Shown here: piece after piece, positions 1 to 64,000 of the stretch
Layout: each line of letters begins with the position of its first letter
Numbering within the stretch: position 1 is the first letter of the stretch
Assembly (NCBI GenBank): GCA_002393065.1
Contig: DGGW01000066.1
Location: forward strand, 435-64,434
Length of the DNA: 64,000 bases
Source of the DNA: Alphaproteobacteria bacterium UBA3864
Lineage (GTDB): Bacteria > Pseudomonadota > Alphaproteobacteria > CAAGCB01 > CAG-977
Direction: 5' to 3'
Made by a program: the position numbers and the translations under genes
Notes under the pieces: model-generated
What the model was told of the DNA's origin: nothing
Databases searched by the model: none
The model's input: the letters and a program-made list of their open reading frames with translations, nothing else

Positions 1-1
1 T

Positions 2-373
2 TCTGATGAGGAAATATTTTCGTTATCAAAATCAACCGGCGAATTCGGTTTTTCGATTTCGGTGCGGAAGAAATCGGATATTTCGGAAAGACAAGTCAGA
101 CAAATATTATCTTTATGTCGGTTTTTGACCGGATGCCTGTTCGTGTCAAAAATGCCGATGAAAACGGATATTTTGATTCGGGCGAATCAACCAAAAGAAA
201 ATATCGCGGAATATTGCGCTTATTTAAGTAAAAAACTGGCGGAACTGTTCGGCGTCGATCCTGCGTTCATCTGTGAAAGCGATTATCTGCCTTTCTTGGA
301 AGGATTCGGCACTCTGATCGGCGAAACGGACAAAGAAGTCTTTCGCAATCTTACTTTTAAGCGACCTGTTTAA
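2..373 (+). CDS. Hypothetical protein. The open frame runs to the window start, so this is possibly the C-terminal part of a longer gene, and its start is unresolved (alternatives are GTG at 62 or the internal MPMK).
   Basis: The open frame reaches the window edge. No recognisable motif. Low confidence. Confidence 0.3.
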   Translation, partial: SDEEIFSLSKSTGEFGFSISVRKKSDISERQVRQILSLCRFLTGCLFVSKMPMKTDILIRANQPKENIAEYCAYLSKKLAELFGVDPAFICESDYLPFLEGFGTLIGETDKEVFRNLTFKRPV

Positions 374-481
374 GAATGCGTCATCTTTTGACGCACACCT
401 GCTGTATATTAAACACGAATCGTGCGGATTTGGCTTCGCTTGTTGCGCACGTTAAACACCAACTAAAAGGAGGATTTTAAA

Positions 482-1477
482 ATGTGTGTTGATTTTAAGG
501 AATATCATCGCGAATACTACACTTACCTTTTCGACCATATCGATGAATTCATCGCGTTGAAGGACGCGATCGACGCGACCCCTGAAATTTATTCGCATGA
601 CGGCGGCGGAACAACGAGTATTTTAAAAGGAAAATTCGAACTTCGTTTCGGGGGGTTGATCACGCTTTACGCGAACGGTCAATGGTGTGATCGGAAAAAG
701 AACGTCTTTCTGTATAAGATGTTGCAATGCCCGATGGGAAGCAAGGACGTTAAAGTGTACGGCTGGAACAACGAGGAAAAAGAATTTGACATATATTCCC
801 GCGTTTTTCCCGACACCGACACGCTGTTCGAACAAGCGCGGCTTGTCGCTCAATACAAACCGCAGACGGGAAAGAAAATAATTCCCCTTGAAACGCGAAA
901 CAGGTTGGCGGAGTTGTTTCAACCTCTGAAAGAATACACGCGCCATGCGGTTAACGACTTTAAATGTGTGGGCTTTGCCCGTCCGATTAACGGTCAAATC
1001 ACCGAAAAGAACATTCAAACGGGTGTTAAAACGCTGTTGGAAAATTGTGCGAAAGGACAATTGGAAAGGGTGAAATACGTCCTGAACAACTTCCCGCAGA
1101 TTTTCGGCAGGGCGGAAAGCAAAGACCTGCTTTTATCCGCCGCGAACGATTTGAGTATTTTGCGCTTTCTTTGCGATTGCGGCAAAACGGACGTTTCCGA
1201 CGCACCCGTTATCCGGAACGCGTGCAAGAGCAAAAAGGACGTTAAAGAACGTCTCGATTTATTGTTTGAACTGGGGGCGGACATCAATGCGAAAAACGGT
1301 GACGGTGAACCGCCGATCGTCGTTGCGGCGGAGGCGTTCAACATCAAAGCGATCCGCTGGCTTTTAAAGCACGGGGCGGACAAGACGGCGACGAACGCGA
1401 ATGACGAAACGGCGCGGGACATCGTTCTGAAAAACAAAGACGTTTTTAATTGGCGGGGAATTTTGAAACTGCTTTAG
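482..1477 (+). CDS. Ankyrin-repeat protein: an N-terminal domain of about 190 aa with unknown function plus C-terminal ANK repeats.
   Basis: A strong SD (AAAGGAGG) lies 8 nt upstream of the ATG. The C-terminus carries ANK consensus (LLFELGADINAKNGDGEPPIVVAA..LLKHGADKTATNANDETARD). Confidence 0.7.
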   Translation: MCVDFKEYHREYYTYLFDHIDEFIALKDAIDATPEIYSHDGGGTTSILKGKFELRFGGLITLYANGQWCDRKKNVFLYKMLQCPMGSKDVKVYGWNNEEKEFDIYSRVFPDTDTLFEQARLVAQYKPQTGKKIIPLETRNRLAELFQPLKEYTRHAVNDFKCVGFARPINGQITEKNIQTGVKTLLENCAKGQLERVKYVLNNFPQIFGRAESKDLLLSAANDLSILRFLCDCGKTDVSDAPVIRNACKSKKDVKERLDLLFELGADINAKNGDGEPPIVVAAEAFNIKAIRWLLKHGADKTATNANDETARDIVLKNKDVFNWRGILKLL

Positions 1478-1546
1478 CAAACGTCAGCTCCTGACGCATC
1501 ACTGTTTTAGAATATCCTTATCAACAATCGAAAAAGGAGAAAGAAA

Positions 1547-2398
1547 ATGATTGATATGAACACCGTTACCGACGAACAGGCGGATTATATGAACACGCCG
1601 ATGGAAGCCGTTGAGGAAATCGGAACGCTTTTAAACGAATTGGCGGCGTTTTTCCCGAATGAATTGGAAGACTATCTGGAAACGGATTTCTGCGAACGGG
1701 TGGCACGTCGTATGGTGTGGGACATTCCGGCAGGCTTTGCGGCTCTGCCCGAAAAGTTCCACGCGGTTGCGTTCCATCACGCCGTTCTGACCGATGATTC
1801 CGATATCGTCGAAGCCTTCCTTAAAGCGGCGAAGAAAGCGAAAATGAACATCGGCACCGACTTTTGCGATCCCGAATACGGCACGCCGCCGCTGATGATG
1901 GCGTGCTTTAACAAAGCCAAAAACGCTTTTGTTTCTTTGGTCGAAAAGGGCGGGGCGTCCCTGTCCGTCAAAGACGCTAAAGGACGCGGCTTGGCGTACG
2001 CGTGCGTGTTTTCGCATAATCTGGCTTTTATGAAGTGGGCGAAAAAGCACGGCGTCGTCTTTGATTTAAGCGATCCCGTCGATGCCGTAATACCTCTGGC
2101 GGGGGCGGAAGGCTCGGTCGCCGTTTTGCGCTGGCTGATCGAAGATCTGCACGGCGACGTGAACGCGGTCGATGCGGACGGCCGCACGGCGATGTATTAC
2201 GCGTGTATGTTCGGGGCGAACGACAACATCCTGTACCTGATCGACAAAGGCGCGTATCCGACCGAATTATCCGCGGCCGCTTTCGTTCCGATCGTTGAGA
2301 GGATCAAGGCACTGCGCGAAAAGGAACCGTCCGGCGTCGTCGATCTGGAAATCAAAAGCGAGATCAAAAAGCTGACGGACTTCGCGAAAAAGATCTGA
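1547..2398 (+). CDS. Ankyrin-like repeat protein; member of a tandem paralog pair.
   Basis: SD AAAGGAGAAAG. Contains an FHHAVL module, GTPPLMMA...LVEKGG and DADGRTAMYYAC motifs. It is clearly paralogous to the next gene. Confidence 0.65.
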   Translation: MIDMNTVTDEQADYMNTPMEAVEEIGTLLNELAAFFPNELEDYLETDFCERVARRMVWDIPAGFAALPEKFHAVAFHHAVLTDDSDIVEAFLKAAKKAKMNIGTDFCDPEYGTPPLMMACFNKAKNAFVSLVEKGGASLSVKDAKGRGLAYACVFSHNLAFMKWAKKHGVVFDLSDPVDAVIPLAGAEGSVAVLRWLIEDLHGDVNAVDADGRTAMYYACMFGANDNILYLIDKGAYPTELSAAAFVPIVERIKALREKEPSGVVDLEIKSEIKKLTDFAKKI

Positions 2399-2409
2399 CG
2401 GCTGAAAGG

Positions 2410-3255
2410 ATGACCATGTTTGACATGACGGAAAGCTTCCTGCCCGAAGGGGTGAAAAGAGAGCGGGCGCGGGTGGATTCCGAGCTGGCGGATCTCTTTT
2501 CCGACGACACGGTGAAGGCGTATAAAAACAGCCTTTTCTTTGCGGAACTCTGCGTGCGCGACGTGCGGGCACTCGTAAGCGGTTTTTTCGCTTTGCCGCA
2601 GGAACTGCGCGCGATCGCTTTCCACCATGCCGTTCTGATCAATCGCGCCGATATCTGTAACGCCGTTTTGTGCGTCGTCGCGACGCTTAAAGCGGACGTG
2701 AACACGGACTTTTCAACGGATGTGTTCGGGATCCCCCCGCTGATGACGGCCTGCGCCCGTCATTGCAGGCGTTCTTTTCTGGCTTTGGTCGAAAAGGGCG
2801 GGGCGGATCTGTCCGTGTGCGACGAACAGGGATACACGTTGGCGCGCGCCTGCGTTGAATCGGACGACCTGTCGTTTATGCAGTTGGCTCAAAAGCGCGG
2901 CGTCGTTTTCGACGCGGCCGATCCGGTCGATGCGCTGGTGCCTCTGGCGGCTAAAAACGACGCGTGGGGTGCCGTGCATTGGCTGATCGAAGACCTGAAC
3001 GGCGACGTGAACATGACCGACGAAGAAGGGTGGACGGCTTTGGATTACGCCTGTCGGCACGAAAAGAGGGCGATTTTCCTCTACCTGCTCGACAAAGGCG
3101 GAAAAATGACCGACAAAAGGGAGATTTTGTTCGGGCTGATCATCGAACAGATCAGGGAACTGCAGAAACGATTGCCGTCGGCGGAGGCGGACGATAAAAT
3201 CGGCAGACACATCGGCACGATGCGTTTTCTGATGACCGTCAGCGGCGGCGATTGA
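2410..3255 (+). CDS. Ankyrin-like repeat protein, paralog of 1547-2398. The true start is probably the ATG at 2416.
   Basis: Collinear similarity to the upstream gene (FHHAVL, GIPPLMTA..LVEKGGADLSV, WLIEDLNGDVN, DEEGWTALDYAC). The SD AAGGA fits the ATG at 2416 better than the one at 2410. Confidence 0.65.
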   Translation: MTMFDMTESFLPEGVKRERARVDSELADLFSDDTVKAYKNSLFFAELCVRDVRALVSGFFALPQELRAIAFHHAVLINRADICNAVLCVVATLKADVNTDFSTDVFGIPPLMTACARHCRRSFLALVEKGGADLSVCDEQGYTLARACVESDDLSFMQLAQKRGVVFDAADPVDALVPLAAKNDAWGAVHWLIEDLNGDVNMTDEEGWTALDYACRHEKRAIFLYLLDKGGKMTDKREILFGLIIEQIRELQKRLPSAEADDKIGRHIGTMRFLMTVSGGD

Positions 3256-3266
3256 ATTAGGGGGTA

Positions 3267-4265
3267 ATGATGCAAAACAAGGAAGATAAAGCGGAGCAGG
3301 GGACTTACGTCCGCTTCGCCAGAGTGTTGGATCTGGCCGTCAGAATGTTCGGACGGGGGCTGACGAAGGACGAGATCTGCCAAATCATGAAATGCTCGAA
3401 ACGGACGGCGGATCGCCTGATCGGCTGTTTTCAGGAAGTGTATTCCAACGGTTTGGAAGAATCTTCGAAAAACGGCAGGAAAACATGGAAAATCCTCGGC
3501 GGCGAAGATCTGCCCAAATCTTTGGAGATAGACGACGAAGATATTCTCCTGCTGAACAACCTTGCCGATTTGATGGCGCAACAGAACAGGGAAGCGGACG
3601 GCGACCGTCTGACAAAGATCCGCGCGAAACTCGTTCGGGCACTCGGAAACAAAGAGCGGGATCTGAACAATCTGGAATTTTCCGAAAGGAACGTCTTCCG
3701 GCCGGGAATCAAGGCTCAAATCGATCCCGAAATCGTCAGAACGATTCGTCGGGCGATCAGGGAAAAGAAAGTCCTCAATATCGAATATTACAATAAAAAG
3801 AGCGGGAAAATCAGCGAAGGCGCGCTCGAACCTTACGGCATTTTGTACAGCGATCGGGCGCAATATCTGCTGGCGCGCCACTGGGACGGTTATTTCGGCG
3901 ACGCGATCCATCAGTTCTTGCTGTCGAACATTCGTTCCGCCATCATGACGGACGAGGCGTTTGAAGGCGTCGATTTCGATATGAACGAATATACGAAAGA
4001 CTCTTTCGGCGTGTATCGCGAAGAACCGTACGACGTCGAATGGAAATTCAGCGCGAAGGCCGCGCCCGAAGCCAAAAAGTTCATCTTCCACCCCGGACAG
4101 GAAATCTTTGAGAACGAAGACGGCACGCTGACCGTGAAATTCCGAGCGGGCGGCACGCTGGAAATGGCATGGCATCTGGCGACGTGGGGAAAGCAGGTGG
4201 AAGTCGTACAACCCGCGGACTTTTGGCGGCGCGTCGCGAAAGCCGAACGGCAGCGGTGGCAGTAA
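3267..4265 (+). CDS. WYL-domain transcriptional regulator with wHTH-WYL-WCX architecture, BrxR/CapW/PafBC-like.
   Basis: SD AGGGGG. N-terminal HTH (LTKDEICQIMKCSKRTADRLI). WYL domain (VLNIEYYNKKSGKISEGALEPYGILYSDRAQYLLARHWDGY...FLLSNI). C-terminal WCX-like beta domain (GTLTVKFRAGGTLEMAWHLATWGKQVEVVQP). Confidence 0.85.
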   Translation: MMQNKEDKAEQGTYVRFARVLDLAVRMFGRGLTKDEICQIMKCSKRTADRLIGCFQEVYSNGLEESSKNGRKTWKILGGEDLPKSLEIDDEDILLLNNLADLMAQQNREADGDRLTKIRAKLVRALGNKERDLNNLEFSERNVFRPGIKAQIDPEIVRTIRRAIREKKVLNIEYYNKKSGKISEGALEPYGILYSDRAQYLLARHWDGYFGDAIHQFLLSNIRSAIMTDEAFEGVDFDMNEYTKDSFGVYREEPYDVEWKFSAKAAPEAKKFIFHPGQEIFENEDGTLTVKFRAGGTLEMAWHLATWGKQVEVVQPADFWRRVAKAERQRWQ

Positions 4266-4568
4266 ACTTTCGTTTGTATTTGACGGGTTAATCTGCCATA
4301 CTGTTTCCGTCAGCTTTTCTGACAGGGACTTCACAATCCCTTGCACAAACCGGTGCGGTTCAGAGATTCCGCATCGTCAACAAAACAAAATCTCCCGATC
4401 CATACGACCGGGAGATGGTGTTATGTTCAAGCATTTTGCCAAAAGCATCATGCCGTGTTTGTGCGGTTTGTGAACTCCCGGTCGCCAAGGGGAAAATCCT
4501 CCGGCGGCCGATTGTTTTAAGATTAACACTGTCGGGCGTCAAAACCTGACGATTTAAGGAATGAAAAA

Positions 4569-5573
4569 ATGAAAGCGGATTTATCGAAAGCTGTTCGGAT
4601 TATTAATAATCTGGATATCGATACTGATTCTGATCTTAACATCGTTGTTCAAGTCGCCAAATCTTTTGAAAAAAAAGAAGAAGAAAACAGAACAAAGAAA
4701 AAAGAATTTCTTCAAGCGATTGATGCGATTAACGGCTTGAAAGTCGATAACTCATACAGTTTTGATAAAGAATTCCGAGAAAATCACCCGATTTTAGGAG
4801 ATCTGGAAAACAATATATTTTTTGAAAGCCCTCTTTTTGAAGCCGTGCAAGTCGGAATGAAAGAACCGCAATATACGACGGCGTTAGGGTGGTTTTTACA
4901 AGAAGATCAGCAAGCCTGCCGGTTGTTTATAGAAACGCTCGCCGAAGTAGCAAATTTTCCGGAAGAATTTAAAAAGATATTACCGACTGAACACACTCCG
5001 ATTGAAAGCATATGGGAATATTCGGGTAAAAAAAATTCACAAAATGAAGAAGACGATGAAACGGATTCTGAAGGTAAAGAAGAAAAAAAAGCCGAGGAAG
5101 CCACATCCGAAACTTCTGATATCAGTGCCGGCAATGATGTGAAAAATCGCAAGGAAATAGACAATCTTTTGATTTGGGGAAGTGACAAGAAAAAACACGG
5201 TATCGTTATTGAAATCAAATTCGGTGCAGATTTGCACAATGAACTTCCATGTTATCAGCTAACAGCTTTAAAGAAGATGGGATATAATCCCTGCCAGAAA
5301 AATGAAAAACGTTGTGTTTTCCCAACAAACAGGGATTTGAAATGTGAAGATTGTCAGAAAAACAATTCTCTGATGTGCGTTGTTTTATCAACCAATCGCA
5401 TATCGGCTCAGAAAATCGAAGAGAACGACGGATGTCGAAAAATATGGCATAGGGTTTTGTGGTGTCATTTTATGCCGAAACTCAGTAAAAAAATGACACA
5501 ACATCAAGGGAATGGGGATTACAGGAGATTCCTGTCCTCGTTATGGCGTAAAGTGTTCGAAACTGAAGGGTAA
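4569..5573 (+). CDS. Hypothetical protein encoded in a strongly AT-rich segment. It carries a putative PD-(D/E)xK nuclease motif and a C-terminal Cys cluster.
   Basis: Codon usage and GC are clearly lower than in the flanks. D...EIK motif (LLIWGSDKKKHGIVIEIKFG). CxxC-type cluster (CQKNEKRC...CEDCQ). It lies directly downstream of the WYL regulator on the same strand. Confidence 0.55.
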   Translation: MKADLSKAVRIINNLDIDTDSDLNIVVQVAKSFEKKEEENRTKKKEFLQAIDAINGLKVDNSYSFDKEFRENHPILGDLENNIFFESPLFEAVQVGMKEPQYTTALGWFLQEDQQACRLFIETLAEVANFPEEFKKILPTEHTPIESIWEYSGKKNSQNEEDDETDSEGKEEKKAEEATSETSDISAGNDVKNRKEIDNLLIWGSDKKKHGIVIEIKFGADLHNELPCYQLTALKKMGYNPCQKNEKRCVFPTNRDLKCEDCQKNNSLMCVVLSTNRISAQKIEENDGCRKIWHRVLWCHFMPKLSKKMTQHQGNGDYRRFLSSLWRKVFETEG

Positions 5574-5577
5574 GAAA

Positions 5578-6237
5578 ATGGAAAACACGAAAAATTCTGA
5601 AATTTTCTCTAATGAAGAATTAGGAAAAGCGATCGAAACATACAATCTCTATATTGCAAACAGAGAAACTTTTAAAAAAGTTTACAATGAAGATTGTGAA
5701 TATGATGAAAACAAGTCTTTTATAGAAAATGCAAAAGACGAGATTAACTGTTATACGGCAAAAGGTAAAATAGAAACAACCGTGCCGGATGCAATCATGC
5801 TGGCCGCATATGTTTTTGAAAAAGCGGTTTGTCCTGTTTTGAAAGATAGGGAAATCGAAATTTCAAAGATACATTGGATACCAACGTATGGAGAAGATCC
5901 ATTTCCAGAATTTGATATAAAAATTGAGAATGAAAATTCACAAAAGCCTGTTTTGCTTGTCTTGGATTGCGAAGCTTTTCGCATTGGAGGAGCCTTTGTT
6001 GCAAAAGAAACAAAGAATAATATAACACTTGAAAAAATTTTTAAGGGTAAAAAAGAAGAATTTATAGATAAATCTGATGAAAAGGATTTATCAGAAAATA
6101 TTGTATTTTCAAAAAATAAATTTGAGTTTTCTTCAAATACTCCGCTTTCTTTGGATTGTTTGAACGAAAAAATCATTCCTCAAATCACAAAGGATTGTAA
6201 GAATTTAATAGAGGAGGCGTTCCTTCAGAATAACTAA
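5578..6237 (+). CDS. Hypothetical protein, AT-rich, operonic with 4569-5573 (4-bp gap).
   Basis: SD GAAGGG 6 nt upstream of the ATG at 5578. The ORF-track start at 5512 lies inside the upstream gene. No recognisable domain. Confidence 0.5.
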   Translation: MENTKNSEIFSNEELGKAIETYNLYIANRETFKKVYNEDCEYDENKSFIENAKDEINCYTAKGKIETTVPDAIMLAAYVFEKAVCPVLKDREIEISKIHWIPTYGEDPFPEFDIKIENENSQKPVLLVLDCEAFRIGGAFVAKETKNNITLEKIFKGKKEEFIDKSDEKDLSENIVFSKNKFEFSSNTPLSLDCLNEKIIPQITKDCKNLIEEAFLQNN

Positions 6238-6315
6238 ATCTTTTTCCGGCGGCGGGACGGACTTGCCGCCGGAATGATTTTTACGGTGTTCGAATCAAGC
6301 GTCAGGTTTTGTCGC
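6238..6315 (+). repeat. Copy A of a 78-bp near-identical direct repeat. It contains a GC hairpin (ccggcggc-N11-gccgccgg, 6246-6272) followed by a T-rich tract, so it looks like a terminator plus a conserved downstream leader.
   Basis: About 95% identical to 6833-6910. Both copies sit immediately 3' of a stop codon and 5' of a gene with a similar RBS context (TATGAAAGG...AAATG). Confidence 0.8.
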
Positions 6316-6367
6316 AGATACATGATATAAGGAAGATATCATTCAATCATTATGAAAGGGAACCGAA

Positions 6368-6826
6368 ATGAAAAATACGTTGTTGGACATTATTCAATCT
6401 TTTGAACATCCGATGGATTTGGATGATCAGGAAGTGCGCGAAGTGTTGGATTCGATTGATGATTTAACGCATCGTCAGATAAAAAACGCCGTTGAAGCGT
6501 TGTTGGATAAATACAAAAGTATTCAAAGAGGATATGAAATCAGAGGTGGAATACTTTCCAAAAAGATTGAAAAACTTATCCAAGAACTGGGAAAGAAAGG
6601 TGAAAAACTTTCTCCCGATTCAATAGAGGCAATGAAGGAATTTTTGGAAGAAGAAGGATACGTCGTCTACAAAAACGCTTCAGCGATTGCGATTGATATG
6701 GTCGAATTGCCTCTGAAATTGAGAAATGAGTTTCAGGCGGAAAAGAATCGTATGGGAACAATAACATACGAAAAGAAAAAAGGAATGGTTCTTGATGCCT
6801 TGAAAGAGTGGGCGGGCGAAGAATAA
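6368..6826 (+). CDS. Hypothetical small acidic protein (152 aa), AT-rich, bracketed by the 78-bp repeats.
   Basis: ATG with an upstream GAAAGGGAA. Clean ORF with no recognisable domain. Low GC like the two preceding genes. Confidence 0.5.
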   Translation: MKNTLLDIIQSFEHPMDLDDQEVREVLDSIDDLTHRQIKNAVEALLDKYKSIQRGYEIRGGILSKKIEKLIQELGKKGEKLSPDSIEAMKEFLEEEGYVVYKNASAIAIDMVELPLKLRNEFQAEKNRMGTITYEKKKGMVLDALKEWAGEE

Positions 6827-6832
6827 TTCCTA

Positions 6833-6910
6833 ATCTTTTTCCGGCGGCGGGGCGGACTTGCCGCTGGAATGATTTTTACGGTGTTCGAATCAAGCGTCAG
6901 GTTTTGTCGC
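6833..6910 (+). repeat. Copy B of the 78-bp direct repeat. The hairpin is at 6841-6867 with a G-U wobble-preserving substitution.
   Basis: Same sequence as copy A with three substitutions. The c>t change keeps RNA stem pairing as G·U. Confidence 0.8.
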
Positions 6911-6963
6911 GGGCGGGTGATACAAGGGAAAATATCGTTCGACCGTTATGAAAGGAATATGAA

Positions 6964-7667
6964 ATGACCAAAAAAGCGAAAGTGAAAAACTGGAGAGAGT
7001 TTTTTGAATCCGATCCGAAGGAACTTCCGTTCGCCGACATGAACGTTCGCGACGAAATAGGGCGACGATGCTGATCGGCGCAGCCCGTTCTTCCGCCGAT
7101 GTCGTGCGGCGCATCATCGATGCCGGCGCGGACGTCAACGCGGGGGCGGAGGGCAATTCGATAACCCCGCTGATTTGCGCCGCTGTCAACAGCGCTTATC
7201 CCGCCGTGATCAAAATGTTGGTCAAAGCCGGCGCGGATATCGAGGCAAAAATCAATCCTGAAGGCGAAGACCGCGGAACGCCTTTGCAGGCGGCGTTGGA
7301 AGCGAAAAATTTCAAAATCGCGCAGGCGTTGATCAAAGCGGGCGCAAACGTCAACGCAAAAGACGGTAAAGGAAGAACTCCTTTGATGATAACCGCTTGC
7401 CACGACGGAAACTGCGACATAATAGAGGCTTTGTTAAACGCGGGAGCGAAAATCAACGAAAAAGACAATGAGGGAAGAACGGCATTGATGCGTGCGGCCA
7501 AGTGGGAGACCCCCGATATCGTCAAACTGCTTCTTAAAGCCGGTGCGAACGTCAACGCTGTCGACAAAAAAGGCAAAACGGCTTTGGATTACGCGCGGGA
7601 AAAGGGACGCGACGAAATCGTTTTGCTGTTGGAAAAAGTTGTGGCAGGCGAAACAGCGGAGGAATGA
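6964..7667 (+). pseudogene. Ankyrin-repeat protein gene interrupted by a -1 frameshift near 7060-7068 (the pieces are 6964-7074 and 7068-7667).
   Basis: The frame-1 ORF ends ...DMNVRDEIGRRC*. The frame-3 ORF continues ATMLIGAARSS... and then 6 clean ANK repeats. Joining at g7062 restores the ANK consensus DEIGATMLIGAA. The break lies in a GGG run, so a sequencing error is possible. Confidence 0.5.
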
Positions 7668-7752
7668 CAAGGACCGATGACGGATTGATCGCCGCCGGAT
7701 AGAGATTTAAAAGGGATTTGGAAATCATTGATTTGTTAATCGTCAAAACAAT

Positions 7753-7786
7753 AAAAAAGCTTTCGACCGATCGGTCAAAAGCCTTG
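7753..7786 (-). terminator. Rho-independent terminator downstream of tRNA-Gly: a palindromic stem around gaccgatcggtc followed by a U-run on the minus strand.
   Basis: Minus-strand reading: gcttttgaccgatcggtcgaaagcTTTTTT. Confidence 0.6.
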
Positions 7787-7790
7787 AAAT

Positions 7791-7865
7791 TGGAGCGGGC
7801 GATGGGAATCGAACCCACGACATCAACCTTGGCAAGGTTGCGCTCTACCCCTGAGCTACACCCGC
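7791..7865 (-). tRNA. tRNA-Gly (anticodon GCC).
   Basis: The reverse complement reads gcgggtgtagctcaggggtagagcgcaaccttGCCaaggttgatgtcgtgggttcgattcccatcgcccgctcca. It is a cloverleaf with a GTTCGATTC T-loop and ends in CCA. Confidence 0.9.
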
Positions 7866-7922
7866 ACTCCCTTTGAACAGTTGCGATTATATATAAATAA
7901 AAACGATATGCAAGAACTTTTT

Positions 7923-10900
7923 TTAAAAAATATTCGGTACCAGTTTTCGGATGACGCCGGGGGCGACGGCCGACAACGGATTGACGGATATTTCCGGCGT
8001 CGGCAGGACGCCTTCGATTTTATAAGAAACGCCGATCAGCCCGCCGCCTTTTTCGCCCGTCAGCATTTTCCCGACAAGGGGGACTTTGCCGACCAACCCG
8101 TTCACGCCGTAAAAAGGCATCATCGTTCCGGTCAGGTCCAAAAAGCTTTTTTGACCGTTATAACTTCCTTCCAGCGTGATGCCCAGCGACGACCCCGCCA
8201 CCAATCCGTCGTTTACGGTTAATATCCCGTTGTTATGGGCGAATTGCGCTTCCGCTTTTTCGAAGTGCAGTCCTTTCCCCGTCAGCGTGTCGATCAGCCC
8301 CGTGAACGACGTCAGACGCAACAGACGCGTTAAAAGCGGCTGTTCTGCCAATCTGAAATCTTCGATTTCGAGCAATCCGGAAGCGCCCTTTTCGGTGTTG
8401 TATTGCCCTTTGATTTTAATTTTTCCGCCTTTGACGGTTGACATGGATCCCAGCAGTTTCATCAGAGAACCGGCGTCGTCGGACGTGAAAGCGAAGGCGG
8501 ATTCGTTGTTTTTCGGATCGGGATAAAACTTGAAACGGAACGGCGTGCGTTTTTCGCCGATTTTTCCCGTCGCGTCGATTCGTTGCGGCGCGCCGCCCTT
8601 CAAAACGGCCGCGAAAGCATTGTCTTCGGCGGCGGAATCCGACAACCAGACTTTGTTGAAAACGGCGTTGATGACGTAAAGCGGTTCATCGGCGTTTTTA
8701 TTCGGTTCGTCCTTGTCGCTATTGATTTCTTTTCCGGTTTCGTCCCCGCTTTTTTCTTGCTTTTTTATCAGTTGCGATAGATCCAGCGACAATCCGTTTG
8801 CGTCAATCCGGTTTTTTCCTTTGACATTGAAACGGATGCGGGCTTTCAGATCGGTTTTACCGGCGACCAGAACGGGAACGTTGATGCGGGCGATATTTCC
8901 GTCGGGAGCGAAATCCATGGACGTTTTGACGATGTTTCCGGCTTTGTCCGAAACGGTAATGTCCGGTATGGCTTTAAGGGCGTTGTTTTCGAACGTCATT
9001 TTCAGGCGCGCCGTTCCGCCGGTTTCCGCTTTTTTCACCCAGTTGATCATGGGGAAATCGAGCGCGGCGGGAGTAAGATCGGCGTCGGCCGACGCTTCAC
9101 CCGTCCCGTTTCTGAACAGGCGTAAAAGAAAGCGCACCGGAACCGTTCCGACAACGTACGGCGTAGCGGCGTAATCGACGCCTATATCCTTTCGCGCGGC
9201 GTCGGTGACTTGTCCCGTTACGGCCAGATCCGTCGAAACGTCTTTCTGACCGGTGAAGTCCTGAAACAGTTCGGCGTGAACGGCGCCTTCCCGCGCCAGA
9301 GCGTCGGCCGTCAGTGTCAGTCCTTTTTCGTTGACGGAAAGATCGGCGTCGACATCCTGCAGGGCGATGAAGTCGAAAGGATAGCCTTTAAACGCGGCCT
9401 TGTCGGTTTTCGCGTCGACCGAGAACGCGACATCTTCCGGTTTTAAATCGTCTTTGAGCGGGAAGGTCAGCTTTAACAATCCCGTCGCCGGTCCGGACAG
9501 GTTTTCGGGCCCGATTTGCGTCGTTTGGCGTGTCAGACCGAGCCCCGGCGATAAAACGACGGACATCGCGTCGGACAAATCGGCGACTTCCAGCGGAACG
9601 GACAGGTCGAAATAGGGGACGGGACGATCCAGCCCCGTAAAAGCCGCCCGCGCGTGACGGGATACGAGACCGGCGGATTTCGCGGAATAAATACTGATGA
9701 CGATATCCTTTAAAGAATAGTCGATTTTACCGTCGGCGTCCGTTACGACGGGCATGCCGTCCATGTAGGTCAGGGCGACGTTCCGAAGACCGTGCGTTAT
9801 GTCAAGCTTTGTTACGCCGAACCCCGTCCCGTCGTCGCCGAACGCCATATACAGCGACGCGTTCGGAACGACGCCTTCTTTAACGTTGCCGACGACCCAG
9901 TCGTAAACGTCTGGAATACTGCTTCTCGGCCAATAATCGCGCGCCTGATCAATGGAAAAGTTTTCGGCCGTTGCCGTCAAAACGGCGTTCAGCAACGCCG
10001 GATTCTTTTTGGTCAGAGCGGCGTTGACGTTATCGACTTTGAAATTCCCGCGAAGTTTCGCGCCGCGTCTTAAATCAACGGCGATGGCGGGCAGGGAGAG
10101 CGTTTTGTCGCGTTTGTTCCATTCTCCGTCGATTTTGAAAGAGGCGACGTCATAATATCCGCCGATATCCCGCGGCAGAACGATGTCGCCTTCCGTCCCC
10201 GTCAGAGTGAAAGAGGCCTGACGGAGGATGTCGTGCCATTGAAACTTGTCCGACGGATACCGGAAGGGGCGCGTGTCGATTTGCAGGGACAGCGCCAAAG
10301 TCAGCGGGACGGACACGCCGTTCAGCAAAGGATATTTTTCCGCGCCGCGCAGCTTTTTCAAATCGACGTCGCTGATCAGCAGTTTTATCGGAACGAACGC
10401 CGTGTGAGACCGCCATCGCGCCGACAAGGCGGCATGAACGGGGCGACCGGCCGTTTCGGCGGTGAAATCGGCGGTGACTTTGTAACGTCCGAAACGGCGG
10501 ACATAGGAAATCGAAAAAGACGGGAAATTGAATTTCGAATTGTTGGCCCGATCGGTGATTCCGATGCGGGCATTCAGAATTTGAAAACGTGTCGGCTCGG
10601 TGTGGCGTCTGAAGATGTCGGCGATCGTCGGCAGCAAAGGCTCTTCTCCCGTTTCGGCGGATGTTTTTTCTTCGTCGCTTTCCTGCTCGGAACCGGCGTT
10701 TAAAACGATGTCGACCTTCGGATCGAAAACGGCCAGACGGCGCGGCGCCACTTTGCCGCGCAATAACGATAAAAGGCGGAAAACGACCGTCGCTCGCGGG
10801 ACGTCCGCCGCGAAAGCATCTTTTTTGGAAGCGTGCAGTTCGGAAATTTCGATATGGACGGGGCTGGACCATTTGTCCCAAACCAGTCGGGCGTCGCCGA

Positions 10901-11078
10901 TCGATAAAGTCAGGCCGTCAACGCTTTGCATCGCTTTTTGCGACAGGACGGGTAGAAAACGGTTCAGCGATACGGGCCCCATCCTTAACCGGAACAACAG
11001 CGCGCCGATACAGCACAGAAACGCAAACGACAGCGTCAGAAAAGCGATCGCAAAAAATTTGAAAAACTTGCGCTTCAT
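7923..11078 (-). CDS. AsmA-family outer-membrane biogenesis protein (AsmA/YhdP-like, 1051 aa).
   Basis: N-terminal signal/TM (MKRKFFKFFAIAFLTLSFAFLCC). Long beta-rich body. C-terminal AsmA_2/DUF3971-like segment (LLTRLLRLTSFTGLIDTLTGKGLHFEKAEAQFAHNNGILTVNDGLVAGSSLGITLEGSYN). Confidence 0.8.
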   Translation of the reverse strand: MKRKFFKFFAIAFLTLSFAFLCCIGALLFRLRMGPVSLNRFLPVLSQKAMQSVDGLTLSIGDARLVWDKWSSPVHIEISELHASKKDAFAADVPRATVVFRLLSLLRGKVAPRRLAVFDPKVDIVLNAGSEQESDEEKTSAETGEEPLLPTIADIFRRHTEPTRFQILNARIGITDRANNSKFNFPSFSISYVRRFGRYKVTADFTAETAGRPVHAALSARWRSHTAFVPIKLLISDVDLKKLRGAEKYPLLNGVSVPLTLALSLQIDTRPFRYPSDKFQWHDILRQASFTLTGTEGDIVLPRDIGGYYDVASFKIDGEWNKRDKTLSLPAIAVDLRRGAKLRGNFKVDNVNAALTKKNPALLNAVLTATAENFSIDQARDYWPRSSIPDVYDWVVGNVKEGVVPNASLYMAFGDDGTGFGVTKLDITHGLRNVALTYMDGMPVVTDADGKIDYSLKDIVISIYSAKSAGLVSRHARAAFTGLDRPVPYFDLSVPLEVADLSDAMSVVLSPGLGLTRQTTQIGPENLSGPATGLLKLTFPLKDDLKPEDVAFSVDAKTDKAAFKGYPFDFIALQDVDADLSVNEKGLTLTADALAREGAVHAELFQDFTGQKDVSTDLAVTGQVTDAARKDIGVDYAATPYVVGTVPVRFLLRLFRNGTGEASADADLTPAALDFPMINWVKKAETGGTARLKMTFENNALKAIPDITVSDKAGNIVKTSMDFAPDGNIARINVPVLVAGKTDLKARIRFNVKGKNRIDANGLSLDLSQLIKKQEKSGDETGKEINSDKDEPNKNADEPLYVINAVFNKVWLSDSAAEDNAFAAVLKGGAPQRIDATGKIGEKRTPFRFKFYPDPKNNESAFAFTSDDAGSLMKLLGSMSTVKGGKIKIKGQYNTEKGASGLLEIEDFRLAEQPLLTRLLRLTSFTGLIDTLTGKGLHFEKAEAQFAHNNGILTVNDGLVAGSSLGITLEGSYNGQKSFLDLTGTMMPFYGVNGLVGKVPLVGKMLTGEKGGGLIGVSYKIEGVLPTPEISVNPLSAVAPGVIRKLVPNIF

Positions 11079-11140
11079 AAAAAAACTCCGTACTATCTGA
11101 AAACAGGATAATTTAATCGTGAAGATTCGTCCATAATTTT

Positions 11141-13852
11141 ATGTGTGATAGAGCCGAAATCGAAACGCTTTGGCAAAACAGGTTCACCCCTTATCTGAAC
11201 CGCGTGTTGAACGCCGAAGAAGACTTCTTTGCGAAAGCGTTGCGCGACGGATGGGACAAGACTTACGCGGCGTTGATTCTGGACGCTTTCCGCCGTTTGT
11301 ATCCGTCCGACGATCCCGAAACGGTCGCCGTCGAACTGCGCCGCCTGAAACGAAAGGCCGCTTTGCTGATCGGCGCGGCGGATCTGAACGGCGATTGGGG
11401 ACTTGAGAAAGTTACGCGCGCCCTGTCATTGCTGGCGGAAACCTGTCTGAAAACGGCGCTCGCGTCGCTGTTGCGCTCGGCGGCGCAAAAGGGCGATTTA
11501 TGTCTGAAAGATACGGCGCATCCGGAACGCGGTTGCGGTTTGATCGTTTTGGCGATGGGTAAGCTCGGGGCTCGCGAACTGAATTATTCTTCCGACATCG
11601 ACCTGATCGTTTTGTTCGACGCGGAAAAAACGCCGTACGCGGGACGGCGCGACATTGATTCTTTTTGCGTCCGCCTGACGCGCAATCTGATCGCGATGAT
11701 GGAGGAAAAAACAGCTTTCGGGTATGTTTTCCGGACGGATTTGCGTTTGCGTCCCGATCCGGGATCGACGCCGGTCGCGTTATCGACGGTCGCCGCCGCG
11801 TGTTATTACGAAAGCTTCGCGCAAAACTGGGAACGCGCCGCTTTTATCAAAGCCCGCCCCGTCGCCGGCGATAAGGAAGCGGGAGAGGCTTTCCTGAAAG
11901 AAATATCCCCCTTCGTTTGGCGCAAAACGACCGATTTTTACGCTTTGAGCCAGATCAACGCCATCAAGCGTTCGCTCGGCGCGCGTTCGCCGGAGGAAGG
12001 TCTGGCCGGTTGGAACGTGAAGATCGGACGCGGCGGAATACGGGAAATCGAGTTTTTTACGCAGCTTCAGCAGCTGTTGTGGGGCGGGCGGGACCCGTCC
12101 CTGCGTTCGCGGGCGACTTTGCCGGCGCTGAACGCTTTGGTATCGGCCGGCCGTATCGACGGGGAGCAGAAAGGGAACTTGTCGGAAGCTTACGTTTTTC
12201 TGCGCACTCTGGAGCACCGTTTGCAAATGGTCGAAGACGAACAAACGCAATCGTTACCGAAAACGGCGGAAGGATTGGCGTATATCGCGCGTCTGACGGG
12301 ACGGGCCGAAGAGGATTTCGAACGGGATTTGAACGCGTACAGAAAAACCGTTTCCGAAGCGTATGACGGCTTGTTCGAAACGGAAACCGCCGACGGCGAA
12401 ACGCTGTCGTTCGGCGGAACGGACCTGCCGGAACAAACGGCGGCGCTTTTGACGGAGAAAGGTTTCGCCGATTTGGCGTTTATCGCCGATTCCGTGCGCG
12501 GATGGATGTCGGGTCGTTATCGCGCCGTCCGGTCGGATCAGGCGCGGGAGCTGTTGTCCGAATTGTTGCCGGCGTTGTTCAAAGCGTTGTCGAAAACGCC
12601 GAATCCGGATACGGCGTTCGCCCGTTTCGACGATTTTCTGCGCGGGCTTCCGTCGGGCGTCCAGTTGTTTTCGTTGTTCCGTTCCCGTCCGGCTTTGCTG
12701 GATTTGTGCGCCGAATTGTTCGGAACGGCGTCATCCTTTGCTTCGGAGCTGGCGCATCGCCCGAATTTGCTGGACGCCGTTCTATCCCCCGGTTTCTTTA
12801 CCGCTTTTCCGTCCGCCGACGGGCTGGAAGCGGAGGCTTTCGCCGCCGTTCGTCAGGCTGACGGGTTGGAGCAAGCCATGGACGTCGTCCGCGTTTTTTC
12901 CCGTGAAAAGCGTTTTCAGGCGGCCGTGTGGTTCCTGCGCGGACTGACGGACGCCGAACGTGTCGGAGAGGCTCTGTCCGATATTTTGCAGGCGGCGTTG
13001 AAAGCGTTGATCCCCTTCGTCGAATCCGATTTCGCGCGAACGGCGGGAAAAATGCCCGACGGCGCTTTTTCGCTGGTCGCGATGGGAAAAGCCGGCAGTC
13101 GGGAAATGAATTTCGGATCCGATCTGGATTTGCTGTTTTTGTACGACGCGCCGCCGGACGCCTTTTCCGACGGCAGAAAAGCTTTGCCTCCCTCCGTTTA
13201 CTATGCCCGTTTGGCGCAAAGAATCGTCAGCGCGATTTCAGCCGATACGCGGGAAGGCGTTCTGTGGCCGATCGATATGCGCCTTCGCCCGTCCGGTGTT
13301 GCGGGCCCTGCCGCCGTGTCGTTGGAAGCGTTCAGAAAATACTATGACGGTCAGGCATGGACATGGGAGAAGATGGCGCTGACCAAAGCGCGAGTGCTGA
13401 TCGGTTCCGTCGGCGAACGGGAAATATCCGCCGTTCTGAACGCGCCGGACGATCGTGAGAAAATCATTCGCGACGTTGCGGAAATGCGCGCAAAAATCGC
13501 CGAAACGAAAACGGCGGAAACGGTATGGGACGTCAAATACGCCGCCGGCGGGATGATCGACATCGAATTTTTCGCGCAAAGGATGAAGCTGCTCGACCCG
13601 ACGATAAAAGAGCGTTCCGTGCGCGGGATATTGGGCGAATCGCCGCTGACGGAGATTTACCGTTTGTGGCAATCTCTTTCCGTTCTGTTTTCGCTGTGTT
13701 CCGAAACGGGAACGACGATCATGGACGCTTCGCCCGCCGTTAAAAAGAAGGTCGCAACGTTATGCAACGCGTCTTCGTTTGAAGAAGCGGAAAAAATCGT
13801 CAGGGAAAAACAGGCTTACGCTTCGGCGATGACGATGGCGCCTTTCAGGTGA
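11141..13852 (+). CDS. glnE: Bifunctional glutamine synthetase adenylyltransferase/adenylyl-removing enzyme GlnE.
   Basis: Two nucleotidyltransferase repeats (GKLGARELNYSSDIDLIVLFD and GKAGSREMNFGSDLDLLFLYD) with GlnE-typical linker regions. 903 aa. Confidence 0.85.
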   Translation: MCDRAEIETLWQNRFTPYLNRVLNAEEDFFAKALRDGWDKTYAALILDAFRRLYPSDDPETVAVELRRLKRKAALLIGAADLNGDWGLEKVTRALSLLAETCLKTALASLLRSAAQKGDLCLKDTAHPERGCGLIVLAMGKLGARELNYSSDIDLIVLFDAEKTPYAGRRDIDSFCVRLTRNLIAMMEEKTAFGYVFRTDLRLRPDPGSTPVALSTVAAACYYESFAQNWERAAFIKARPVAGDKEAGEAFLKEISPFVWRKTTDFYALSQINAIKRSLGARSPEEGLAGWNVKIGRGGIREIEFFTQLQQLLWGGRDPSLRSRATLPALNALVSAGRIDGEQKGNLSEAYVFLRTLEHRLQMVEDEQTQSLPKTAEGLAYIARLTGRAEEDFERDLNAYRKTVSEAYDGLFETETADGETLSFGGTDLPEQTAALLTEKGFADLAFIADSVRGWMSGRYRAVRSDQARELLSELLPALFKALSKTPNPDTAFARFDDFLRGLPSGVQLFSLFRSRPALLDLCAELFGTASSFASELAHRPNLLDAVLSPGFFTAFPSADGLEAEAFAAVRQADGLEQAMDVVRVFSREKRFQAAVWFLRGLTDAERVGEALSDILQAALKALIPFVESDFARTAGKMPDGAFSLVAMGKAGSREMNFGSDLDLLFLYDAPPDAFSDGRKALPPSVYYARLAQRIVSAISADTREGVLWPIDMRLRPSGVAGPAAVSLEAFRKYYDGQAWTWEKMALTKARVLIGSVGEREISAVLNAPDDREKIIRDVAEMRAKIAETKTAETVWDVKYAAGGMIDIEFFAQRMKLLDPTIKERSVRGILGESPLTEIYRLWQSLSVLFSLCSETGTTIMDASPAVKKKVATLCNASSFEEAEKIVREKQAYASAMTMAPFR

Positions 13853-15099
13853 GCGATGGCTTCGTCGGCCGTTTCTTCGTCGCAGGCGTGAACGAACGCC
13901 AGAGGGATTTGCTTCGACACGTACATTCCCGGTTTGCAGACGTTCGTGAAACCGGCGGAAAAGTCGATTTTCTCTTCCTGATACATACGCCCCGCGCCCA
14001 TTTGCAAGACCGTCAGACCGATCCAGCGCATATTCATTGATTCGACCGTGCCGTCCGTGTCGGGATAAACGGGTTTGACGACGGGCGCCGCGTTCAGGAA
14101 GGGGGACGGATTGCGCATGAACGCCGGCGAAACGCCGAAAACGGACAGCATGATACCGAACCGTTCCGCCGCGCGACCGCTTGATACGGCGTCATCGACT
14201 TTTGCGTAAGCTTCAGACTGATCCTTTGCCAGACCGTTTTGGATCAGCGCGCATCCGCACACGCGGCGGACGAGTTCGTGCAGATCGGCGTCGCGCGGTC
14301 CCAGAGCCCCCGTCAGATAAGCCCATATCTCGTATATTTCAAGCGCCGTTCCGATGTTTTGCCCGACAACGCGGTCCATGTCGGAATATGTGTACGCCGT
14401 TTCGATTCCGAACCGCGGCGCGCAAAGGTCCAGCAATTCGCGATACCGGTCGGCTTCTTCTTTCGTTTTGGTAAAAGAACCAGAACCGACTTTCAGATCG
14501 ACGGTCAGCTTTTTGATGCCGCTGACGACTTTTTTCGTCAGCATGGATGCGACCATCAGCGGCAGACTGGCCAGCGTCGCCGTGATGTCGCGAATGTCCT
14601 GAATACGGATGGCGACGGGTGCGAACTGGTCGGTCGACGACATGAACGCGCATCCGGCTTCGCGCAAAGCTTTACGGAAACGGCCGTGCGACGGGCGCGA
14701 ATCGTATCCCATGATGCTTTCCAGCTTGTCGAGCGTTCCGCCCGTATGGTATTGCATCCGGTCGCAGATCATCGGCACGTACAATCCGCACGCCGCCAGA
14801 ACGGGCGCCGCGAGGATCTCGATCTTGTCGCCGACGCCGGGCAAAGCGTGCAATGCCGCGACAGGGCCCGAAAAATCTTCCGCGTCCCAGTTGAAAACCA
14901 TTCCCGTTTTAACGGATTCTTCGACCCAGCGGACGACTTCGTTTTCGCTCATGCCGTTGATCTGGCACGCCATCAGCAAAGCGGCGATCTGTCCGTCGCC
15001 GATCGACCAGTCGTCGATGCCCCTGATGAACGTCGCGATATCGTCGGGCGACAGCTCGCCTCCGTCGCGCTTTTTGCGGATGATGTCCTGTGTCGACAT
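13816..15099 (-). CDS. Thymidine/pyrimidine-nucleoside phosphorylase family protein, divergent paralog with a degenerate phosphate-binding loop.
   Basis: Collinear with DeoA (N-terminal IRKKRDGGELS, TGGTLDKLESI, LTKKV). The canonical DKHSTGGVGD is replaced by AALHALPGVGD and SGRGLGH by CDRMQYH. It overlaps the glnE 3' end convergently by 37 bp. Confidence 0.75.
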   Translation of the reverse strand: MSTQDIIRKKRDGGELSPDDIATFIRGIDDWSIGDGQIAALLMACQINGMSENEVVRWVEESVKTGMVFNWDAEDFSGPVAALHALPGVGDKIEILAAPVLAACGLYVPMICDRMQYHTGGTLDKLESIMGYDSRPSHGRFRKALREAGCAFMSSTDQFAPVAIRIQDIRDITATLASLPLMVASMLTKKVVSGIKKLTVDLKVGSGSFTKTKEEADRYRELLDLCAPRFGIETAYTYSDMDRVVGQNIGTALEIYEIWAYLTGALGPRDADLHELVRRVCGCALIQNGLAKDQSEAYAKVDDAVSSGRAAERFGIMLSVFGVSPAFMRNPSPFLNAAPVVKPVYPDTDGTVESMNMRWIGLTVLQMGAGRMYQEEKIDFSAGFTNVCKPGMYVSKQIPLAFVHACDEETADEAIAHLKGAIVIAEA

Positions 15100-15166
15100 G
15101 AAGAAAGCTCCGGATGAAAAGAGAGGAGGGCATTCGCAAAGGAACGCCCTCCCGCAAAATAACGGA

Positions 15167-16405
15167 TTATTTTTTCAGGAACGATTTGCCGTTTTCGAAC
15201 GGTTCCAACCCGAAATATTCGGCGATCGTCTGACCGATGTCGGAATACGTGTCGCGTCGGCCGATGAATCGCGGTTCAACGCCTTTGCCGAACATGATGA
15301 CGGGAACGTGTTCGCGCGTGTGGTCCGTGCCGCGGAACGTCGGGTCGCATCCGTGGTCGGCCGTGATGAACACGATGTCGCCTTCGCGCAGTTCGGCCAT
15401 CAGTTCGGGCAGACGGGAATCGAAGTATTCCAGTCCGGCGGCGTATCCCGACACGTCGCGGCGGTGGCCGTAGTACATATCGAAATCGACGAAGTTCGGG
15501 AAAATGATCGAATTGTCGGGCGCCGTTTTGACCTGTTCGAGCGTGCGGTCGAAAATTTCCGGCAGACCGACGGCTTTGACCGCCTGCGTGATGCCCTGCG
15601 CGGCGAAGATGTCGCTGATCTTGCCGATGGAAATGACGTTGCCGCCGGCGGCTTTCATCTTGTCCAGAACGGTCGGCGCGGGCGGCAGGACGGAGTAGTC
15701 GTGGCGTCCGCCGGTGCGCTTGAACGTCGCCGCCGTTTCGCCGTCGAACGGACGCGCGATGACGCGGGCGACGACGCCGTATTTGTCCGCGTGCTTGTTC
15801 AGCAGTTCGCGGGCGATGTGGCAGATTTCGTACAGCCGTTCCAGCCCGAAATATTTTTCATGCGCGCAGATCTGGAAAACGCTGTCGGCGGACGTGTAAA
15901 CGATCGGTTTGCCCGTTCTGACGCTTTCTTCGCCGAGTTCTTCCAAAATGACCGTGCCGGAAGCGGCTTTGTTGCCGATGACGCCGGGGATTTTCGCTTC
16001 TTTGATAAATTCGTCCAGCAGTTCCTGCGGGAAGCTCGGGTAATCGGGTTTGAAGTATCCCCAATTGTAGGTTACGGGAACGCCCGCCATTTCCCAATGG
16101 CCGGAGGTCGTGTCTTTGCCTTTGCTGACTTCTTTGGAATACCCGTAAACGCCCGTGATTTCCGAAACGGGGATCTGCAGGTTCGGCGCGTATTCGCCGT
16201 TGCATTGCTTATACAATTCGCCCAAACCGAGCTTGACCATATTCGGGACTTTCAGAACGCCCGTGCGGTTGTTTTCGGCTTTGCCTTCGGCGCAAGCCTG
16301 CGCGATGTGTCCCAGCGTGGACGCGCCCGTATCGCCGAACGCCGCGGCATCCGGCGCTTCGCCGACGCCGAAAGAATCCAACATTAAAATAATAGCCCGT
16401 TTCAT
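15167..16405 (-). CDS. deoB: Phosphopentomutase.
   Basis: [21 protein letters not shown]..., the metal-binding DHGCDPT and the overall DeoB length. SD AGGAAGG upstream of the ATG at 16405. The ORF-track start at 16450 is a TTG upstream extension. Confidence 0.9.
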
Positions 16406-16430
16406 CTTTTCCTTCCTTTTCTTTGTCCGT

Positions 16431-17762
16431 TCAAAATGATGTTCCGGCAACCGTTCCGTAAGTTACGGCCGCCGCTTTTTCCGGTTTTTCGTCAGTCAGG
16501 ACGATTGCCGAGCGCAAAGCCTGTTCGACTTGCGCGAAAGAGTCTTCGGTTTCGGCGCGCACGACGGCGATCGGACGGTCTTTGTCCGCGTATTCGCCGA
16601 CGGCGATGAAGTCCGTGTAGCCGACCGCGTAATCAATGAGTTGTCCCGCGTCGCGACGCTGCCCGCCCAAAATCGCCAGCGATTCGCCGACGGCTTTCGC
16701 GTCGATCGAAGCGACGTATCCCTCCGTTCCGGCAAAGACGGGACGAACGACGGCCGCCCGCGGCAAATGCTTTTCCGGATCGTTCGTGAAGTCCGCCGGT
16801 CCGCCCGATTCCGCGACCATTCGGGCAAAACGTTCCGCGGCTTCGCCCGAAGCAAACGCCCGTTCCAGCTTTTGACGCGCGTCATCGGCGTCGGCCGCCA
16901 GACCTTTGAGGGGTAACAGTTCGGACCCGATGGTCAGGACGGCCTCTTTCAAGCGGGGATTTTGCTTTTTGCCGGTCAGGAAATCGACGGCCTGAAGAAC
17001 TTCGACGGCGTTGCCGACGGCACTGCCCAACACCTGATTCATATCGGTAATGACGGCGCGGGCGGGAACGCCGACGCCGGCGGACACTTCGACAAGCAGT
17101 TTCGCCAAAGCTTTCGCCGATTCGATATCGGTCATGAACGCGCCGTTGCCGCAGGTCAGTTCGATGACCAGCCCGTCCAATCCTTCCGCCAGCTTTTTCG
17201 ACAGGACGGACGCCGTAATCAGCGGGACCGACTCGATCGTCGCCGCAGCGTCGCGGACGGCATAGATTCTTTTGTCCGCCAAAGCCAAATCGCCGGTCTG
17301 CCCGATAATCGCGCAACCGACTTTTTTGGTGATTTCTTTAAATTTTTCGGGCGAAGGCGCGATCTGATAACCGGGGATCGATTCGATCTTGTCGACCGTT
17401 CCGCCCGTATATCCCAGTCCGCGGCCCGATATCATCGGGACGTAACCGCCGCACGCTGCGACGGCCGGCGCCAGAATCATGCTGACGGAATCGCCGATCC
17501 CGCCGGTCGAATGCTTGTCCAGAACGGGACCGTCCAGTCCGGTGTTCGTCCAATCCAGCGTTTCGCCCGATTCCGCCATCGCTTTTGTCAGCGCGACGGT
17601 TTCATCCGTATCCATGCCGCGCAGGAAAATCGCCATCGTGAACGCGGCGATCTGACCTTCGGGAATCGACCAATCGGTCACACCTTTGACGAAGAATTCG
17701 ATTTCCTCCGTCGTCAGTTTTTTTTCGTCGCGTTTATGTTTGATGACTTCCTGCGGGAGCAT
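16431..17762 (-). CDS. deoA: Thymidine phosphorylase (canonical).
   Basis: [32 protein letters not shown] and [14 protein letters not shown] motifs. The ATG at 17762 gives [12 protein letters not shown]; the ORF-track start at 17780 is TTG. Confidence 0.9.
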
Positions 17763-17780
17763 GACTTTCCTTAACGGCAA

Positions 17781-18527
17781 TTATTCGGCTTCGTATCCCA
17801 TCGACGCGAGCAGGGCGCCGCGCAATCCGGAAGCGCCGAAACGGAACGTTTTTTTCGTCGCCCATTTCGGTCCCATGATTTTGTCGGCCAGAGCCAGATA
17901 ATCCGCCGCCTGTTCCGTCGTGCGGACGCCGCCGGACGCTTTGAATCCGACGGGTTTGCCCGATTCGCGAATCGCTTCGAGCATACAGTTCGCCGCTTCG
18001 AGAGTCGCGGAAACCGGCGTTTTGCCCGTCGACGTTTTGATGAAGTCGGCGCCGCATTCGATCGACAGACGGGACGCTTCGGTGATGGTCTGCGCGTGTT
18101 CCAGTTCGCCGCTTTCGATGATGACTTTCAACACGTGGCCTTTGCAGGCTTCGCGGGTGGCTTTCAGCAGTTGACGGCAGATTTCCTTGTCGCCGGCCAT
18201 GAAAGACTTGTACGGCAGAACGACGTCGATTTCATCGGCGCCGTCGGCGATCGCCTGTTTCGTTTCGGCGACCGTCGCGTCGATATCCGTTCCGCCGTGC
18301 GGGAAGTTGACGACCGTCGCGATGTCGACGCCCGTTCCTTCCAATTCCCTTTTCGCCGTCGCGACAAAGCGCGGCCAGACGCAAACGGCGGCCGTGTGTC
18401 CGAAATCGCCGTGGGCCTGCGCACAAAGTTTGACGATTTTTTCTTCGGTATCGTTATCGTTCAAGCTGGTCAGGTCCATCAGGGACATGGCTTTGGCGGC
18501 GATATCTTTTGTGGATAAGTCGGTCAT
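17781..18527 (-). CDS. deoC: Deoxyribose-phosphate aldolase.
   Basis: MTDLSTKDIAAKAMSLMDLTSLNDNDT..., the Schiff-base Lys context FIKTSTGK, 248 aa, E. coli-type DeoC. Confidence 0.9.
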   Translation of the reverse strand: MTDLSTKDIAAKAMSLMDLTSLNDNDTEEKIVKLCAQAHGDFGHTAAVCVWPRFVATAKRELEGTGVDIATVVNFPHGGTDIDATVAETKQAIADGADEIDVVLPYKSFMAGDKEICRQLLKATREACKGHVLKVIIESGELEHAQTITEASRLSIECGADFIKTSTGKTPVSATLEAANCMLEAIRESGKPVGFKASGGVRTTEQAADYLALADKIMGPKWATKKTFRFGASGLRGALLASMGYEAE

Positions 18528-18531
18528 GGAT

Positions 18532-19347
18532 TTAGATCTCCTTTACAAAACGAGTGATGATGCGCTGCAGTTTCTTGCCGGCTTCGTCGGCCTGCGCGAG
18601 GGTTTCTTCGTGGGTTTGCTTTTCCTGCACCATGCCGGCGCCGTAGTTCGTGATGACGGATACGCCGACGACTTTCATGCCGCAATGGACGGCGCAAAGG
18701 GTTTCGGAAACGGTGGACATGCCGACGGCGTCCGCGCCGATCATTTTGAACATCCGGATTTCCGCCGGCGTTTCAAAGTTCGGTCCCGACGTCATCAGAT
18801 AGACGCCCGAACGCAGGTTGATGCTTTCGGATTCGGCGACGGTCAACAGCTTTTTGCGCAGATCACGGTCGTAAGCGTACGTCATGTCGGGGAAACGGGG
18901 ACCGACGGTTTCGTCGTTCGGTCCGATCAGCGGGTTGAATCCGGACAAATTGATATGATCGGAAATGATCATCAGGCTGCCCGGCCCCATGTCGATCTTC
19001 AGCGATCCGGCCGCGTTGGTCAGAATCATCGTTTCGATGCCCAAAGCCCGATAGGAGCGGATGACCAGCGCCAGCGCCGCGGGGCTGTGGCCTTCGTAAT
19101 AATGGACGCGTCCCTGCATGCACAGCACGTCGATGCCGTTCAGTTTGCCGACGACCAGACGGCCCGCATGGCCGGAAACGGTGGAATGAGGGAATCCTTC
19201 GATGTCTTCGTAAGGAATGATGACGGGATTGTCGATGGCTTCCGCGATACCGCCCAGGCCGCTGCCCAAAATAATGCCGATTTTCGGTTGATAATTTCCG
19301 ATTTTGCTTTTGATTTGATCCGCAACCTGTTTGATGTTGTTTTGCAT
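18532..19347 (-). CDS. punA: Purine nucleoside phosphorylase, trimeric PNP-I/PunA-XapA family.
   Basis: IGIILGSGLGG..., GHAGRLVVGKL, MQGRVHYYEG and MSTVSE motifs. 271 aa. Confidence 0.85.
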   Translation of the reverse strand: MQNNIKQVADQIKSKIGNYQPKIGIILGSGLGGIAEAIDNPVIIPYEDIEGFPHSTVSGHAGRLVVGKLNGIDVLCMQGRVHYYEGHSPAALALVIRSYRALGIETMILTNAAGSLKIDMGPGSLMIISDHINLSGFNPLIGPNDETVGPRFPDMTYAYDRDLRKKLLTVAESESINLRSGVYLMTSGPNFETPAEIRMFKMIGADAVGMSTVSETLCAVHCGMKVVGVSVITNYGAGMVQEKQTHEETLAQADEAGKKLQRIITRFVKEI

Positions 19348-19384
19348 GATGTCCTCGTGTGAAATTTCCGATCTGAAAAGTCGT

Positions 19385-19783
19385 TTAAGATAAATTCTCG
19401 GGGCCGAACGAGACCGGTAGAAGTTCGGCGAGAGTCATTGTTTTGCGAACGCCGTTCCTGTCGCAAATCAAAACCCGCGTTTCAGGGGTTGAAAATTCGC
19501 GAATCCGCTGACGGCAGGCGCCGCACGGCGAAACCAGATTTTCACCGTCGCCCATGACGACGATATCGGCTATTTTCGTGTCGCCGCCCAAAATCATGGC
19601 CGAAATGGCACCTTGTTCGGCGCACGACCCGACGGGGTACGACGCGTTTTCGACGTTGCATCCGGCGTATAACCGGCCGCTGTCGGATCGGATGACGGCG
19701 CCGACTTTGAAACGGGAATAAGGCGCGTACGCCTGCTCCATCGCTTTGCGGGCCATCTCCAGCATTTTATCAAGTTCTGTCAT
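19385..19783 (-). CDS. cdd: Cytidine deaminase (short, homotetrameric type).
   Basis: Zinc-binding C/H-AE and PCGxCRQ motifs (GSCAEQGAISAMI, PCGACRQRIREF). The ATG at 19783 gives MTELDKMLEMARKA. The ORF-track N-terminal extension has no support. Confidence 0.85.
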   Translation of the reverse strand: MTELDKMLEMARKAMEQAYAPYSRFKVGAVIRSDSGRLYAGCNVENASYPVGSCAEQGAISAMILGGDTKIADIVVMGDGENLVSPCGACRQRIREFSTPETRVLICDRNGVRKTMTLAELLPVSFGPENLS

Positions 19784-19974
19784 AAAAGTTGCCTTTATCA
19801 TAAATGTGTTACAGACTAAAACACTTTCAAAACTTTCGTCAAGAACAATCCTCAAAATTCAGACACGGCCCCGTTCGCGCCAAAAAAGGAAAACCGCGTA
19901 AAAAATTATGTTGGTTTTCATCCGCTCCTATTTTATAAAGAGAAGTAATCCGTATTTTTATAAGGAAGGAAACC

Positions 19975-20631
19975 ATGTACGATAAAACCCGCTATCCGAA
20001 TCTGCATATTTTGAATCATCCGTTGATTCAGCATAAGCTGACGCTGATGCGCGACGAAACGACATCGACGCGCACGTTCCGCGAATTGCTCAAGGAGATA
20101 GCGTTGCTGATGGGATATGAAGTTACGCGGGATCTGCCGTTGACGTACGAGGATATCAAAACGCCGTTGTGCGTTATGAAAGCGCCCGTCATCGCGGGAA
20201 AGAAACTGGCGGTCGTTCCCATCCTGCGCGCCGGTATCGGCATGGCCGACGGTTTGTTGCAACTGGTGCCTTCCGCCCGCGTCGGGCATATCGGTCTGTA
20301 TCGCGATCCCGAAACGCTGAAGCCGGTCGAATATCTGGTCAAGCTGCCGCCCGTCGACGACCGGTTGTTCATTCTGGTCGATCCGATGCTGGCAACGGGC
20401 AATTCGGCCGCCGCCGCCATCGACACGCTGATGAAAAAAGGCGTGCCCGAAAACAAGATCGTCTTTTTGGCTTTGGTTGCCGCGCCGGAAGGCGTCGAAT
20501 GTTTCTTTAAAGCGCATCCGAATATTCCGGTCTATATCGCGTCATTGGACGAAAGACTGAACGAACACGGGTATATCCTGCCCGGTCTGGGGGACGCGGG
20601 CGACCGTCTGTTCGGAACGAAGACCCGATAA
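19975..20631 (+). CDS. upp: Uracil phosphoribosyltransferase.
   Basis: [27 protein letters not shown]..., the PRPP-binding [11 protein letters not shown], 218 aa. It is divergent from the cdd-deo operon. Confidence 0.9.
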
Positions 20632-20649
20632 CCGGCAGGGAGGTTTGTC

Positions 20650-23600
20650 GTGAAAAAGCTGATTATTCTTCTTTCATCGCTGGTCGTTGTCGTCGGTGCC
20701 GGCATATATTTCATTATGCCGTCCAATCTGGATTGGGACGGATACGTTCAGGCCGTTGAAAAAGAAATCAAAACGCAAACGGGACTTGCCCTGCGTTTCA
20801 CCGGCAAACCTCAATTCGTCGGCGGGACCGTTCCGTTGGTCAGAATCGAACAACCGACGCTTTCCAACGTTCCCGGCGCCGAAGCCATCCTGATGATGAA
20901 AGCGGATTCCATGGAAATCCAGCTGGATCGGGCGCAAATCTTCAAACGGCGGATCCGGGCGCGCAAAGTCGTTCTGCATTCGCCCGTTTTTAACTTCGAA
21001 CGGTTGAACGACGGCAAGTGGAACTGGCAGATCGCTTTTTTCGAACGGCGCGTGAAAAACGAAGCGCTGGGCTTCGAAAACCTGATGATCAGCAAAGGCA
21101 AGGCTGAGATCCATCCGGACAAATACTCCGCGACGGTTCGTTGGAACAATATCAACGCCGAACTTTTGGCCGACTCGGCGCGCGGGCCTTTCTATTTTGA
21201 CGGCATTGCCGGCACGTCGATCGCGACCGTCGGGTTTTCCATGAGAATTGATAAATTCGACGCCGGATCGTCGCCGAACGTCACGATGCGCATCACGCAC
21301 GCGCCGTCCGAATCGACCATGTCTTTCGTCGGGAAATACAGTCTTGACCCCGAAACGAAGGGCGATCTGACCGGTTCGATGTCGTTCGAAGTCCGCAAAA
21401 CCGCAGCTCTTTTTTCGTTGTTTTCAAAGGAAAAGCTTCCCGATTCCGTTTTTATGCCGTTGGTCGGGTCGATGAAGATCGCCGAAAATTCGCAAAGACG
21501 GGAACGCGTCCTTTCCGATTTCGTTTTCAAATACGGGCAATCCGCGGCCTCCGGATCGGTCAAAACCAGATTCCTTTCGGCCGACGAAGCCGTCGATCTG
21601 ATGGAAAAAAAGGAAGAAGTCGTTCTTGAGGAAGAGCTGATTTTGCGCGACCCGAGCAATCCGTCGGTGGCCGTCAACGTCGATCAGGTCAAGACGGAAA
21701 CGAAAATCGCCGAACATTTGCTTCCTTCCGAAACGGAAGCGTCCTTCGCTTTTTCAAAGCTTATGGCAGATCCCTTCGTCGCGGCGGCGCCCGATTTCGT
21801 CAAAGTGTTCGAAGAGTTTCACAACCCGCGCTCCAAAGATAAGGTGACGGTGAATCTGCTGCTTGATTCCGTCGAATACAGAAAGGTTCTGTTACGTCAG
21901 GGCGAAATCAAAATCGAAACGTCGGACAACGGGCTCCGGCTGACGGACTCCAAAATACGGTTCCCCGGCGAAACGGATGTGAAAGCGGACGGTTCTTTGC
22001 AGGTGTCGGGCGATAAACCGCTGTTCAATGTTCTTTTGTCGGCGGAAAGCAACAATATCGGCGATTTTTTAAACTGGGTCGGCTATCCCGTTCTCGACAA
22101 CCGTCCCGCCGATATTTGGCACCTCTTCAAGGGATCGGTGAATTTGACTCTTTCGGAAGACGGCGTTGTCCTGAAGGATATCCGGTTGTATCCGGACAGG
22201 GCGGAAATCACGGGATCCGCGGCCGTTCGTTACGGTTCCCGTCCCCGGATCGCCGTCAAAGCGAACGTCCGGAATTTCGACGCGAAAGCGTATTTCCCGG
22301 AAGCGGACAAGCTCGTGTCGGCGTTTGTGGCCGAACGGAAGGACAAAACGTTTGCCGCCCGCGTCCGTATGTTGTCCGACAAACTGAATCCGTTGAACAA
22401 AATGGAATTGTCCATGAACATTGCGGCCGATCTTGTCGACTTTACCGATTTTCAGGCGAAAAACGCGGCTTTGGACTTTTCGGTCCAGCAAGGCCGTTTG
22501 GTTTTGAACAATCTGTCGTCGGATGATTTGTGGAACGGGACAATCGCTTTATCGGGCGTTTTGGAACATTTGGGCAGCGATTTGACGTTTATGCCGATGA
22601 ATATTTCTTTGACCTCTTCGCGTCAAAACGAATTTTTGCATCAGAGCGGTTTTTCATGGCCGCTTCAGAGCTTGAACGATTTTACGGATCTGACGTTGCG
22701 GGGAAAGATCAACGGTACGGCTGATAAATTTACTTATGCGGCGGAGGTGCTTTCCGGTGATATGACGCTTAAAGCGGCGGGTGATTTTTCTGAATCCGGC
22801 GGTGAGAAGACGGGGCAAATCAGATTGTCCGGCGCCGACGGCGATTTCAGGCACTTCGTTTCGCTGTTTACGAAAAAATACAGACCGCTTTCGCCGAAAC
22901 CGGGCAATGTGGAAGCGTCCGCGAATATTTCTTTTGGAAAGAGTTTTATTAAAGTCGACAATCTGTCCCTCGTCATTCCCGACGCTGCGGAAATGCAGGG
23001 AAACGCCGTTTGGGCGCTCGGCGGCGACCGTCCCAATGTTCAGGCGTCTCTTGCGTTTTCGTTCGTGAACTTGAAAAAAGTCTTCCCGTCGCTGACGGAC
23101 AGCATCGTCGCGGGCGAGGAAACGGTGCTGACGGAAAACGTCTTTCAAAAGGACGGGGCTTTGGTCGATTTGGAAAAGATCAGTTTTTCCAGAAACAATT
23201 TCAATTTGTCGTTTTTGGGGAACTATGACGCCAAAATAGATATCACCGCAGACAGAATGTCTTACGGCCGAAGCGAATTCTTCAACGCCAGCGGTTTGAT
23301 CGAACTGACGCCATCTTTCGCGGAAGCGAAACTGTATTCCGCCGTCGTCAACGGCGCGACTTTGACTTTTTCGGCGAAAATATCTCCGGAAAACAGCGAT
23401 TATCGCGTCGAAGGGCAAATGAACCTGTCTGAAATCACCATTCCGAAAAGGGCGTTCAATTCCGAACTGTTCGATGTCAGCCAGATGGACGGCGGTTCTA
23501 TATATCTGAACGGCGTCGGGACGGGACGCACGCCGTTCGACGTTATGCGTTCGTTCGAAGGGACCGGATTCGCCGGATTCAGATCGGCGCTTATTACGGG

Positions 23601-24918
23601 GTTTTCATACAAGACTTTCCCCGAAATCTTTAAAACGGCGTCGCCCGAAAACATCGGTCTTCTTTCGGATACCGTCATGCGGGGCCGGACGCCGGTTTCG
23701 AAACTGCTGTCGAACCTTGTTTTCGAAAACGGCACGCTGAAGTCGGCGAAAACGCAACTGACGTACGAACAGGAACGGACGGATATCGGAACGGCCGCAT
23801 TCAACCTGACGGACGGAAGCTTTACGGCGGACTGGTCTTTTTCGCTTAAGGCCTTCAACGCTCCCGATTTCAGGCTGCAGTTGAACAAACAGGCCGGCAA
23901 GGACCTCGAACTGACGGAAAACGTTGCCGAAACGGCGCGCGGTTTCATCGTTAAAAACGAAGAGGACAAAGCCCGTAAAAAAGAAGCGCAGGAGAACGCG
24001 CGGGAAGCCCGCGCCAAAAAAGCCGCCGTGCGAAAACAATTCCAGCGCAACAAGCTGGTCGGCGAAGAGGCTTCTTTCTCGAACGAGCTTGACGCTCTCG
24101 ATAAAAGGATTGAGGCGTTGCAGGAATATCAGGACGTTTTCCAGGCCGCCCGATATACGGAACAGTTGCTCCTGATTCGAAAAGAAGCCAAAGCTTTACA
24201 GGACGATATCCGCGCGGCGTTGGCGTCGGACGACGTGTCCATTGAAAAGTTGCAGGATTTTCGTGAGAAAATCACGACCGTTCTGATTAACAAAAAACAG
24301 GAAATCGACGAAAATTACAATGCGGCGTTGCTGAAAGGCGTCAAAGGCCACGTCTATGCGGCGCTGACGGAAGGCAATTCGATTTTGAAAGAGATCATCC
24401 GGTTGAAAACGGAGTATTCCCGAATAGAAGATCTGGCGCAGTGCGTCCAAACGGGAATGGAACTGTTGAATAAACTGAAAGGCTTTGACGAACGGGCCGA
24501 AATGCCAATGAACGAAGCCGAACGCAGTTTGTTGCAAACAGAAACGAAGTTGACCTTGGATGCCGTCAAAAAGGAAAAAGAAACGGCGGACGATATGATT
24601 AAAAAGTATCAGCAGGCGGAGGAAGAAAAAATGGCGAAAGTCAGAGCCGAGGAAGAAGCGCGTCTGAAAGCCGAAGCCGAGGCCAAAGCCGCCGAGGAAG
24701 CCCGTCTGAAGGCCGAAGAAGAGGCCAGGGCCGACGCGTTGAAGAAAAAACAGGAAACGATTCATCGCAGGACCGTCATTGAAGGATCTCCGTGGTATGC
24801 TGACGTCGATGAACCTTCAACAAAACCCGCTTCCGGCGTTTTGTCTTTCGGCGGGACGTCAAAGCCTGTTTCCGGCGAAGAAAAGCCGGTCGATAAACCG
24901 ATCATCCGCCGACGCTGA
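20650..24918 (+). CDS. Giant AsmA-family-like protein (1422 aa) with a C-terminal coiled-coil/low-complexity tail.
   Basis: GTG start with SD GGGAGG. N-terminal TM plus an AsmA-like beginning (LLSSLVVVVGAGIYFI...LRFTGKPQFVGG). The C-terminal 300 aa are coiled coil with EEARLKAEAEAKAAEEARLKAEEEAR repeats. Confidence 0.7.
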   Translation: MKKLIILLSSLVVVVGAGIYFIMPSNLDWDGYVQAVEKEIKTQTGLALRFTGKPQFVGGTVPLVRIEQPTLSNVPGAEAILMMKADSMEIQLDRAQIFKRRIRARKVVLHSPVFNFERLNDGKWNWQIAFFERRVKNEALGFENLMISKGKAEIHPDKYSATVRWNNINAELLADSARGPFYFDGIAGTSIATVGFSMRIDKFDAGSSPNVTMRITHAPSESTMSFVGKYSLDPETKGDLTGSMSFEVRKTAALFSLFSKEKLPDSVFMPLVGSMKIAENSQRRERVLSDFVFKYGQSAASGSVKTRFLSADEAVDLMEKKEEVVLEEELILRDPSNPSVAVNVDQVKTETKIAEHLLPSETEASFAFSKLMADPFVAAAPDFVKVFEEFHNPRSKDKVTVNLLLDSVEYRKVLLRQGEIKIETSDNGLRLTDSKIRFPGETDVKADGSLQVSGDKPLFNVLLSAESNNIGDFLNWVGYPVLDNRPADIWHLFKGSVNLTLSEDGVVLKDIRLYPDRAEITGSAAVRYGSRPRIAVKANVRNFDAKAYFPEADKLVSAFVAERKDKTFAARVRMLSDKLNPLNKMELSMNIAADLVDFTDFQAKNAALDFSVQQGRLVLNNLSSDDLWNGTIALSGVLEHLGSDLTFMPMNISLTSSRQNEFLHQSGFSWPLQSLNDFTDLTLRGKINGTADKFTYAAEVLSGDMTLKAAGDFSESGGEKTGQIRLSGADGDFRHFVSLFTKKYRPLSPKPGNVEASANISFGKSFIKVDNLSLVIPDAAEMQGNAVWALGGDRPNVQASLAFSFVNLKKVFPSLTDSIVAGEETVLTENVFQKDGALVDLEKISFSRNNFNLSFLGNYDAKIDITADRMSYGRSEFFNASGLIELTPSFAEAKLYSAVVNGATLTFSAKISPENSDYRVEGQMNLSEITIPKRAFNSELFDVSQMDGGSIYLNGVGTGRTPFDVMRSFEGTGFAGFRSALITGFSYKTFPEIFKTASPENIGLLSDTVMRGRTPVSKLLSNLVFENGTLKSAKTQLTYEQERTDIGTAAFNLTDGSFTADWSFSLKAFNAPDFRLQLNKQAGKDLELTENVAETARGFIVKNEEDKARKKEAQENAREARAKKAAVRKQFQRNKLVGEEASFSNELDALDKRIEALQEYQDVFQAARYTEQLLLIRKEAKALQDDIRAALASDDVSIEKLQDFREKITTVLINKKQEIDENYNAALLKGVKGHVYAALTEGNSILKEIIRLKTEYSRIEDLAQCVQTGMELLNKLKGFDERAEMPMNEAERSLLQTETKLTLDAVKKEKETADDMIKKYQQAEEEKMAKVRAEEEARLKAEAEAKAAEEARLKAEEEARADALKKKQETIHRRTVIEGSPWYADVDEPSTKPASGVLSFGGTSKPVSGEEKPVDKPIIRRR

Positions 24919-25067
24919 ATTAAACCGGAGAATGTCTTGAAGGATAAAGGGCGTGTCCCCCGTAAAGGGGCGCGCCCTTTTTGGCGACATAAACAACTCT
25001 TTAATAAAGTTGAGCCATAATCTTATCCGGAATAAGAAACCGGAGGAATCTGTAAGGGGCTTTCGCT

Positions 25068-25673
25068 ATGAAAAAAATGCTTATGCTTGTTTTGTTGCCG
25101 GCGATGACGGGCTGTATCCGTTCCGAAGTCAAGGTGACCGCGCCCGTTCGGCAGGATGTGCCGGTCAAGGAAGAAACGAAAAAAACGCATTCTCCGTCTG
25201 CTTCTTCCTCTTCCGTTTCGGTGCCCGAAAACGTTCAATCTTCCGCCGGTGAAGAAAAGAAAGGATACGCTTCAAGCGATTTGCGCCGTTCCGCCAATAC
25301 GGTCGTCAACAATATGATCCGTTCCGGCGCTTTGGACAATCCTTCCGGGGACAAGTATGTCGTAACGACGGGACGTATCGTCAATAAAACGAAAGAAACC
25401 TTTAAAACGGACGAAATCGTCGCCGATATCAAATCGGCTCTGGCCGTTACGCGAAAAGTCAGGGTTGTCGGTTTGGCATCGAAGAACCCCGCGCCGAAAT
25501 TGATCGTGTCGGGATCGATTACGCACCGAATCGGTCATGTGCGCGGAAAAGAACGCCACGAATACTACTTGCGGCTGAATGTTACGGACCTGGGGTCCGG
25601 CACATCGCTGTGGGAAGGCGAAACGCCGATCGTCCGCAGAACGGCCGGCGTTAAAGATAATAAGACCAGGTAA
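25068..25673 (+). CDS. Lipoprotein, LpoB/COG3417-like.
   Basis: Lipobox LLPAMTGC. Ser/Pro-rich linker. C-terminal globular domain (VVNNMIRSGALDN...KYVVTTGRIVNKTKE...RVVGLA). Confidence 0.5.
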   Translation: MKKMLMLVLLPAMTGCIRSEVKVTAPVRQDVPVKEETKKTHSPSASSSSVSVPENVQSSAGEEKKGYASSDLRRSANTVVNNMIRSGALDNPSGDKYVVTTGRIVNKTKETFKTDEIVADIKSALAVTRKVRVVGLASKNPAPKLIVSGSITHRIGHVRGKERHEYYLRLNVTDLGSGTSLWEGETPIVRRTAGVKDNKTR

Positions 25674-26247
25674 TCGTATTTTCGCTGGGGGCGCAAACCG
25701 CGATGGAATCGGTCATCGACGGCAGCAACAATTTCGCCGGCGCTTTTCCTTCCCAGGTGAAAACGGTCGAATTCGTTTGGATCTGTTTCAAACCGGACGA
25801 CGGGTCGGATCCCCAATCGCCGGCCAGCAAATCGTTACAAATGCGAGGCGGAATGCCCTTGTAAGTCAGGGAGAAATACGGATAAGGCGAAGAACCGTCG
25901 CACGGGCTCGCATCGCCGGGGTTGCATAAAGCGAAAACCATTTCTGTTCCATACGGCGTGAAAGCTTTTTCGTCATTCGCGTCCGTCTGGTCGTAAACTC
26001 CCAATTTCAACAAATATGTCGGCGTCATTTGCGATGTTTCGGTGCTCGGTCTCGTTTGATCGGACGCGAAAACGGCGCGGGCGTTTTTTAAAATTCTTTG
26101 GACCTGCGCGACGGATTGTTGAGTTTTCATCTGGTTCGTCGCGTTCCTTATCATTGAAAAAACGCCGCCGCCCAAAACGGCCAGAAATCCGATAAAGGCG
26201 ATGATTTCCATCATGGTGTATCCGCGTTCGTCGCTTTTGATTTTCAT
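25651..26247 (-). CDS. Type IV pilin/pseudopilin-like protein with an N-terminal prepilin methylation motif.
   Basis: MKIKSDERG|YTMMEIIAFIGFLAVLGG is a G-[FY]-T-[LM]-x-E class III signal. SD AAAGGACAG. The 3' end overlaps the LpoB-like gene by 23 bp. Confidence 0.6.
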   Translation of the reverse strand: MKIKSDERGYTMMEIIAFIGFLAVLGGGVFSMIRNATNQMKTQQSVAQVQRILKNARAVFASDQTRPSTETSQMTPTYLLKLGVYDQTDANDEKAFTPYGTEMVFALCNPGDASPCDGSSPYPYFSLTYKGIPPRICNDLLAGDWGSDPSSGLKQIQTNSTVFTWEGKAPAKLLLPSMTDSIAVCAPSENTITWSYYL

Positions 26248-26260
26248 TATGTCTGTCCTT

Positions 26261-26539
26261 TCAAACCAAAATGTTCAGATACGTTCCGCGCGGCGCGTTC
26301 AAATAATACCGGCGTCCGTCAGCTTCGACAAATTCCGATCGATCCGTTGCAAAGGGAACTTCCCGTCCGTAGATGCGATTGTTCGGGGCGGTATCGGCGG
26401 ATGACGCCGAACGGGAAACGGGCGTCCTCTGCCTTTCGACGGGTAGCCTGTCCGCCGCCGAAACGGGCATTTTTACGGAAAAATCGGACATTTTCCTGTC
26501 CTTTCGGTAAACATTATTTAACTTAAATAGAGTATACAC
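26261..26539 (-). CDS. Hypothetical small protein upstream of the pilin gene. Doubtful.
   Basis: ORF only; it ends 13 bp before the pilin start. No motif. Confidence 0.25.
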   Translation of the reverse strand: MYTLFKLNNVYRKDRKMSDFSVKMPVSAADRLPVERQRTPVSRSASSADTAPNNRIYGREVPFATDRSEFVEADGRRYYLNAPRGTYLNILV

Positions 26540-26553
26540 GAAAAAGGGATGGA

Positions 26554-27183
26554 TTGAAACACGGGATTTTTACTGTGACGGATTTATTTTTTACGGAAAC
26601 GATCGTTACGCGATTCAGTCATGATTTGGCCGGTGTGATGAGCGCCGTGTCGAACAGCTTGTCTTTGTTGGCCGATTTCGGCGGCGCCGATGAGGAAACG
26701 TTGGCGTTGGCGACGGCGAACGCGGAAACGTTGCTGGCCAGATTGCGCTTTTTCCGTGCGGCGTTCGGATCGGACGGCCCGATAACGGATTTGACCGCCG
26801 CGAAAAAGATAACGGAAGATTATTTGAAATCCGTTGAAAACAGATCCGTGCGTTTGTCCTGCGTTTGGAAAACGGACGAAGATTTGCCTTTGCCGTTTTG
26901 CCGACTGTTTCTGCTGGGGGCGCAGATCGGTGCCGAAACGCTGATTCGCGGCGGCTCGATAACGATCACGGCGTCTTCGTCCGGCATCGGCGTCCGCGCC
27001 GAAGGCCCCGTCGTAAAAAGCGATAACGACGCGGTCGCTTTTTTGAAGGGAACGCTGGAAAAACCGACGCCGAAAGCGGCGCCGGCGATGCTTTCCGCCG
27101 CTTTTGCCGCGGAAAACGGATTGACGGCGAAAGTCGATTCGGACGATACTTACTTTAGTCTGACTTTCTTGCACAACGGATGA
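26554..27183 (+). CDS. chpT: ChpT-like histidine phosphotransferase (DHp-like domain plus a degenerate CA domain).
   Basis: Collinear with Caulobacter ChpT: IVTRFSHDLAGVMSAVSNSLSLL matches LAARLCHDFISPASAIVSGLDLL, LARLRFFRAAFG matches LQFTRVAFG, and LGAQIGAETLIRGGS matches the pseudo-ATPase region. TTG start. Confidence 0.7.
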   Translation: MKHGIFTVTDLFFTETIVTRFSHDLAGVMSAVSNSLSLLADFGGADEETLALATANAETLLARLRFFRAAFGSDGPITDLTAAKKITEDYLKSVENRSVRLSCVWKTDEDLPLPFCRLFLLGAQIGAETLIRGGSITITASSSGIGVRAEGPVVKSDNDAVAFLKGTLEKPTPKAAPAMLSAAFAAENGLTAKVDSDDTYFSLTFLHNG

Positions 27184-29207
27184 ACGGTATGGCGGAGCCC
27201 TCGGAAAAAGAAGCAAAAGGCCTGACAAATCTGCGCAAGCTGTGGGCGGCGCAGGAAAAAAAGGTCAATAAGCTGAAGCAGGAATTGGAAAAAGCCGATT
27301 CCGACAAGCAGGCTCAACTGGCTAAAAAAGACCGCGATATCGCCGCGTTGGAAAAAAAGCTGGCGCACAGCGGCGAAAACATCGACACGTTGAAGGAAAA
27401 GCTGGACGCCTACCACCGCAAACATTTGGAAAACACCGCCGTTCTGGAAAACAGAAATAAAGAGCTTCGCGAACTCAAGGAACAAATCGCGTTGCTGGAG
27501 GCGGAATTAAACGCCGAACGCGAAACCGTCGTTCGTAAAAACGCCGAATTCGAAGCGTATAAAACGGAAGTCGAACAGTCCGAAAACGAGTTTTCAAAAC
27601 TGAAATCCGATTATGACGAAGTTCTGGACCATTTGTCCGAACTGCGCGTTTCCTATGCCAAAGCGACGGAGGAAAAAGCCAGTATCGAAGGACTGAACGC
27701 CGAATTGAACAATAAATTGCGCCAGACCGGTTTCGACGTTCAGGCCCTTTCCGCCAAACTGGAGCAAACGGAACGCAAGCTCGACGCCGAAAAGCAGGGC
27801 ATCGCCAAAACCCTGGCGGAACTGCGCGCGTCCGGATGGCCGCAGGATATGTATTCGCTTCGCCGCGATCTGGTCGATATTTTGATGCCGGACGGAACGG
27901 AAAAAAGCATCGTCGCCGCGCAACGCCTGTGCGGCACGTTCGGCCGGATGCAGATGAAGCCGTTGGATGAAATCCGTACGTTCGTCGACGGTTTCGTCGT
28001 CGCCAAAGCTTCCGATCTGGTCAAAAAATACACGTTGACGATGAATATTCCCGATACGCCCGTCGATATCGGCGTTTTGAGCGTGCTGAAAGACGTGTTG
28101 AGTTGTGCCATCGAAAATTCGCTGGAGTACGCTTTGCCCGACAAAGCCAAAGACGGCGTTGCGATGACGTTTGACGTTCGCGACGACGGGTCCAATCTGT
28201 TCTGCACTTTTTCCGACAACGGTGCGATATTCCTGTATGAAAAGATCCGCAGCGTCGTTCGCAACGCCGGTTGGATATCGACGGGAACGGCTTTGGAAAA
28301 AGAGGATCTGCTCGACTATCTGTTCCATCCCGTCGCTTCGGGCGGCAACGCCCCCGGCGGATTGATCCGCGCCGCGGAAGCCATCGAACGGTGCGGCGGA
28401 CGGATCAATGCGACCTTTGACAATGGTTTCATCCTTCGTTTCGTATTGCCTAAAAAATACATTTTTGACAAACAATTGATTTACTGGGCGGGCGAAACGC
28501 GATGCGCTTTGCCGCTGTCCTCCGTCGAAGAAGCGTTCTTTTTGTCGGTCGACGACGCGCGTAGCGGGATGATTACGCGAAACGGCAAGAAGATCCCCGT
28601 CCTGTCCGTTTCTCAACTGCCCGACGCAAAGGCCGTTCTGGGATTGCTGATTCATACGGGGCCTTTTTATTTTCTGATGCCGGTTGACCGGATCGACGAC
28701 GCCGAAACGTTCCTGTCGTTTTTGCCTGACAGCGACGGATCGCCGTACTTCCGTTCGTGTCTGACCGTCGAAAGCGGCAAGCCGTGCCGTTGGACGGATC
28801 TGGCGTCTTTCCTGAAAGAAACGATGCCGCCTTTGGCGACCCGGACCGAAGAAGACGGGGAACCGGACATCATTACCGCGCCGGACGAAACCAAAGAACC
28901 GTATATGATCTTCAACAGCGAACCGCATCGTTACGGCGCCGTTCCCGTCAACCGTGTTCTGAAGGTCGAATCCATGCATTACGGCCGGACGATCGACGAC
29001 AAGGGGCGGTCCGTGTTTTTGTCGGACGGACGCGTTCTGCCGTTGCGCGATTCGTCGGGCAAACAGAATTTCCCGTACGCCGAAGTCGTTTTGATTTTTG
29101 CCGATTTCGCATTGGCCGTTCAGAACGTCGCCGATTTTAAAGAAGACGAAAAAGGCTTGCGAAATTTGGATTATATGGGACGGAAAATCGCCGTCGTCGA
29201 TTTCTGA
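27180..29207 (+). CDS. CheA-like kinase lacking an HPt (P1) domain: N-terminal coiled coil of about 200 aa, an HATPase_c domain (P4-like) and a C-terminal CheW-like domain (P5-like).
   Basis: Its ATG overlaps the chpT stop (ATGA). N-box-like LSCAIENSLEYAL. G1-like VRDDGSNLF. G2-like HPVASGGNAPGGLIRAAEAIERCGGRI. CheW-like segment (IYWAGETRCALPLSSVEEAFF...KKIPVLSVSQL). Confidence 0.65.
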   Translation: MNGMAEPSEKEAKGLTNLRKLWAAQEKKVNKLKQELEKADSDKQAQLAKKDRDIAALEKKLAHSGENIDTLKEKLDAYHRKHLENTAVLENRNKELRELKEQIALLEAELNAERETVVRKNAEFEAYKTEVEQSENEFSKLKSDYDEVLDHLSELRVSYAKATEEKASIEGLNAELNNKLRQTGFDVQALSAKLEQTERKLDAEKQGIAKTLAELRASGWPQDMYSLRRDLVDILMPDGTEKSIVAAQRLCGTFGRMQMKPLDEIRTFVDGFVVAKASDLVKKYTLTMNIPDTPVDIGVLSVLKDVLSCAIENSLEYALPDKAKDGVAMTFDVRDDGSNLFCTFSDNGAIFLYEKIRSVVRNAGWISTGTALEKEDLLDYLFHPVASGGNAPGGLIRAAEAIERCGGRINATFDNGFILRFVLPKKYIFDKQLIYWAGETRCALPLSSVEEAFFLSVDDARSGMITRNGKKIPVLSVSQLPDAKAVLGLLIHTGPFYFLMPVDRIDDAETFLSFLPDSDGSPYFRSCLTVESGKPCRWTDLASFLKETMPPLATRTEEDGEPDIITAPDETKEPYMIFNSEPHRYGAVPVNRVLKVESMHYGRTIDDKGRSVFLSDGRVLPLRDSSGKQNFPYAEVVLIFADFALAVQNVADFKEDEKGLRNLDYMGRKIAVVDF

Positions 29208-29209
29208 CG

Positions 29210-31012
29210 TCAGAACCGGTACTGCAATCCGGACGTGATCGTTTTATTATCATATTTTTTGCCGTCCTGAAACGAATACGCCGTTACCCACGACCAATCC
29301 CGCGAAAGGGATACGGACAGTCCCGCGTCATAAACCGTTAATCTGGCGTCTTTGCGCGTCATCGCTTCCGGACGGACGGAAAGCGTTGTTCTGACTTTGC
29401 CGAAATCGGCGGCAAGGCCGACTTCGAATCCCAATCCCGCGACGGAACGTTTTCCGGCTTTGATCGTGGCGGTCATGATCAGATAAGCGTCAATATGCTT
29501 TCCGATCATCACGGCGCCGCCCGCACCGCCGGAAACGTCAAAAACGGGCAGTTCTTTGCCGGACGGCGAATAGAAAAAGCGGTCGAATCCGAATTTGACT
29601 TTGAACGCGACGGGATGGAACAGCTGTTCCGCGGGGGCCGGCGACATCAGATCGACAAAATCCAACCGGCGCAAAGACAGCTTGCCGTCTTCGTCGTAAC
29701 GAGCCGTTCCCGCCAGATAGTTGATGGCGTTGAACGGAATGAAGCCTTCGCTTTCGTCCAGAAGGGTGTGCAGAACGGGACGCCACGTCAATTCGACGAA
29801 GTTCTTGTGATTGCCATGTCCGGCGCTGACAGTGACGGCGGACGGTTTGTGGCTCTGGTCGGGACGGACGGACGGCACGGGAACGGGCGGCAGAACGCTT
29901 TTCGCGGGCAGGGCGTTGCGCGCTTTCAACAAGGCGATGGTACTGTCGCGCAGTGTTTTCAGATCGACCTTTTTCTTGATGAAACGGTATTGCAGATACT
30001 CGTAAGCCGTTTCCAGAACGGCGGCTTTGCGTTCGTCGGGCAGGTCGATCGCGGCGTTCGGATCGTCGATCAGCTTGTAAAGCGCGTCGCGTTCGGCGTC
30101 GGACAGATGGGCGAACGCGTTTCGGATTTTCGTTTGCCTGCTCGGACGGTAAACGATGTCGCCCGCCAAGCCTTTTTGTTTCAGGACGATGCGCACCGTG
30201 TCCGCCGGCAACGTGAAAAGGAAAGGCAGCTGTTCCGTCCAATCCGTTTCGGGGCGCAACAGGTTCAGCGTTTCCATCACCATGTACGAACAGTTTTCGG
30301 TCGCGAAATAGTATTGCGCCGTGTTGTGGCCGAGCTCCCACACATGGGCGATGAACAGGTCGGATTCTTCCTGCGTCATGTTCAGCCTGTATTCCCAGAT
30401 ATCGCGGTTTTCCATATTGTTGTACAGGTTGACCGTGTCGTAATACGGGTAAACGGAAAACACGCCGGGGTATCCGCCGGAGAGACCTTTTATCGCGTAC
30501 AGAATGTCGGTGTCGTTGCCGGTCACGGCGCCGTAGTTCAGCGCGTAAGACAGTAACGTCGCATCCCGTTGCGAATCGAGCCGCAACAACGTATGGCCGA
30601 AAAACGAAGCGGGATTGCCCAGATACGACGTCGTGTAAATCAGCGCGACGCGCGTCAGACCGATTTCCTTTCTGAATTTATCGTATTCGGGACATTCGGG
30701 GGCGGGCAGGGAAAGCCCGAGTTTGCGCTTTAACCATAAATAACGGCCGGCGAACAGACAAGCTTTTGACGGGTCTTTGTTGAACAATTCCGCGGTGGCC
30801 TTCAGTTCGGAAACGAGGTTCGTTTTGCCGTCGGGCGCGATGAAAAACTCTTTGGAATCGACGGTGCTTTCTTTTTTATGAAAGTGCATCAGCCGCGCCC
30901 ACGCGGGGTCGGCGGCGAAGTCTTTGATTTGCGCTTCGGTCAAATGAAAAGGCTCTGCCGCCTTTGCCGCGAAGCAAAGAAGACAGAGCCCTATCAGTAA
31001 TCCGAAACGCAC
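29210..31012 (-). CDS. DUF4105 (Lnb N-terminal-like) domain-containing secreted protein.
   Basis: Signal peptide. FGHTLLR signature (YLGNPASFFGHTLLRLD). 600 aa. Confidence 0.65.
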   Translation of the reverse strand: MRFGLLIGLCLLCFAAKAAEPFHLTEAQIKDFAADPAWARLMHFHKKESTVDSKEFFIAPDGKTNLVSELKATAELFNKDPSKACLFAGRYLWLKRKLGLSLPAPECPEYDKFRKEIGLTRVALIYTTSYLGNPASFFGHTLLRLDSQRDATLLSYALNYGAVTGNDTDILYAIKGLSGGYPGVFSVYPYYDTVNLYNNMENRDIWEYRLNMTQEESDLFIAHVWELGHNTAQYYFATENCSYMVMETLNLLRPETDWTEQLPFLFTLPADTVRIVLKQKGLAGDIVYRPSRQTKIRNAFAHLSDAERDALYKLIDDPNAAIDLPDERKAAVLETAYEYLQYRFIKKKVDLKTLRDSTIALLKARNALPAKSVLPPVPVPSVRPDQSHKPSAVTVSAGHGNHKNFVELTWRPVLHTLLDESEGFIPFNAINYLAGTARYDEDGKLSLRRLDFVDLMSPAPAEQLFHPVAFKVKFGFDRFFYSPSGKELPVFDVSGGAGGAVMIGKHIDAYLIMTATIKAGKRSVAGLGFEVGLAADFGKVRTTLSVRPEAMTRKDARLTVYDAGLSVSLSRDWSWVTAYSFQDGKKYDNKTITSGLQYRF

Positions 31013-31018
31013 GGACGA

Positions 31019-31465
31019 TCAGCCCAGCAGGTTGACCATCTTCGTCGCGACGGAAGCCGCGTCGGCGTCGGAATTCGCAAACAGTTCGCCGAAGTTGGCG
31101 CGGGCGATCAAACCGACCTTTTCGGAAGACGTGCCGACGATGGAAGCGATCGTGTCGATCGTTTCGCCGTGTCCGCGGGAAGCGTCAACGGCGAACTGTT
31201 CCAAGTTGTTTTCCAGGAACGAGAACACCAGCTTGCCCGTGCCGCCGGAGATCGTGTCGTTCTGACGGCAACCGGAGGTTCCCGTCGTGATGCCGAACGT
31301 CTGGCTGTAGAACGTGCCGTTCGTCGTAACCGCCAAGGTCTGCGGAACGATGCCGCTCTGGCCTTTCCAAACGATGGCGCCCAAACCGCAGCCGACGCTG
31401 TCGGCCTTCGCTTCGGAAGCCATGAACGCCAAAGCCAAACCGCAACAAACCAATACTTTTTTCAT
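31019..31465 (-). CDS. DUF3015-like small secreted protein, copy 1 of a tandem duplicate.
   Basis: Signal peptide MKKVLVCCGLALAFMASEA. GCGLGAIVWKGQSG...TTNGTF..QTFGITTGTSGC motif series. Confidence 0.6.
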   Translation of the reverse strand: MKKVLVCCGLALAFMASEAKADSVGCGLGAIVWKGQSGIVPQTLAVTTNGTFYSQTFGITTGTSGCRQNDTISGGTGKLVFSFLENNLEQFAVDASRGHGETIDTIASIVGTSSEKVGLIARANFGELFANSDADAASVATKMVNLLG

Positions 31466-31639
31466 TGAGAGCTCCTCTTAATAAATAAAAAAGCAAGAAA
31501 AAGGTACGATAAAAAGACGGATTTTTCAATCATAAAGTTTTAAAAGAACCGTTCCCCGCGTTTCTTTTGCCGCAAAAAAAACTCTGCCGCCTTCACCGGA
31601 AAGCGAAGACGGCAGAACCCGAGCCGTATATCCGGACGA

Positions 31640-32086
31640 TCAACCCAACAGGTTGACCATCTTCGTCGCGACGGAAGCCGCGTCGGCGTCGGAAGTGGAA
31701 AACAGCTCGCTGAAGTTGGCGCGGGCGATCAGACCGACCTTTTCGGACGACGTGCCGACGATGGAAGCGATCGTGTCGATCGTTTCGCCGTGTCCGCGGG
31801 AAGCGTCAACGGCGAACTGTTCCAGATTGTTTTCCAGAAACGAGAACACCAGCTTGCCCGTGCCGCCGGAGATCGTGTCGTTCTGACGGCAACCGGAGGT
31901 TCCCGTCGTGATGCCGAACGTCTGGCTGCCGAACGTGCCGTTCGTCGTAGCGGCCAGAACCTGCGGAACGAGACCGCTCTGACCTTTCCAAACGATGGCG
32001 CCCAGACCGCAACCGACGCTGTCGGCTTTCGCTTCGGAAGCCATGAACGCCAGAGCCAAACCGCAACAAACCAATACTTTTTTCAT
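31640..32086 (-). CDS. DUF3015-like small secreted protein, copy 2 (about 93% amino-acid identity to copy 1).
   Basis: Same length and sequence as 31019-31465 with about 10 substitutions. The upstream region is also duplicated. Confidence 0.6.
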   Translation of the reverse strand: MKKVLVCCGLALAFMASEAKADSVGCGLGAIVWKGQSGLVPQVLAATTNGTFGSQTFGITTGTSGCRQNDTISGGTGKLVFSFLENNLEQFAVDASRGHGETIDTIASIVGTSSEKVGLIARANFSELFSTSDADAASVATKMVNLLG

Positions 32087-32219
32087 TGAGTACTCCTCCT
32101 GATGAAATAAAAAAGCAAGAAAACGGTACGATAAAAAGAACGCCTTTTCAATTAAAAAGTTTCAAAAGAAGCCCCGTTATGCTACCATTTCCGAAACGGT
32201 TACATTAAGGAAATCCGAT

Positions 32220-33278
32220 ATGTCGTTATCGCAAAAAATCAACGATTGGGTCGAAAACGGGATTTTGACGGCGGAACAGGGCGCCGCCGTCGTTGCGTTC
32301 GAACGGGACAGAAAATCTTTGTTGTCGCCGATCGGCGCGCTGATTTTGCTCGGCGTTTTCGCCATCGGGACGGGAATTGTCGCCCTTGTCGCCGCCAACT
32401 GGCAGGATATTCCGGATTCGTTCAAACTGACGGTTCTGTTCGCCCTGCTGACGGGAACGGCTTACGCCGCCGACGCGTTCCGGTCGAAAAAGCTGGTTTT
32501 CGAAGGACTTTTGACGGCGGAAATGTTGCTCTTTTTGGCGGCGATAGGTTTGATCGGGCAGATTTATCATCTGCATTCGGACGCGTACAAACCGATGTTG
32601 TTCTGGTCGTTTCTGGCTTTTTTCCCGTTGCTGCAGACGCAAAAAATGATCCTGACCGCCGTTTGGGAATTCGTTTTCTTTTTCGCTTTTATGCTGTCGC
32701 CGTGGGGCAGGGAGTTCGCGCGTTTTCTGGGCCGTCATTTCAATACGCCCGTAACATATTCCGCGGCGGCGCTGTTCCTGTTCGGCGCGCTGACGCAGGT
32801 GCGGAAGGCGGAGCTTTTCGTCGCGCCGCTCCGAAAAGCGGCAATCGTTTTCGCCATGATCCCGCTGATGTTTTCGGAACGTCTTTCCCCGACGGGGGCG
32901 GATGCGGCGCTGTGCTTTGTGCTGGCGGCAGGTGCCGCGGGCTATTCCTTCCTGTCCGGAAAAGCCTATAAATCCGTTTACGCCGTGTGCATCCTTTACG
33001 CCTGTTTCGTATCGATACCGAAGTCGTTCCTGTTGTTTTTCGGACAGACGGGGATTCTGATCGCGTTATTGTTCGCGGGCGTGGAAACGAAGAGGTTCGG
33101 TTTTGCGCGCGTGATGGCTTTCGTCGCCTGCCTGCGCGTGATAGCGGCGTATTTCGAACTGTTCGGGTCGCTGCTTGAAACGGGCGGCGGACTGATCTTG
33201 ACGGGATTGTTTATTTTGGGAATCGCTTACGGCTGGCATAAAGCCGACAGGCGTTTGAAGGCGGAGAAAAAACAATGA
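32220..33278 (+). CDS. Polytopic membrane protein, DUF2157-like.
   Basis: Cytoplasmic N-terminus (WVENGILTAEQGAAVVAF) followed by about 9 hydrophobic helices. Confidence 0.5.
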   Translation: MSLSQKINDWVENGILTAEQGAAVVAFERDRKSLLSPIGALILLGVFAIGTGIVALVAANWQDIPDSFKLTVLFALLTGTAYAADAFRSKKLVFEGLLTAEMLLFLAAIGLIGQIYHLHSDAYKPMLFWSFLAFFPLLQTQKMILTAVWEFVFFFAFMLSPWGREFARFLGRHFNTPVTYSAAALFLFGALTQVRKAELFVAPLRKAAIVFAMIPLMFSERLSPTGADAALCFVLAAGAAGYSFLSGKAYKSVYAVCILYACFVSIPKSFLLFFGQTGILIALLFAGVETKRFGFARVMAFVACLRVIAAYFELFGSLLETGGGLILTGLFILGIAYGWHKADRRLKAEKKQ

Positions 33279-33757
33279 AAAACAAGATTCTGCTTTATAT
33301 TCCGATCGTCGTCCTGCTGTTGTGGCTCGTTTCCGTTCAGCAAACGCTTCATAACGCCCAAACCGTGATCATGCCCGTCGGCGGATACGATCCGCGCGAT
33401 TTGTTGTCCGGTCATTATTTGCGCATACAAACGCAGTATCCTGCCGCAACGGGGCTGAGCGGGTTCGGTCAAACGATGTATTTCTGCGTCGATGATTCCA
33501 AACTGTCGTTTGCGAAACCGGAAAACTGCGGGCTGTTCATCGCGGGCAAAAACCATTACGGCCGTTTCGACGACGGCATCAGCCGCTTTTATGTGCCGGA
33601 AAAGAAAGCTTTGCCGCTTGAACGCCTGCTGCGTGACCGTTCGCGCAAGGCGGAAATCGTTTTGGCGGTCGATAAAAACGGCCGCGTCCACGCGAAGGAT
33701 CTGCTGTTCGACGGCAAATCGTGGAAAGAGATTCAATTTCCGGACGGCATAAAATAA
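33275..33757 (+). CDS. GDYXXLXY-domain-like exported protein, coupled to the preceding membrane protein.
   Basis: Start overlaps the upstream stop (ATGA). Signal anchor. Motif VGGYDPRDLLSGHYLRI. Confidence 0.45.
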   Translation: MKNKILLYIPIVVLLLWLVSVQQTLHNAQTVIMPVGGYDPRDLLSGHYLRIQTQYPAATGLSGFGQTMYFCVDDSKLSFAKPENCGLFIAGKNHYGRFDDGISRFYVPEKKALPLERLLRDRSRKAEIVLAVDKNGRVHAKDLLFDGKSWKEIQFPDGIK

Positions 33758-34428
33758 GGCGTCAGGAACGTTTTGACGTCGGTCGTCTGAAAATCGCAGA
33801 AGTCTTTTTCATCGACGGCGCAGTATTTGTTATTCGCGACGTTTGACGAAATCCATGTCGCGAACATCCCTTCTTTTTTCGCGGCAAGGACGTTGGCCTG
33901 ATTGTCGTCGAACATCATGCTTTTCGCACGGTCGATTTCGAAAGTCGCCAGCATTTTTTCATACGTCTGCGGCGCCGGCTTCGGAACATAGCCCGCTTCG
34001 TCGATCGCGAAGATGCCGTTGATCACCTTGTCCAGCCCGATTTGTTCAAGCACGCGGGCGGCGTGTTCGTGCGCGCCGTTCGTGAATACGTACCGTTTTC
34101 CCGGCAAGGCCGCCAAAAGCTTTTGCATTTCGGGATCGGGCTTTAGCGACGACAAATCAAGCCGGTGGACGTAACGCGTGAAATCGGACGGGTCGATTTG
34201 GTGTTCGATCATCAATCCGTGAACGGTCGCGCCGTATTTCTTGTAGTAGCTTTTCTGGATGTACCACGCCGTTTCCTTGTCGACGTCAAGCATGCGCATG
34301 ATATACGACTGAATCCGTTTCGCCATCTGGTCGTAAACTTCGGGCGACGGCGGATAAAGCGTGTCGTCCAGATCGAAAACCCAATGGCGCAGACTGTGCA
34401 GCAGTTCGTTCGTTTGTTCGTTTGTCAT
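33733..34428 (-). CDS. HAD-superfamily hydrolase, pyrimidine 5'-nucleotidase-like.
   Basis: HAD motif I FDLDDTLY and downstream motifs. 231 aa. Confidence 0.7.
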   Translation of the reverse strand: MTNEQTNELLHSLRHWVFDLDDTLYPPSPEVYDQMAKRIQSYIMRMLDVDKETAWYIQKSYYKKYGATVHGLMIEHQIDPSDFTRYVHRLDLSSLKPDPEMQKLLAALPGKRYVFTNGAHEHAARVLEQIGLDKVINGIFAIDEAGYVPKPAPQTYEKMLATFEIDRAKSMMFDDNQANVLAAKKEGMFATWISSNVANNKYCAVDEKDFCDFQTTDVKTFLTPYFMPSGN

Positions 34429-34483
34429 GCGAATAATCCTTCTTCCGGATTATTCAGCATAAACCGCCGGCGTTAAAAAAGCG

Positions 34484-35674
34484 TTATCGGTTGTATTCGC
34501 GGATCAACGATTCGACCAGTTTCAAACCGCCGTCGATCGAAGAGGCGACGACGCTTTCGTTCGCCGAATGCATGTCGCGGATCGTCGCGACGCCGATCAG
34601 GACGGGTTTGAACGCGACGCCGTTTTTGTTCGTCATGTGAGCGTACAGGTGCGTTTCCGCCGCCGCGTGGAACGACGTGACTTTGAACGGCAGGCCGACG
34701 TTTTCGAAAGCGCGGCGCGCGACGGTTTCAAGCGTCTTGTCCTCCGCGCGTTCGAACGGCGGGACTTTTTCGGAAAAGACGGCGGATACGGCCGCCCGTC
34801 CGGCATAGAGAGCCTTGTATTTTTCGATGATTCCGACGATTTGACCGCGAAGCCGCATTTCCGACGCTTTATCCGAACTGCGGATCGAATACGCCGCGTA
34901 CGCGCTGGTGTTGATCATGTTCGTCATGCCGTCCGAAACGGCGGATCTCATGAAGGGTTCGTCGTAGGTTTTGTTGCGCAGACCGCCGCCCGCGACGGCG
35001 CCCGCATTGATCGAGGTGACGACGCCCGTTTCGTCGCGGTCGAAAACGCCCTGCGGGATTTCCGCCATGATTTCCGCCAGCAGTTTGACGGCGTTGACGC
35101 GCGTCGTGTCGGCGATGTCGTTGCCGGAATGGCCGCCTTTCGTGTTTTCGACGGCGACGGCAAGGTTCGTGTATCCCGCGCCGGCGACCTGAAATTCGCC
35201 GAGCGTTTCGCCGTCCAGAACAAGGATGTGTTCGGCTTCGACGTCGGACAGGTCAAGCGCGCGCGCACCGGACATACCGCTTTCCTCGTCGCGGGTGAAG
35301 GTCATTTCCAATCCGCCGTGCGGGAAAGTTTTGTCCGCCGCCAACCGCTTCGCCGCCGTCAGCGCGATCGCGATGCCCGTTTTATCGTCGGCGCCGAGCG
35401 TGCGTTTCTTGTCCGTTTCGATTTTGTCGTCCGAAAAAACAATGTTAACGGGGGACGCGTCGCCGACGACGTCCATGTGCGCGGACAGCATCAGCGGCTT
35501 TTTCGTTTTATCCGTCGCGGGAACGGACGCTCGGACGTTCCCGAACGCGTCGCGGCGGCATTTTATCCCGTTGTCGCGGCAAAAGTAAACGATCGCTTCG
35601 GCGACGGCGTCTTCGCCGAGCGACGGCGACGGAATTGCGGCCAGAGAACAAAACAAATCGACGACTTCGGACAT
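34484..35674 (-). CDS. M20-family metallopeptidase (ArgE/DapE/PepT-like).
   Basis: HMDVV metal-binding motif; GADDKTG; 396 aa. Confidence 0.7.
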   Translation of the reverse strand: MSEVVDLFCSLAAIPSPSLGEDAVAEAIVYFCRDNGIKCRRDAFGNVRASVPATDKTKKPLMLSAHMDVVGDASPVNIVFSDDKIETDKKRTLGADDKTGIAIALTAAKRLAADKTFPHGGLEMTFTRDEESGMSGARALDLSDVEAEHILVLDGETLGEFQVAGAGYTNLAVAVENTKGGHSGNDIADTTRVNAVKLLAEIMAEIPQGVFDRDETGVVTSINAGAVAGGGLRNKTYDEPFMRSAVSDGMTNMINTSAYAAYSIRSSDKASEMRLRGQIVGIIEKYKALYAGRAAVSAVFSEKVPPFERAEDKTLETVARRAFENVGLPFKVTSFHAAAETHLYAHMTNKNGVAFKPVLIGVATIRDMHSANESVVASSIDGGLKLVESLIREYNR

Positions 35675-35689
35675 GAAAAAAGCTCCTTG

Positions 35690-37090
35690 TTAAAATCTGA
35701 AATAAATGAACGGATTATACGTTGACGCCGCGACGAACGCCGCTGACAGGACGAACAGCAGGATCATCCAGACATTGACGAGCGCGTATAAGACTTTGCG
35801 TTCGGGCGGAACGGTCAGCATATTCTTAAACACGGGCATCGCGCAGACGAACGCCGCGATAAAGGCCAGAATCTCGATTCTGTCCACATAGTAGGACAGG
35901 TCGAACGCGACGTCGCTTTTGCGGAACACACCGAACATCCGGCGGACGTACTGCGAAGCGTAGCGCACCGTGTCCGCGCGGAACAATATCCACCCGAACA
36001 AAAACACGGCGATCGTGTAGACGTGCTTTAAGGCCGTGAAAGCCCGTCCGCCTTCCTTCTTCGCAAAGCCGGTCGCTTTCTCGACGATGATGAACAACCC
36101 GTGCCACAAGCCCCACACGACGAAGTTCCATGCCGCCCCGTGCCAGACGCCCGTCGCCAGAAACACGACGAACAGGTTGAACAGGTTGCGCCGCTTGCTC
36201 ACGCGATTGCCGCCGAGGGGAATGTACAGATATTCCTTGAACCACGTCGACAAAGAAATGTGCCAGCGCCGCCAGAATTCCGTGATCGATTTGGAAATAT
36301 ACGGGTAGTTGAAGTTTTCCAGAAACCTGAATCCGAAAATCGACCCGAGCCCGATCGCCATGTCCGAATACCCGCTGAAATCGTAGTAGAGTTGGAACGC
36401 GTAGGCGAACGCCCCGATCCACGCCGTCGGCGTGTCGAACAGCAAAACCGGTTGGCCGAAAATCTTGTCGGCGACGGCGCCGAGCGTGTTCGCGATCAGC
36501 ATCTTCTTTGCCAGACCGACCGTAAAGCGTTTCGCGCCGTAAGCGACTTTGTCGAAGCTTTCCTCCCGTCCGTCGATCTGGTCGGCGACGTCGCGGTATT
36601 TGACGATCGGCCCCGCGATCAGCTGCGGAAACAGCGAAACGTACAGCGCCAGCTTATACACGCTTTTCTGAACGGGCGTTTCGCCGCGGTACACGTCGAC
36701 CAGATACGACATCGCCTGGAACGTGTAGAACGATATCCCGATCGGCATCACGACGTTTAGCGGTTCGAAGCCCGCGTGGAACAACGAATTGACGTTCGTC
36801 AGGACGAAGTTGAAATACTTGAAGTAGAACAGAAAACTCAAATCGGCGACGACGGACAGCGCCAAGATCAGCTTGCCGCGCGAACGGTACCGGTCGATCA
36901 GCACCGCGCCGGCGTAATTGATCAAAATCGTCGTCAGCATGACGGCCAGATAGCGCGGTTCGCCCCACGCGTAAAACAGGATGCTCGCCGCCAGAAGGAC
37001 ATCGTTTTTCAGCTCCCTGCGGACCAGCAGGTACGCCGCGCACACCAGCGGCAGGAACATGAACAGAAAGGATACGGACGAAAACAGCAT
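35690..37090 (-). CDS. MBOAT-family membrane-bound O-acyltransferase (AlgI/DltB-like).
   Basis: Multi-pass membrane protein with the MBOAT conserved His region (WRRWHISLSTWFKEYLYIPLGGN). 466 aa. Confidence 0.85.
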   Translation of the reverse strand: MLFSSVSFLFMFLPLVCAAYLLVRRELKNDVLLAASILFYAWGEPRYLAVMLTTILINYAGAVLIDRYRSRGKLILALSVVADLSFLFYFKYFNFVLTNVNSLFHAGFEPLNVVMPIGISFYTFQAMSYLVDVYRGETPVQKSVYKLALYVSLFPQLIAGPIVKYRDVADQIDGREESFDKVAYGAKRFTVGLAKKMLIANTLGAVADKIFGQPVLLFDTPTAWIGAFAYAFQLYYDFSGYSDMAIGLGSIFGFRFLENFNYPYISKSITEFWRRWHISLSTWFKEYLYIPLGGNRVSKRRNLFNLFVVFLATGVWHGAAWNFVVWGLWHGLFIIVEKATGFAKKEGGRAFTALKHVYTIAVFLFGWILFRADTVRYASQYVRRMFGVFRKSDVAFDLSYYVDRIEILAFIAAFVCAMPVFKNMLTVPPERKVLYALVNVWMILLFVLSAAFVAASTYNPFIYFRF

Positions 37091-37094
37091 CGGG

Positions 37095-38411
37095 TCAGTC
37101 CTTTAAAGTGGTCAGCTTTTCGGTGTAAAGGGATTCGAACAGGAATACCAGAACGTCGGGTTTGAAGTCGAGGATCTCGTCTTTGAACCGCGACAGGGCG
37201 AGTTCGTCGTTCCGGGGCGTGTTGCACCGGATCTTCTTCGTTTCCCTGAACGTGTACGCGAAAAACGACGCGAAGTTTTCGGTGAACGAATTGCCGATGA
37301 GCATGGCCTTCAGTTTGTTTTTCGCCTTCGGATATTTGAAAATCTTGTCGGCGTCCCTGTAAAGGACGGAAGTGACGTCCTTTTCGTTTTTGAACGTGTA
37401 GTTCTTATACTTCGTCGCCGGATCGACGCATTTCTTTTCGGGCAGGTTCAGTTGTTTGCAGGTCTGCCCTTTCCAGAATTTCCGTTCGACCTCCGCGCGG
37501 ACGTTGTCCGTGTAAAAAACGTCGTAGTCGTCTTCGGAAACGGGAACGAGAGCGGGAAAATCCTTCGCCATTTCCCGCATCAAGGCCCGATAGCCGGCAT
37601 ACGCGCCCCATTCCGTCCAATGGTGGTCGGTTTTGAAATAGACGAAATCCTTTTCGTCGGCCTTTTGCATCTCGTCATACGGGAAAACGATCGGGAAAAC
37701 GTCTTTGACGGCGTCGATGACGGTCAGCGCGACGTCGGGGCTTTTGACTTTGAAAATCTGGTTTTTCGCGAAGTCGATCTTGCGCGGGACGATTTCGATA
37801 TAGCACTTGATTTTGTTTTCGCGGCAGAACGCCTTGTATTTTTCGATCCCCTGCCGGACGGCGTCCAATTCCGCCGGTTTGAATTTCTTCTGCCGCGTTT
37901 CCGTCGCGGTGAACTGCCACCCGTCGCGGCCGGTGAAAGCCTTGTTGTTCGACACATATCGGTCGAAGGTCTTCAAGCGCGCGTGCAGATGAATCAGATT
38001 GCGCCGCAGGGCGAAGCGGTCGGAAAACCAGCTGTTGAACCCTTCGCCGAATTTCGTGTTGAGCGTTCCGTTCTCAAACAGGGCGGGAAACGGCGCCAGC
38101 ATGCGGTTTTCCTGCTGCGACCGGTCGGCTTTGTTGATTTTCATCATCGGGACGAACAGGAAAACGAAGAACAGGCAAAGATAAACGACGTCGGCAAGCG
38201 GTCTGCGTCCGACCGTCTTGAACGACGCGGCGTAAGAAACCGCCTTGCGGATCAGCAGATAAGTCGGCAGCGCGCACGCCGTCAGCAAAACGACGCTGAT
38301 TTTTCCGCCGGCCTGCAGATACAGCGGCTTTTCGCCGAAAACGGCGGCGGCGGACAGGAGCAGGGAAGCGGCTTCCCCTCGCAGGAATTTGAATAAAGAC
38401 ATTAAAAGCAC
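37095..38411 (-). CDS. DHHW-family protein, partner of the MBOAT acyltransferase.
   Basis: Signature FKTDHHWTEWGAYAGY. N-terminal TM. It sits immediately upstream of the MBOAT gene in the same operon. Confidence 0.75.
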   Translation of the reverse strand: MLLMSLFKFLRGEAASLLLSAAAVFGEKPLYLQAGGKISVVLLTACALPTYLLIRKAVSYAASFKTVGRRPLADVVYLCLFFVFLFVPMMKINKADRSQQENRMLAPFPALFENGTLNTKFGEGFNSWFSDRFALRRNLIHLHARLKTFDRYVSNNKAFTGRDGWQFTATETRQKKFKPAELDAVRQGIEKYKAFCRENKIKCYIEIVPRKIDFAKNQIFKVKSPDVALTVIDAVKDVFPIVFPYDEMQKADEKDFVYFKTDHHWTEWGAYAGYRALMREMAKDFPALVPVSEDDYDVFYTDNVRAEVERKFWKGQTCKQLNLPEKKCVDPATKYKNYTFKNEKDVTSVLYRDADKIFKYPKAKNKLKAMLIGNSFTENFASFFAYTFRETKKIRCNTPRNDELALSRFKDEILDFKPDVLVFLFESLYTEKLTTLKD

Positions 38412-38524
38412 ACCCGAAAATCGGAAAACACGCGCGGAGTATAAATCCTTTTGCTTTTTCGTACAAGTGACGGCTTGTCCTTTTTTTCCGAAAGGGGTAA
38501 AACGGTCGGAAAGAGGAGGACGGA

Positions 38525-38734
38525 ATGACCCCGAACGAGATTGAAGAACGCTTTGTCGAATTGGAAACGATCGTCGCCGAACACGAACGCACGATCAGGG
38601 ACCTGAACGATATTGTCGCAGCGCAGGCGCGCACTGTCGACCGGCTGGAACGCGATCTGGAAGTCCTGATCCGCCTTTCGGACAACGCGGGCGTCAAGCC
38701 GTTGTCCGAGGAAACGCCGCCGCCGCATTATTGA
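38525..38734 (+). CDS. slyX: SlyX-family protein.
   Basis: 69-aa coiled coil IEERFVELETIVAEHERTIRDLNDIVAAQARTVDRLERDLEVL, typical of SlyX. Confidence 0.7.
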   Translation: MTPNEIEERFVELETIVAEHERTIRDLNDIVAAQARTVDRLERDLEVLIRLSDNAGVKPLSEETPPPHY

Positions 38735-38738
38735 GGGC

Positions 38739-40082
38739 TTATTTGCCGGCGACGGACATTCCCCTCAACCGCAAAGTCGGCGCGTTGACGGCGTGAAGCC
38801 GCGGGTCGATGTCGTTCGCGGCCCACATATTTTTAAACATTTCCGTTAAATTTCCGGCGACCGTGACTTCGGAAACCGGCGTTGTGATTTTGCTGTTTTC
38901 GATCAGGAATCCCGCCGCGCCGCGGCTGTAATCGCCGTTGATCAGATTGACGCCTTGTCCGAACAGGTTGGTGACGTACAGCCCGCGTTTGATGTCGGCG
39001 ATCAGTTCGTCGGGCGAAACCGAACCGCCTTCCAAAAACAAATTGGACGGGGAGGGATGCGGTGTTCCGCCCAGTCCCCGGGAAGCATGTCCCGTCGGTT
39101 TGAGCCCCAACTGCCGCGCCGAGCGCAGGTCCAGCAGCCACGTCGTTAAAACGCCGTTGTCGACAAGCGCGCGTTCTGCGGTCGGGATTCCTTCCGCGTC
39201 GCACGACCGCGACGCCGGGCCGCGCCGGACGAAGGGGCGTTCAATGACGGATAACGTTTCTGGGAAAATTTGCGTGTTCAGGGAATCCTTTAAAAACGAC
39301 GTGCCGCGCGCGACGGCCGCACCGTTGATCGCGGATGTCAGAGCGCCGACGAGTCCCCGTGAAAGTCTGGGTTCGAAAACGACGTCCATCGTTTCGGATT
39401 CGATTTTCTTCGCGCCCAGTCGGCGCACGGCGCGGTTCGCCGCGTTCCGTCCGATGTTTTCCGGCGTGTCCAGATCTGAAAAATAAACGGCGGAGGAATA
39501 ATCGTAATCGACTTCCTTTTCATCCGTTCCGGCGACGACGGAGACGGAAAAACCGCATGACGACCGTTCGAAGCGCCGTGAAAATCCCGTCGTCGAAGCC
39601 GTGGTGACGAACGAGCGTTCAAAAGCGGCTTCCGCGCCGTCCGAATTGGTGACGCCTTTGACGTTCAAAGCGGCGTCTTCGGCTTTTAAGGCGGCGGTCA
39701 GCAGTTCGTCCGTCGAGCGATCGACCGGATCGCACAAGTCCATGTCTTTAAATTCCCGCGCCTGTTCGGACGGATCGGCCAGTCCGCAAAACGGGTCTTC
39801 CGGAACGGCTTTCGCCATTTCGACGGCGTGCTTCGCCAAATCGGACAAAGTCGCCGTGTCCAGAACGGACGAAGCGACGACGGCCTGTCTGTGTCCGACA
39901 AAAACGCGCAGATCGGCGGCGGCCGTTTGCGATTGTTCCAACGATTCCGTTTTGCCCAAACGACACCCCGCCGAAACGGACAAGCTGGAAACGCCGCGGG
40001 ATTCGGCGCCATCCGCGCCGTTCTTTTTCGCTTGTTCGATCAAAAAGACGACGGCGTCTGCGGGAGAGAGAGTTTCTGTCAT
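38739..40082 (-). CDS. pmbA: TldD/PmbA-family metalloprotease (PmbA/TldE-like).
   Basis: Length 447 aa. C-terminal conserved region (GDYSRGAAGFLIENSKITTPVSEVTVAGN). Confidence 0.8.
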   Translation of the reverse strand: MTETLSPADAVVFLIEQAKKNGADGAESRGVSSLSVSAGCRLGKTESLEQSQTAAADLRVFVGHRQAVVASSVLDTATLSDLAKHAVEMAKAVPEDPFCGLADPSEQAREFKDMDLCDPVDRSTDELLTAALKAEDAALNVKGVTNSDGAEAAFERSFVTTASTTGFSRRFERSSCGFSVSVVAGTDEKEVDYDYSSAVYFSDLDTPENIGRNAANRAVRRLGAKKIESETMDVVFEPRLSRGLVGALTSAINGAAVARGTSFLKDSLNTQIFPETLSVIERPFVRRGPASRSCDAEGIPTAERALVDNGVLTTWLLDLRSARQLGLKPTGHASRGLGGTPHPSPSNLFLEGGSVSPDELIADIKRGLYVTNLFGQGVNLINGDYSRGAAGFLIENSKITTPVSEVTVAGNLTEMFKNMWAANDIDPRLHAVNAPTLRLRGMSVAGK

Positions 40083-40828
40083 TTATATTTCCTTACCAAC
40101 GGAATGAAGATCGTGTTTTCGAAAACGGGGGACGTTTGCGGTAAAATCATAACGCGGCCGTTCGCTTTTTGCGAATAAAAGTCGTATCCCGCCAGAATGC
40201 GGGTCCCGTCCTGCGAAACGGCCAGAACGAATTGTTCGCCGTTGACCGTCGCCGCTTTTTTCGGTTCGATCTTGCCGACGGCCAATCCGATGCAGAACCC
40301 CGTCAGCGTGATGACGATGACGGACGCGGCCGCCGTAAACGTGTGGGCGACGGGGCTTGTTCGCGCCGTCAGCCGCGGCAGCATTCCGCAACAGAATAAA
40401 AACAGGATGAAAAAGACTTCGCTGGGAACGATTTTCATTCTGACGTACAAAATGACGACGCAACACGAATAAATCGCCAGCGTCATCGCCGCCAGAAGCG
40501 AAAAGAAGTAATCGCAGCTTATCGCCCGGTTAGAACGGATGTTGCGTTTATTCGGCGTTAAATACGTCCTTTGCAGAAAAGCGGCCGTCGTCGCCGCCAA
40601 AAACAGCAGACAGGCCGTCCAGAAAACGGAAACGGGCTGCATTTCTATCAGGGAAATCGGAATCTTGTACGAATAAAAGCGTCCGGCCGTGAACGAAAAA
40701 TACAGTAAAGACGACAGGCAAACACCGAAAACGGCGGCTAAAAACGTTTCGTAAGGCGACAGAAAATTTTTCCGCGTCTCGGTTTTATCGGGTTCGGCCT
40801 CGTCATTTTTTTTGGGGAACAAAGCCAT
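40079..40828 (-). CDS. Hypothetical membrane protein, 4-bp overlap with pmbA.
   Basis: About six hydrophobic segments. No motif. Confidence 0.45.
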   Translation of the reverse strand: MALFPKKNDEAEPDKTETRKNFLSPYETFLAAVFGVCLSSLLYFSFTAGRFYSYKIPISLIEMQPVSVFWTACLLFLAATTAAFLQRTYLTPNKRNIRSNRAISCDYFFSLLAAMTLAIYSCCVVILYVRMKIVPSEVFFILFLFCCGMLPRLTARTSPVAHTFTAAASVIVITLTGFCIGLAVGKIEPKKAATVNGEQFVLAVSQDGTRILAGYDFYSQKANGRVMILPQTSPVFENTIFIPLVRKYK

Positions 40829-40981
40829 GGCGGAACCTCCTTCAAACAGGTTAAGTTAAAGAAATTTAACACAAAAAAGGTTTAAACGGAGTTAAAACGG
40901 TTTTGACGCCAAAAGCGTTTTGACTTGGCCGGAAGGACGCTTTATACTGGGCAGCGGCGATAACGGGGGAGGATTTTTTTC

Positions 40982-42721
40982 GTGGCCGAGATCATATCAT
41001 CGGAATCCGTGACTTTGACGGCGGCGGAATTAAACAGACTGTTCCAAATCGGCATTGACATGTCGGCGGAACAGGATACGGACGTGCTGTTGGAAAAAAT
41101 ACTGACGGCCGCGCGGGAGTTCACCAACGCCGAAGGCGGAACCCTTTATCTGAAAGACGGCGAACACAATCGCCTGATTTTTTCCATCGTTCAAAACGAC
41201 AAGCTCGGCGTGAAGATGGGCGGTACGGCCGAAAAAAAGGAAATCCCGTTCCCTCCGCTTTATCTGTACCATCCGGACACCGGCGAACCGAATATGTCCA
41301 ACATCGCCACCTACGCCGCGCTGACCGAGGAAGTCGTCAACGTCAAAGACGCTTACGATACCGAAAAATTCGATTTTTCCGGCACGAAAAAGTTTGATGA
41401 AAAGTCGGGATATCGGTCGATGTCCTTTCTGACCGTTCCGCTGAAATCCCGTTCCGGTCCCGTCATCGCCGTTTTGCAACTGATCAACGCCCGTTCGCCC
41501 GAAGGCGAAACCATCCCGTTCCTGCCGTCCGTTCAAAAGCTGGTCGAAGCGCTGGCGTCACAGGCCGCCGTCGCCGTCGATAACAGCCAATTGCTGAAAT
41601 CGCAACGCAACGTGTTGGAATCCTTTTTGGAAATCATCGCCCGCGCCATCGACGAAAAGTCGCCGTATTCGGGCGCCCATTGCCAGCGCGTCCCCGTCAT
41701 CGCCCGTATGCTCGCGATGGCCGCCGTCATGGATTCGGAGGGCGCGTTCGGCGATTTCGAGCTGACCGATAACGATTGGTACGCTTTCCATTTGGCGTCG
41801 TGGTTGCACGACAGCGGAAAGGTCGTAACGCCCGAATACGTGCTGGATAAGGCGACAAAGCTGGAATGTATCACAAACAGAATCCATGAAATCCGTGCCC
41901 GTTTCGAAATTTTATGGCGCGACGCCCATATAGATTACCTGAAAAAGCGGCTGGCCGGTGTCGGCGATCAGAAAGACCTGCTGGCGGAATTCAACGCCAA
42001 AATCAAAAAGCTGGAGGACGATTTCGCGTTTTTGGCCGAATCGAACGTCGGCTATACCGGTTTGGCGGAAGACGATATTGGTCGGATCCAGAAAATCGCG
42101 CAAAAAACGTATTATCGCCATTTCGACAAGACTCTCGGTTTGTCCTGGGACGAAAAGCGCCGGTTGGGCGACCGTCTTCCCCCGAAAACAAATCCGAAGG
42201 AACCGTTGCTGGAAGACCGCCCCGATCATATCTTCGGCGGCTACAACCGCGGCGAAATCCATAACTTGTCCGTCATTCAGGGGACTCTGACGGCGGAAGA
42301 AGCCAAAGTCATCAACGCTCACGTCGATAAAACGATAGAAATGCTGCAGTCGATTCCCTTCCCGGAATCGATCAAAAACGTCGTCGAATATGCCGCCTGT
42401 CATCACGAACACATGGACGGGACGGGATTCCCGAACCACCTGAAACGCGATCAAATGTCCGTTCCCGCCAGAATTTTGGGCGTTGCCGATGTTTTTGAAG
42501 CTTTGTCTTCGACCGACCGCCCGTATAAAAAAATCAAAACGCTGTCGCAAATCGTCGCGATCATGTCCGATATGGCCAAAAGCGGTCATTTGGATCCGGA
42601 CCTGTTCAACCTGCTGCTGACGTCGGGCGTTTATCGCGAATACGCGGACGAATACATGAAGCCGGAACAGATCGACGATTTCGATGTCGAGCCGTATTTG
42701 GTTCACGGGACGGACGACTGA
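40982..42721 (+). CDS. GAF-domain HD-GYP-type phosphohydrolase (probable c-di-GMP phosphodiesterase).
   Basis: GTG start with SD GGGAGG. N-terminal GAF domain. HD (HCQRV...WLHDSGK). HD-GYP-class motif HHEHMDGTGFP. Confidence 0.8.
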   Translation: MAEIISSESVTLTAAELNRLFQIGIDMSAEQDTDVLLEKILTAAREFTNAEGGTLYLKDGEHNRLIFSIVQNDKLGVKMGGTAEKKEIPFPPLYLYHPDTGEPNMSNIATYAALTEEVVNVKDAYDTEKFDFSGTKKFDEKSGYRSMSFLTVPLKSRSGPVIAVLQLINARSPEGETIPFLPSVQKLVEALASQAAVAVDNSQLLKSQRNVLESFLEIIARAIDEKSPYSGAHCQRVPVIARMLAMAAVMDSEGAFGDFELTDNDWYAFHLASWLHDSGKVVTPEYVLDKATKLECITNRIHEIRARFEILWRDAHIDYLKKRLAGVGDQKDLLAEFNAKIKKLEDDFAFLAESNVGYTGLAEDDIGRIQKIAQKTYYRHFDKTLGLSWDEKRRLGDRLPPKTNPKEPLLEDRPDHIFGGYNRGEIHNLSVIQGTLTAEEAKVINAHVDKTIEMLQSIPFPESIKNVVEYAACHHEHMDGTGFPNHLKRDQMSVPARILGVADVFEALSSTDRPYKKIKTLSQIVAIMSDMAKSGHLDPDLFNLLLTSGVYREYADEYMKPEQIDDFDVEPYLVHGTDD

Positions 42722-43425
42722 TGCAGATCAGACTTTTTGTGCAAACGCCGCTGGCCGTCGGTCAAACGGTTTCGCTGACGGAAGGACAGGCGCATTATTT
42801 GCGTGACGTCTTACGCGCAGAAATCGGGGCGGAGTTATACGTCTTTGACGGCGAAAACGGCGAATTTTCGGCCGTGTTGTCCCGATTGTCCAAGAAAGCG
42901 GCGGAAATTCAGATATGCCGGCAACTGCGGGAACAACCGCCCCGCGCGGAAATCGTTTTATATTTTTCGCCGCTCAAGCGCGACTGCATTGATTGGGTCG
43001 TCGAAAAAGCGACGGAACTGGGCGCGACGCGCATCGTTCCAGTCATAACGGAATACACCGCCGTCAAGCGTGTCAATACCGACCGTTTGCGCGCCATCGC
43101 GATCGAAGCGTGCGAACAGTGCCGCCGTCTGGACGTTCCGGAAATCGGCGAACCGGTCGCCTTAGCGGATGTTCTGGCGCGGCAGGGCGACGACGCCCCC
43201 GTGCTGTTCCATTTGGATGAAACGGGACGCGGCGCCAAAGCGGGCGAGTTGTTTAAAACGTTGTCCCGCGCCGCTTTTCTGGTCGGTCCGGAAGGCGGCT
43301 TTTCAGAAAGGGAAAGGGGCGTTATCGCTCAAACGCCGAACACGGTCGGGCTGGACCTCGGCCCGCGAATCTTGCGCGCGGAAACGGCCTGCGTCGCCGC
43401 GTTATCGTTGTTCAACTGTCGTTGA
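42721..43425 (+). CDS. rsmE: 16S rRNA (uracil1498-N3)-methyltransferase.
   Basis: MQIRLFV...GQTVSLTEGQAHYLRDVLR. SPOUT C-terminus GPEGGFSERE. Start overlaps the HD-GYP stop (TGATG). Confidence 0.85.
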   Translation: MQIRLFVQTPLAVGQTVSLTEGQAHYLRDVLRAEIGAELYVFDGENGEFSAVLSRLSKKAAEIQICRQLREQPPRAEIVLYFSPLKRDCIDWVVEKATELGATRIVPVITEYTAVKRVNTDRLRAIAIEACEQCRRLDVPEIGEPVALADVLARQGDDAPVLFHLDETGRGAKAGELFKTLSRAAFLVGPEGGFSERERGVIAQTPNTVGLDLGPRILRAETACVAALSLFNCR

Positions 43426-43435
43426 AGACGGATAA

Positions 43436-43470
43436 AAAAAAGCCCGCCGAAGCGGGCTTTTTCATTATTC
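43436..43470. terminator. Bidirectional intrinsic terminator between convergent rsmE and the dsbA-like gene.
   Basis: aaaaaaaGCCCGCcgaaGCGGGCttttt: a GC stem flanked by an A-run and a T-run. Confidence 0.7.
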
Positions 43471-43477
43471 GGTAAAA

Positions 43478-44218
43478 TTATTTTTCGTTGGACGCCTTGA
43501 CGGCTTCATCCAAACCTTCGCCGATCAGGGCGCCCGGATGAATCTTGCCGTCGACGATCAACATCGGAACGCCGTTCAGATTCAGAGAAGACGAAATCTT
43601 TCTGTTGGCGGCGATCTTATCTTTCGCAGCCTGATTGTTGGCGTCGGCTTTCAGTTTTTCGATGTTCAGACCAAGCTTTTCACCGATGGCGATCAAGCCT
43701 TCTTCGTCCAGCTTGTCTTCGGTCGTTTCGGCGATTTCAAAGAATTCTTTGAACTTGCCCTGCTTCTGCGCGGCCATGCCGTAGCGGGCGATCCGTTCGG
43801 AATCCGGTCCGAAAATGGGGTTGTCCATCAGGATCCAACGAATGTTCGGCGCGTCTTTCAGCTTGGCAAGCATTTCGTTGTTCGTGCGTTTGCACCAGCC
43901 GCACTGATAATCGAAGAATTCGATGATCACATATTTGCCTTTTTTGTTGCCGAGGACGTGATTCGTTTTGTCCTTCAAAATCTGTTTGATCAAAGCGGCA
44001 GGCGCTTCGGCCGGCGGTTCGGGGCGCTGGGGTTCGGCGGCGGGTTCGGCAGGTTTCGCGGCGAACATTTCGGGGTTGTTGCGAACGAACGCGGCGATTT
44101 CGGCCGATATGTCCTTGTCCGCGCCTTTGCACGGGCAACCTTTCATGACATAAACGTGCGAGCCGGCCAGCAAAGCGCAACCGATGACGATGGAAGCGGG
44201 AAGTGATAATTCTTTCAT
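43478..44218 (-). CDS. DsbA-family thiol:disulfide oxidoreductase.
   Basis: Thioredoxin active site CGWC. Signal peptide from the ATG at 44218 (MKELSLPASIVIGCALLAG) with SD GAGAGG. Confidence 0.7.
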   Translation of the reverse strand: MKELSLPASIVIGCALLAGSHVYVMKGCPCKGADKDISAEIAAFVRNNPEMFAAKPAEPAAEPQRPEPPAEAPAALIKQILKDKTNHVLGNKKGKYVIIEFFDYQCGWCKRTNNEMLAKLKDAPNIRWILMDNPIFGPDSERIARYGMAAQKQGKFKEFFEIAETTEDKLDEEGLIAIGEKLGLNIEKLKADANNQAAKDKIAANRKISSSLNLNGVPMLIVDGKIHPGALIGEGLDEAVKASNEK

Positions 44219-44365
44219 GTTTTTCCTCTCACAAATGCATTTAACCAAGCCATGTTGTTCAGTAAACGAAAACGGTCATGGCAGATAATTCTGCTAACGG
44301 AAAAAGTTTAGAGTTTTTTTTCCCGAAAATCAAGAGGTTTAGTAGAGATTAGCCGACGGCTTTCC

Positions 44366-44403
44366 GTAAAAAAGGGGAAAACCCGAAAGCTTTCCCCTTT
44401 TCC
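44366..44403 (-). terminator. Rho-independent terminator of rpsA.
   Basis: Minus-strand GGGGAAAGCTTTCGGGTTTTCCCCTTTTTT. Confidence 0.7.
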
Positions 44404-44419
44404 GAAACATAAGGAAGTA

Positions 44420-46123
44420 TTACTTCTTTTCGGCTTCTTTCTTGGCAATCGCGGCGCCCAGAATATCGCCCAGAGAAGCACCCGAATCGGTCGAACCGTA
44501 TTCGGACAGAGCTTCTTTTTCCTCGTCGATTTCGCGCGCTTTGACGGACAAGGAGATCTTGCGCGTCTTGGCGTCAATCGCGGTGACCTTCGCATCGACT
44601 TTGTCGCCGACGGCGAAGCGTTCCGGACGCTGTTCCAAACGGTCGCGGGACAGATCGGCTTTGCGGATAAAGCCTTTCGCGCCGTTGATGTCGACTTCGA
44701 TGCCGTTGTCGGCGATCGCGGAAACGACGGCCGTAACGACGGCGCCTTTCTTGACTTCCTGCGTCGCGCCTTCGAACGGATCGGAGGTCAGCTGTTTGAT
44801 GCCCAGAGAGATGCGTTCTTTTTCAACATCGACATCCAACACTTTCGCTTTGACGACGTCGCCCTTCTTGTAGTCCTTGACGGCTTCTTCGCCGGCTTTG
44901 TCCCAAGACAGGTCGGACAGGTGGACCATGCCGTCGATGTCGCCGTTCAGGCCGACAAACAGGCCGAATTCCGTGATGTTGCGGATTTCGCCTTCGATGA
45001 CGGATCCCGCCGGATGCGATTCGGCGAAGGATTCCCACGGATTGGCCAGGCACTGTTTCAGACCCAGAGAAATGCGGCGTTTCTGAGAATCGACTTCCAA
45101 CACCTGCACTTCGACTTCCTGCGACGTGGAAACGATCTTGCCCGGATGGACGTTTTTCTTGGTCCAGCTCATTTCGGAAACGTGGACAAGGCCTTCGACG
45201 CCCTGTTCCAGTTCGATGAACGCGCCGTAATCGGTGATGTTCGTCACGCGGCCGGTCAGCTTCATGCCGATCGGATACTTGGCTTCGACGCCCGTCCACG
45301 GATCGGCTTCGAGCTGTTTCATGCCGAGGCTGATGCGCTGCGTTTCGGGGTTGAAGCGGATGATCTGCACCTTGACGGGCTGACCGATGGTCAGGACTTC
45401 GGACGGGTGGTTGACGCGCTTCCAAGAAATGTCGGTCACGTGCAACAGGCCGTCGACGCCGCCCAAATCGATGAATGCGCCGTAATCGGTGATGTTCTTG
45501 ACGACGCCGTCAAGGATCTGCCCTTCGGACAGGTTCTTGATCAGTTCGGAACGCTGTTCGACGCGGGTTTCCTCCAGAACGGCGCGGCGGGAAACGACGA
45601 TGTTTCCGCGGGCGCGGTCCATTTTCAAAATCTGGAACGGCTGCGGGTTGCCCATCAGCGGGGTGACGTCGCGCACGGGGCGGATATCGACCTGCGAACC
45701 GGGCAAGAACGCGATGGCGCCCGACAGGTCGACGGTGAAGCCGCCTTTGACGCGGCCGAAGATGACGCCGTTGACGCGTTCGTTGTTGTTCAGCGCTTTT
45801 TCCAATTCGTTCCAGGCTTCTTCGCGGCGGGCTTTTTCACGGGACAGAACGACCATGCCGTCCTTGTCTTCGTAGCGGTCGATGAAGACATCGACTTTGT
45901 CGCCGACTTTCATTTCGGCGTTGAAGCCGAATTCGCGGCGCGCGATGCGGCCTTCGGATTTCAGACCGACGTCAATCGTGACGAAATCGTCGGACAGAGC
46001 GACGATCGTTCCTTTGACGACGGATCCTTCCAATCCGTTGTCTTCGCCGTAGATTTCATTGAACAGATCGGCGAAATTTTCTTTCATGGCCGGGATTTCG
46101 GCGGCCGGATTTTTTGTACTCAT
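44420..46123 (-). CDS. rpsA: 30S ribosomal protein S1.
   Basis: Six S1 domains. 567 aa. Unmistakable homology (FNEIYGE..., GxV repeats). Confidence 0.95.
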   Translation of the reverse strand: MSTKNPAAEIPAMKENFADLFNEIYGEDNGLEGSVVKGTIVALSDDFVTIDVGLKSEGRIARREFGFNAEMKVGDKVDVFIDRYEDKDGMVVLSREKARREEAWNELEKALNNNERVNGVIFGRVKGGFTVDLSGAIAFLPGSQVDIRPVRDVTPLMGNPQPFQILKMDRARGNIVVSRRAVLEETRVEQRSELIKNLSEGQILDGVVKNITDYGAFIDLGGVDGLLHVTDISWKRVNHPSEVLTIGQPVKVQIIRFNPETQRISLGMKQLEADPWTGVEAKYPIGMKLTGRVTNITDYGAFIELEQGVEGLVHVSEMSWTKKNVHPGKIVSTSQEVEVQVLEVDSQKRRISLGLKQCLANPWESFAESHPAGSVIEGEIRNITEFGLFVGLNGDIDGMVHLSDLSWDKAGEEAVKDYKKGDVVKAKVLDVDVEKERISLGIKQLTSDPFEGATQEVKKGAVVTAVVSAIADNGIEVDINGAKGFIRKADLSRDRLEQRPERFAVGDKVDAKVTAIDAKTRKISLSVKAREIDEEKEALSEYGSTDSGASLGDILGAAIAKKEAEKK

Positions 46124-46264
46124 TTAAAAACTTCCTTCAAAAACTTTATTCATGCCTTCCGGTTGGATCCGGAGGTCTGCGCGGATCAAGACCTGTACGG
46201 AATCGCCCGCGTCCGCGGTTCCGTTCAGCCCTTATAGAGGAAAAACGCCTTTTTTGCAAGGATT

Positions 46265-46756
46265 TTATGCCGGTTTTATCGCTTTCCACGCTTTTATTTT
46301 GTCGGCGAAAGTCAGCCGCGCGTTCGCGGGCGACGTCGACGGCAGGGGAACAAGCGTCAGTTTTTGAACGAAAGCTTTGTTTTTAAACGCCGTCATAAAG
46401 CTTTGATACGCTTTGTTGCCGTTGAAATACAACGCCGTGATGTTCGGATGAAGTTTCAGAAAAGATTCGAAATCGTTGGCGACGGCGTTGCGGATGTCGG
46501 AATCAAGGCTGCCGTCGCGGTCGCAGGACGCGAACACGTCCCATAGACCGACGCCGTTTTTCAACAGAAGGGACAATTTTGCGTCGTAGCTTTCGAACGG
46601 GTACGTCGCCCCGAACAGTTCCGCGGCGATTTTCCAGAAAGCGTTGCGCGGATGGGCGTAATACTGGTGCGCCTTCAGCGACGCCTCCCCCGGCATCGAT
46701 CCGATGATCATTCGGGCGGTCCGTTCGTCGGCGACGGCGGGAAAACATACGGGCAT
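46265..46756 (-). CDS. DNA-deoxyinosine (hypoxanthine) glycosylase, UDG-superfamily.
   Basis: MIIGSMPGEASL...YYAHPRNAFW motifs of the TIGR04274-type family. 163 aa. Confidence 0.7.
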   Translation of the reverse strand: MPVCFPAVADERTARMIIGSMPGEASLKAHQYYAHPRNAFWKIAAELFGATYPFESYDAKLSLLLKNGVGLWDVFASCDRDGSLDSDIRNAVANDFESFLKLHPNITALYFNGNKAYQSFMTAFKNKAFVQKLTLVPLPSTSPANARLTFADKIKAWKAIKPA

Positions 46757-47095
46757 GAAAATCGCTCCTTTCGGGAAAGATTGTATCGGAACGGCCCGTT
46801 TTTTTGCAAGACGGATATTTCCTTTCTTTTTTATCGGAAGTTTGATAAACTCTTATTGTCTTCGGAAGCGAAGACAAGGGCGTCAGAAACCCTTTCAATA
46901 GTAGTCGCATGGTGTATGGCGACTCATAAATTATGCGCCGATTTCCCAACCGTAAAGGGCGGGTGTCGGCGTCTATAAGGCTATGCGCGAAAAACGCCGA
47001 GCCGTCTTTACTATTGAACGGTTTCTGAACACTCCGCCCACCTTTTTTCAAGGTGGGTTTTGTTCTGTACGAGGTTTTATAGGAGAGTTCAGAGA

Positions 47096-47383
47096 ATGAA
47101 AAAATACGTTTTAATTGCAACATTATGCGCTTTAAGCGGAGCTTGTCAGCCTGCCGCTCACTCATTGATTAAAGTTTCTTGGGAACAGGACGGATATGAT
47201 TGCCTGTATAAGGAGTCTTTCGGGGAAATCAGGAATGAATGGAATTTAGTCAAATTTGAAAATAGGGAATACGTAGGTTCTATTAAAGAAATCAAATACG
47301 GCAATACTCCCTGCTCAAAAATTATTGACGCCGAACTGAAAAACAATACGAATAAAAGTGCTATTACAAATCAATTTCATTAA
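47096..47383 (+). CDS. Small lipoprotein, hypothetical, in an AT-rich islet.
   Basis: SD AGGAGAG 8 nt upstream of the ATG at 47096. Lipobox LSGAC. Confidence 0.45.
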   Translation: MKKYVLIATLCALSGACQPAAHSLIKVSWEQDGYDCLYKESFGEIRNEWNLVKFENREYVGSIKEIKYGNTPCSKIIDAELKNNTNKSAITNQFH

Positions 47384-47400
47384 AGGATGGGAAGTATAAG

Positions 47401-50385
47401 ATGGAATGGAAGGATATTATAGGCAAAACGGTTTATCATAAAGTTTTTGGAGAAGGAAAAATAAAATCTTGTGATGGAAAACGCATAGAGGTTAGCTTTG
47501 GCGTTGGAGAAAAAAAGTTTTTTTTCCCAGAGGCTTTTAAGTATGGAGATTTATATGAACGGAAAGATCAAGAACTTCTGAAACAACAACGTCAAGAAGA
47601 GGAAAGGCTCCGTCAGGAAGAGGAGCGAAAGGCTTGGAAACATTTTGAGCAACAACGACGGGAAAAGGAAAGACGCAGTCAAGAAGCGCTGAGACGTCGG
47701 CGGGAAGAGGAGCAAAAGGCCCGGGAACTCCGTGAGCAACAATGGCGTGAAGAGGAAAGGCGTCGTCAGGAAGAACTGAGACGTCGGCAGGAAGAGGAGC
47801 GAAAGGCTCGGGAACTTCGCGAGCAACAACAATGGGAAGAAAAAAGGCGTCGGCAGGAAGAGGAAAGACATTGGCGGAAAGTAGTAGAAAAAGAGCTGAA
47901 TAGTCCTTTGACCGACGAACAATGGGCCGCGATTTACAATGATGACGACGCGTCTTTGATCGTCGCGGGGGCGGGGTGCGGCAAAACGACGACGGCTTTG
48001 GGAAAAATCGTTTATCTGGTCAGGTCCGGCAAAGCGAAACTGGAAGAAATTTTACCGATTTATTTCAATAAGAAAAACGCTGACGAAATGAACGGTAAAA
48101 TCATAGATATTTTCGGGAATACGCAAAAAATAGCTTACGACTATCACAGTGTGGGCTTGAAGTTTTTAAAAGAATCCTGCCCTGTAGAAAAAACTGAAGA
48201 TATGATACGCCGGATATTTAAAGATTTTCTCGATGATAAAAAAAGCGAAGATTTAATCTGCCGGATTTTTGATTTCATCGTGCGATATATGTATACCGAT
48301 AATGAACGCACGATGGAAATGTTTCCGAAAGGCTTTGACGATTTGTCCGTTGAAAAAAAAGTTGAAGCGTTGGAAGATGATTGCGAGACGTTAAACGGTG
48401 AACGTGTCAAAAGTCCGGCGGAGGCCGTGATCGCGAATTTCCTGTTTACGCATCACATCCCCTATGTTTACGAGAAATGGTTTAAATCTTGTTATCCTGA
48501 TGCATATCCGATGAAACCGGATTTTTATGTGCCTTTGGGGGACGGAACTGATCCGAAACACGCCGTTTGGATCGAACATTGGGGCATTGAATTCGACAGT
48601 TACGGAAATGAACGGGCCAGATGGCTGGATGAAAAGGGGGAAAGGGATTATATCGAAGACAAGAAACAGAAGCTGGCGGAATATAGAAAAAACAATGTCA
48701 AACTGATCGAGTTGTTTTTATCCGATTTTAAAGACGACACGCTGATCGATAAATTGAAAACGAAATTGGAAGAATTCGGCGTGGATACAAGCCGGGGAAT
48801 GACCCGCGATGAAAGAATAAGGTATATTAAAAAACTGATTAAAACAAAAAAATTAGAATCATTTCAAAATTTTGTTCAACGGTGTATAGAGCTTTTAAAA
48901 AGCAATAAACACACATCGCAGGATATTCCTAAAATTCATAAAAACGCTCTTCGCGATTTGGAAAAACGCGAAATGGAAAGGGTGAAAGAATTTTACAGAA
49001 TCGTCTATTGCGTTATGAAGGAATACGAAAGACGGCAAGGGGAAGAGAACGGTATTGATTTTGCGGATATGCTGATAAAAGCGCCGGCGAAAATCGCCGA
49101 CGCGGAGCTTCGGTACAAATACATCATCATTGACGAATATCAGGATATTGACGAACTTGATTATGAACTGATTTCCGCAATTCAGAAAAAAACGAACGCG
49201 AAAATCTGTTGCGTCGGCGATGATTGGCAGGCGATTTATCGTTTCAAAGGGGCAGATCTTGGTTTCTTTTCAAATTTCGGGAGGTATTTTCCGAATTTCA
49301 AAACATACCGTGTTCAGCAAACATTCCGAAACGGCGCGCCGTTGATCGATATTGCCGGAAAGTTTATTCAAAAAAACGACCGGCAGTTAAGAAAGACAAT
49401 TCGTTCCGATAAAAGTACGTTCCTGAAGGCCGTCCGCTATCATGAATTTGAAAGCCGGGGAAGAGAAAAGGACGTAGATCGATTGAACTGTCTGTTCGAT
49501 ATTTTAAACCAGCCGGACAAGGATAATTTTCTTATCATCGTCAGAAACAATAGCGATTTTAACAAATATTTTGATTGTTTGGGCGAAGACGTTTCCAGTC
49601 TTTCGGACGTTGAAAAGGCTTTGCGGCGAAAGTTTTCCAAAAATATCGAAGTTCGGACGGCACATAGGTCAAAGGGGCTGGAATACGATTATGTCGTCGT
49701 TTTCAATACAGCCTGCAGAATGACGGGTTTCCCGTCTCTGATGGATGATGATCCCGCGATTTCGTTTTTGTTGCCGGAAAAAGAGGAGTATTCTTTGGCG
49801 GAAGAACGGCGGTTGTTTTATGTCGCTCTGACGCGGGCTAAAAAAGGATGTTATCTGCTTGTTCCGAAATTTATGCCGTCGTGGTTCTTTTTTGAGATTC
49901 AAGACGCTATCGGCAAAGACAATATCTTTGATTCCGACAACGCCTTGCTGGCTACTTGCCCATGGTGCGGTAGGGAAATGGAACGCAAACAAAGAAAGGA
50001 TGAAACAAAAGCAATATTTTACAGCTGTTCATCCTATCCCGATTGCAAGTATTCTGCGCCGAAAGGCTTTATCGTTAAAAACTGCGATGATGTCGAAAAG
50101 CTGATAAAAGAAAAAGCCGAAAAACAAAACAGACCGGCATCCGTGTATGTCTATGATGAACGGAAAAAAGAGCTCGACTTCATGGATTGCACGCTTTTTG
50201 AGAATGCGAAGGATAAACGCCCCGCGGACCGAAGCGTTGATGTTTATATCGTGATCAATGATGTAAAGAATTGTTCCGAAGTTAGAAACTTTTTGATAAA
50301 ATTAAACCGCGAACCCGTTTTGTTGAATTTATCCGAAAACGATATACCGGAACAATTCATAAAAAACGTTTTCGGAACGCTGTGA
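47401..50385 (+). CDS. UvrD/PcrA-like superfamily-1 helicase (994 aa) with N-terminal charged tandem repeats, an inserted Vsr/DUF559-like PD-(D/E)xK endonuclease domain and a C-terminal topoisomerase-type C4 zinc ribbon.
   Basis: Walker A LIVAGAGCGKTTT. Motif II IIIDEYQDI. Motif III CCVGDDWQAIYRFKGAD. Motif VI YVALTRAKKGCYLL. Internal nuclease region SPAEAVIANFLFTHHIPYVYEKWF...PDFYVP...VWIEHWGIEFD...KQKLAEY...LIEL. Zinc ribbon CPWCG...YSCSSYPDCKY. Low GC. Confidence 0.8.
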   Translation: MEWKDIIGKTVYHKVFGEGKIKSCDGKRIEVSFGVGEKKFFFPEAFKYGDLYERKDQELLKQQRQEEERLRQEEERKAWKHFEQQRREKERRSQEALRRRREEEQKARELREQQWREEERRRQEELRRRQEEERKARELREQQQWEEKRRRQEEERHWRKVVEKELNSPLTDEQWAAIYNDDDASLIVAGAGCGKTTTALGKIVYLVRSGKAKLEEILPIYFNKKNADEMNGKIIDIFGNTQKIAYDYHSVGLKFLKESCPVEKTEDMIRRIFKDFLDDKKSEDLICRIFDFIVRYMYTDNERTMEMFPKGFDDLSVEKKVEALEDDCETLNGERVKSPAEAVIANFLFTHHIPYVYEKWFKSCYPDAYPMKPDFYVPLGDGTDPKHAVWIEHWGIEFDSYGNERARWLDEKGERDYIEDKKQKLAEYRKNNVKLIELFLSDFKDDTLIDKLKTKLEEFGVDTSRGMTRDERIRYIKKLIKTKKLESFQNFVQRCIELLKSNKHTSQDIPKIHKNALRDLEKREMERVKEFYRIVYCVMKEYERRQGEENGIDFADMLIKAPAKIADAELRYKYIIIDEYQDIDELDYELISAIQKKTNAKICCVGDDWQAIYRFKGADLGFFSNFGRYFPNFKTYRVQQTFRNGAPLIDIAGKFIQKNDRQLRKTIRSDKSTFLKAVRYHEFESRGREKDVDRLNCLFDILNQPDKDNFLIIVRNNSDFNKYFDCLGEDVSSLSDVEKALRRKFSKNIEVRTAHRSKGLEYDYVVVFNTACRMTGFPSLMDDDPAISFLLPEKEEYSLAEERRLFYVALTRAKKGCYLLVPKFMPSWFFFEIQDAIGKDNIFDSDNALLATCPWCGREMERKQRKDETKAIFYSCSSYPDCKYSAPKGFIVKNCDDVEKLIKEKAEKQNRPASVYVYDERKKELDFMDCTLFENAKDKRPADRSVDVYIVINDVKNCSEVRNFLIKLNREPVLLNLSENDIPEQFIKNVFGTL
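47580..47880 (+). repeat. In-frame tandem repeat with an 87-bp period (29 aa, ELRRRQEEERKARELREQQW-type), 2 clean plus about 1.5 degenerate copies, inside the helicase gene.
   Basis: 47689-47775 matches 47776-47862 at about 88% nucleotide identity. Confidence 0.7.
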
Positions 50386-50462
50386 CGGGGCGCCTTAAAA
50401 AATCTTCGGCTGAAATAAAATCACACTTCAGATTGGCCGGAGAATTGTTGGTTTGGAAAGTT

Positions 50463-52316
50463 TTATCTTCCCGATTTCGTCTTTGCCGTCAGGGCCGCGC
50501 GCGATACCGCGTTCTTTTTCGTCTTGTCCATCCCCAGCGTGTCCGTCAGGTTTTCCAACGTGTCGACGTTCTTTTTCATCAGCTTCAGCCCCTGTTTCCA
50601 AAAGTCGGGATGCGAAACGTCCAACCCGAACGGTTTTAACAGGTCGGGACAGCGTTCCGTCGATCCTTTGGACAGCATTTCCTTATATTTCTTCGGAAAG
50701 TCCTTGACGGTGCCGTCCTTGTAAACCTGATACAGCGATGTGGTCAGGCATTCGCCGAACGCGTATCCGTACACATAGAACGGCGTGCGGAGCAAATGCG
50801 GCACATCCGCCCAGGCGGAGGACGACTTTTCGTCATTGACGACGCACGGCCCCATGGAAGCGCTTTGCGCCTTTGTCCAGATCGCGCCGATGTCTTTGGC
50901 GGACAAAGCGCCTTTTTCGCGGATGCCGTTATGAACGTCTTCCTCGTAATGGTGCATGGCAACCTGACGGAAAGTGGTCAGCATCACGCGCGTCATTTTG
51001 TCGGACAGCAGGGCAAAGCGCTGTTTCGGATCCTTTTCGTTTCGCATCATCCGGTCAAAAGCCAGCATTTCACCGAAAATCGACGCCGTTTCATTCATCG
51101 TAACGCCTGTTTGCGTTCCCAACGCGCCGTTCTTTTTAGACAGTTCGTAATGAATGCCGTGTCCCAATTCGTGCGCCAGAGCCAGCACGTCGTTGGTCGA
51201 TCCGTTGAAGTTCATACTGACGAACGATTTGCCGTCGATGATCCGCATGGCGTATTCGCCGGATTGCTTGTTCGGCGCAGGGCGGGCGTCAACACGTTTT
51301 TCATCGAAGAATTTTTGCGCGATGTCGCCCATTTCCGGATCAAAGTCCCGATATGCGGACAAAACGATGTCTTTTGCTTCGTCAAAAGAGTACCGGCGCG
51401 GTTCGACGCCGCCGACGGGCGCGTTCCTGTCCCAATAATCGATTTTGTCCCGTCCCATCCATTTGGCTTTCAGCGCGTAATAGCGGTGGGCGACATCCGG
51501 AGCGGCGTTGTCAACGGCGGAAATCAGCGCGTCCGTAACGCCGTTGTCGATTTGATTGGACCGGTTGCGCGCTTCGACGGGCGTTTTGTATCCGTATTGT
51601 TCGTCTTCGTATTGTTTCGACCGGGCTACCGTATTGACGATTTTCGCGAACACGGCGCTTTGGCTTTTATAGCCGTCGTTCAAAGCGATGCCCGCCTTGA
51701 TCCGTTCATCCGCGTTTGCGGAATAAGACAGGTTGTAAAGCTTGTTGATGGAAACCTTTTCACCGTCCAACGCGAAAGGCAGGGCTTTTTTCGTCTTGTC
51801 ATACAGCCGGAGAGCTTCCGTCGTCTTTTTTGTGTTCGTTTCCAACTGTTTTTTCGTTTTTTCATCGAAATCCGGAGCTTTGTCCGACCGGAGCTTGTCG
51901 ATCCAGACGGCGTTGCGCCGCACGACGGGGTCGGTCATCAGTTCCGCGACTTTTTCATCGGAAAGGTTCGCCGTTTCCCGTTCAAAGAAATCGACTTTGT
52001 CATAAACGGCGTCGTTTTCCCGTTCCGTTTTTTCAAGAAAGGCGGTGTTCGCGTCGTTTGTTTCGTTCATATAGCGCAGTTCCGCATACGCGTTCCGCTT
52101 GTCCAGTTTCACATTCAGTTTGTCATACGCCGTCAGCATTTCGCCGTATTCCTTCGGCGGCAGGTCGGCGACCCGTCCTTCGCACAGTGAAGACAGGCGC
52201 TCCGCCTGCAACGACGCGGACGCCAGATCCTTTTTAAAGGAAGGGTCTTCGGCGGACGTGTACAGGGACGATAAATCCCATTGCGGCGGAAGGGCGGATG
52301 GTGCGGCTTTTCCCAT
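50463..52316 (-). CDS. pepF: Oligoendopeptidase F (M3B family).
   Basis: HEXXH zinc motif (LAHELGHGIH). About 617 aa from the ATG at 52316, with SD AGGA. The ORF-track extension to 52544 has no support. Confidence 0.85.
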   Translation of the reverse strand: MGKAAPSALPPQWDLSSLYTSAEDPSFKKDLASASLQAERLSSLCEGRVADLPPKEYGEMLTAYDKLNVKLDKRNAYAELRYMNETNDANTAFLEKTERENDAVYDKVDFFERETANLSDEKVAELMTDPVVRRNAVWIDKLRSDKAPDFDEKTKKQLETNTKKTTEALRLYDKTKKALPFALDGEKVSINKLYNLSYSANADERIKAGIALNDGYKSQSAVFAKIVNTVARSKQYEDEQYGYKTPVEARNRSNQIDNGVTDALISAVDNAAPDVAHRYYALKAKWMGRDKIDYWDRNAPVGGVEPRRYSFDEAKDIVLSAYRDFDPEMGDIAQKFFDEKRVDARPAPNKQSGEYAMRIIDGKSFVSMNFNGSTNDVLALAHELGHGIHYELSKKNGALGTQTGVTMNETASIFGEMLAFDRMMRNEKDPKQRFALLSDKMTRVMLTTFRQVAMHHYEEDVHNGIREKGALSAKDIGAIWTKAQSASMGPCVVNDEKSSSAWADVPHLLRTPFYVYGYAFGECLTTSLYQVYKDGTVKDFPKKYKEMLSKGSTERCPDLLKPFGLDVSHPDFWKQGLKLMKKNVDTLENLTDTLGMDKTKKNAVSRAALTAKTKSGR

Positions 52317-52450
52317 GATTTCGATCCTAAAAAATCCGATGGCGGAACTATACTGTAAAAGGCTTGTTCCGTCAATGTTTTTTGCTCGTTGACTTGAACC
52401 GAAAGGGATTTTACCATAAAGCACCTTGTCATGTGTCGGAGAACCCGGAA

Positions 52451-55400
52451 ATGGGAAAAGTCTGTTTTGCGATTTCATTGATTCTTTTAAGTTTTTCAAA
52501 CGCCGAAGCGCAAAATTTCGAAAATGTGCTCTGGAGTTCGGCAACGGTCGAAGAAGTCGATGACCTGATCAAAGCCGGCGCCGATGCGGACGCGTGGTAC
52601 ATGGTGGTGGACGAAAAAACGAACCCGTTGCTGGAAGCGGCCGAAAAAGCCAAAAAACCCGCCGTTATCGACGCTTTGATCAGGGCGGGCGCGGATACGG
52701 ACGTTCGCGATGACAAAGGGCGGACGCCGATGCTGGTGGCGGCAGAGGAAAACGAAAATCCTGCTGTCGTCATAGCTTTCGTCAAGGCGGGAATCGATCC
52801 GGACGCCCAAAGGCTGGAAGGGCGGGAAACGGCAGGATTGACGCCGCTGATGCTGGCTTTGATAAAAAATAAAAACCCCGCCGTCGCGGAAGCTCTGCTC
52901 AAAGCGGGAGCGAACGCGAACACTTCGGTGTATTATAAGAATATCGAACAAACGCCGTTGATGTGGGCCGTCGAAAACGGAAATCTTCCCGCAGCGAAAA
53001 CGCTGATCAAAGCGGGCGCCGATTTAAACGCCCGAAATGTTCAGGGATGGACGCCGCTGATGATCGCCGTGGAAAACAAAACGTCTCTCCTGCTGGACGA
53101 ACTGATTAAAGCGGGCGTAAATTCGGACGCGAAAAAGCTGGCACAGGAACGGTTGTTTTTTTCTTTGATAAATAATCGCCCTCTTGCCGGAATAGAATCA
53201 TTGATCCGGGAGGGCGCGGACGTGAACGCCCGAAACAAAAACGGTGAAACGCCGTTGATGTTCGCCGCTGAATTTCACACTGATCCCGCCGTCATTAAAA
53301 CGCTGATCAAAGTGAAAGCCGACGTGAACGCGCAGGACGGGAACGGCGAAACGCCGCTGATGAGGGCGACGGGGAACGATATTGGCGTCGTCGAAGCGCT
53401 GATCAAGGCGAAAGCCGATGTGAAAGCGCAGGATAAAAACGGTGATTCACCGCTGATGTGGGCCGCGAAATACGCCCGGACTCCCGCCGTCATCGACGCT
53501 TTGATCAGGGCGGGCGCGGGGGTGCATTCGCGCAACAGGTACGGGGAAATCCCTCTGATGCATGCGTACGGAAAAAACGCGGAGGCGTTGATCAAAGCCG
53601 GAACGGACGTGAATGTTCGGGATAACGACGGAAAAACGGCGTTGATGCGAACTCTCGACGCGGAGGAGTATTCCGCCGAACGTCTGGCCATGCTGATCAA
53701 AGCGGGTGCGGACGTGAACGCCAGAGATAAAAAGGGACAAACGCCCCTGATGTATGCGGCTAAAAACGCGGAAGACGCCGTCAACGCGTTGATCACGGCG
53801 GGCGCAAAGGTGAACGACTACGACAAAGAGGGAAACTCGCCGTTGCGTTTCGCCGTCGCGCATGACAAAAAACAGACCGTCGTCGCGTTGGTCAGAGCCG
53901 GAGCGACGGACGCGAACGTCCGCAACGCCGATAACGGAAAAACGCCGTTGATGTATGTCGCGGATGATGAAAAAAACAAAGATGTCGTCGAACTGCTGAT
54001 CAAAGCGGGCGCGAACGTGAACGCCAGGGATAAGGACGGAAAAACACCCTTGGCGTACGCGAAAGACAAGGCGATCGCCGAGATGCTGAAAAGGGCGGGG
54101 GCGAAGGAAGAAGAACTTTCGAAAAAAGAAACGCCGGAACCGGAATCGAAAAAAAATCCGGATAACGCCCGTTCCGAATTGAACCGGCGGTTGATTGCCG
54201 CAATCGTTTCCGGAAACCTTGCCGATACGGAAGATTTGATCAAAGCGGGCGCGGACGTGAACGCTCCCGCCAAAGAAGGCGTGCCGCTGATTTACGCAAT
54301 GAACGGCAGGAATCCCGTTCCCGTCGTCGAAACGTTGCTTGACGCCGGAGCGAATACGGAAACACGGGACGATAACGGACTGACGCCGCTGATGACGGCC
54401 GTTCTCGGCAACAGGCTTGACATGGTAAAAGCGCTGGTCAGGGGCGGCGCGGACGTGAACGCGCGCGTCCAAAAAGGAAAAAGGCAACATAATCCGCCGT
54501 TCCGGGAAGGGGAAACGGTGCTGATGCTGGCGTCGGGGGAAACGCCCGTTTCGTCGGCCGTCGTCGAAACGTTGATCAAAGCGGGCGCCGATATCAACGC
54601 GCAAGACGAATACGGTTATACTCCGCTGATGAAGTCTCTTGTTTTTATCAGGAAAAATCTTGCCCGAGTGATCGCTTTGCTTGACGCCGGCGCGGACGTC
54701 AACATTCGCGCAAAGGACGGAATGACGGCTTTCCGGATCGCCGATTCTTTGAAAGGAACGTCGATCTTTTGGAAACTGCGCGATTCGAAGTATTCTGCCG
54801 AAACGAAAGATGGTCGGAAAAAGGTTGCATCCGATCCGGTCAAGGCGAAAGAGAAGCCCGAAGAGAAAAAAGAGGCGCTGGTTTATGCGGCCAAAAAAAG
54901 AAACGAAGCCGTTGTCGGGGCGTTGATCAAATCAATCGCCGACAAAGCCGAAACGCCGGAGGATTTTCGTTTCAAACTGAATCAGTTGCTGACGAACGCG
55001 ATCGTCAACGGCGATCTTGACGACATCGGGGCGCTGATCAAAGCCGGAGCGGACGTGAATTTCCGAAGCAAGCGCGACGGACTGACGCCGTTGATGACGG
55101 CGGCGAAGGCGGATGTGTATCCGACGGTCATCGAAGCCCTGATCAAAGCGGGGGCGAAGGTAAACGTGTCCGCCAAAGACGGCCGGACCGCGCTGATGTA
55201 CGCGGTGGAAAGCGAAAGTCTGACCAATATGGAAACCCTTATCAAAGCGGGCGCGGACGTGAACGCTCCGTCCCGAACGGGATGGACCGCGCTGATGTAC
55301 GCGGCGAAGGACCACGAGGATCCTTACATCATCGAAACGCTGGTCATAGCCGGCGCCTTCGTCAATGTCCGCGTTAAGGACAAGACGCCGCTGGTTTGCG

Positions 55401-55855
55401 CTTTGGGACGCGGAAATCCTCTTGTGATCGACGCTTTGATTCGTGCGGGTGCGGACGTCAATGTCCGAAGCAACGACGGACGAACGCCGTTGATGGAAGT
55501 GTTGGAAAAAAACGGGAAGACGGACGTAATAGACCTGTTGATCAAAGCGGGCGCGAACGTGAACGCCAGGGACGACGAAAGAAAGTCGCCGCTGATGAAA
55601 GCCGTGGAAGCCGAAAGGGATTCGACCGTGATCGGCATGCTGATCGAAACGGGTGCGGAAGTGAACGCTCGTGATAAAAACGGAATGACGCCGCTGATGA
55701 TTGCGGTCCGGAAAGGTAAAAACCTTTCGGTGATAAAAGCGTTGATCAAGGCGGGAAGCAACGTGAACGCCAAAAACAACGACGGGGAAACGCCGTTGAT
55801 GATGGCAAAAACTCCCGAAGTTTCGGCTGTTCTGATCAGAGAGGGGGCGCGGTGA
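52451..55855 (+). CDS. Giant secreted ankyrin-repeat protein (about 1134 aa, about 30 ANK repeats).
   Basis: Signal peptide MGKVCFAISLILLSFSNAEA. Continuous LIKAGADVNA[RK]D.[ND]G.TPLM modules. A short Lys/Glu-rich linker in the middle. Confidence 0.8.
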   Translation: MGKVCFAISLILLSFSNAEAQNFENVLWSSATVEEVDDLIKAGADADAWYMVVDEKTNPLLEAAEKAKKPAVIDALIRAGADTDVRDDKGRTPMLVAAEENENPAVVIAFVKAGIDPDAQRLEGRETAGLTPLMLALIKNKNPAVAEALLKAGANANTSVYYKNIEQTPLMWAVENGNLPAAKTLIKAGADLNARNVQGWTPLMIAVENKTSLLLDELIKAGVNSDAKKLAQERLFFSLINNRPLAGIESLIREGADVNARNKNGETPLMFAAEFHTDPAVIKTLIKVKADVNAQDGNGETPLMRATGNDIGVVEALIKAKADVKAQDKNGDSPLMWAAKYARTPAVIDALIRAGAGVHSRNRYGEIPLMHAYGKNAEALIKAGTDVNVRDNDGKTALMRTLDAEEYSAERLAMLIKAGADVNARDKKGQTPLMYAAKNAEDAVNALITAGAKVNDYDKEGNSPLRFAVAHDKKQTVVALVRAGATDANVRNADNGKTPLMYVADDEKNKDVVELLIKAGANVNARDKDGKTPLAYAKDKAIAEMLKRAGAKEEELSKKETPEPESKKNPDNARSELNRRLIAAIVSGNLADTEDLIKAGADVNAPAKEGVPLIYAMNGRNPVPVVETLLDAGANTETRDDNGLTPLMTAVLGNRLDMVKALVRGGADVNARVQKGKRQHNPPFREGETVLMLASGETPVSSAVVETLIKAGADINAQDEYGYTPLMKSLVFIRKNLARVIALLDAGADVNIRAKDGMTAFRIADSLKGTSIFWKLRDSKYSAETKDGRKKVASDPVKAKEKPEEKKEALVYAAKKRNEAVVGALIKSIADKAETPEDFRFKLNQLLTNAIVNGDLDDIGALIKAGADVNFRSKRDGLTPLMTAAKADVYPTVIEALIKAGAKVNVSAKDGRTALMYAVESESLTNMETLIKAGADVNAPSRTGWTALMYAAKDHEDPYIIETLVIAGAFVNVRVKDKTPLVCALGRGNPLVIDALIRAGADVNVRSNDGRTPLMEVLEKNGKTDVIDLLIKAGANVNARDDERKSPLMKAVEAERDSTVIGMLIETGAEVNARDKNGMTPLMIAVRKGKNLSVIKALIKAGSNVNAKNNDGETPLMMAKTPEVSAVLIREGAR

Positions 55856-55856
55856 A

Positions 55857-64000: not shown

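Follow-up and report, generated by a model that had tools for sequence, protein, structure and literature searches.

Does a two-gene operon that joins a phosphotransferase of the ChpT family to a protein derived from the kinase CheA encode a single signalling module, and could phosphoryl groups pass from one product to the other? The question arises from a 64-kb stretch of DNA (the window) of an uncultured gut/rumen alphaproteobacterium. Coordinates below are window positions, on the + strand unless stated otherwise. The ChpT-like gene (26554..27183) encodes a histidine phosphotransferase of 209 aa and is followed by the gene for a 675-aa CheA-like protein that lacks a P1 domain (27180..29207). 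Both open reading frames are real as first annotated, and the stop codon of the ChpT-like gene (TGA, 27181–27183) shares letters with the ATG of the CheA-like gene at 27180, giving a 4-nt ATGA overlap that is seen directly in the sequence.

Domains and motifs of the two proteins

Against the HPTransfase family of Pfam (PF10090; cutoff 22.9) the ChpT-like protein scores 61.7 bits, with an E-value of 7e-17. This degenerate (pseudo-CA) domain occupies residues 83–199 and spans positions 4–122 of the 123 in the profile. Matches in the PDB are ChpT of Brucella (4qpj, 4.8e-10) and of Caulobacter (4fmt, 5.9e-6), whose sequences ‘RICHDIIS’ and ‘RLCHDFIS’, respectively, align with ‘RFSHDLAG’ of the window protein. 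His23 (CAT codon, 26620–26622) lies on the DHp-like N-terminal helix and aligns with the phospho-histidine of ChpT; the surrounding H-box, TR[FLMI][SC]HD[LMI][AS]G, is kept at all clade loci. The ChpT assignment in the initial annotation, including its HDL phospho-histidine helix, is thus borne out. Scores against the NCBIfam ChpT equivalog models NF046025 and NF046018 (52.3 and 45.4) miss the cutoffs of 225 and 240, respectively. Judged from its sequence, the protein is a member of the PF10090 family and not a demonstrated functional equivalog of ChpT.

For the CheA-like protein, a Pfam scan returned no HATPase_c, CheW or Hpt domain, only coiled-coil noise, and NCBIfam gave only weak matches of the coiled-coil type. 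Because its domains lie below the Pfam thresholds, they were established instead through relatives, profiles and fold. BLASTP aligns the protein with a true CheA across P4 and P5 (2e-16), and in the relatives Pfam recognises both HATPase_c and CheW, the latter with E-values down to 1.6e-12. The family profile matches E. coli CheA (6s1k_A) at 1.1e-30 in an alignment that runs from the end of P3 through P4, and hhalign pairs the window protein with the CheA P0048 at 99.7%. Structure models of the CheA-like proteins were built from 13-sequence alignments; the AF2 model of the window protein (pLDDT 74) contains two long helices followed by an alpha/beta domain and then beta domains. Its best Foldseek matches are CheA P3–P4–P5 structures (6s1k_A, 3e-19; 1b3q, 4e-18), with a TM-score of ~0.8 between its P4 and the P4 structures of Thermotoga maritima CheA. 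The protein is clearly homologous to CheA from the end of P3 through P4 and P5, and the CheA-type ATP-binding domain called in the initial annotation is found here on all of these grounds.

The N-terminal helical region (residues ~18–217; 27231..27830) consists of helices 18–93 and 105–217 with a low-confidence break between them in the AF2 model, in agreement with the ~200-aa coiled coil annotated originally. In the relatives the coiled coil is longer, at ~250–380 aa versus ~200 aa in the window protein. It occupies the position of P3; the P3 dimerisation domain (PF02895) has no Pfam match in this protein or its relatives, the CheA alignments start at the end of P3, and the Foldseek alignments span P3–P4–P5 chains. 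The end of P3 and the HATPase_c-like P4 follow (residues ~224–425; 27849..28454), and then the CheW-like P5 (residues ~430–550; 28467..28829), which is beta-rich in the AF2 model. The CheW-like domain described earlier as C-terminal stands as this P5, through relatives, BLASTP, hhalign and HMM alignments to CheA P5 and its fold, with no direct Pfam match, but it does not end the protein: a further beta domain of ~100 aa comes after it (residues 572–675; 28893..29204). This segment is all-beta (AF2 pLDDT 79–89), has no direct Pfam match, and is aligned within the 99.7% hhalign match to the second CheW stretch of P0048, the closest canonical CheA, with the architecture Hpt–P3–P4–CheW–CheW. The alignment covers the first half of a CheW-like domain, and the segment is probably a second such domain in truncated form.

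Among 31 CheA-like sequences only 13 columns are invariant, including three in the nucleotide-binding motifs. Asn313 of the N-box (codon 28116–28118) and Asp346 (codon 28215–28217), which opens the Asp-Asn-Gly of G1, are two of these; the second G1 glycine varies within the family. The third, Gly394 (codon 28359–28361), is a remnant of a degenerate G2 box, in which the GxGxG of CheA has become R..GL in the family and reads ‘GGNAPGGL’ in the window. An F-box-like ‘LFHP’ is present, and the equivalents of the N-box histidines His405 and His413 of CheA are lost. Of the N, G1 and G2 boxes reported as recognisable, N and G1 can be upheld but G2 cannot. The CheA-like sequences are only ~20–37% identical, yet the Mg-ligand Asn and the adenine-binding Asp are invariant, which suggests that nucleotide binding is under selection. 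The ATP-binding domain appears to be partly intact; we infer possible kinase activity and a possible hybrid phosphorelay.

Every other member of the CheA-like family has an N-terminal P1/HPt-homologous domain that is absent from the window protein. The domain aligns with the Hpt of P0048 (hhalign 96.9%, 2e-10) and with CheA P1 in the PDB (2ld6, 3e-3), and is modelled as a four-helix domain (pLDDT 73–88). Its phospho-histidine column is variable: the 27 sequences have Asp in five cases, Lys in four, Glu in four, Gly in three and His in one, besides other residues. The equivalent of Lys51 is Arg in 26 of the 27. This His-less P1 is strongly conserved, with a mean column identity of 55% and with R47, F52 and R57 nearly invariant or invariant. 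No histidine is invariant anywhere in the 31 CheA-like sequences. The CheA-like protein is predicted to be incapable of phosphorylation on a histidine of its own, and His23 of the ChpT-like protein is the only conserved candidate phospho-acceptor of the module.

No HPt domain is detectable in the window protein, as had been noted at the outset. In the window lineage the P1-like vestige has been deleted together with half of the coiled coil, and the loss of P1 is recent. Since this lineage kept the rest, the conserved core of the CheA-like protein is P4–P5. A second apparent loss of the P1-like domain, in P0007, was rejected: the scaffold has a gap where the coiled-coil sequence is repetitive, and the domain is encoded upstream. 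The initial annotation therefore holds in coupling a ChpT-family gene to a P1-less CheA-like gene; its simple picture of a CheA4-like split kinase does not, given the His-less P1 of the relatives and the degenerate G2 box.

Conservation and surroundings of the gene pair

The CheA-like family is tiny. An exhaustive search of 1.84 billion cluster representatives recovered 13 members, all from gut/rumen alphaproteobacterial MAGs, while in word-indexed searches for homologues coiled-coil matches crowded out all but two to four relevant ones. The CheA-like alignments contain no conserved stretch of 7–10 columns, and a single CheA-like protein used as the query of genome contigs gave no match; clade loci were collected with the ChpT-like alignment as the query of these contigs. 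The family lies under Pfam thresholds and carries no source-given name in any record listed, so it would be missed by routine annotation. Beyond the family, the next-best match (P0017) is an ordinary CheA whose gene belongs to a full che cluster and has no link to chpT.

The idea of a hybrid relay had been made to depend on co-conservation of the two genes. They are adjacent and on the same strand in 26 of 26 informative species-level loci, and also on metagenome contigs, with intergenic gaps of 3–57 nt across the clade. Neither this condition nor the other one set beforehand, a detectable HPt domain in the kinase, went against the idea. Evolutionary distances of the two proteins covary beyond those of their neighbours (partial r 0.535, permutation p 5e-4), with control correlations of -0.12 for ChpT–Lnb and 0.10 for ChpT–LpoB; both partners are fast-evolving cytoplasmic proteins and the controls are envelope proteins, and the covariation may reflect only this. 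The neighbourhood as a whole (AsmA, LpoB, pilin-like, small ORF, Lnb-like, DUF3015 and DUF2157) is syntenic across the clade, so that adjacency by itself is weak evidence and does not tell a functional link apart from an ancestral arrangement of genes. The flanks nevertheless rearrange, with a 5'-nucleotidase or tRNA-methyltransferase gene inserted upstream in some loci, and the pair is never separated.

Neither the 64-kb window nor any clade locus contains a che, MCP, CheW, HPt or receiver gene. CtrA and CheY queries found no receiver domain in the window or the clade loci, and cckA and ctrA are likewise absent from them. The literature searched contained no description of a ChpT–CheA pairing.

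A conserved 30-nt intergenic element lies 5' of the ChpT-like gene (26507..26536; clade consensus GTAAAGATTGTTTAACTTAATTAGTATACA, window copy GTAAACATTATTTAACTTAAATAGAGTATA). There is one copy per locus, always 18–65 nt upstream of the ChpT-like start, and in most species it has 0–2 mismatches, although their ChpT-like proteins are only 41–57% identical to that of the window. It is presumably a promoter or operator of the ChpT-like operon, of the divergent operon, or of both. A role in a CtrA regulon was considered and set aside: the element matches 8 of 9 positions of the CtrA box TTAA-N7-TTAAC, but the whole window contains no exact TTAA-N7-TTAA(C) site, with 0.3–0.7 expected by chance. A sigma-70 and terminator scan of the region performed no better than on shuffled sequences.

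On the opposite side of the element, a small ORF (26261..26491, - strand, 76 aa from the ATG at 26491) is divergently oriented. It carries the C-terminal motif FVExDGKxYxLNAPRGTYxNILV, has no family assignment in Pfam or NCBIfam, and lies beside the pair in 30 of 30 taxa examined. Its distances covary with those of the ChpT-like protein when neighbours are controlled (partial r 0.37, permutation p 0.002), and it may belong to the ChpT-like/CheA-like module. Downstream of it is a type IV pilin-like gene (25651..26247, - strand, 198 aa) with the prepilin-type N-terminus RG/YTMMEI and weak matches to GspG and to prepilin-peptidase-dependent protein; one relative has weak Bundlin/PilS matches. The pilin-like gene was found by tblastn in 24 of 30 taxa, with six lacking a detectable copy, and forms part of the conserved context of the pair.

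Proposed phosphotransfer in trans and competing explanations

We tentatively favour the view that the pair is one operon for a two-protein signalling module, specific to this uncultured gut/rumen alphaproteobacterial clade, that works as a split kinase in trans. The domain homologies, the lack of a phospho-histidine in the CheA-like protein, the operon structure, the strict co-occurrence and the distance covariation are what the analysis shows, and the pairing suggests a rewired phosphorelay. In this scheme the coiled coil would dimerise the CheA-like protein, and its P4, with ATP bound via the invariant Asn313 and Asp346, would phosphorylate the ChpT-like dimer in trans at His23, within the DHp-like helix. 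The ChpT-like protein would then pass the phosphoryl group to a receiver of the CtrA/CpdR type encoded elsewhere, and some input or scaffold would be connected to the kinase through its CheW-like domains. Trans-phosphorylation of His23 is plausible from the sequences; like ATP binding and the choice of receiver, it is inferred. Canonical ChpT is fed by CckA, which these genomes may well encode, and no receiver-domain gene is nearby; both weigh against the trans-kinase model. That the CheA-derived module is the phosphodonor of ChpT in this clade, alongside or instead of CckA, seems to us rather unlikely.

The degenerate G2 box, the variable second G1 glycine and the missing equivalents of His405 and His413 mean that the CheA-like protein may bind nucleotide without transferring phosphate, or may not bind it at all. 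A pseudokinase or scaffold role is nearly as likely as trans-phosphorylation, if somewhat doubtful in its own right: with its coiled coil, vestigial P1, P4 and CheW-like domains, the CheA-like protein would serve as a scaffold or allosteric regulator that holds or positions the ChpT-like protein and adjusts an otherwise canonical CckA–ChpT–CtrA/CpdR relay, by analogy with DivL, a pseudo-histidine kinase that provides a precedent in the pathway (PMC9430884). Besides the eroded catalytic motifs, the long coiled coil, the two CheW-type interaction domains and the conserved operon with its covarying distances fit such a role, and the strong conservation of a His-less P1 in the relatives argues for binding that does not involve phosphotransfer. 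The invariant Mg-ligand Asn and adenine-binding Asp speak against such a role, as does the window lineage, where the P4–P5 core stayed after the vestigial P1 and half the coiled coil had gone.

In an improbable third reading, the CheA-like protein acts, as a kinase without P1, on a partner encoded elsewhere (a stand-alone HPt or CheA3-like protein, or a chemosensory or type IV pilus pathway) and the ChpT-like gene is an ordinary cell-cycle chpT that shares its promoter. Split CheAs normally use a partner with a CheA-type P1 (PMC6829392), CheW-like domains normally dock to receptor arrays, the divergent operon contains a pilin-like gene, and P0048 has the Hpt–P3–P4–CheW–CheW arrangement. The P1 of this family, however, lost its histidine rather than splitting off, none of the expected partner genes lies in the window or the clade loci, and the CheA-like gene overlaps the chpT-like gene or follows it within 3–57 nt in every species. 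This spacing, on one strand and tiny or negative in all species, likewise argues against a still more improbable explanation, that the two genes are functionally unconnected neighbours, adjacent only because this strongly syntenic clade has inherited their order. Flanking genes are indeed syntenic in the same loci, but those flanks rearrange and the pilin-like gene is undetected in six taxa without the pair ever being split, and the residual distance covariation is specific to the ChpT-like and CheA-like proteins.

To our knowledge, the one role described for ChpT is that of intermediate in the CckA–ChpT–CtrA relay, and the one kind of domain that CheA kinases are known to phosphorylate is HPt (P1). 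The conserved operon joins a ChpT-type gene with a CheA derivative that has lost its phospho-histidine and kept core nucleotide-binding residues. If the trans-kinase reading is right, the pair would be a natural split kinase that crosses classes and feeds a DHp-type phosphotransferase in a new way. A CheA-derived phosphodonor of ChpT would be the first CheA-class P4 to phosphorylate a DHp-type histidine in trans, and would wire chemosensory-type input (CheW-like domains, coiled coil) into a CtrA-type cell-cycle/motility relay. If the protein is a scaffold, the cell-cycle relay of Alphaproteobacteria would gain a new regulator of the pseudokinase type. Either outcome would broaden the known wiring rules of two-component systems and offer a first way into the signalling of an abundant uncultured gut/rumen lineage.

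Comparison with known systems

The CheA-like protein is collinear with CheA of E. coli and T. maritima (6s1k, 1b3q, 2ch4, 1i58) from the end of P3 through the GHKL-fold P4 and P5, and its relatives also keep the N-terminal P1-homologous four-helix domain. It differs in that P1 and P2 are absent from the window protein and the P1 of the relatives has no phospho-histidine, P3 is replaced or extended by a coiled coil of 200–380 aa, neither the G2 box nor the N-box histidines specific to CheA have been kept, and half a CheW-like domain is gained. Its gene lies outside any che cluster in the window and the clade loci, unlike that of the ordinary CheA P0017. The pseudo-HPt domains of plant AHP6 and the Ser/Thr Xpt domains of Pseudomonas ChpA retain an HPt fold without the phospho-histidine. 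The N-terminal domain of the relatives resembles them in this respect, but its replaced position is fixed to no residue and the domain was dispensable in the window lineage. We know of no CheA-class P4 domain that phosphorylates a DHp-type histidine.

Split CheA kinases exist in Rhodobacter sphaeroides, where CheA4 (P3–P4–P5) phosphorylates the P1 of CheA3, a substrate and phosphatase composed of P1 and P5 (PMC6829392). Such split forms account for ~2.3% of CheAs, and the DHp and CA domains of EnvZ also work when split in vitro (PMC3591291). The window protein shares with CheA4 a P1-less P4–P5 module that must act in trans (PMC6829392, PMC3591291). The acceptor in R. sphaeroides is a CheA-type HPt (P1) encoded in a chemotaxis cluster, whereas the candidate acceptor here is a DHp-type ChpT homologue in a locus with no Hpt or che gene.

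ChpT itself is a kinase-like dimer with a DHp-type histidine and a degenerate CA domain (PMC3433190), and in its canonical form receives phosphate from the receiver domain of CckA (PMC9430884). The ChpT-like protein shares with ChpT of Caulobacter crescentus and Brucella abortus (4fmt, 4fpp, 4qpj) the PF10090 domain, the same length and a His-Asp motif on the first helix. It differs in lacking Pro at His+5 of the H-box (HDLAGV versus HDIISP), in falling far under the NCBIfam equivalog cutoffs, and in the constant co-transcription of its gene with a CheA-derived gene. Canonical chpT is not known to be co-transcribed in this way. The functional analogy for a scaffold or regulator is DivL, a pseudo-histidine kinase that controls flux through CckA–ChpT–CtrA (PMC9430884). 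DivL is a kinase homologue of the HisKA type in which Tyr replaces the His; its target is CckA, and it contains neither P4/P5 domains of the CheA type nor a coiled coil or a remnant of HPt. Like the CheA-like protein, it is derived from a kinase and has dispensed with the phospho-acceptor histidine.

A ChpT-family protein and an adjacent CheA-derived protein

The pair is composed of a 209-residue ChpT-like protein (window 26554–27183, + strand), which starts at a TTG codon with AAGGGA just upstream, and a 675-residue CheA-like protein (27180–29207, +), whose ATG overlaps the preceding stop codon as ATGA (CAACGGATGAACGG). This overlap and the alignment of the first protein with ChpT through the phospho-His helix were both described in the initial annotation, and both are borne out. 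The ChpT-like protein matches Pfam HPTransfase PF10090 with 61.7 bits (cutoff 22.9) and, in the PDB, ChpT from Brucella (4qpj, 4.8e-10) and Caulobacter (4fmt/4fpp, ~6e-6). The PDB alignment pairs the phospho-His helix of ChpT with His23 in RFSHDLAG, and this H-box is kept in all ChpT/CheA-like loci examined. Because its scores lie far under the NCBIfam ChpT equivalog cutoffs, the protein is a diverged ChpT-family member rather than a demonstrated functional equivalent. Antisense to its gene lies a 214-residue, Arg-rich, low-complexity shadow ORF (26584–27228, −) that outsizes the real gene, so that a naive longest-ORF caller takes it in place of the ChpT-like ORF.

Scanned directly, the window CheA-like protein gives only coiled-coil noise and no significant Pfam or NCBIfam domain match, and CheA is its sole relevant PDB match by sequence (E ~1). 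Other family members do have Pfam HATPase_c and CheW matches. The CheA-type domain calls made initially are nonetheless right: BLASTP against a true CheA (P0003) spans P4 and P5 (E 2e-16), a 31-sequence family profile matches E. coli CheA at 1.1e-30 and a protein-database CheA at 4e-42, and hhalign pairs family and CheA over 417 columns with 99.7% probability. The AF2 model (mean pLDDT 74; 77–90 in the P4, P5 and C-terminal blocks) contains long helices at 18–93 and 105–217 followed by globular domains. Foldseek ranks CheA P3-P4-P5 structures highest against it (6s1k_A, 3e-19; 1b3q, 4e-18), with a TM-score of ~0.8 for P4 alone. P5 is followed by an extra β domain of ~100 residues; in P0048, the closest canonical CheA, its counterpart by alignment is the N-terminal half of the second CheW-like domain.

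Only 13 columns are invariant among the 31 sequences, including N-box Asn313, G1 Asp346 and G2-region Gly394. The family N box reads ..L.DN..RYA (E. coli CheA, HLVRNSLDHGIE), G1 sDNG..F (DDGAGL) and the F box LFHP (IFAPGF), and the G2 box GRGVGM of E. coli is shortened to R..GL (GGNAPGGL in the window). Of the boxes earlier called recognisable, N and G1 stand and G2 is degenerate. The invariance of Asn313 and Asp346 indicates strong constraint on the Mg2+ ligand and on the Asp that binds adenine; comparable constraint is not seen on the glycine-rich lid or on the histidines specific to CheA. Nucleotide binding by this P4 is plausible from sequence, which does not decide catalytic competence.

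A vestigial P1 domain and its deletion

A conserved N-terminal domain of ~110 residues (M.DL...FL.EA...L..LE..LP.LE.NP.D...W..L..FF.F.RS.APF.GF.R.YRL) opens every relative and is missing in the window protein and in the 87–99% relatives of that protein (L001, P0001). Profile comparisons and modelling identify it as an HPt/P1 homologue. Residues 1–118 match the Pfam-confirmed Hpt of P0048 (hhalign 96.9%, E 2e-10), a PDB profile search finds T. maritima CheA P1 (2ld6, 3e-3; 1tqg, 8e-3) together with designed proteins that use this fold, and E. coli CheA P1 is collinear with the family profile. The AF2 model of one relative (P0006) has four main helices in this domain (pLDDT 73–88). The phospho-His column is variable (D5 K4 E4 G3 N2 R2 S2 and others), with His in 1 of 27 sequences, and the CheA Lys51 position is Arg in 26 of 27. 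No His is invariant anywhere in the CheA-like protein across 31 sequences, the most conserved being that of the F-box LFHP (25/31).

In the window lineage, the P1 vestige and about half of the coiled coil have been deleted; three independent assemblies support the reality of this deletion. The original description of a kinase without HPt holds for the window protein, L001 and P0001 but does not extend to the other relatives, which carry the homologue albeit with a variable phospho-His column. A second loss, in P0007, is only apparent, because a run of N (L038 5312–5955) splits the gene; this scaffold gap sits inside the repetitive coiled-coil coding region.

Distribution, linkage and flanking sequences

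When 1.84 billion cluster representatives were searched exhaustively with HMMER, only 13 clusters matched the CheA-like family at E <= 1e-10: P0001, to which the window protein belongs (99% identical), eleven relatives of full length (837–945 aa) and one fragment. They are well populated in gut metagenomes (22–209 members each), and none of the protein records among the matches listed has a source-given name. Beneath them matches fall to generic CheAs, the next being P0017, an ordinary CheA encoded within a che cluster. Scanning one genome per GTDB species for the ChpT-like motif FFRAA[FY]G gave 27 loci, all in uncultured Alphaproteobacteria MAGs from gut, rumen or faeces (UBA6411, HGM16788, RGIG5000, ‘Acetobacter sp. 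CAG:977’, ‘Rhodospirillaceae UMGS1296’ and others), which we take to belong to GTDB order RF32. One contig (L011, CAVCSV010000003.1) bears the label ‘Limosilactobacillus gorillae’, yet the ChpT/CheA-like locus on it is the alphaproteobacterial one, with a CheA-like C-terminal region that shares 73% identity with P0005; evidently the bin has the wrong name or is contaminated.

Every metagenome contig examined has the CheA-like gene immediately after the ChpT-like gene and in the same orientation, and so do 26 of the 27 GTDB loci, the 27th contig stopping too soon to be informative; the pair is co-conserved. Gaps range from 3 to 57 nt, compared with the 4-nt overlap in the window. Adjacency alone is weak evidence, since the surrounding genes (AsmA, LpoB-like, Lnb-like, DUF3015, DUF2157, and an opposite-strand pilin-like gene and small ORF) are also largely syntenic. 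Some loci have flank insertions (5'-nucleotidase or tRNA methyltransferase) and an intact pair. In a mirror-tree analysis of 28 taxa with three neighbours regressed out, distances of the ChpT-like protein still track those of the CheA-like protein (partial r 0.535, permutation p 5e-4), unlike the controls (ChpT–Lnb −0.12, ChpT–LpoB 0.10). This covariation is no more than suggestive: LpoB and Lnb covary too (0.63), and a divide between cytoplasmic and envelope proteins may underlie it. The 64-kb window and all loci of the clade contain no gene for a receiver domain, no che gene and neither cckA nor ctrA.

A 30-nt intergenic element (GTAAAGATTGTTTAACTTAATTAGTATACA; window 26507–26536) lies 18–65 nt upstream of the ChpT-like start, in one copy per locus (L001–L035) and with 0–2 mismatches in most species. 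It is far better kept than the coding sequences, the species' ChpT-like proteins being only 41–57% identical to the window's. Compared with the CtrA box TTAA-N7-TTAAC it agrees in 8/9 positions, and exact TTAA-N7-TTAA sites are absent from the whole window. Most relatives have a second short conserved element (AAGTCGATAC / AAGTCCATC) between the first and the ChpT-like start, ~20 nt downstream of the former in L002, L006, L007 and L015–L034 (e.g. L020 around 5960–5975); the window and L001, with their shorter leaders, have no copy of it.

A small divergent ORF of 76 residues (26261–26491, −), without family match, probably starts at ATG 26491 rather than GTG 26539. All 30 taxa have it; a motif near the C-terminus is strongly conserved (FVExDGKxYxLNAPRGTYxNILV), and the distances of the ORF product vary together with those of the ChpT-like protein (partial r 0.37, p 0.002). 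Downstream of it, and syntenic with the pair in most of the clade, is a type IV pilin-like gene (25651–26247, −), whose product combines a prepilin-type N-terminus (RG|YTMMEI) with a conserved GDWGSDPSSGLK motif. DUF3015 genes stand in tandem (31019–31465 and 31640–32086, −), encoding nearly identical 148-residue products; L001 also has two, and L002, L003 and L007 one.

Eukaryote-like repeat proteins are numerous elsewhere in the window (482–2398, 7068–7667, 52364–57503, 59937–60755): several ankyrin-repeat proteins, including a tandem of 1163 and 548 residues, and one Sel1-repeat protein, suggesting a host-associated lifestyle. Two stretches of low GC (~4001–8000 and ~46001–50000; 41–47% versus ~54% elsewhere) with strong positive GC skew are possibly horizontally acquired islands. 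The first adjoins the window's only tRNA (7794–7865, −) and holds an ankyrin protein and ORFs without family matches; the second contains a UvrD-like helicase that bears a Top1 zinc ribbon.

Possible roles of the pair

Both proteins belong to known superfamilies. What is new is a lineage of CheA that has either a pseudo-HPt or no HPt, a coiled coil replacing P2/P3 and 1.5 CheW-like domains, together with the obligate association of this lineage with a ChpT homologue, of which we found no description in the searchable literature. Within the module a single phospho-acceptor His is conserved, that of the ChpT-like protein, and a single GHKL domain is present, with core nucleotide ligands kept. 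The most economical mechanism, which we favour tentatively, is a kinase split across classes. The coiled coil would dimerise the CheA-derived P4, this P4 would transfer phosphate to His23 on the ChpT-like dimer, and the dimer would in turn serve a receiver encoded elsewhere. ChpT itself is a kinase-like dimer (PMC3433190). Such a split is plausible given its precedents, the CheA3/CheA4 split kinase (PMC6829392) and the in vitro separability of the EnvZ DHp and CA domains, as cited in PMC3591291. If true, it would be of high interest, with a CheA-class domain trans-phosphorylating a DHp-type His.

That the two genes are mere neighbours is improbable, and that the CheA-like protein is the kinase for an unlinked HPt partner is only slightly less doubtful. 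Nearly as likely as the split kinase, and a real possibility, is a pseudokinase or scaffold that tunes the canonical CckA–ChpT–CtrA relay; the degenerate G2 box and a P1 that is conserved though His-less both favour it. Were this scaffold reading true, the CheA-like protein would resemble DivL, a pseudokinase that modulates the same relay (PMC9430884).

Follow-up and report, generated by a model that had tools for sequence, protein, structure and literature searches.

A UvrD-type helicase with a Vsr-like nuclease fold in domain 1B shares a variable chromosomal slot and an N-terminal module with a DarT1 toxin

The window, a stretch of 64,000 nucleotides from an alphaproteobacterial contig, contains a gene for a 994-residue protein (47401..50385, forward strand) in which a Vsr-like nuclease fold is inserted into domain 1B of a UvrD-type helicase. 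The gene is accessory and horizontally exchanged, and it occupies a variable slot, specific to this lineage, between rpsA and cmk. Its product is best explained as a stand-alone SF1A helicase-nuclease, on balance probably a single-protein immunity enzyme against phages or plasmids, a defence role to which its genomic context points.

The gene, delineated by its open reading frame, Pfam matches and an AF2 model, occupies an AT-rich islet (47000-50400) with a GC content of 0.37-0.44, compared to 0.52-0.60 in the flanks. The gene itself has 42.2% GC versus 53.9% in the remainder of the 64-kb window, and in five loci its GC content is below that of the host. Flanking the islet are a UDG-family gene (46265-46756, reverse strand) and a Peptidase_M3/pepF-like gene (50463-52319, reverse strand), in line with the original prediction of a compositionally distinct islet with a single large reading frame between a glycosylase gene and pepF. 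In the window and in locus L001 the gene is surrounded by housekeeping genes, with no adjoining integrase or other defence gene, and in these two loci and L003 it stands alone between core genes. Among close relatives (rpsA ∼90% identical) L003 and L078 carry an intact copy and L067 and L068 a truncated one; the gene is reduced to a 53-residue remnant in L081 and absent from L074, L082, L072 and L080; together, the low GC content and this patchy presence bear out its proposed status as a foreign, accessory gene. The copies in the window and L001 are 88.8% identical, whereas UDG, rpsA, pepF, cmk and aroA are 94-99.5% identical and the more distant rsmE and dsbA 83-89%. Judged from these identities, the helicase-nuclease gene diverges faster than its flanking genes.

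The AF2 model of the protein has a mean pLDDT of 84.7 and a pTM of 0.74. Pfam detects UvrD-helicase (1.8e-38), UvrD_C, AAA_19 and Zn_ribbon_Top1 domains, and the scores for PF00580 (133 bits, cut-off 23) and PF13361 (63 bits, cut-off 25.6) assign the protein to the SF1A UvrD/Rep/PcrA group. The first part of the core (47908..48378, forward strand), aligning to UvrD residues 25-102, comprises the N-terminal part of domain 1A with the Walker A motif, the first 1B helices and a linker; the rest (48805..49905, forward strand) contains the long 1B helices, the second half of 1A, and 2A. Walker A (GAGCGKTT) corresponds to residues 190-197 (47968-47991), of which A191, G192, G194 and K195 do not vary among 80 sequences, and motif II (DEYQD) to residues 578-582 (49132-49146); motif III reads GDDWQAIYRF and VALTRAK is located in 2A. 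Across 80 diverse homologues none of the SF1 motifs varies, and the UvrD motif set recognized at the outset is thus intact. The top Foldseek matches of the core are UvrD, PcrA and Rep (E 1e-20, D. radiodurans UvrD), with which the protein has motifs I-VI and the 1A/1B/2A fold in common. It differs from them in having a nuclease fold of 135 residues in 1B, a zinc ribbon and an extra C-terminal domain, and in being encoded by an accessory rather than a core gene. It also lacks a 2B domain: in the UvrD alignment and the AF2 model, UvrD residues ∼378-550 are replaced by about 60 residues, and the 1A/1B/2A/2B layout is not found.

At the N-terminus, AF2 shows a five-strand β-domain (residues 1-42; 47401..47526, forward strand; AF2 strands E10-13, 17-24, 28-33 and 36-41) that is probably PcrA/UvrD-Tudor-like. 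In a small profile-profile comparison with the C-terminal regions of four PF21196 helicases, hhalign gives this domain a match with a probability of 93.9% (E 1.6e-7); it has no direct match in Pfam or among PDB sequences. Residues 57-166 (47569..47898, forward strand) form a single long helix rich in Arg, Glu and Gln, with pLDDT values of 40-50 in its first half and 81-84 in its second; part of it is encoded by a tandem repeat (TRF: 47614-47861, period 87 nt, 2.9 copies). Both the β-domain and the charged repeats had been anticipated. The Tudor domain of PcrA and UvrD, which binds RNA polymerase, is C-terminal, whereas the Tudor-like domain of the window protein is N-terminal and mounted on the long charged helix. 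At the other end lies a topoisomerase-type C4 zinc ribbon (residues 852-886; 49954..50058, forward strand), with four cysteines in the pattern CPWC...CSSYPDC and 36-38.5 bits to PF01396 (cut-off 32). The zinc ribbon had been predicted correctly, but not as the end of the protein: it is followed by a clade-specific α/β-domain (residues 898-994; 50092..50382, forward strand; AF2 pLDDT ∼90). This domain is conserved in homologues P0001-P0010, matches no Pfam family and gives only a weak PADLOC hit to RT_UG34 (E 0.002).

The nuclease-fold domain comprises residues 327-460 (48379..48780, forward strand) and maps between UvrD residues ∼102 and 181, i.e., to domain 1B. UvrD alignment, fold matches and AF2 agree on this site and support the predicted Vsr/DUF559-like PD-(D/E)xK domain inside the helicase core; the distance from Walker A K195 to motif II D578 is 383 residues, close to the expected 385 or so. 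The domain adopts a restriction-endonuclease-like α-β-β-β-α-β fold that is closest to Vsr-type structures, with the catalytic domain of the homing endonuclease I-Bth0305I as best match and RAP/FASTK domains also among the top matches. UvrD core apart, no Pfam family (Vsr, DUF559 or other) matches at E-values up to 10. PADLOC profiles PDC-S69 (3.3e-12), HEAT_CxxC_PD-DEXK (1e-7) and PDC-S68 do match, indicating that related domains occur in candidate defence proteins. Compared with the 'EDxHD' branch formed by Vsr, DUF559 and I-Bth0305I, the third motif of the window protein is E-H-(W/F)-G, and its domain is an insertion in a helicase where those are free-standing or terminal.

Residues S338, E341, E358, D374, E392, H393, Y417 and K424 of the insert are near-invariant: the four acidic residues and the His, Lys, Tyr and Ser are kept in 97-100% of 265 sequences with an overall identity of only ∼25-35%. 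The insert profile matches a single PDB sequence, T7 endonuclease I (E 0.002), of which E20, D55 and E65 align with E341, D374 and E392. At the position of T7 K67, the canonical PD-(D/E)xK lysine, all family members have Trp or Phe, and because of this substitution catalysis by the insert is not assured. The insert might instead be an inactive module that gates the helicase by binding DNA or sensing structure, making the protein a sensor or translocase, an arrangement compatible with any biological role. The lack of a match to any Pfam nuclease model and the presence among the fold matches of RAP/FASTK domains, which are in part non-catalytic RNA binders, would fit such a module. We nevertheless consider it rather improbable: the conserved residues form an active-site-like pattern (E341, D374, E392 and H393 all at 97-100%), and in Vsr-like nucleases the classical lysine is normally missing, with a histidine used instead.

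The architecture is not the unusual domain order that it was first taken for, being the defining feature of a family that comprises at least 3,117 clusters (50% identity) and in which motifs I and II are separated by a median of 388 residues. The family is spread over Bacillota, Bacteroidota, Chlorobiota, Pseudomonadota, Elusimicrobiota and Thermotogota, and also occurs on plasmids (81 records, of which 46 mobilizable or conjugative). It is nearly absent from phage genomes, where only five small unannotated contigs among 50,697 records contain a member. In databases the proteins are labelled only as 'UvrD-helicase domain-containing' or 'helicase IV' (JGI name 'DNA helicase IV'), and no experiment on any of them was found in the literature searched.

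A new finding concerns the content of the variable slot in sister genomes. In L073, L077 and L081 it contains a DarT fusion protein (PF14487, 1.7e-24) with the N-terminal module of the window protein, followed by a NADAR-DarT1 antitoxin (PF22397, 8e-88). The N-terminus of the L081 DarT protein is 77% identical to residues 1-53 of the window protein, and it follows that helicase-nuclease and DarT1 are exchanged as effectors on a common module of Tudor-like domain and charged helix. The effectors differ in kind: DarT1 is an ADP-ribosyltransferase acting on single-stranded DNA with a dedicated antitoxin, whereas the window protein is a helicase-nuclease with no recognisable antitoxin.

Comparison with curated families and known defence systems reveals similarity in parts. 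The best-scoring curated family is DNA helicase IV (HelD, NF008276), which has the helicase core in common and a reduced 2B. The window protein scores 239.9 bits against an equivalog cut-off of 543, and a good alignment is confined to profile positions 353-675. The helicase IV profile has no zinc ribbon and only about 60 positions where the window protein has an insert region of ∼230 residues (260-489); from these alignment coordinates, helicase IV appears to lack the insert. A single polypeptide uniting helicase and nuclease, with its gene in a defence island or mobile element, is also the format of Nhi (N-terminal HsdR-like nuclease and DUF2075 SF1 helicase), of Hna, HmaA and DdmD (SF2 helicases with C-terminal nucleases) and of the DUF4011 protein Hhe, none of which is described as a UvrD-type core holding a nuclease in 1B (PMC11232893). 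Models for these five were not among the best 25 of 43 PADLOC matches of the full-length protein, which include only generic GajB and DRT-helicase core matches and no dedicated system model. GajB shares the UvrD-type core (PADLOC GajB 1e-32, PDB GajB chains 6e-7) but is only ∼500 residues long, without nuclease insert and zinc ribbon. The resemblance to Nhi and Gabija noted in the original prediction therefore holds for the format and not for the identity: Pfam detects none of the Nhi or Hhe domains and the nuclease is internal, not terminal; for Gabija, the GajB matches reflect the generic UvrD core and no GajA (OLD/TOPRIM ATPase) partner is present in the window, where the neighbours are a small lipoprotein gene, UDG and pepF.

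The genomic surroundings of homologues were surveyed in about ten contexts chosen by hand, a qualitative comparison rather than a test of statistical enrichment, and every independent neighbourhood examined holds mobile-element or defence genes. Family members lie near a Type I R-M system and an integrase (L069), near AbiEi/AbiEii and a Shedu-like HATPase/SduA_C gene (L070), and directly downstream of a GajA/GajB-like pair that forms a separate unit (L071). On a Vibrio plasmid the neighbours are a UvrD+AAA ATPase pair and DUF262 genes, and on another plasmid AbiEii and toprim/DUF3991 genes. Further members are found in gatCAB-adjacent islands of integrase, helicase and Fic genes, beside NERD, GIY-YIG and transposase genes, and at the end of a prophage tail module, together with Dam. 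The gene thus combines a recurrent defence or mobile-element location with variable presence among close relatives, the operational definition of a defence-island gene. A repair helicase had been expected to be vertically inherited in a conserved chromosomal context; the family is very widespread, in defence islands or mobile elements, and no conserved context was found, so that on this count the defence reading is not refuted.

The same neighbourhoods could reflect a function for the mobile elements themselves, such as replication, recombination, DNA processing, competitor exclusion or a homing-type selfish nuclease of plasmids, integrative elements or prophages. The plasmid records, the adjoining integrases, prophage end and plasmid toprim/DUF3991 genes, the closeness of the fold to I-Bth0305I and a match of the insert to phrog_559, 'HNH endonuclease' (7.7e-6), are consistent with this idea. 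Since the cargo of mobile elements very often consists of defence genes, context does not separate the two readings; a constant partner (relaxase, replication initiator or integrase) is missing, however, the copies in the window, L001 and L003 stand alone among core genes, and phage genomes are nearly devoid of the family, which makes a mobile-element function unlikely. Least probable of all is an accessory repair or transcription-associated helicase of the helicase IV/HelD/PcrA type, in which the Vsr-like domain would serve to recognise or nick DNA with damage or mismatches and the Tudor domain would tether the protein to RNA polymerase, resolving R-loops or transcription-replication conflicts: the helicase IV match (NCBIfam, 5.6e-71) and homologue name, the Vsr fold of a mismatch-repair nuclease, the Tudor resemblance and the adjacent UDG gene are compatible with it, but the match covers the core only and fails the equivalog cut-off, the composition is foreign, the gene is lost, disrupted or replaced among close relatives, the neighbours are defence or mobile-element genes rather than repair operons, UDG adjacency is not kept, and a DarT toxin carries the N-terminal module as well.

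In the preferred role as an immunity enzyme, the zinc ribbon and helicase core would load on single-stranded or forked foreign DNA, for example replication or recombination intermediates, and the ATP-driven motor would translocate in the 3'→5' direction. From its position in 1B, next to the route taken by the translocated strand, the nuclease could then nick or degrade the DNA in a putative metal-dependent reaction. In this clade the N-terminal Tudor-like domain on its helix of ∼110 residues may act as a targeting or sensing module and, by analogy with the PcrA/UvrD domain, might dock on RNA polymerase. More speculatively, and with a low probability in our estimation, the Tudor-like domain and ER/K-type helix could form an exchangeable module for delivery or sensing that might dock on RNA polymerase, so that polymerase-tethered effectors would act on single-stranded DNA arising from phage transcription or replication, with the family constituting major single-gene immunity enzymes. 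If the family does function in immunity, its at least 3,117 clusters would represent a very abundant single-gene system. Placing the nuclease in 1B is a structural solution other than those of RecB/AddA, Nhi, Hna and DdmD, and would provide a compact model of how unwinding and cutting can be coupled. The swap of helicase-nuclease and DarT1 on one N-terminal module is a testable effector exchange and offers a handle on the targeting of such enzymes.

Upstream of the helicase-nuclease gene lies a small putative lipoprotein gene (47096..47383, forward strand) encoding 95 residues. The reading frame is listed from TTG 47060; the start is most likely ATG 47096 (MKKYVLIATLCALSGAC...), which yields a signal-peptide-like N-terminus with a cysteine at its end. 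The product matches no family in Pfam, NCBIfam or PADLOC, and homologues occur at the same position in L001 (66% identity), L003 (52%) and L072-L081. As these include relatives without the helicase, the gene, noted earlier as lying in the same segment, is not a dedicated helicase partner. The UDG gene varies in position. In L003 it is found on the opposite side, and in L072 and L080 it is missing, with cmk coming immediately after the small gene.

The left edge of the variable slot is formed by a conserved structured non-coding RNA (46835..47064, forward strand), an element of the host lineage and not part of the helicase unit. Its last part is an intrinsic terminator (47036-47058 and a T run), and Rfam gives only one match, a weak similarity to sRNA-Xcc1 (31.3 bits, gathering score 53). 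It is located beside rpsA in 14 of 15 loci, the exception (L079) being a 1.2-kb contig without an rpsA match; UDG intervenes in the window, L001 and L002. The RNA is ∼90% identical between loci whose neighbouring proteins share only 52-65% identity, and RNAalifold folds the 15 sequences into a common structure of -80.8 kcal/mol with 63 base pairs, 12 of which show compensatory changes.

The islet is flanked by a UDG-family gene (46265-46756, - strand) and a Peptidase_M3/pepF-like gene (50463-52319, - strand), and contains the helicase ORF (47401-50385, + strand, 994 aa) downstream of a small ORF for a putative lipoprotein, which is listed from a TTG at 47060 and likely starts at the ATG at 47096. 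The GC fraction is 0.37-0.44 over 47000-50400 versus 0.52-0.60 outside; the helicase gene has 42.2% GC compared with 53.9% for the remainder of the window, and it lies below host GC in the window and in four compared loci (L001, L003, L004 and L007). Pfam matches of the protein are UvrD-helicase, UvrD_C, AAA_19 and Zn_ribbon_Top1 (aa 852-886, above the cut-off). The 29-aa R/E/Q repeat that had been proposed is borne out by Tandem Repeats Finder, which detects 2.9 copies of an 87-nt unit (47614-47861), and the distance between K195 (Walker A) and D578 (DEYQD) is 383 residues, where about 385 had been claimed between motifs I and II. With both ORFs, the GC dip, the UvrD domains and zinc ribbon, the repeat and the motif spacing recovered, all parts of the islet described in the original prediction are therefore present. 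Neither direct repeats nor att-like sites were found to bound the islet, and promoters and terminators are as frequent as expected by chance, save for the terminator of the upstream RNA described below.

The AF2 model of the window protein (pLDDT 84.7) consists of a five-strand β-domain (aa 1-42), one unbroken helix (aa 57-166), a 1A/1B/2A core without a 2B domain (aa 170-835) that includes a nuclease fold at 327-460, a zinc ribbon (aa 852-893) and an additional well-modelled α/β domain (aa 898-994), to which the Pfam and PADLOC searches assigned no family. A Foldseek search against the PDB returned UvrD, PcrA, Rep, AddA, RecB and HelD, and no structure with the architecture of the window protein. 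The N-terminal β-domain carries the pattern G-x-x-V-x-H-K-x-F-G-x-G. It has no direct match in Pfam or the PDB, and a profile search with the N-terminal module gave three short fragments only; hhalign relates the domain to the C-termini of PF21196 (PcrA_UvrD_tudor) helicases with a probability of 93.9%.

Alignments with PcrA/UvrD cover residues 182-258 (UvrD 25-102) and 539-683 (UvrD 181-330) of the query. Because they break between UvrD residues 102 and 181, the insert is located inside domain 1B as delimited in UvrD. No Pfam model matches the insert, and neither the insert nor the N- and C-terminal domains had a specific match in Pfam, in NCBIfam or, as single sequences, in the PDB. A profile of 42 diverse copies of the insert has phage T7 endonuclease I as its sole PDB match (E 0.002-0.009), with E341, D374 and E392 aligned to E20, D55 and E65, and W394 to the catalytic K67. 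Matches of the fold include RAP domains and Bax1. On account of these fold-level matches the assignment of a Vsr/DUF559-like PD-(D/E)xK nuclease is correct at the level of the fold. Among the PADLOC candidate-defence models, the insert matches PDC-S69 (3.3e-12), HEAT_CxxC_PD-DEXK and PDC-S68. In 265 proteins with the domain, S338 (264), E341, E358 and D374 (263 each), E392 (265), H393 (258), Y417 (264) and K424 (260) are nearly invariant, and position 394 is always aromatic (W in 136, F in 124). Such invariance in proteins that share about 25-35% identity overall speaks for a functional active site, predicted to be of the histidine-using, lysine-less Vsr type. An insert that is inactive and serves in sensing only, which could go together with any role of the whole protein, would leave the conserved acidic residues to be explained otherwise and is considered doubtful.

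The first homologue search was dominated by the R/E repeat and gave 29 matches only; a later search without the repeat brought in over 2,000 proteins (E ≤ 1e-10). The top homologues listed, from Peribacillus, Sutcliffiella, Paenibacillus, Fictibacillus, Flavobacterium, Paludibacter, Chlorobaculum, Elusimicrobiota and Thermosipho, usually measure about 890-1,000 aa and share 31-35% identity with the query across 86-87% of its length, and nearly all contain Zn_ribbon_Top1. Searching with just the insert profile gives 3,117 clusters (50% identity, E ≤ 1e-3), of which 815 remain at E ≤ 1e-10; nearly all are proteins of 800-1,100 aa with the domain in mid-protein. Walker A precedes and DExQD follows the insert in 237 of the 265 proteins, and the two motifs are a median of 388 aa apart. 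The domain order, which had been called unusual, is thus common, and given thousands of homologues with the same layout the window protein is, as judged from its sequence, an ordinary family member in its core. The window clade, comprising 12 metagenomic relatives with 55-94% identity, is distinct in three respects only: the N-terminal Tudor-like/helix module, the single ribbon and the extra C-terminal domain. In the family alignment, many distant members have an N-terminal hydrophobic, transmembrane-like helix and two zinc ribbons at the end. Some members (P0065, P0134) have additional C-terminal 3'-5' exonuclease (RNase_T/DnaQ-like) domains; by their predicted domain content, the helicase family accepts further nuclease modules. 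Among GTDB species representatives no close relative was found, the best matches (30% identity) being mostly Saccharibacteria helicases with one shared motif, and the searched literature contained no description of the architecture or the family.

Directly upstream of the small gene, at 46835-47064 (+ strand), is a conserved and strongly structured non-coding RNA, about 230 nt long, with an intrinsic terminator at its end. Copies are present at L001 9441-9680, L003 9070-9305 and L067 6642-6878, and in loci L072-L082. The RNA is about 90% conserved where the neighbouring proteins are 52-65% identical, and 12 of its 63 predicted pairs show compensatory changes among 15 sequences; its sole Rfam match, sRNA-Xcc1, is sub-threshold (31.3 bits versus 53). 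In the covariance model, the partner of GGGCGGGUG (46957-46965) is CCGCCC, which RNAalifold places in the terminator, so that alternative pairing, with attenuation of the downstream genes, is possible. In most related loci the RNA is directly beside rpsA; in the window, L001 and L002 the UDG gene lies between them. Since it is fixed in the rpsA region of the related loci whatever the cargo, the RNA is not a component of a mobile cassette but a host feature at the border of a variable slot between rpsA and cmk.

The content of this slot differs among relatives. Locus L001 is syntenic with the window (helicase identity 89-94%, depending on the span compared), and in L003 and L067 the helicase module is instead between rpsA and the UDG gene. 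A scan of metagenome contigs with the upstream RNA core gave 11 related loci, nine of which have a full or near-full rpsA on the contig that is about 90% identical. After the RNA, these loci have an intact helicase (L078), a 53-aa helicase remnant (L081), a different lipoprotein only (L074, L082), the small gene only, directly before cmk (L072, L080), or other cargo. The homologues P0011 (L067 8001-10070) and P0012 (L068 8001-10034) are cut off at the identical point (...KFSKKNRN) and followed by a short ORF; a frameshift common to both, in a run rich in A, may be responsible, as either a pseudogene or a slippage-prone site. The small lipoprotein is not an obligate partner of the helicase, as it is also found without it. 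The putative lipoproteins of L074 (7164-7739) and L082 (3466-4053), 191-195 aa long and in a slot without helicase, share the signal peptide MKKKYIALMALPLLCGC with the small lipoprotein of other relatives and differ in the mature part; the lipoprotein gene is therefore itself variable. In several relatives the small lipoprotein gene and the cargo gene are separated by a gene for a protein of 243-248 aa with a central Gly/Ala-rich hydrophobic stretch (L067 7257-7988, L078 4443-5180, L073 5049-5786, L077 6165-6908, L081 10326-11072), which is absent from the window. The L081 copy, the only one scanned, matches PADLOC PDC-M09A (2e-19) and LeoBC.

In L073, L077 and L081, which belong to sister genomes, the slot holds three genes, encoding this Gly-rich protein, a DarT1-type ADP-ribosyltransferase (here DarT protein; 5783-6778, 6921-8006 and 11053-12033, respectively) and, after it, a DarT1-associated NADAR antitoxin (PF22397, 8e-88). 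The DarT proteins (326-361 aa) combine an N-terminal Tudor-like domain and coiled coil with a C-terminal DarT domain (PF14487; 1.8e-18 in L081 and 1.7e-24 in L077, the two proteins scanned). The first 53 residues of the window helicase have a counterpart with 77% identity in the L081 protein, and the segment DFPDYFSSDSV is common to the L077 protein and the helicase homologue P0001. The shared N-terminal sequence in one slot therefore represents one module joined to two unrelated DNA-acting effectors, and such an arrangement at one hot spot is of the kind found in conflict systems. This effector swap is the strongest local argument for placing the window gene among conflict systems. A DarT protein with a Tudor-like/coiled-coil N-terminal extension may be undescribed. 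The helicase family is of interest for this swap and for its abundance.

A qualitative survey of homologue contexts, as proposed earlier, places distant members among defence or mobile-element genes. Next to gatCAB, the helicase gene is preceded by an integrase and followed by a Fic gene; elsewhere it lies beside NERD-HRDC, GIY-YIG and transposase genes, immediately follows a double Type I R-M system that has an integrase close by, or is enclosed by AbiEi/AbiEii and a HATPase/SduA_C gene. Another homologue is immediately preceded by a GajA/GajB-like pair. On plasmids, one copy, in Vibrio, is accompanied by DUF262 genes and a UvrD+AAA ATPase pair, and another precedes DUF6088-AbiEii. A further homologue sits where a prophage tail module ends, together with Dam. 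Plasmid records with a family member number 81, and the family is almost absent from phage genomes. The window protein combines an intact SF1A motor with a zinc ribbon and, within 1B, a conserved Vsr-like site; in genomes it behaves as an accessory or mobile gene. From these data we lean slightly towards a defence enzyme. The plasmid and integrase settings would also suit a helicase-nuclease that serves its carrier mobile element, a reading that appears unlikely. An accessory repair or transcription helicase, in keeping with database names that are 'UvrD-helicase domain-containing protein' or 'DNA helicase IV' only, has a slim chance, the protein scoring 239.9 bits against the equivalog cut-off of 543 and so falling outside helicase IV.

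As a defence enzyme, the protein would load on single-stranded or forked DNA, its motor would move 3'→5' as SF1A enzymes do, and the nuclease would cut the strand passing 1A/1B. The N-terminal module might target or regulate the enzyme, possibly via RNA polymerase, through which the Tudor domain of PcrA/UvrD works. The best 25 of 43 PADLOC matches of the full protein are to generic GajB and DRT-helicase cores only. Of the suggested Nhi/Gabija-like character, the single-protein helicase-nuclease format stands and the defining features do not: Gabija is rejected as there is no GajA, and the features that define Nhi, Hhe and helicase IV are likewise lacking. Defences that likewise unite helicase and nuclease in one polypeptide are Nhi, Hna, HmaA, DdmD and Hhe (PMC11232893); the parts and their order in the window protein differ, by the available descriptions, from all of these.

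Two large ankyrin-repeat genes (1,163 and 548 aa) occupy 52364-57503 (+ strand) between pepF and cmk. L001, otherwise syntenic, lacks them, which makes this a second point of variable insertion in the rpsA-cmk region. Ankyrin repeats are also fused to the N-terminus of the helicase homologue P0031. A second low-GC stretch (41-44%) at 4000-8000, beside tRNA-Gly(GCC) (7791-7865, - strand), contains three ORFs without a Pfam match (4569-5573, 5512-6237 and 6368-6826) and a 199-aa ankyrin-repeat ORF (7068-7667); it is possibly a further islet acquired at a tRNA gene.
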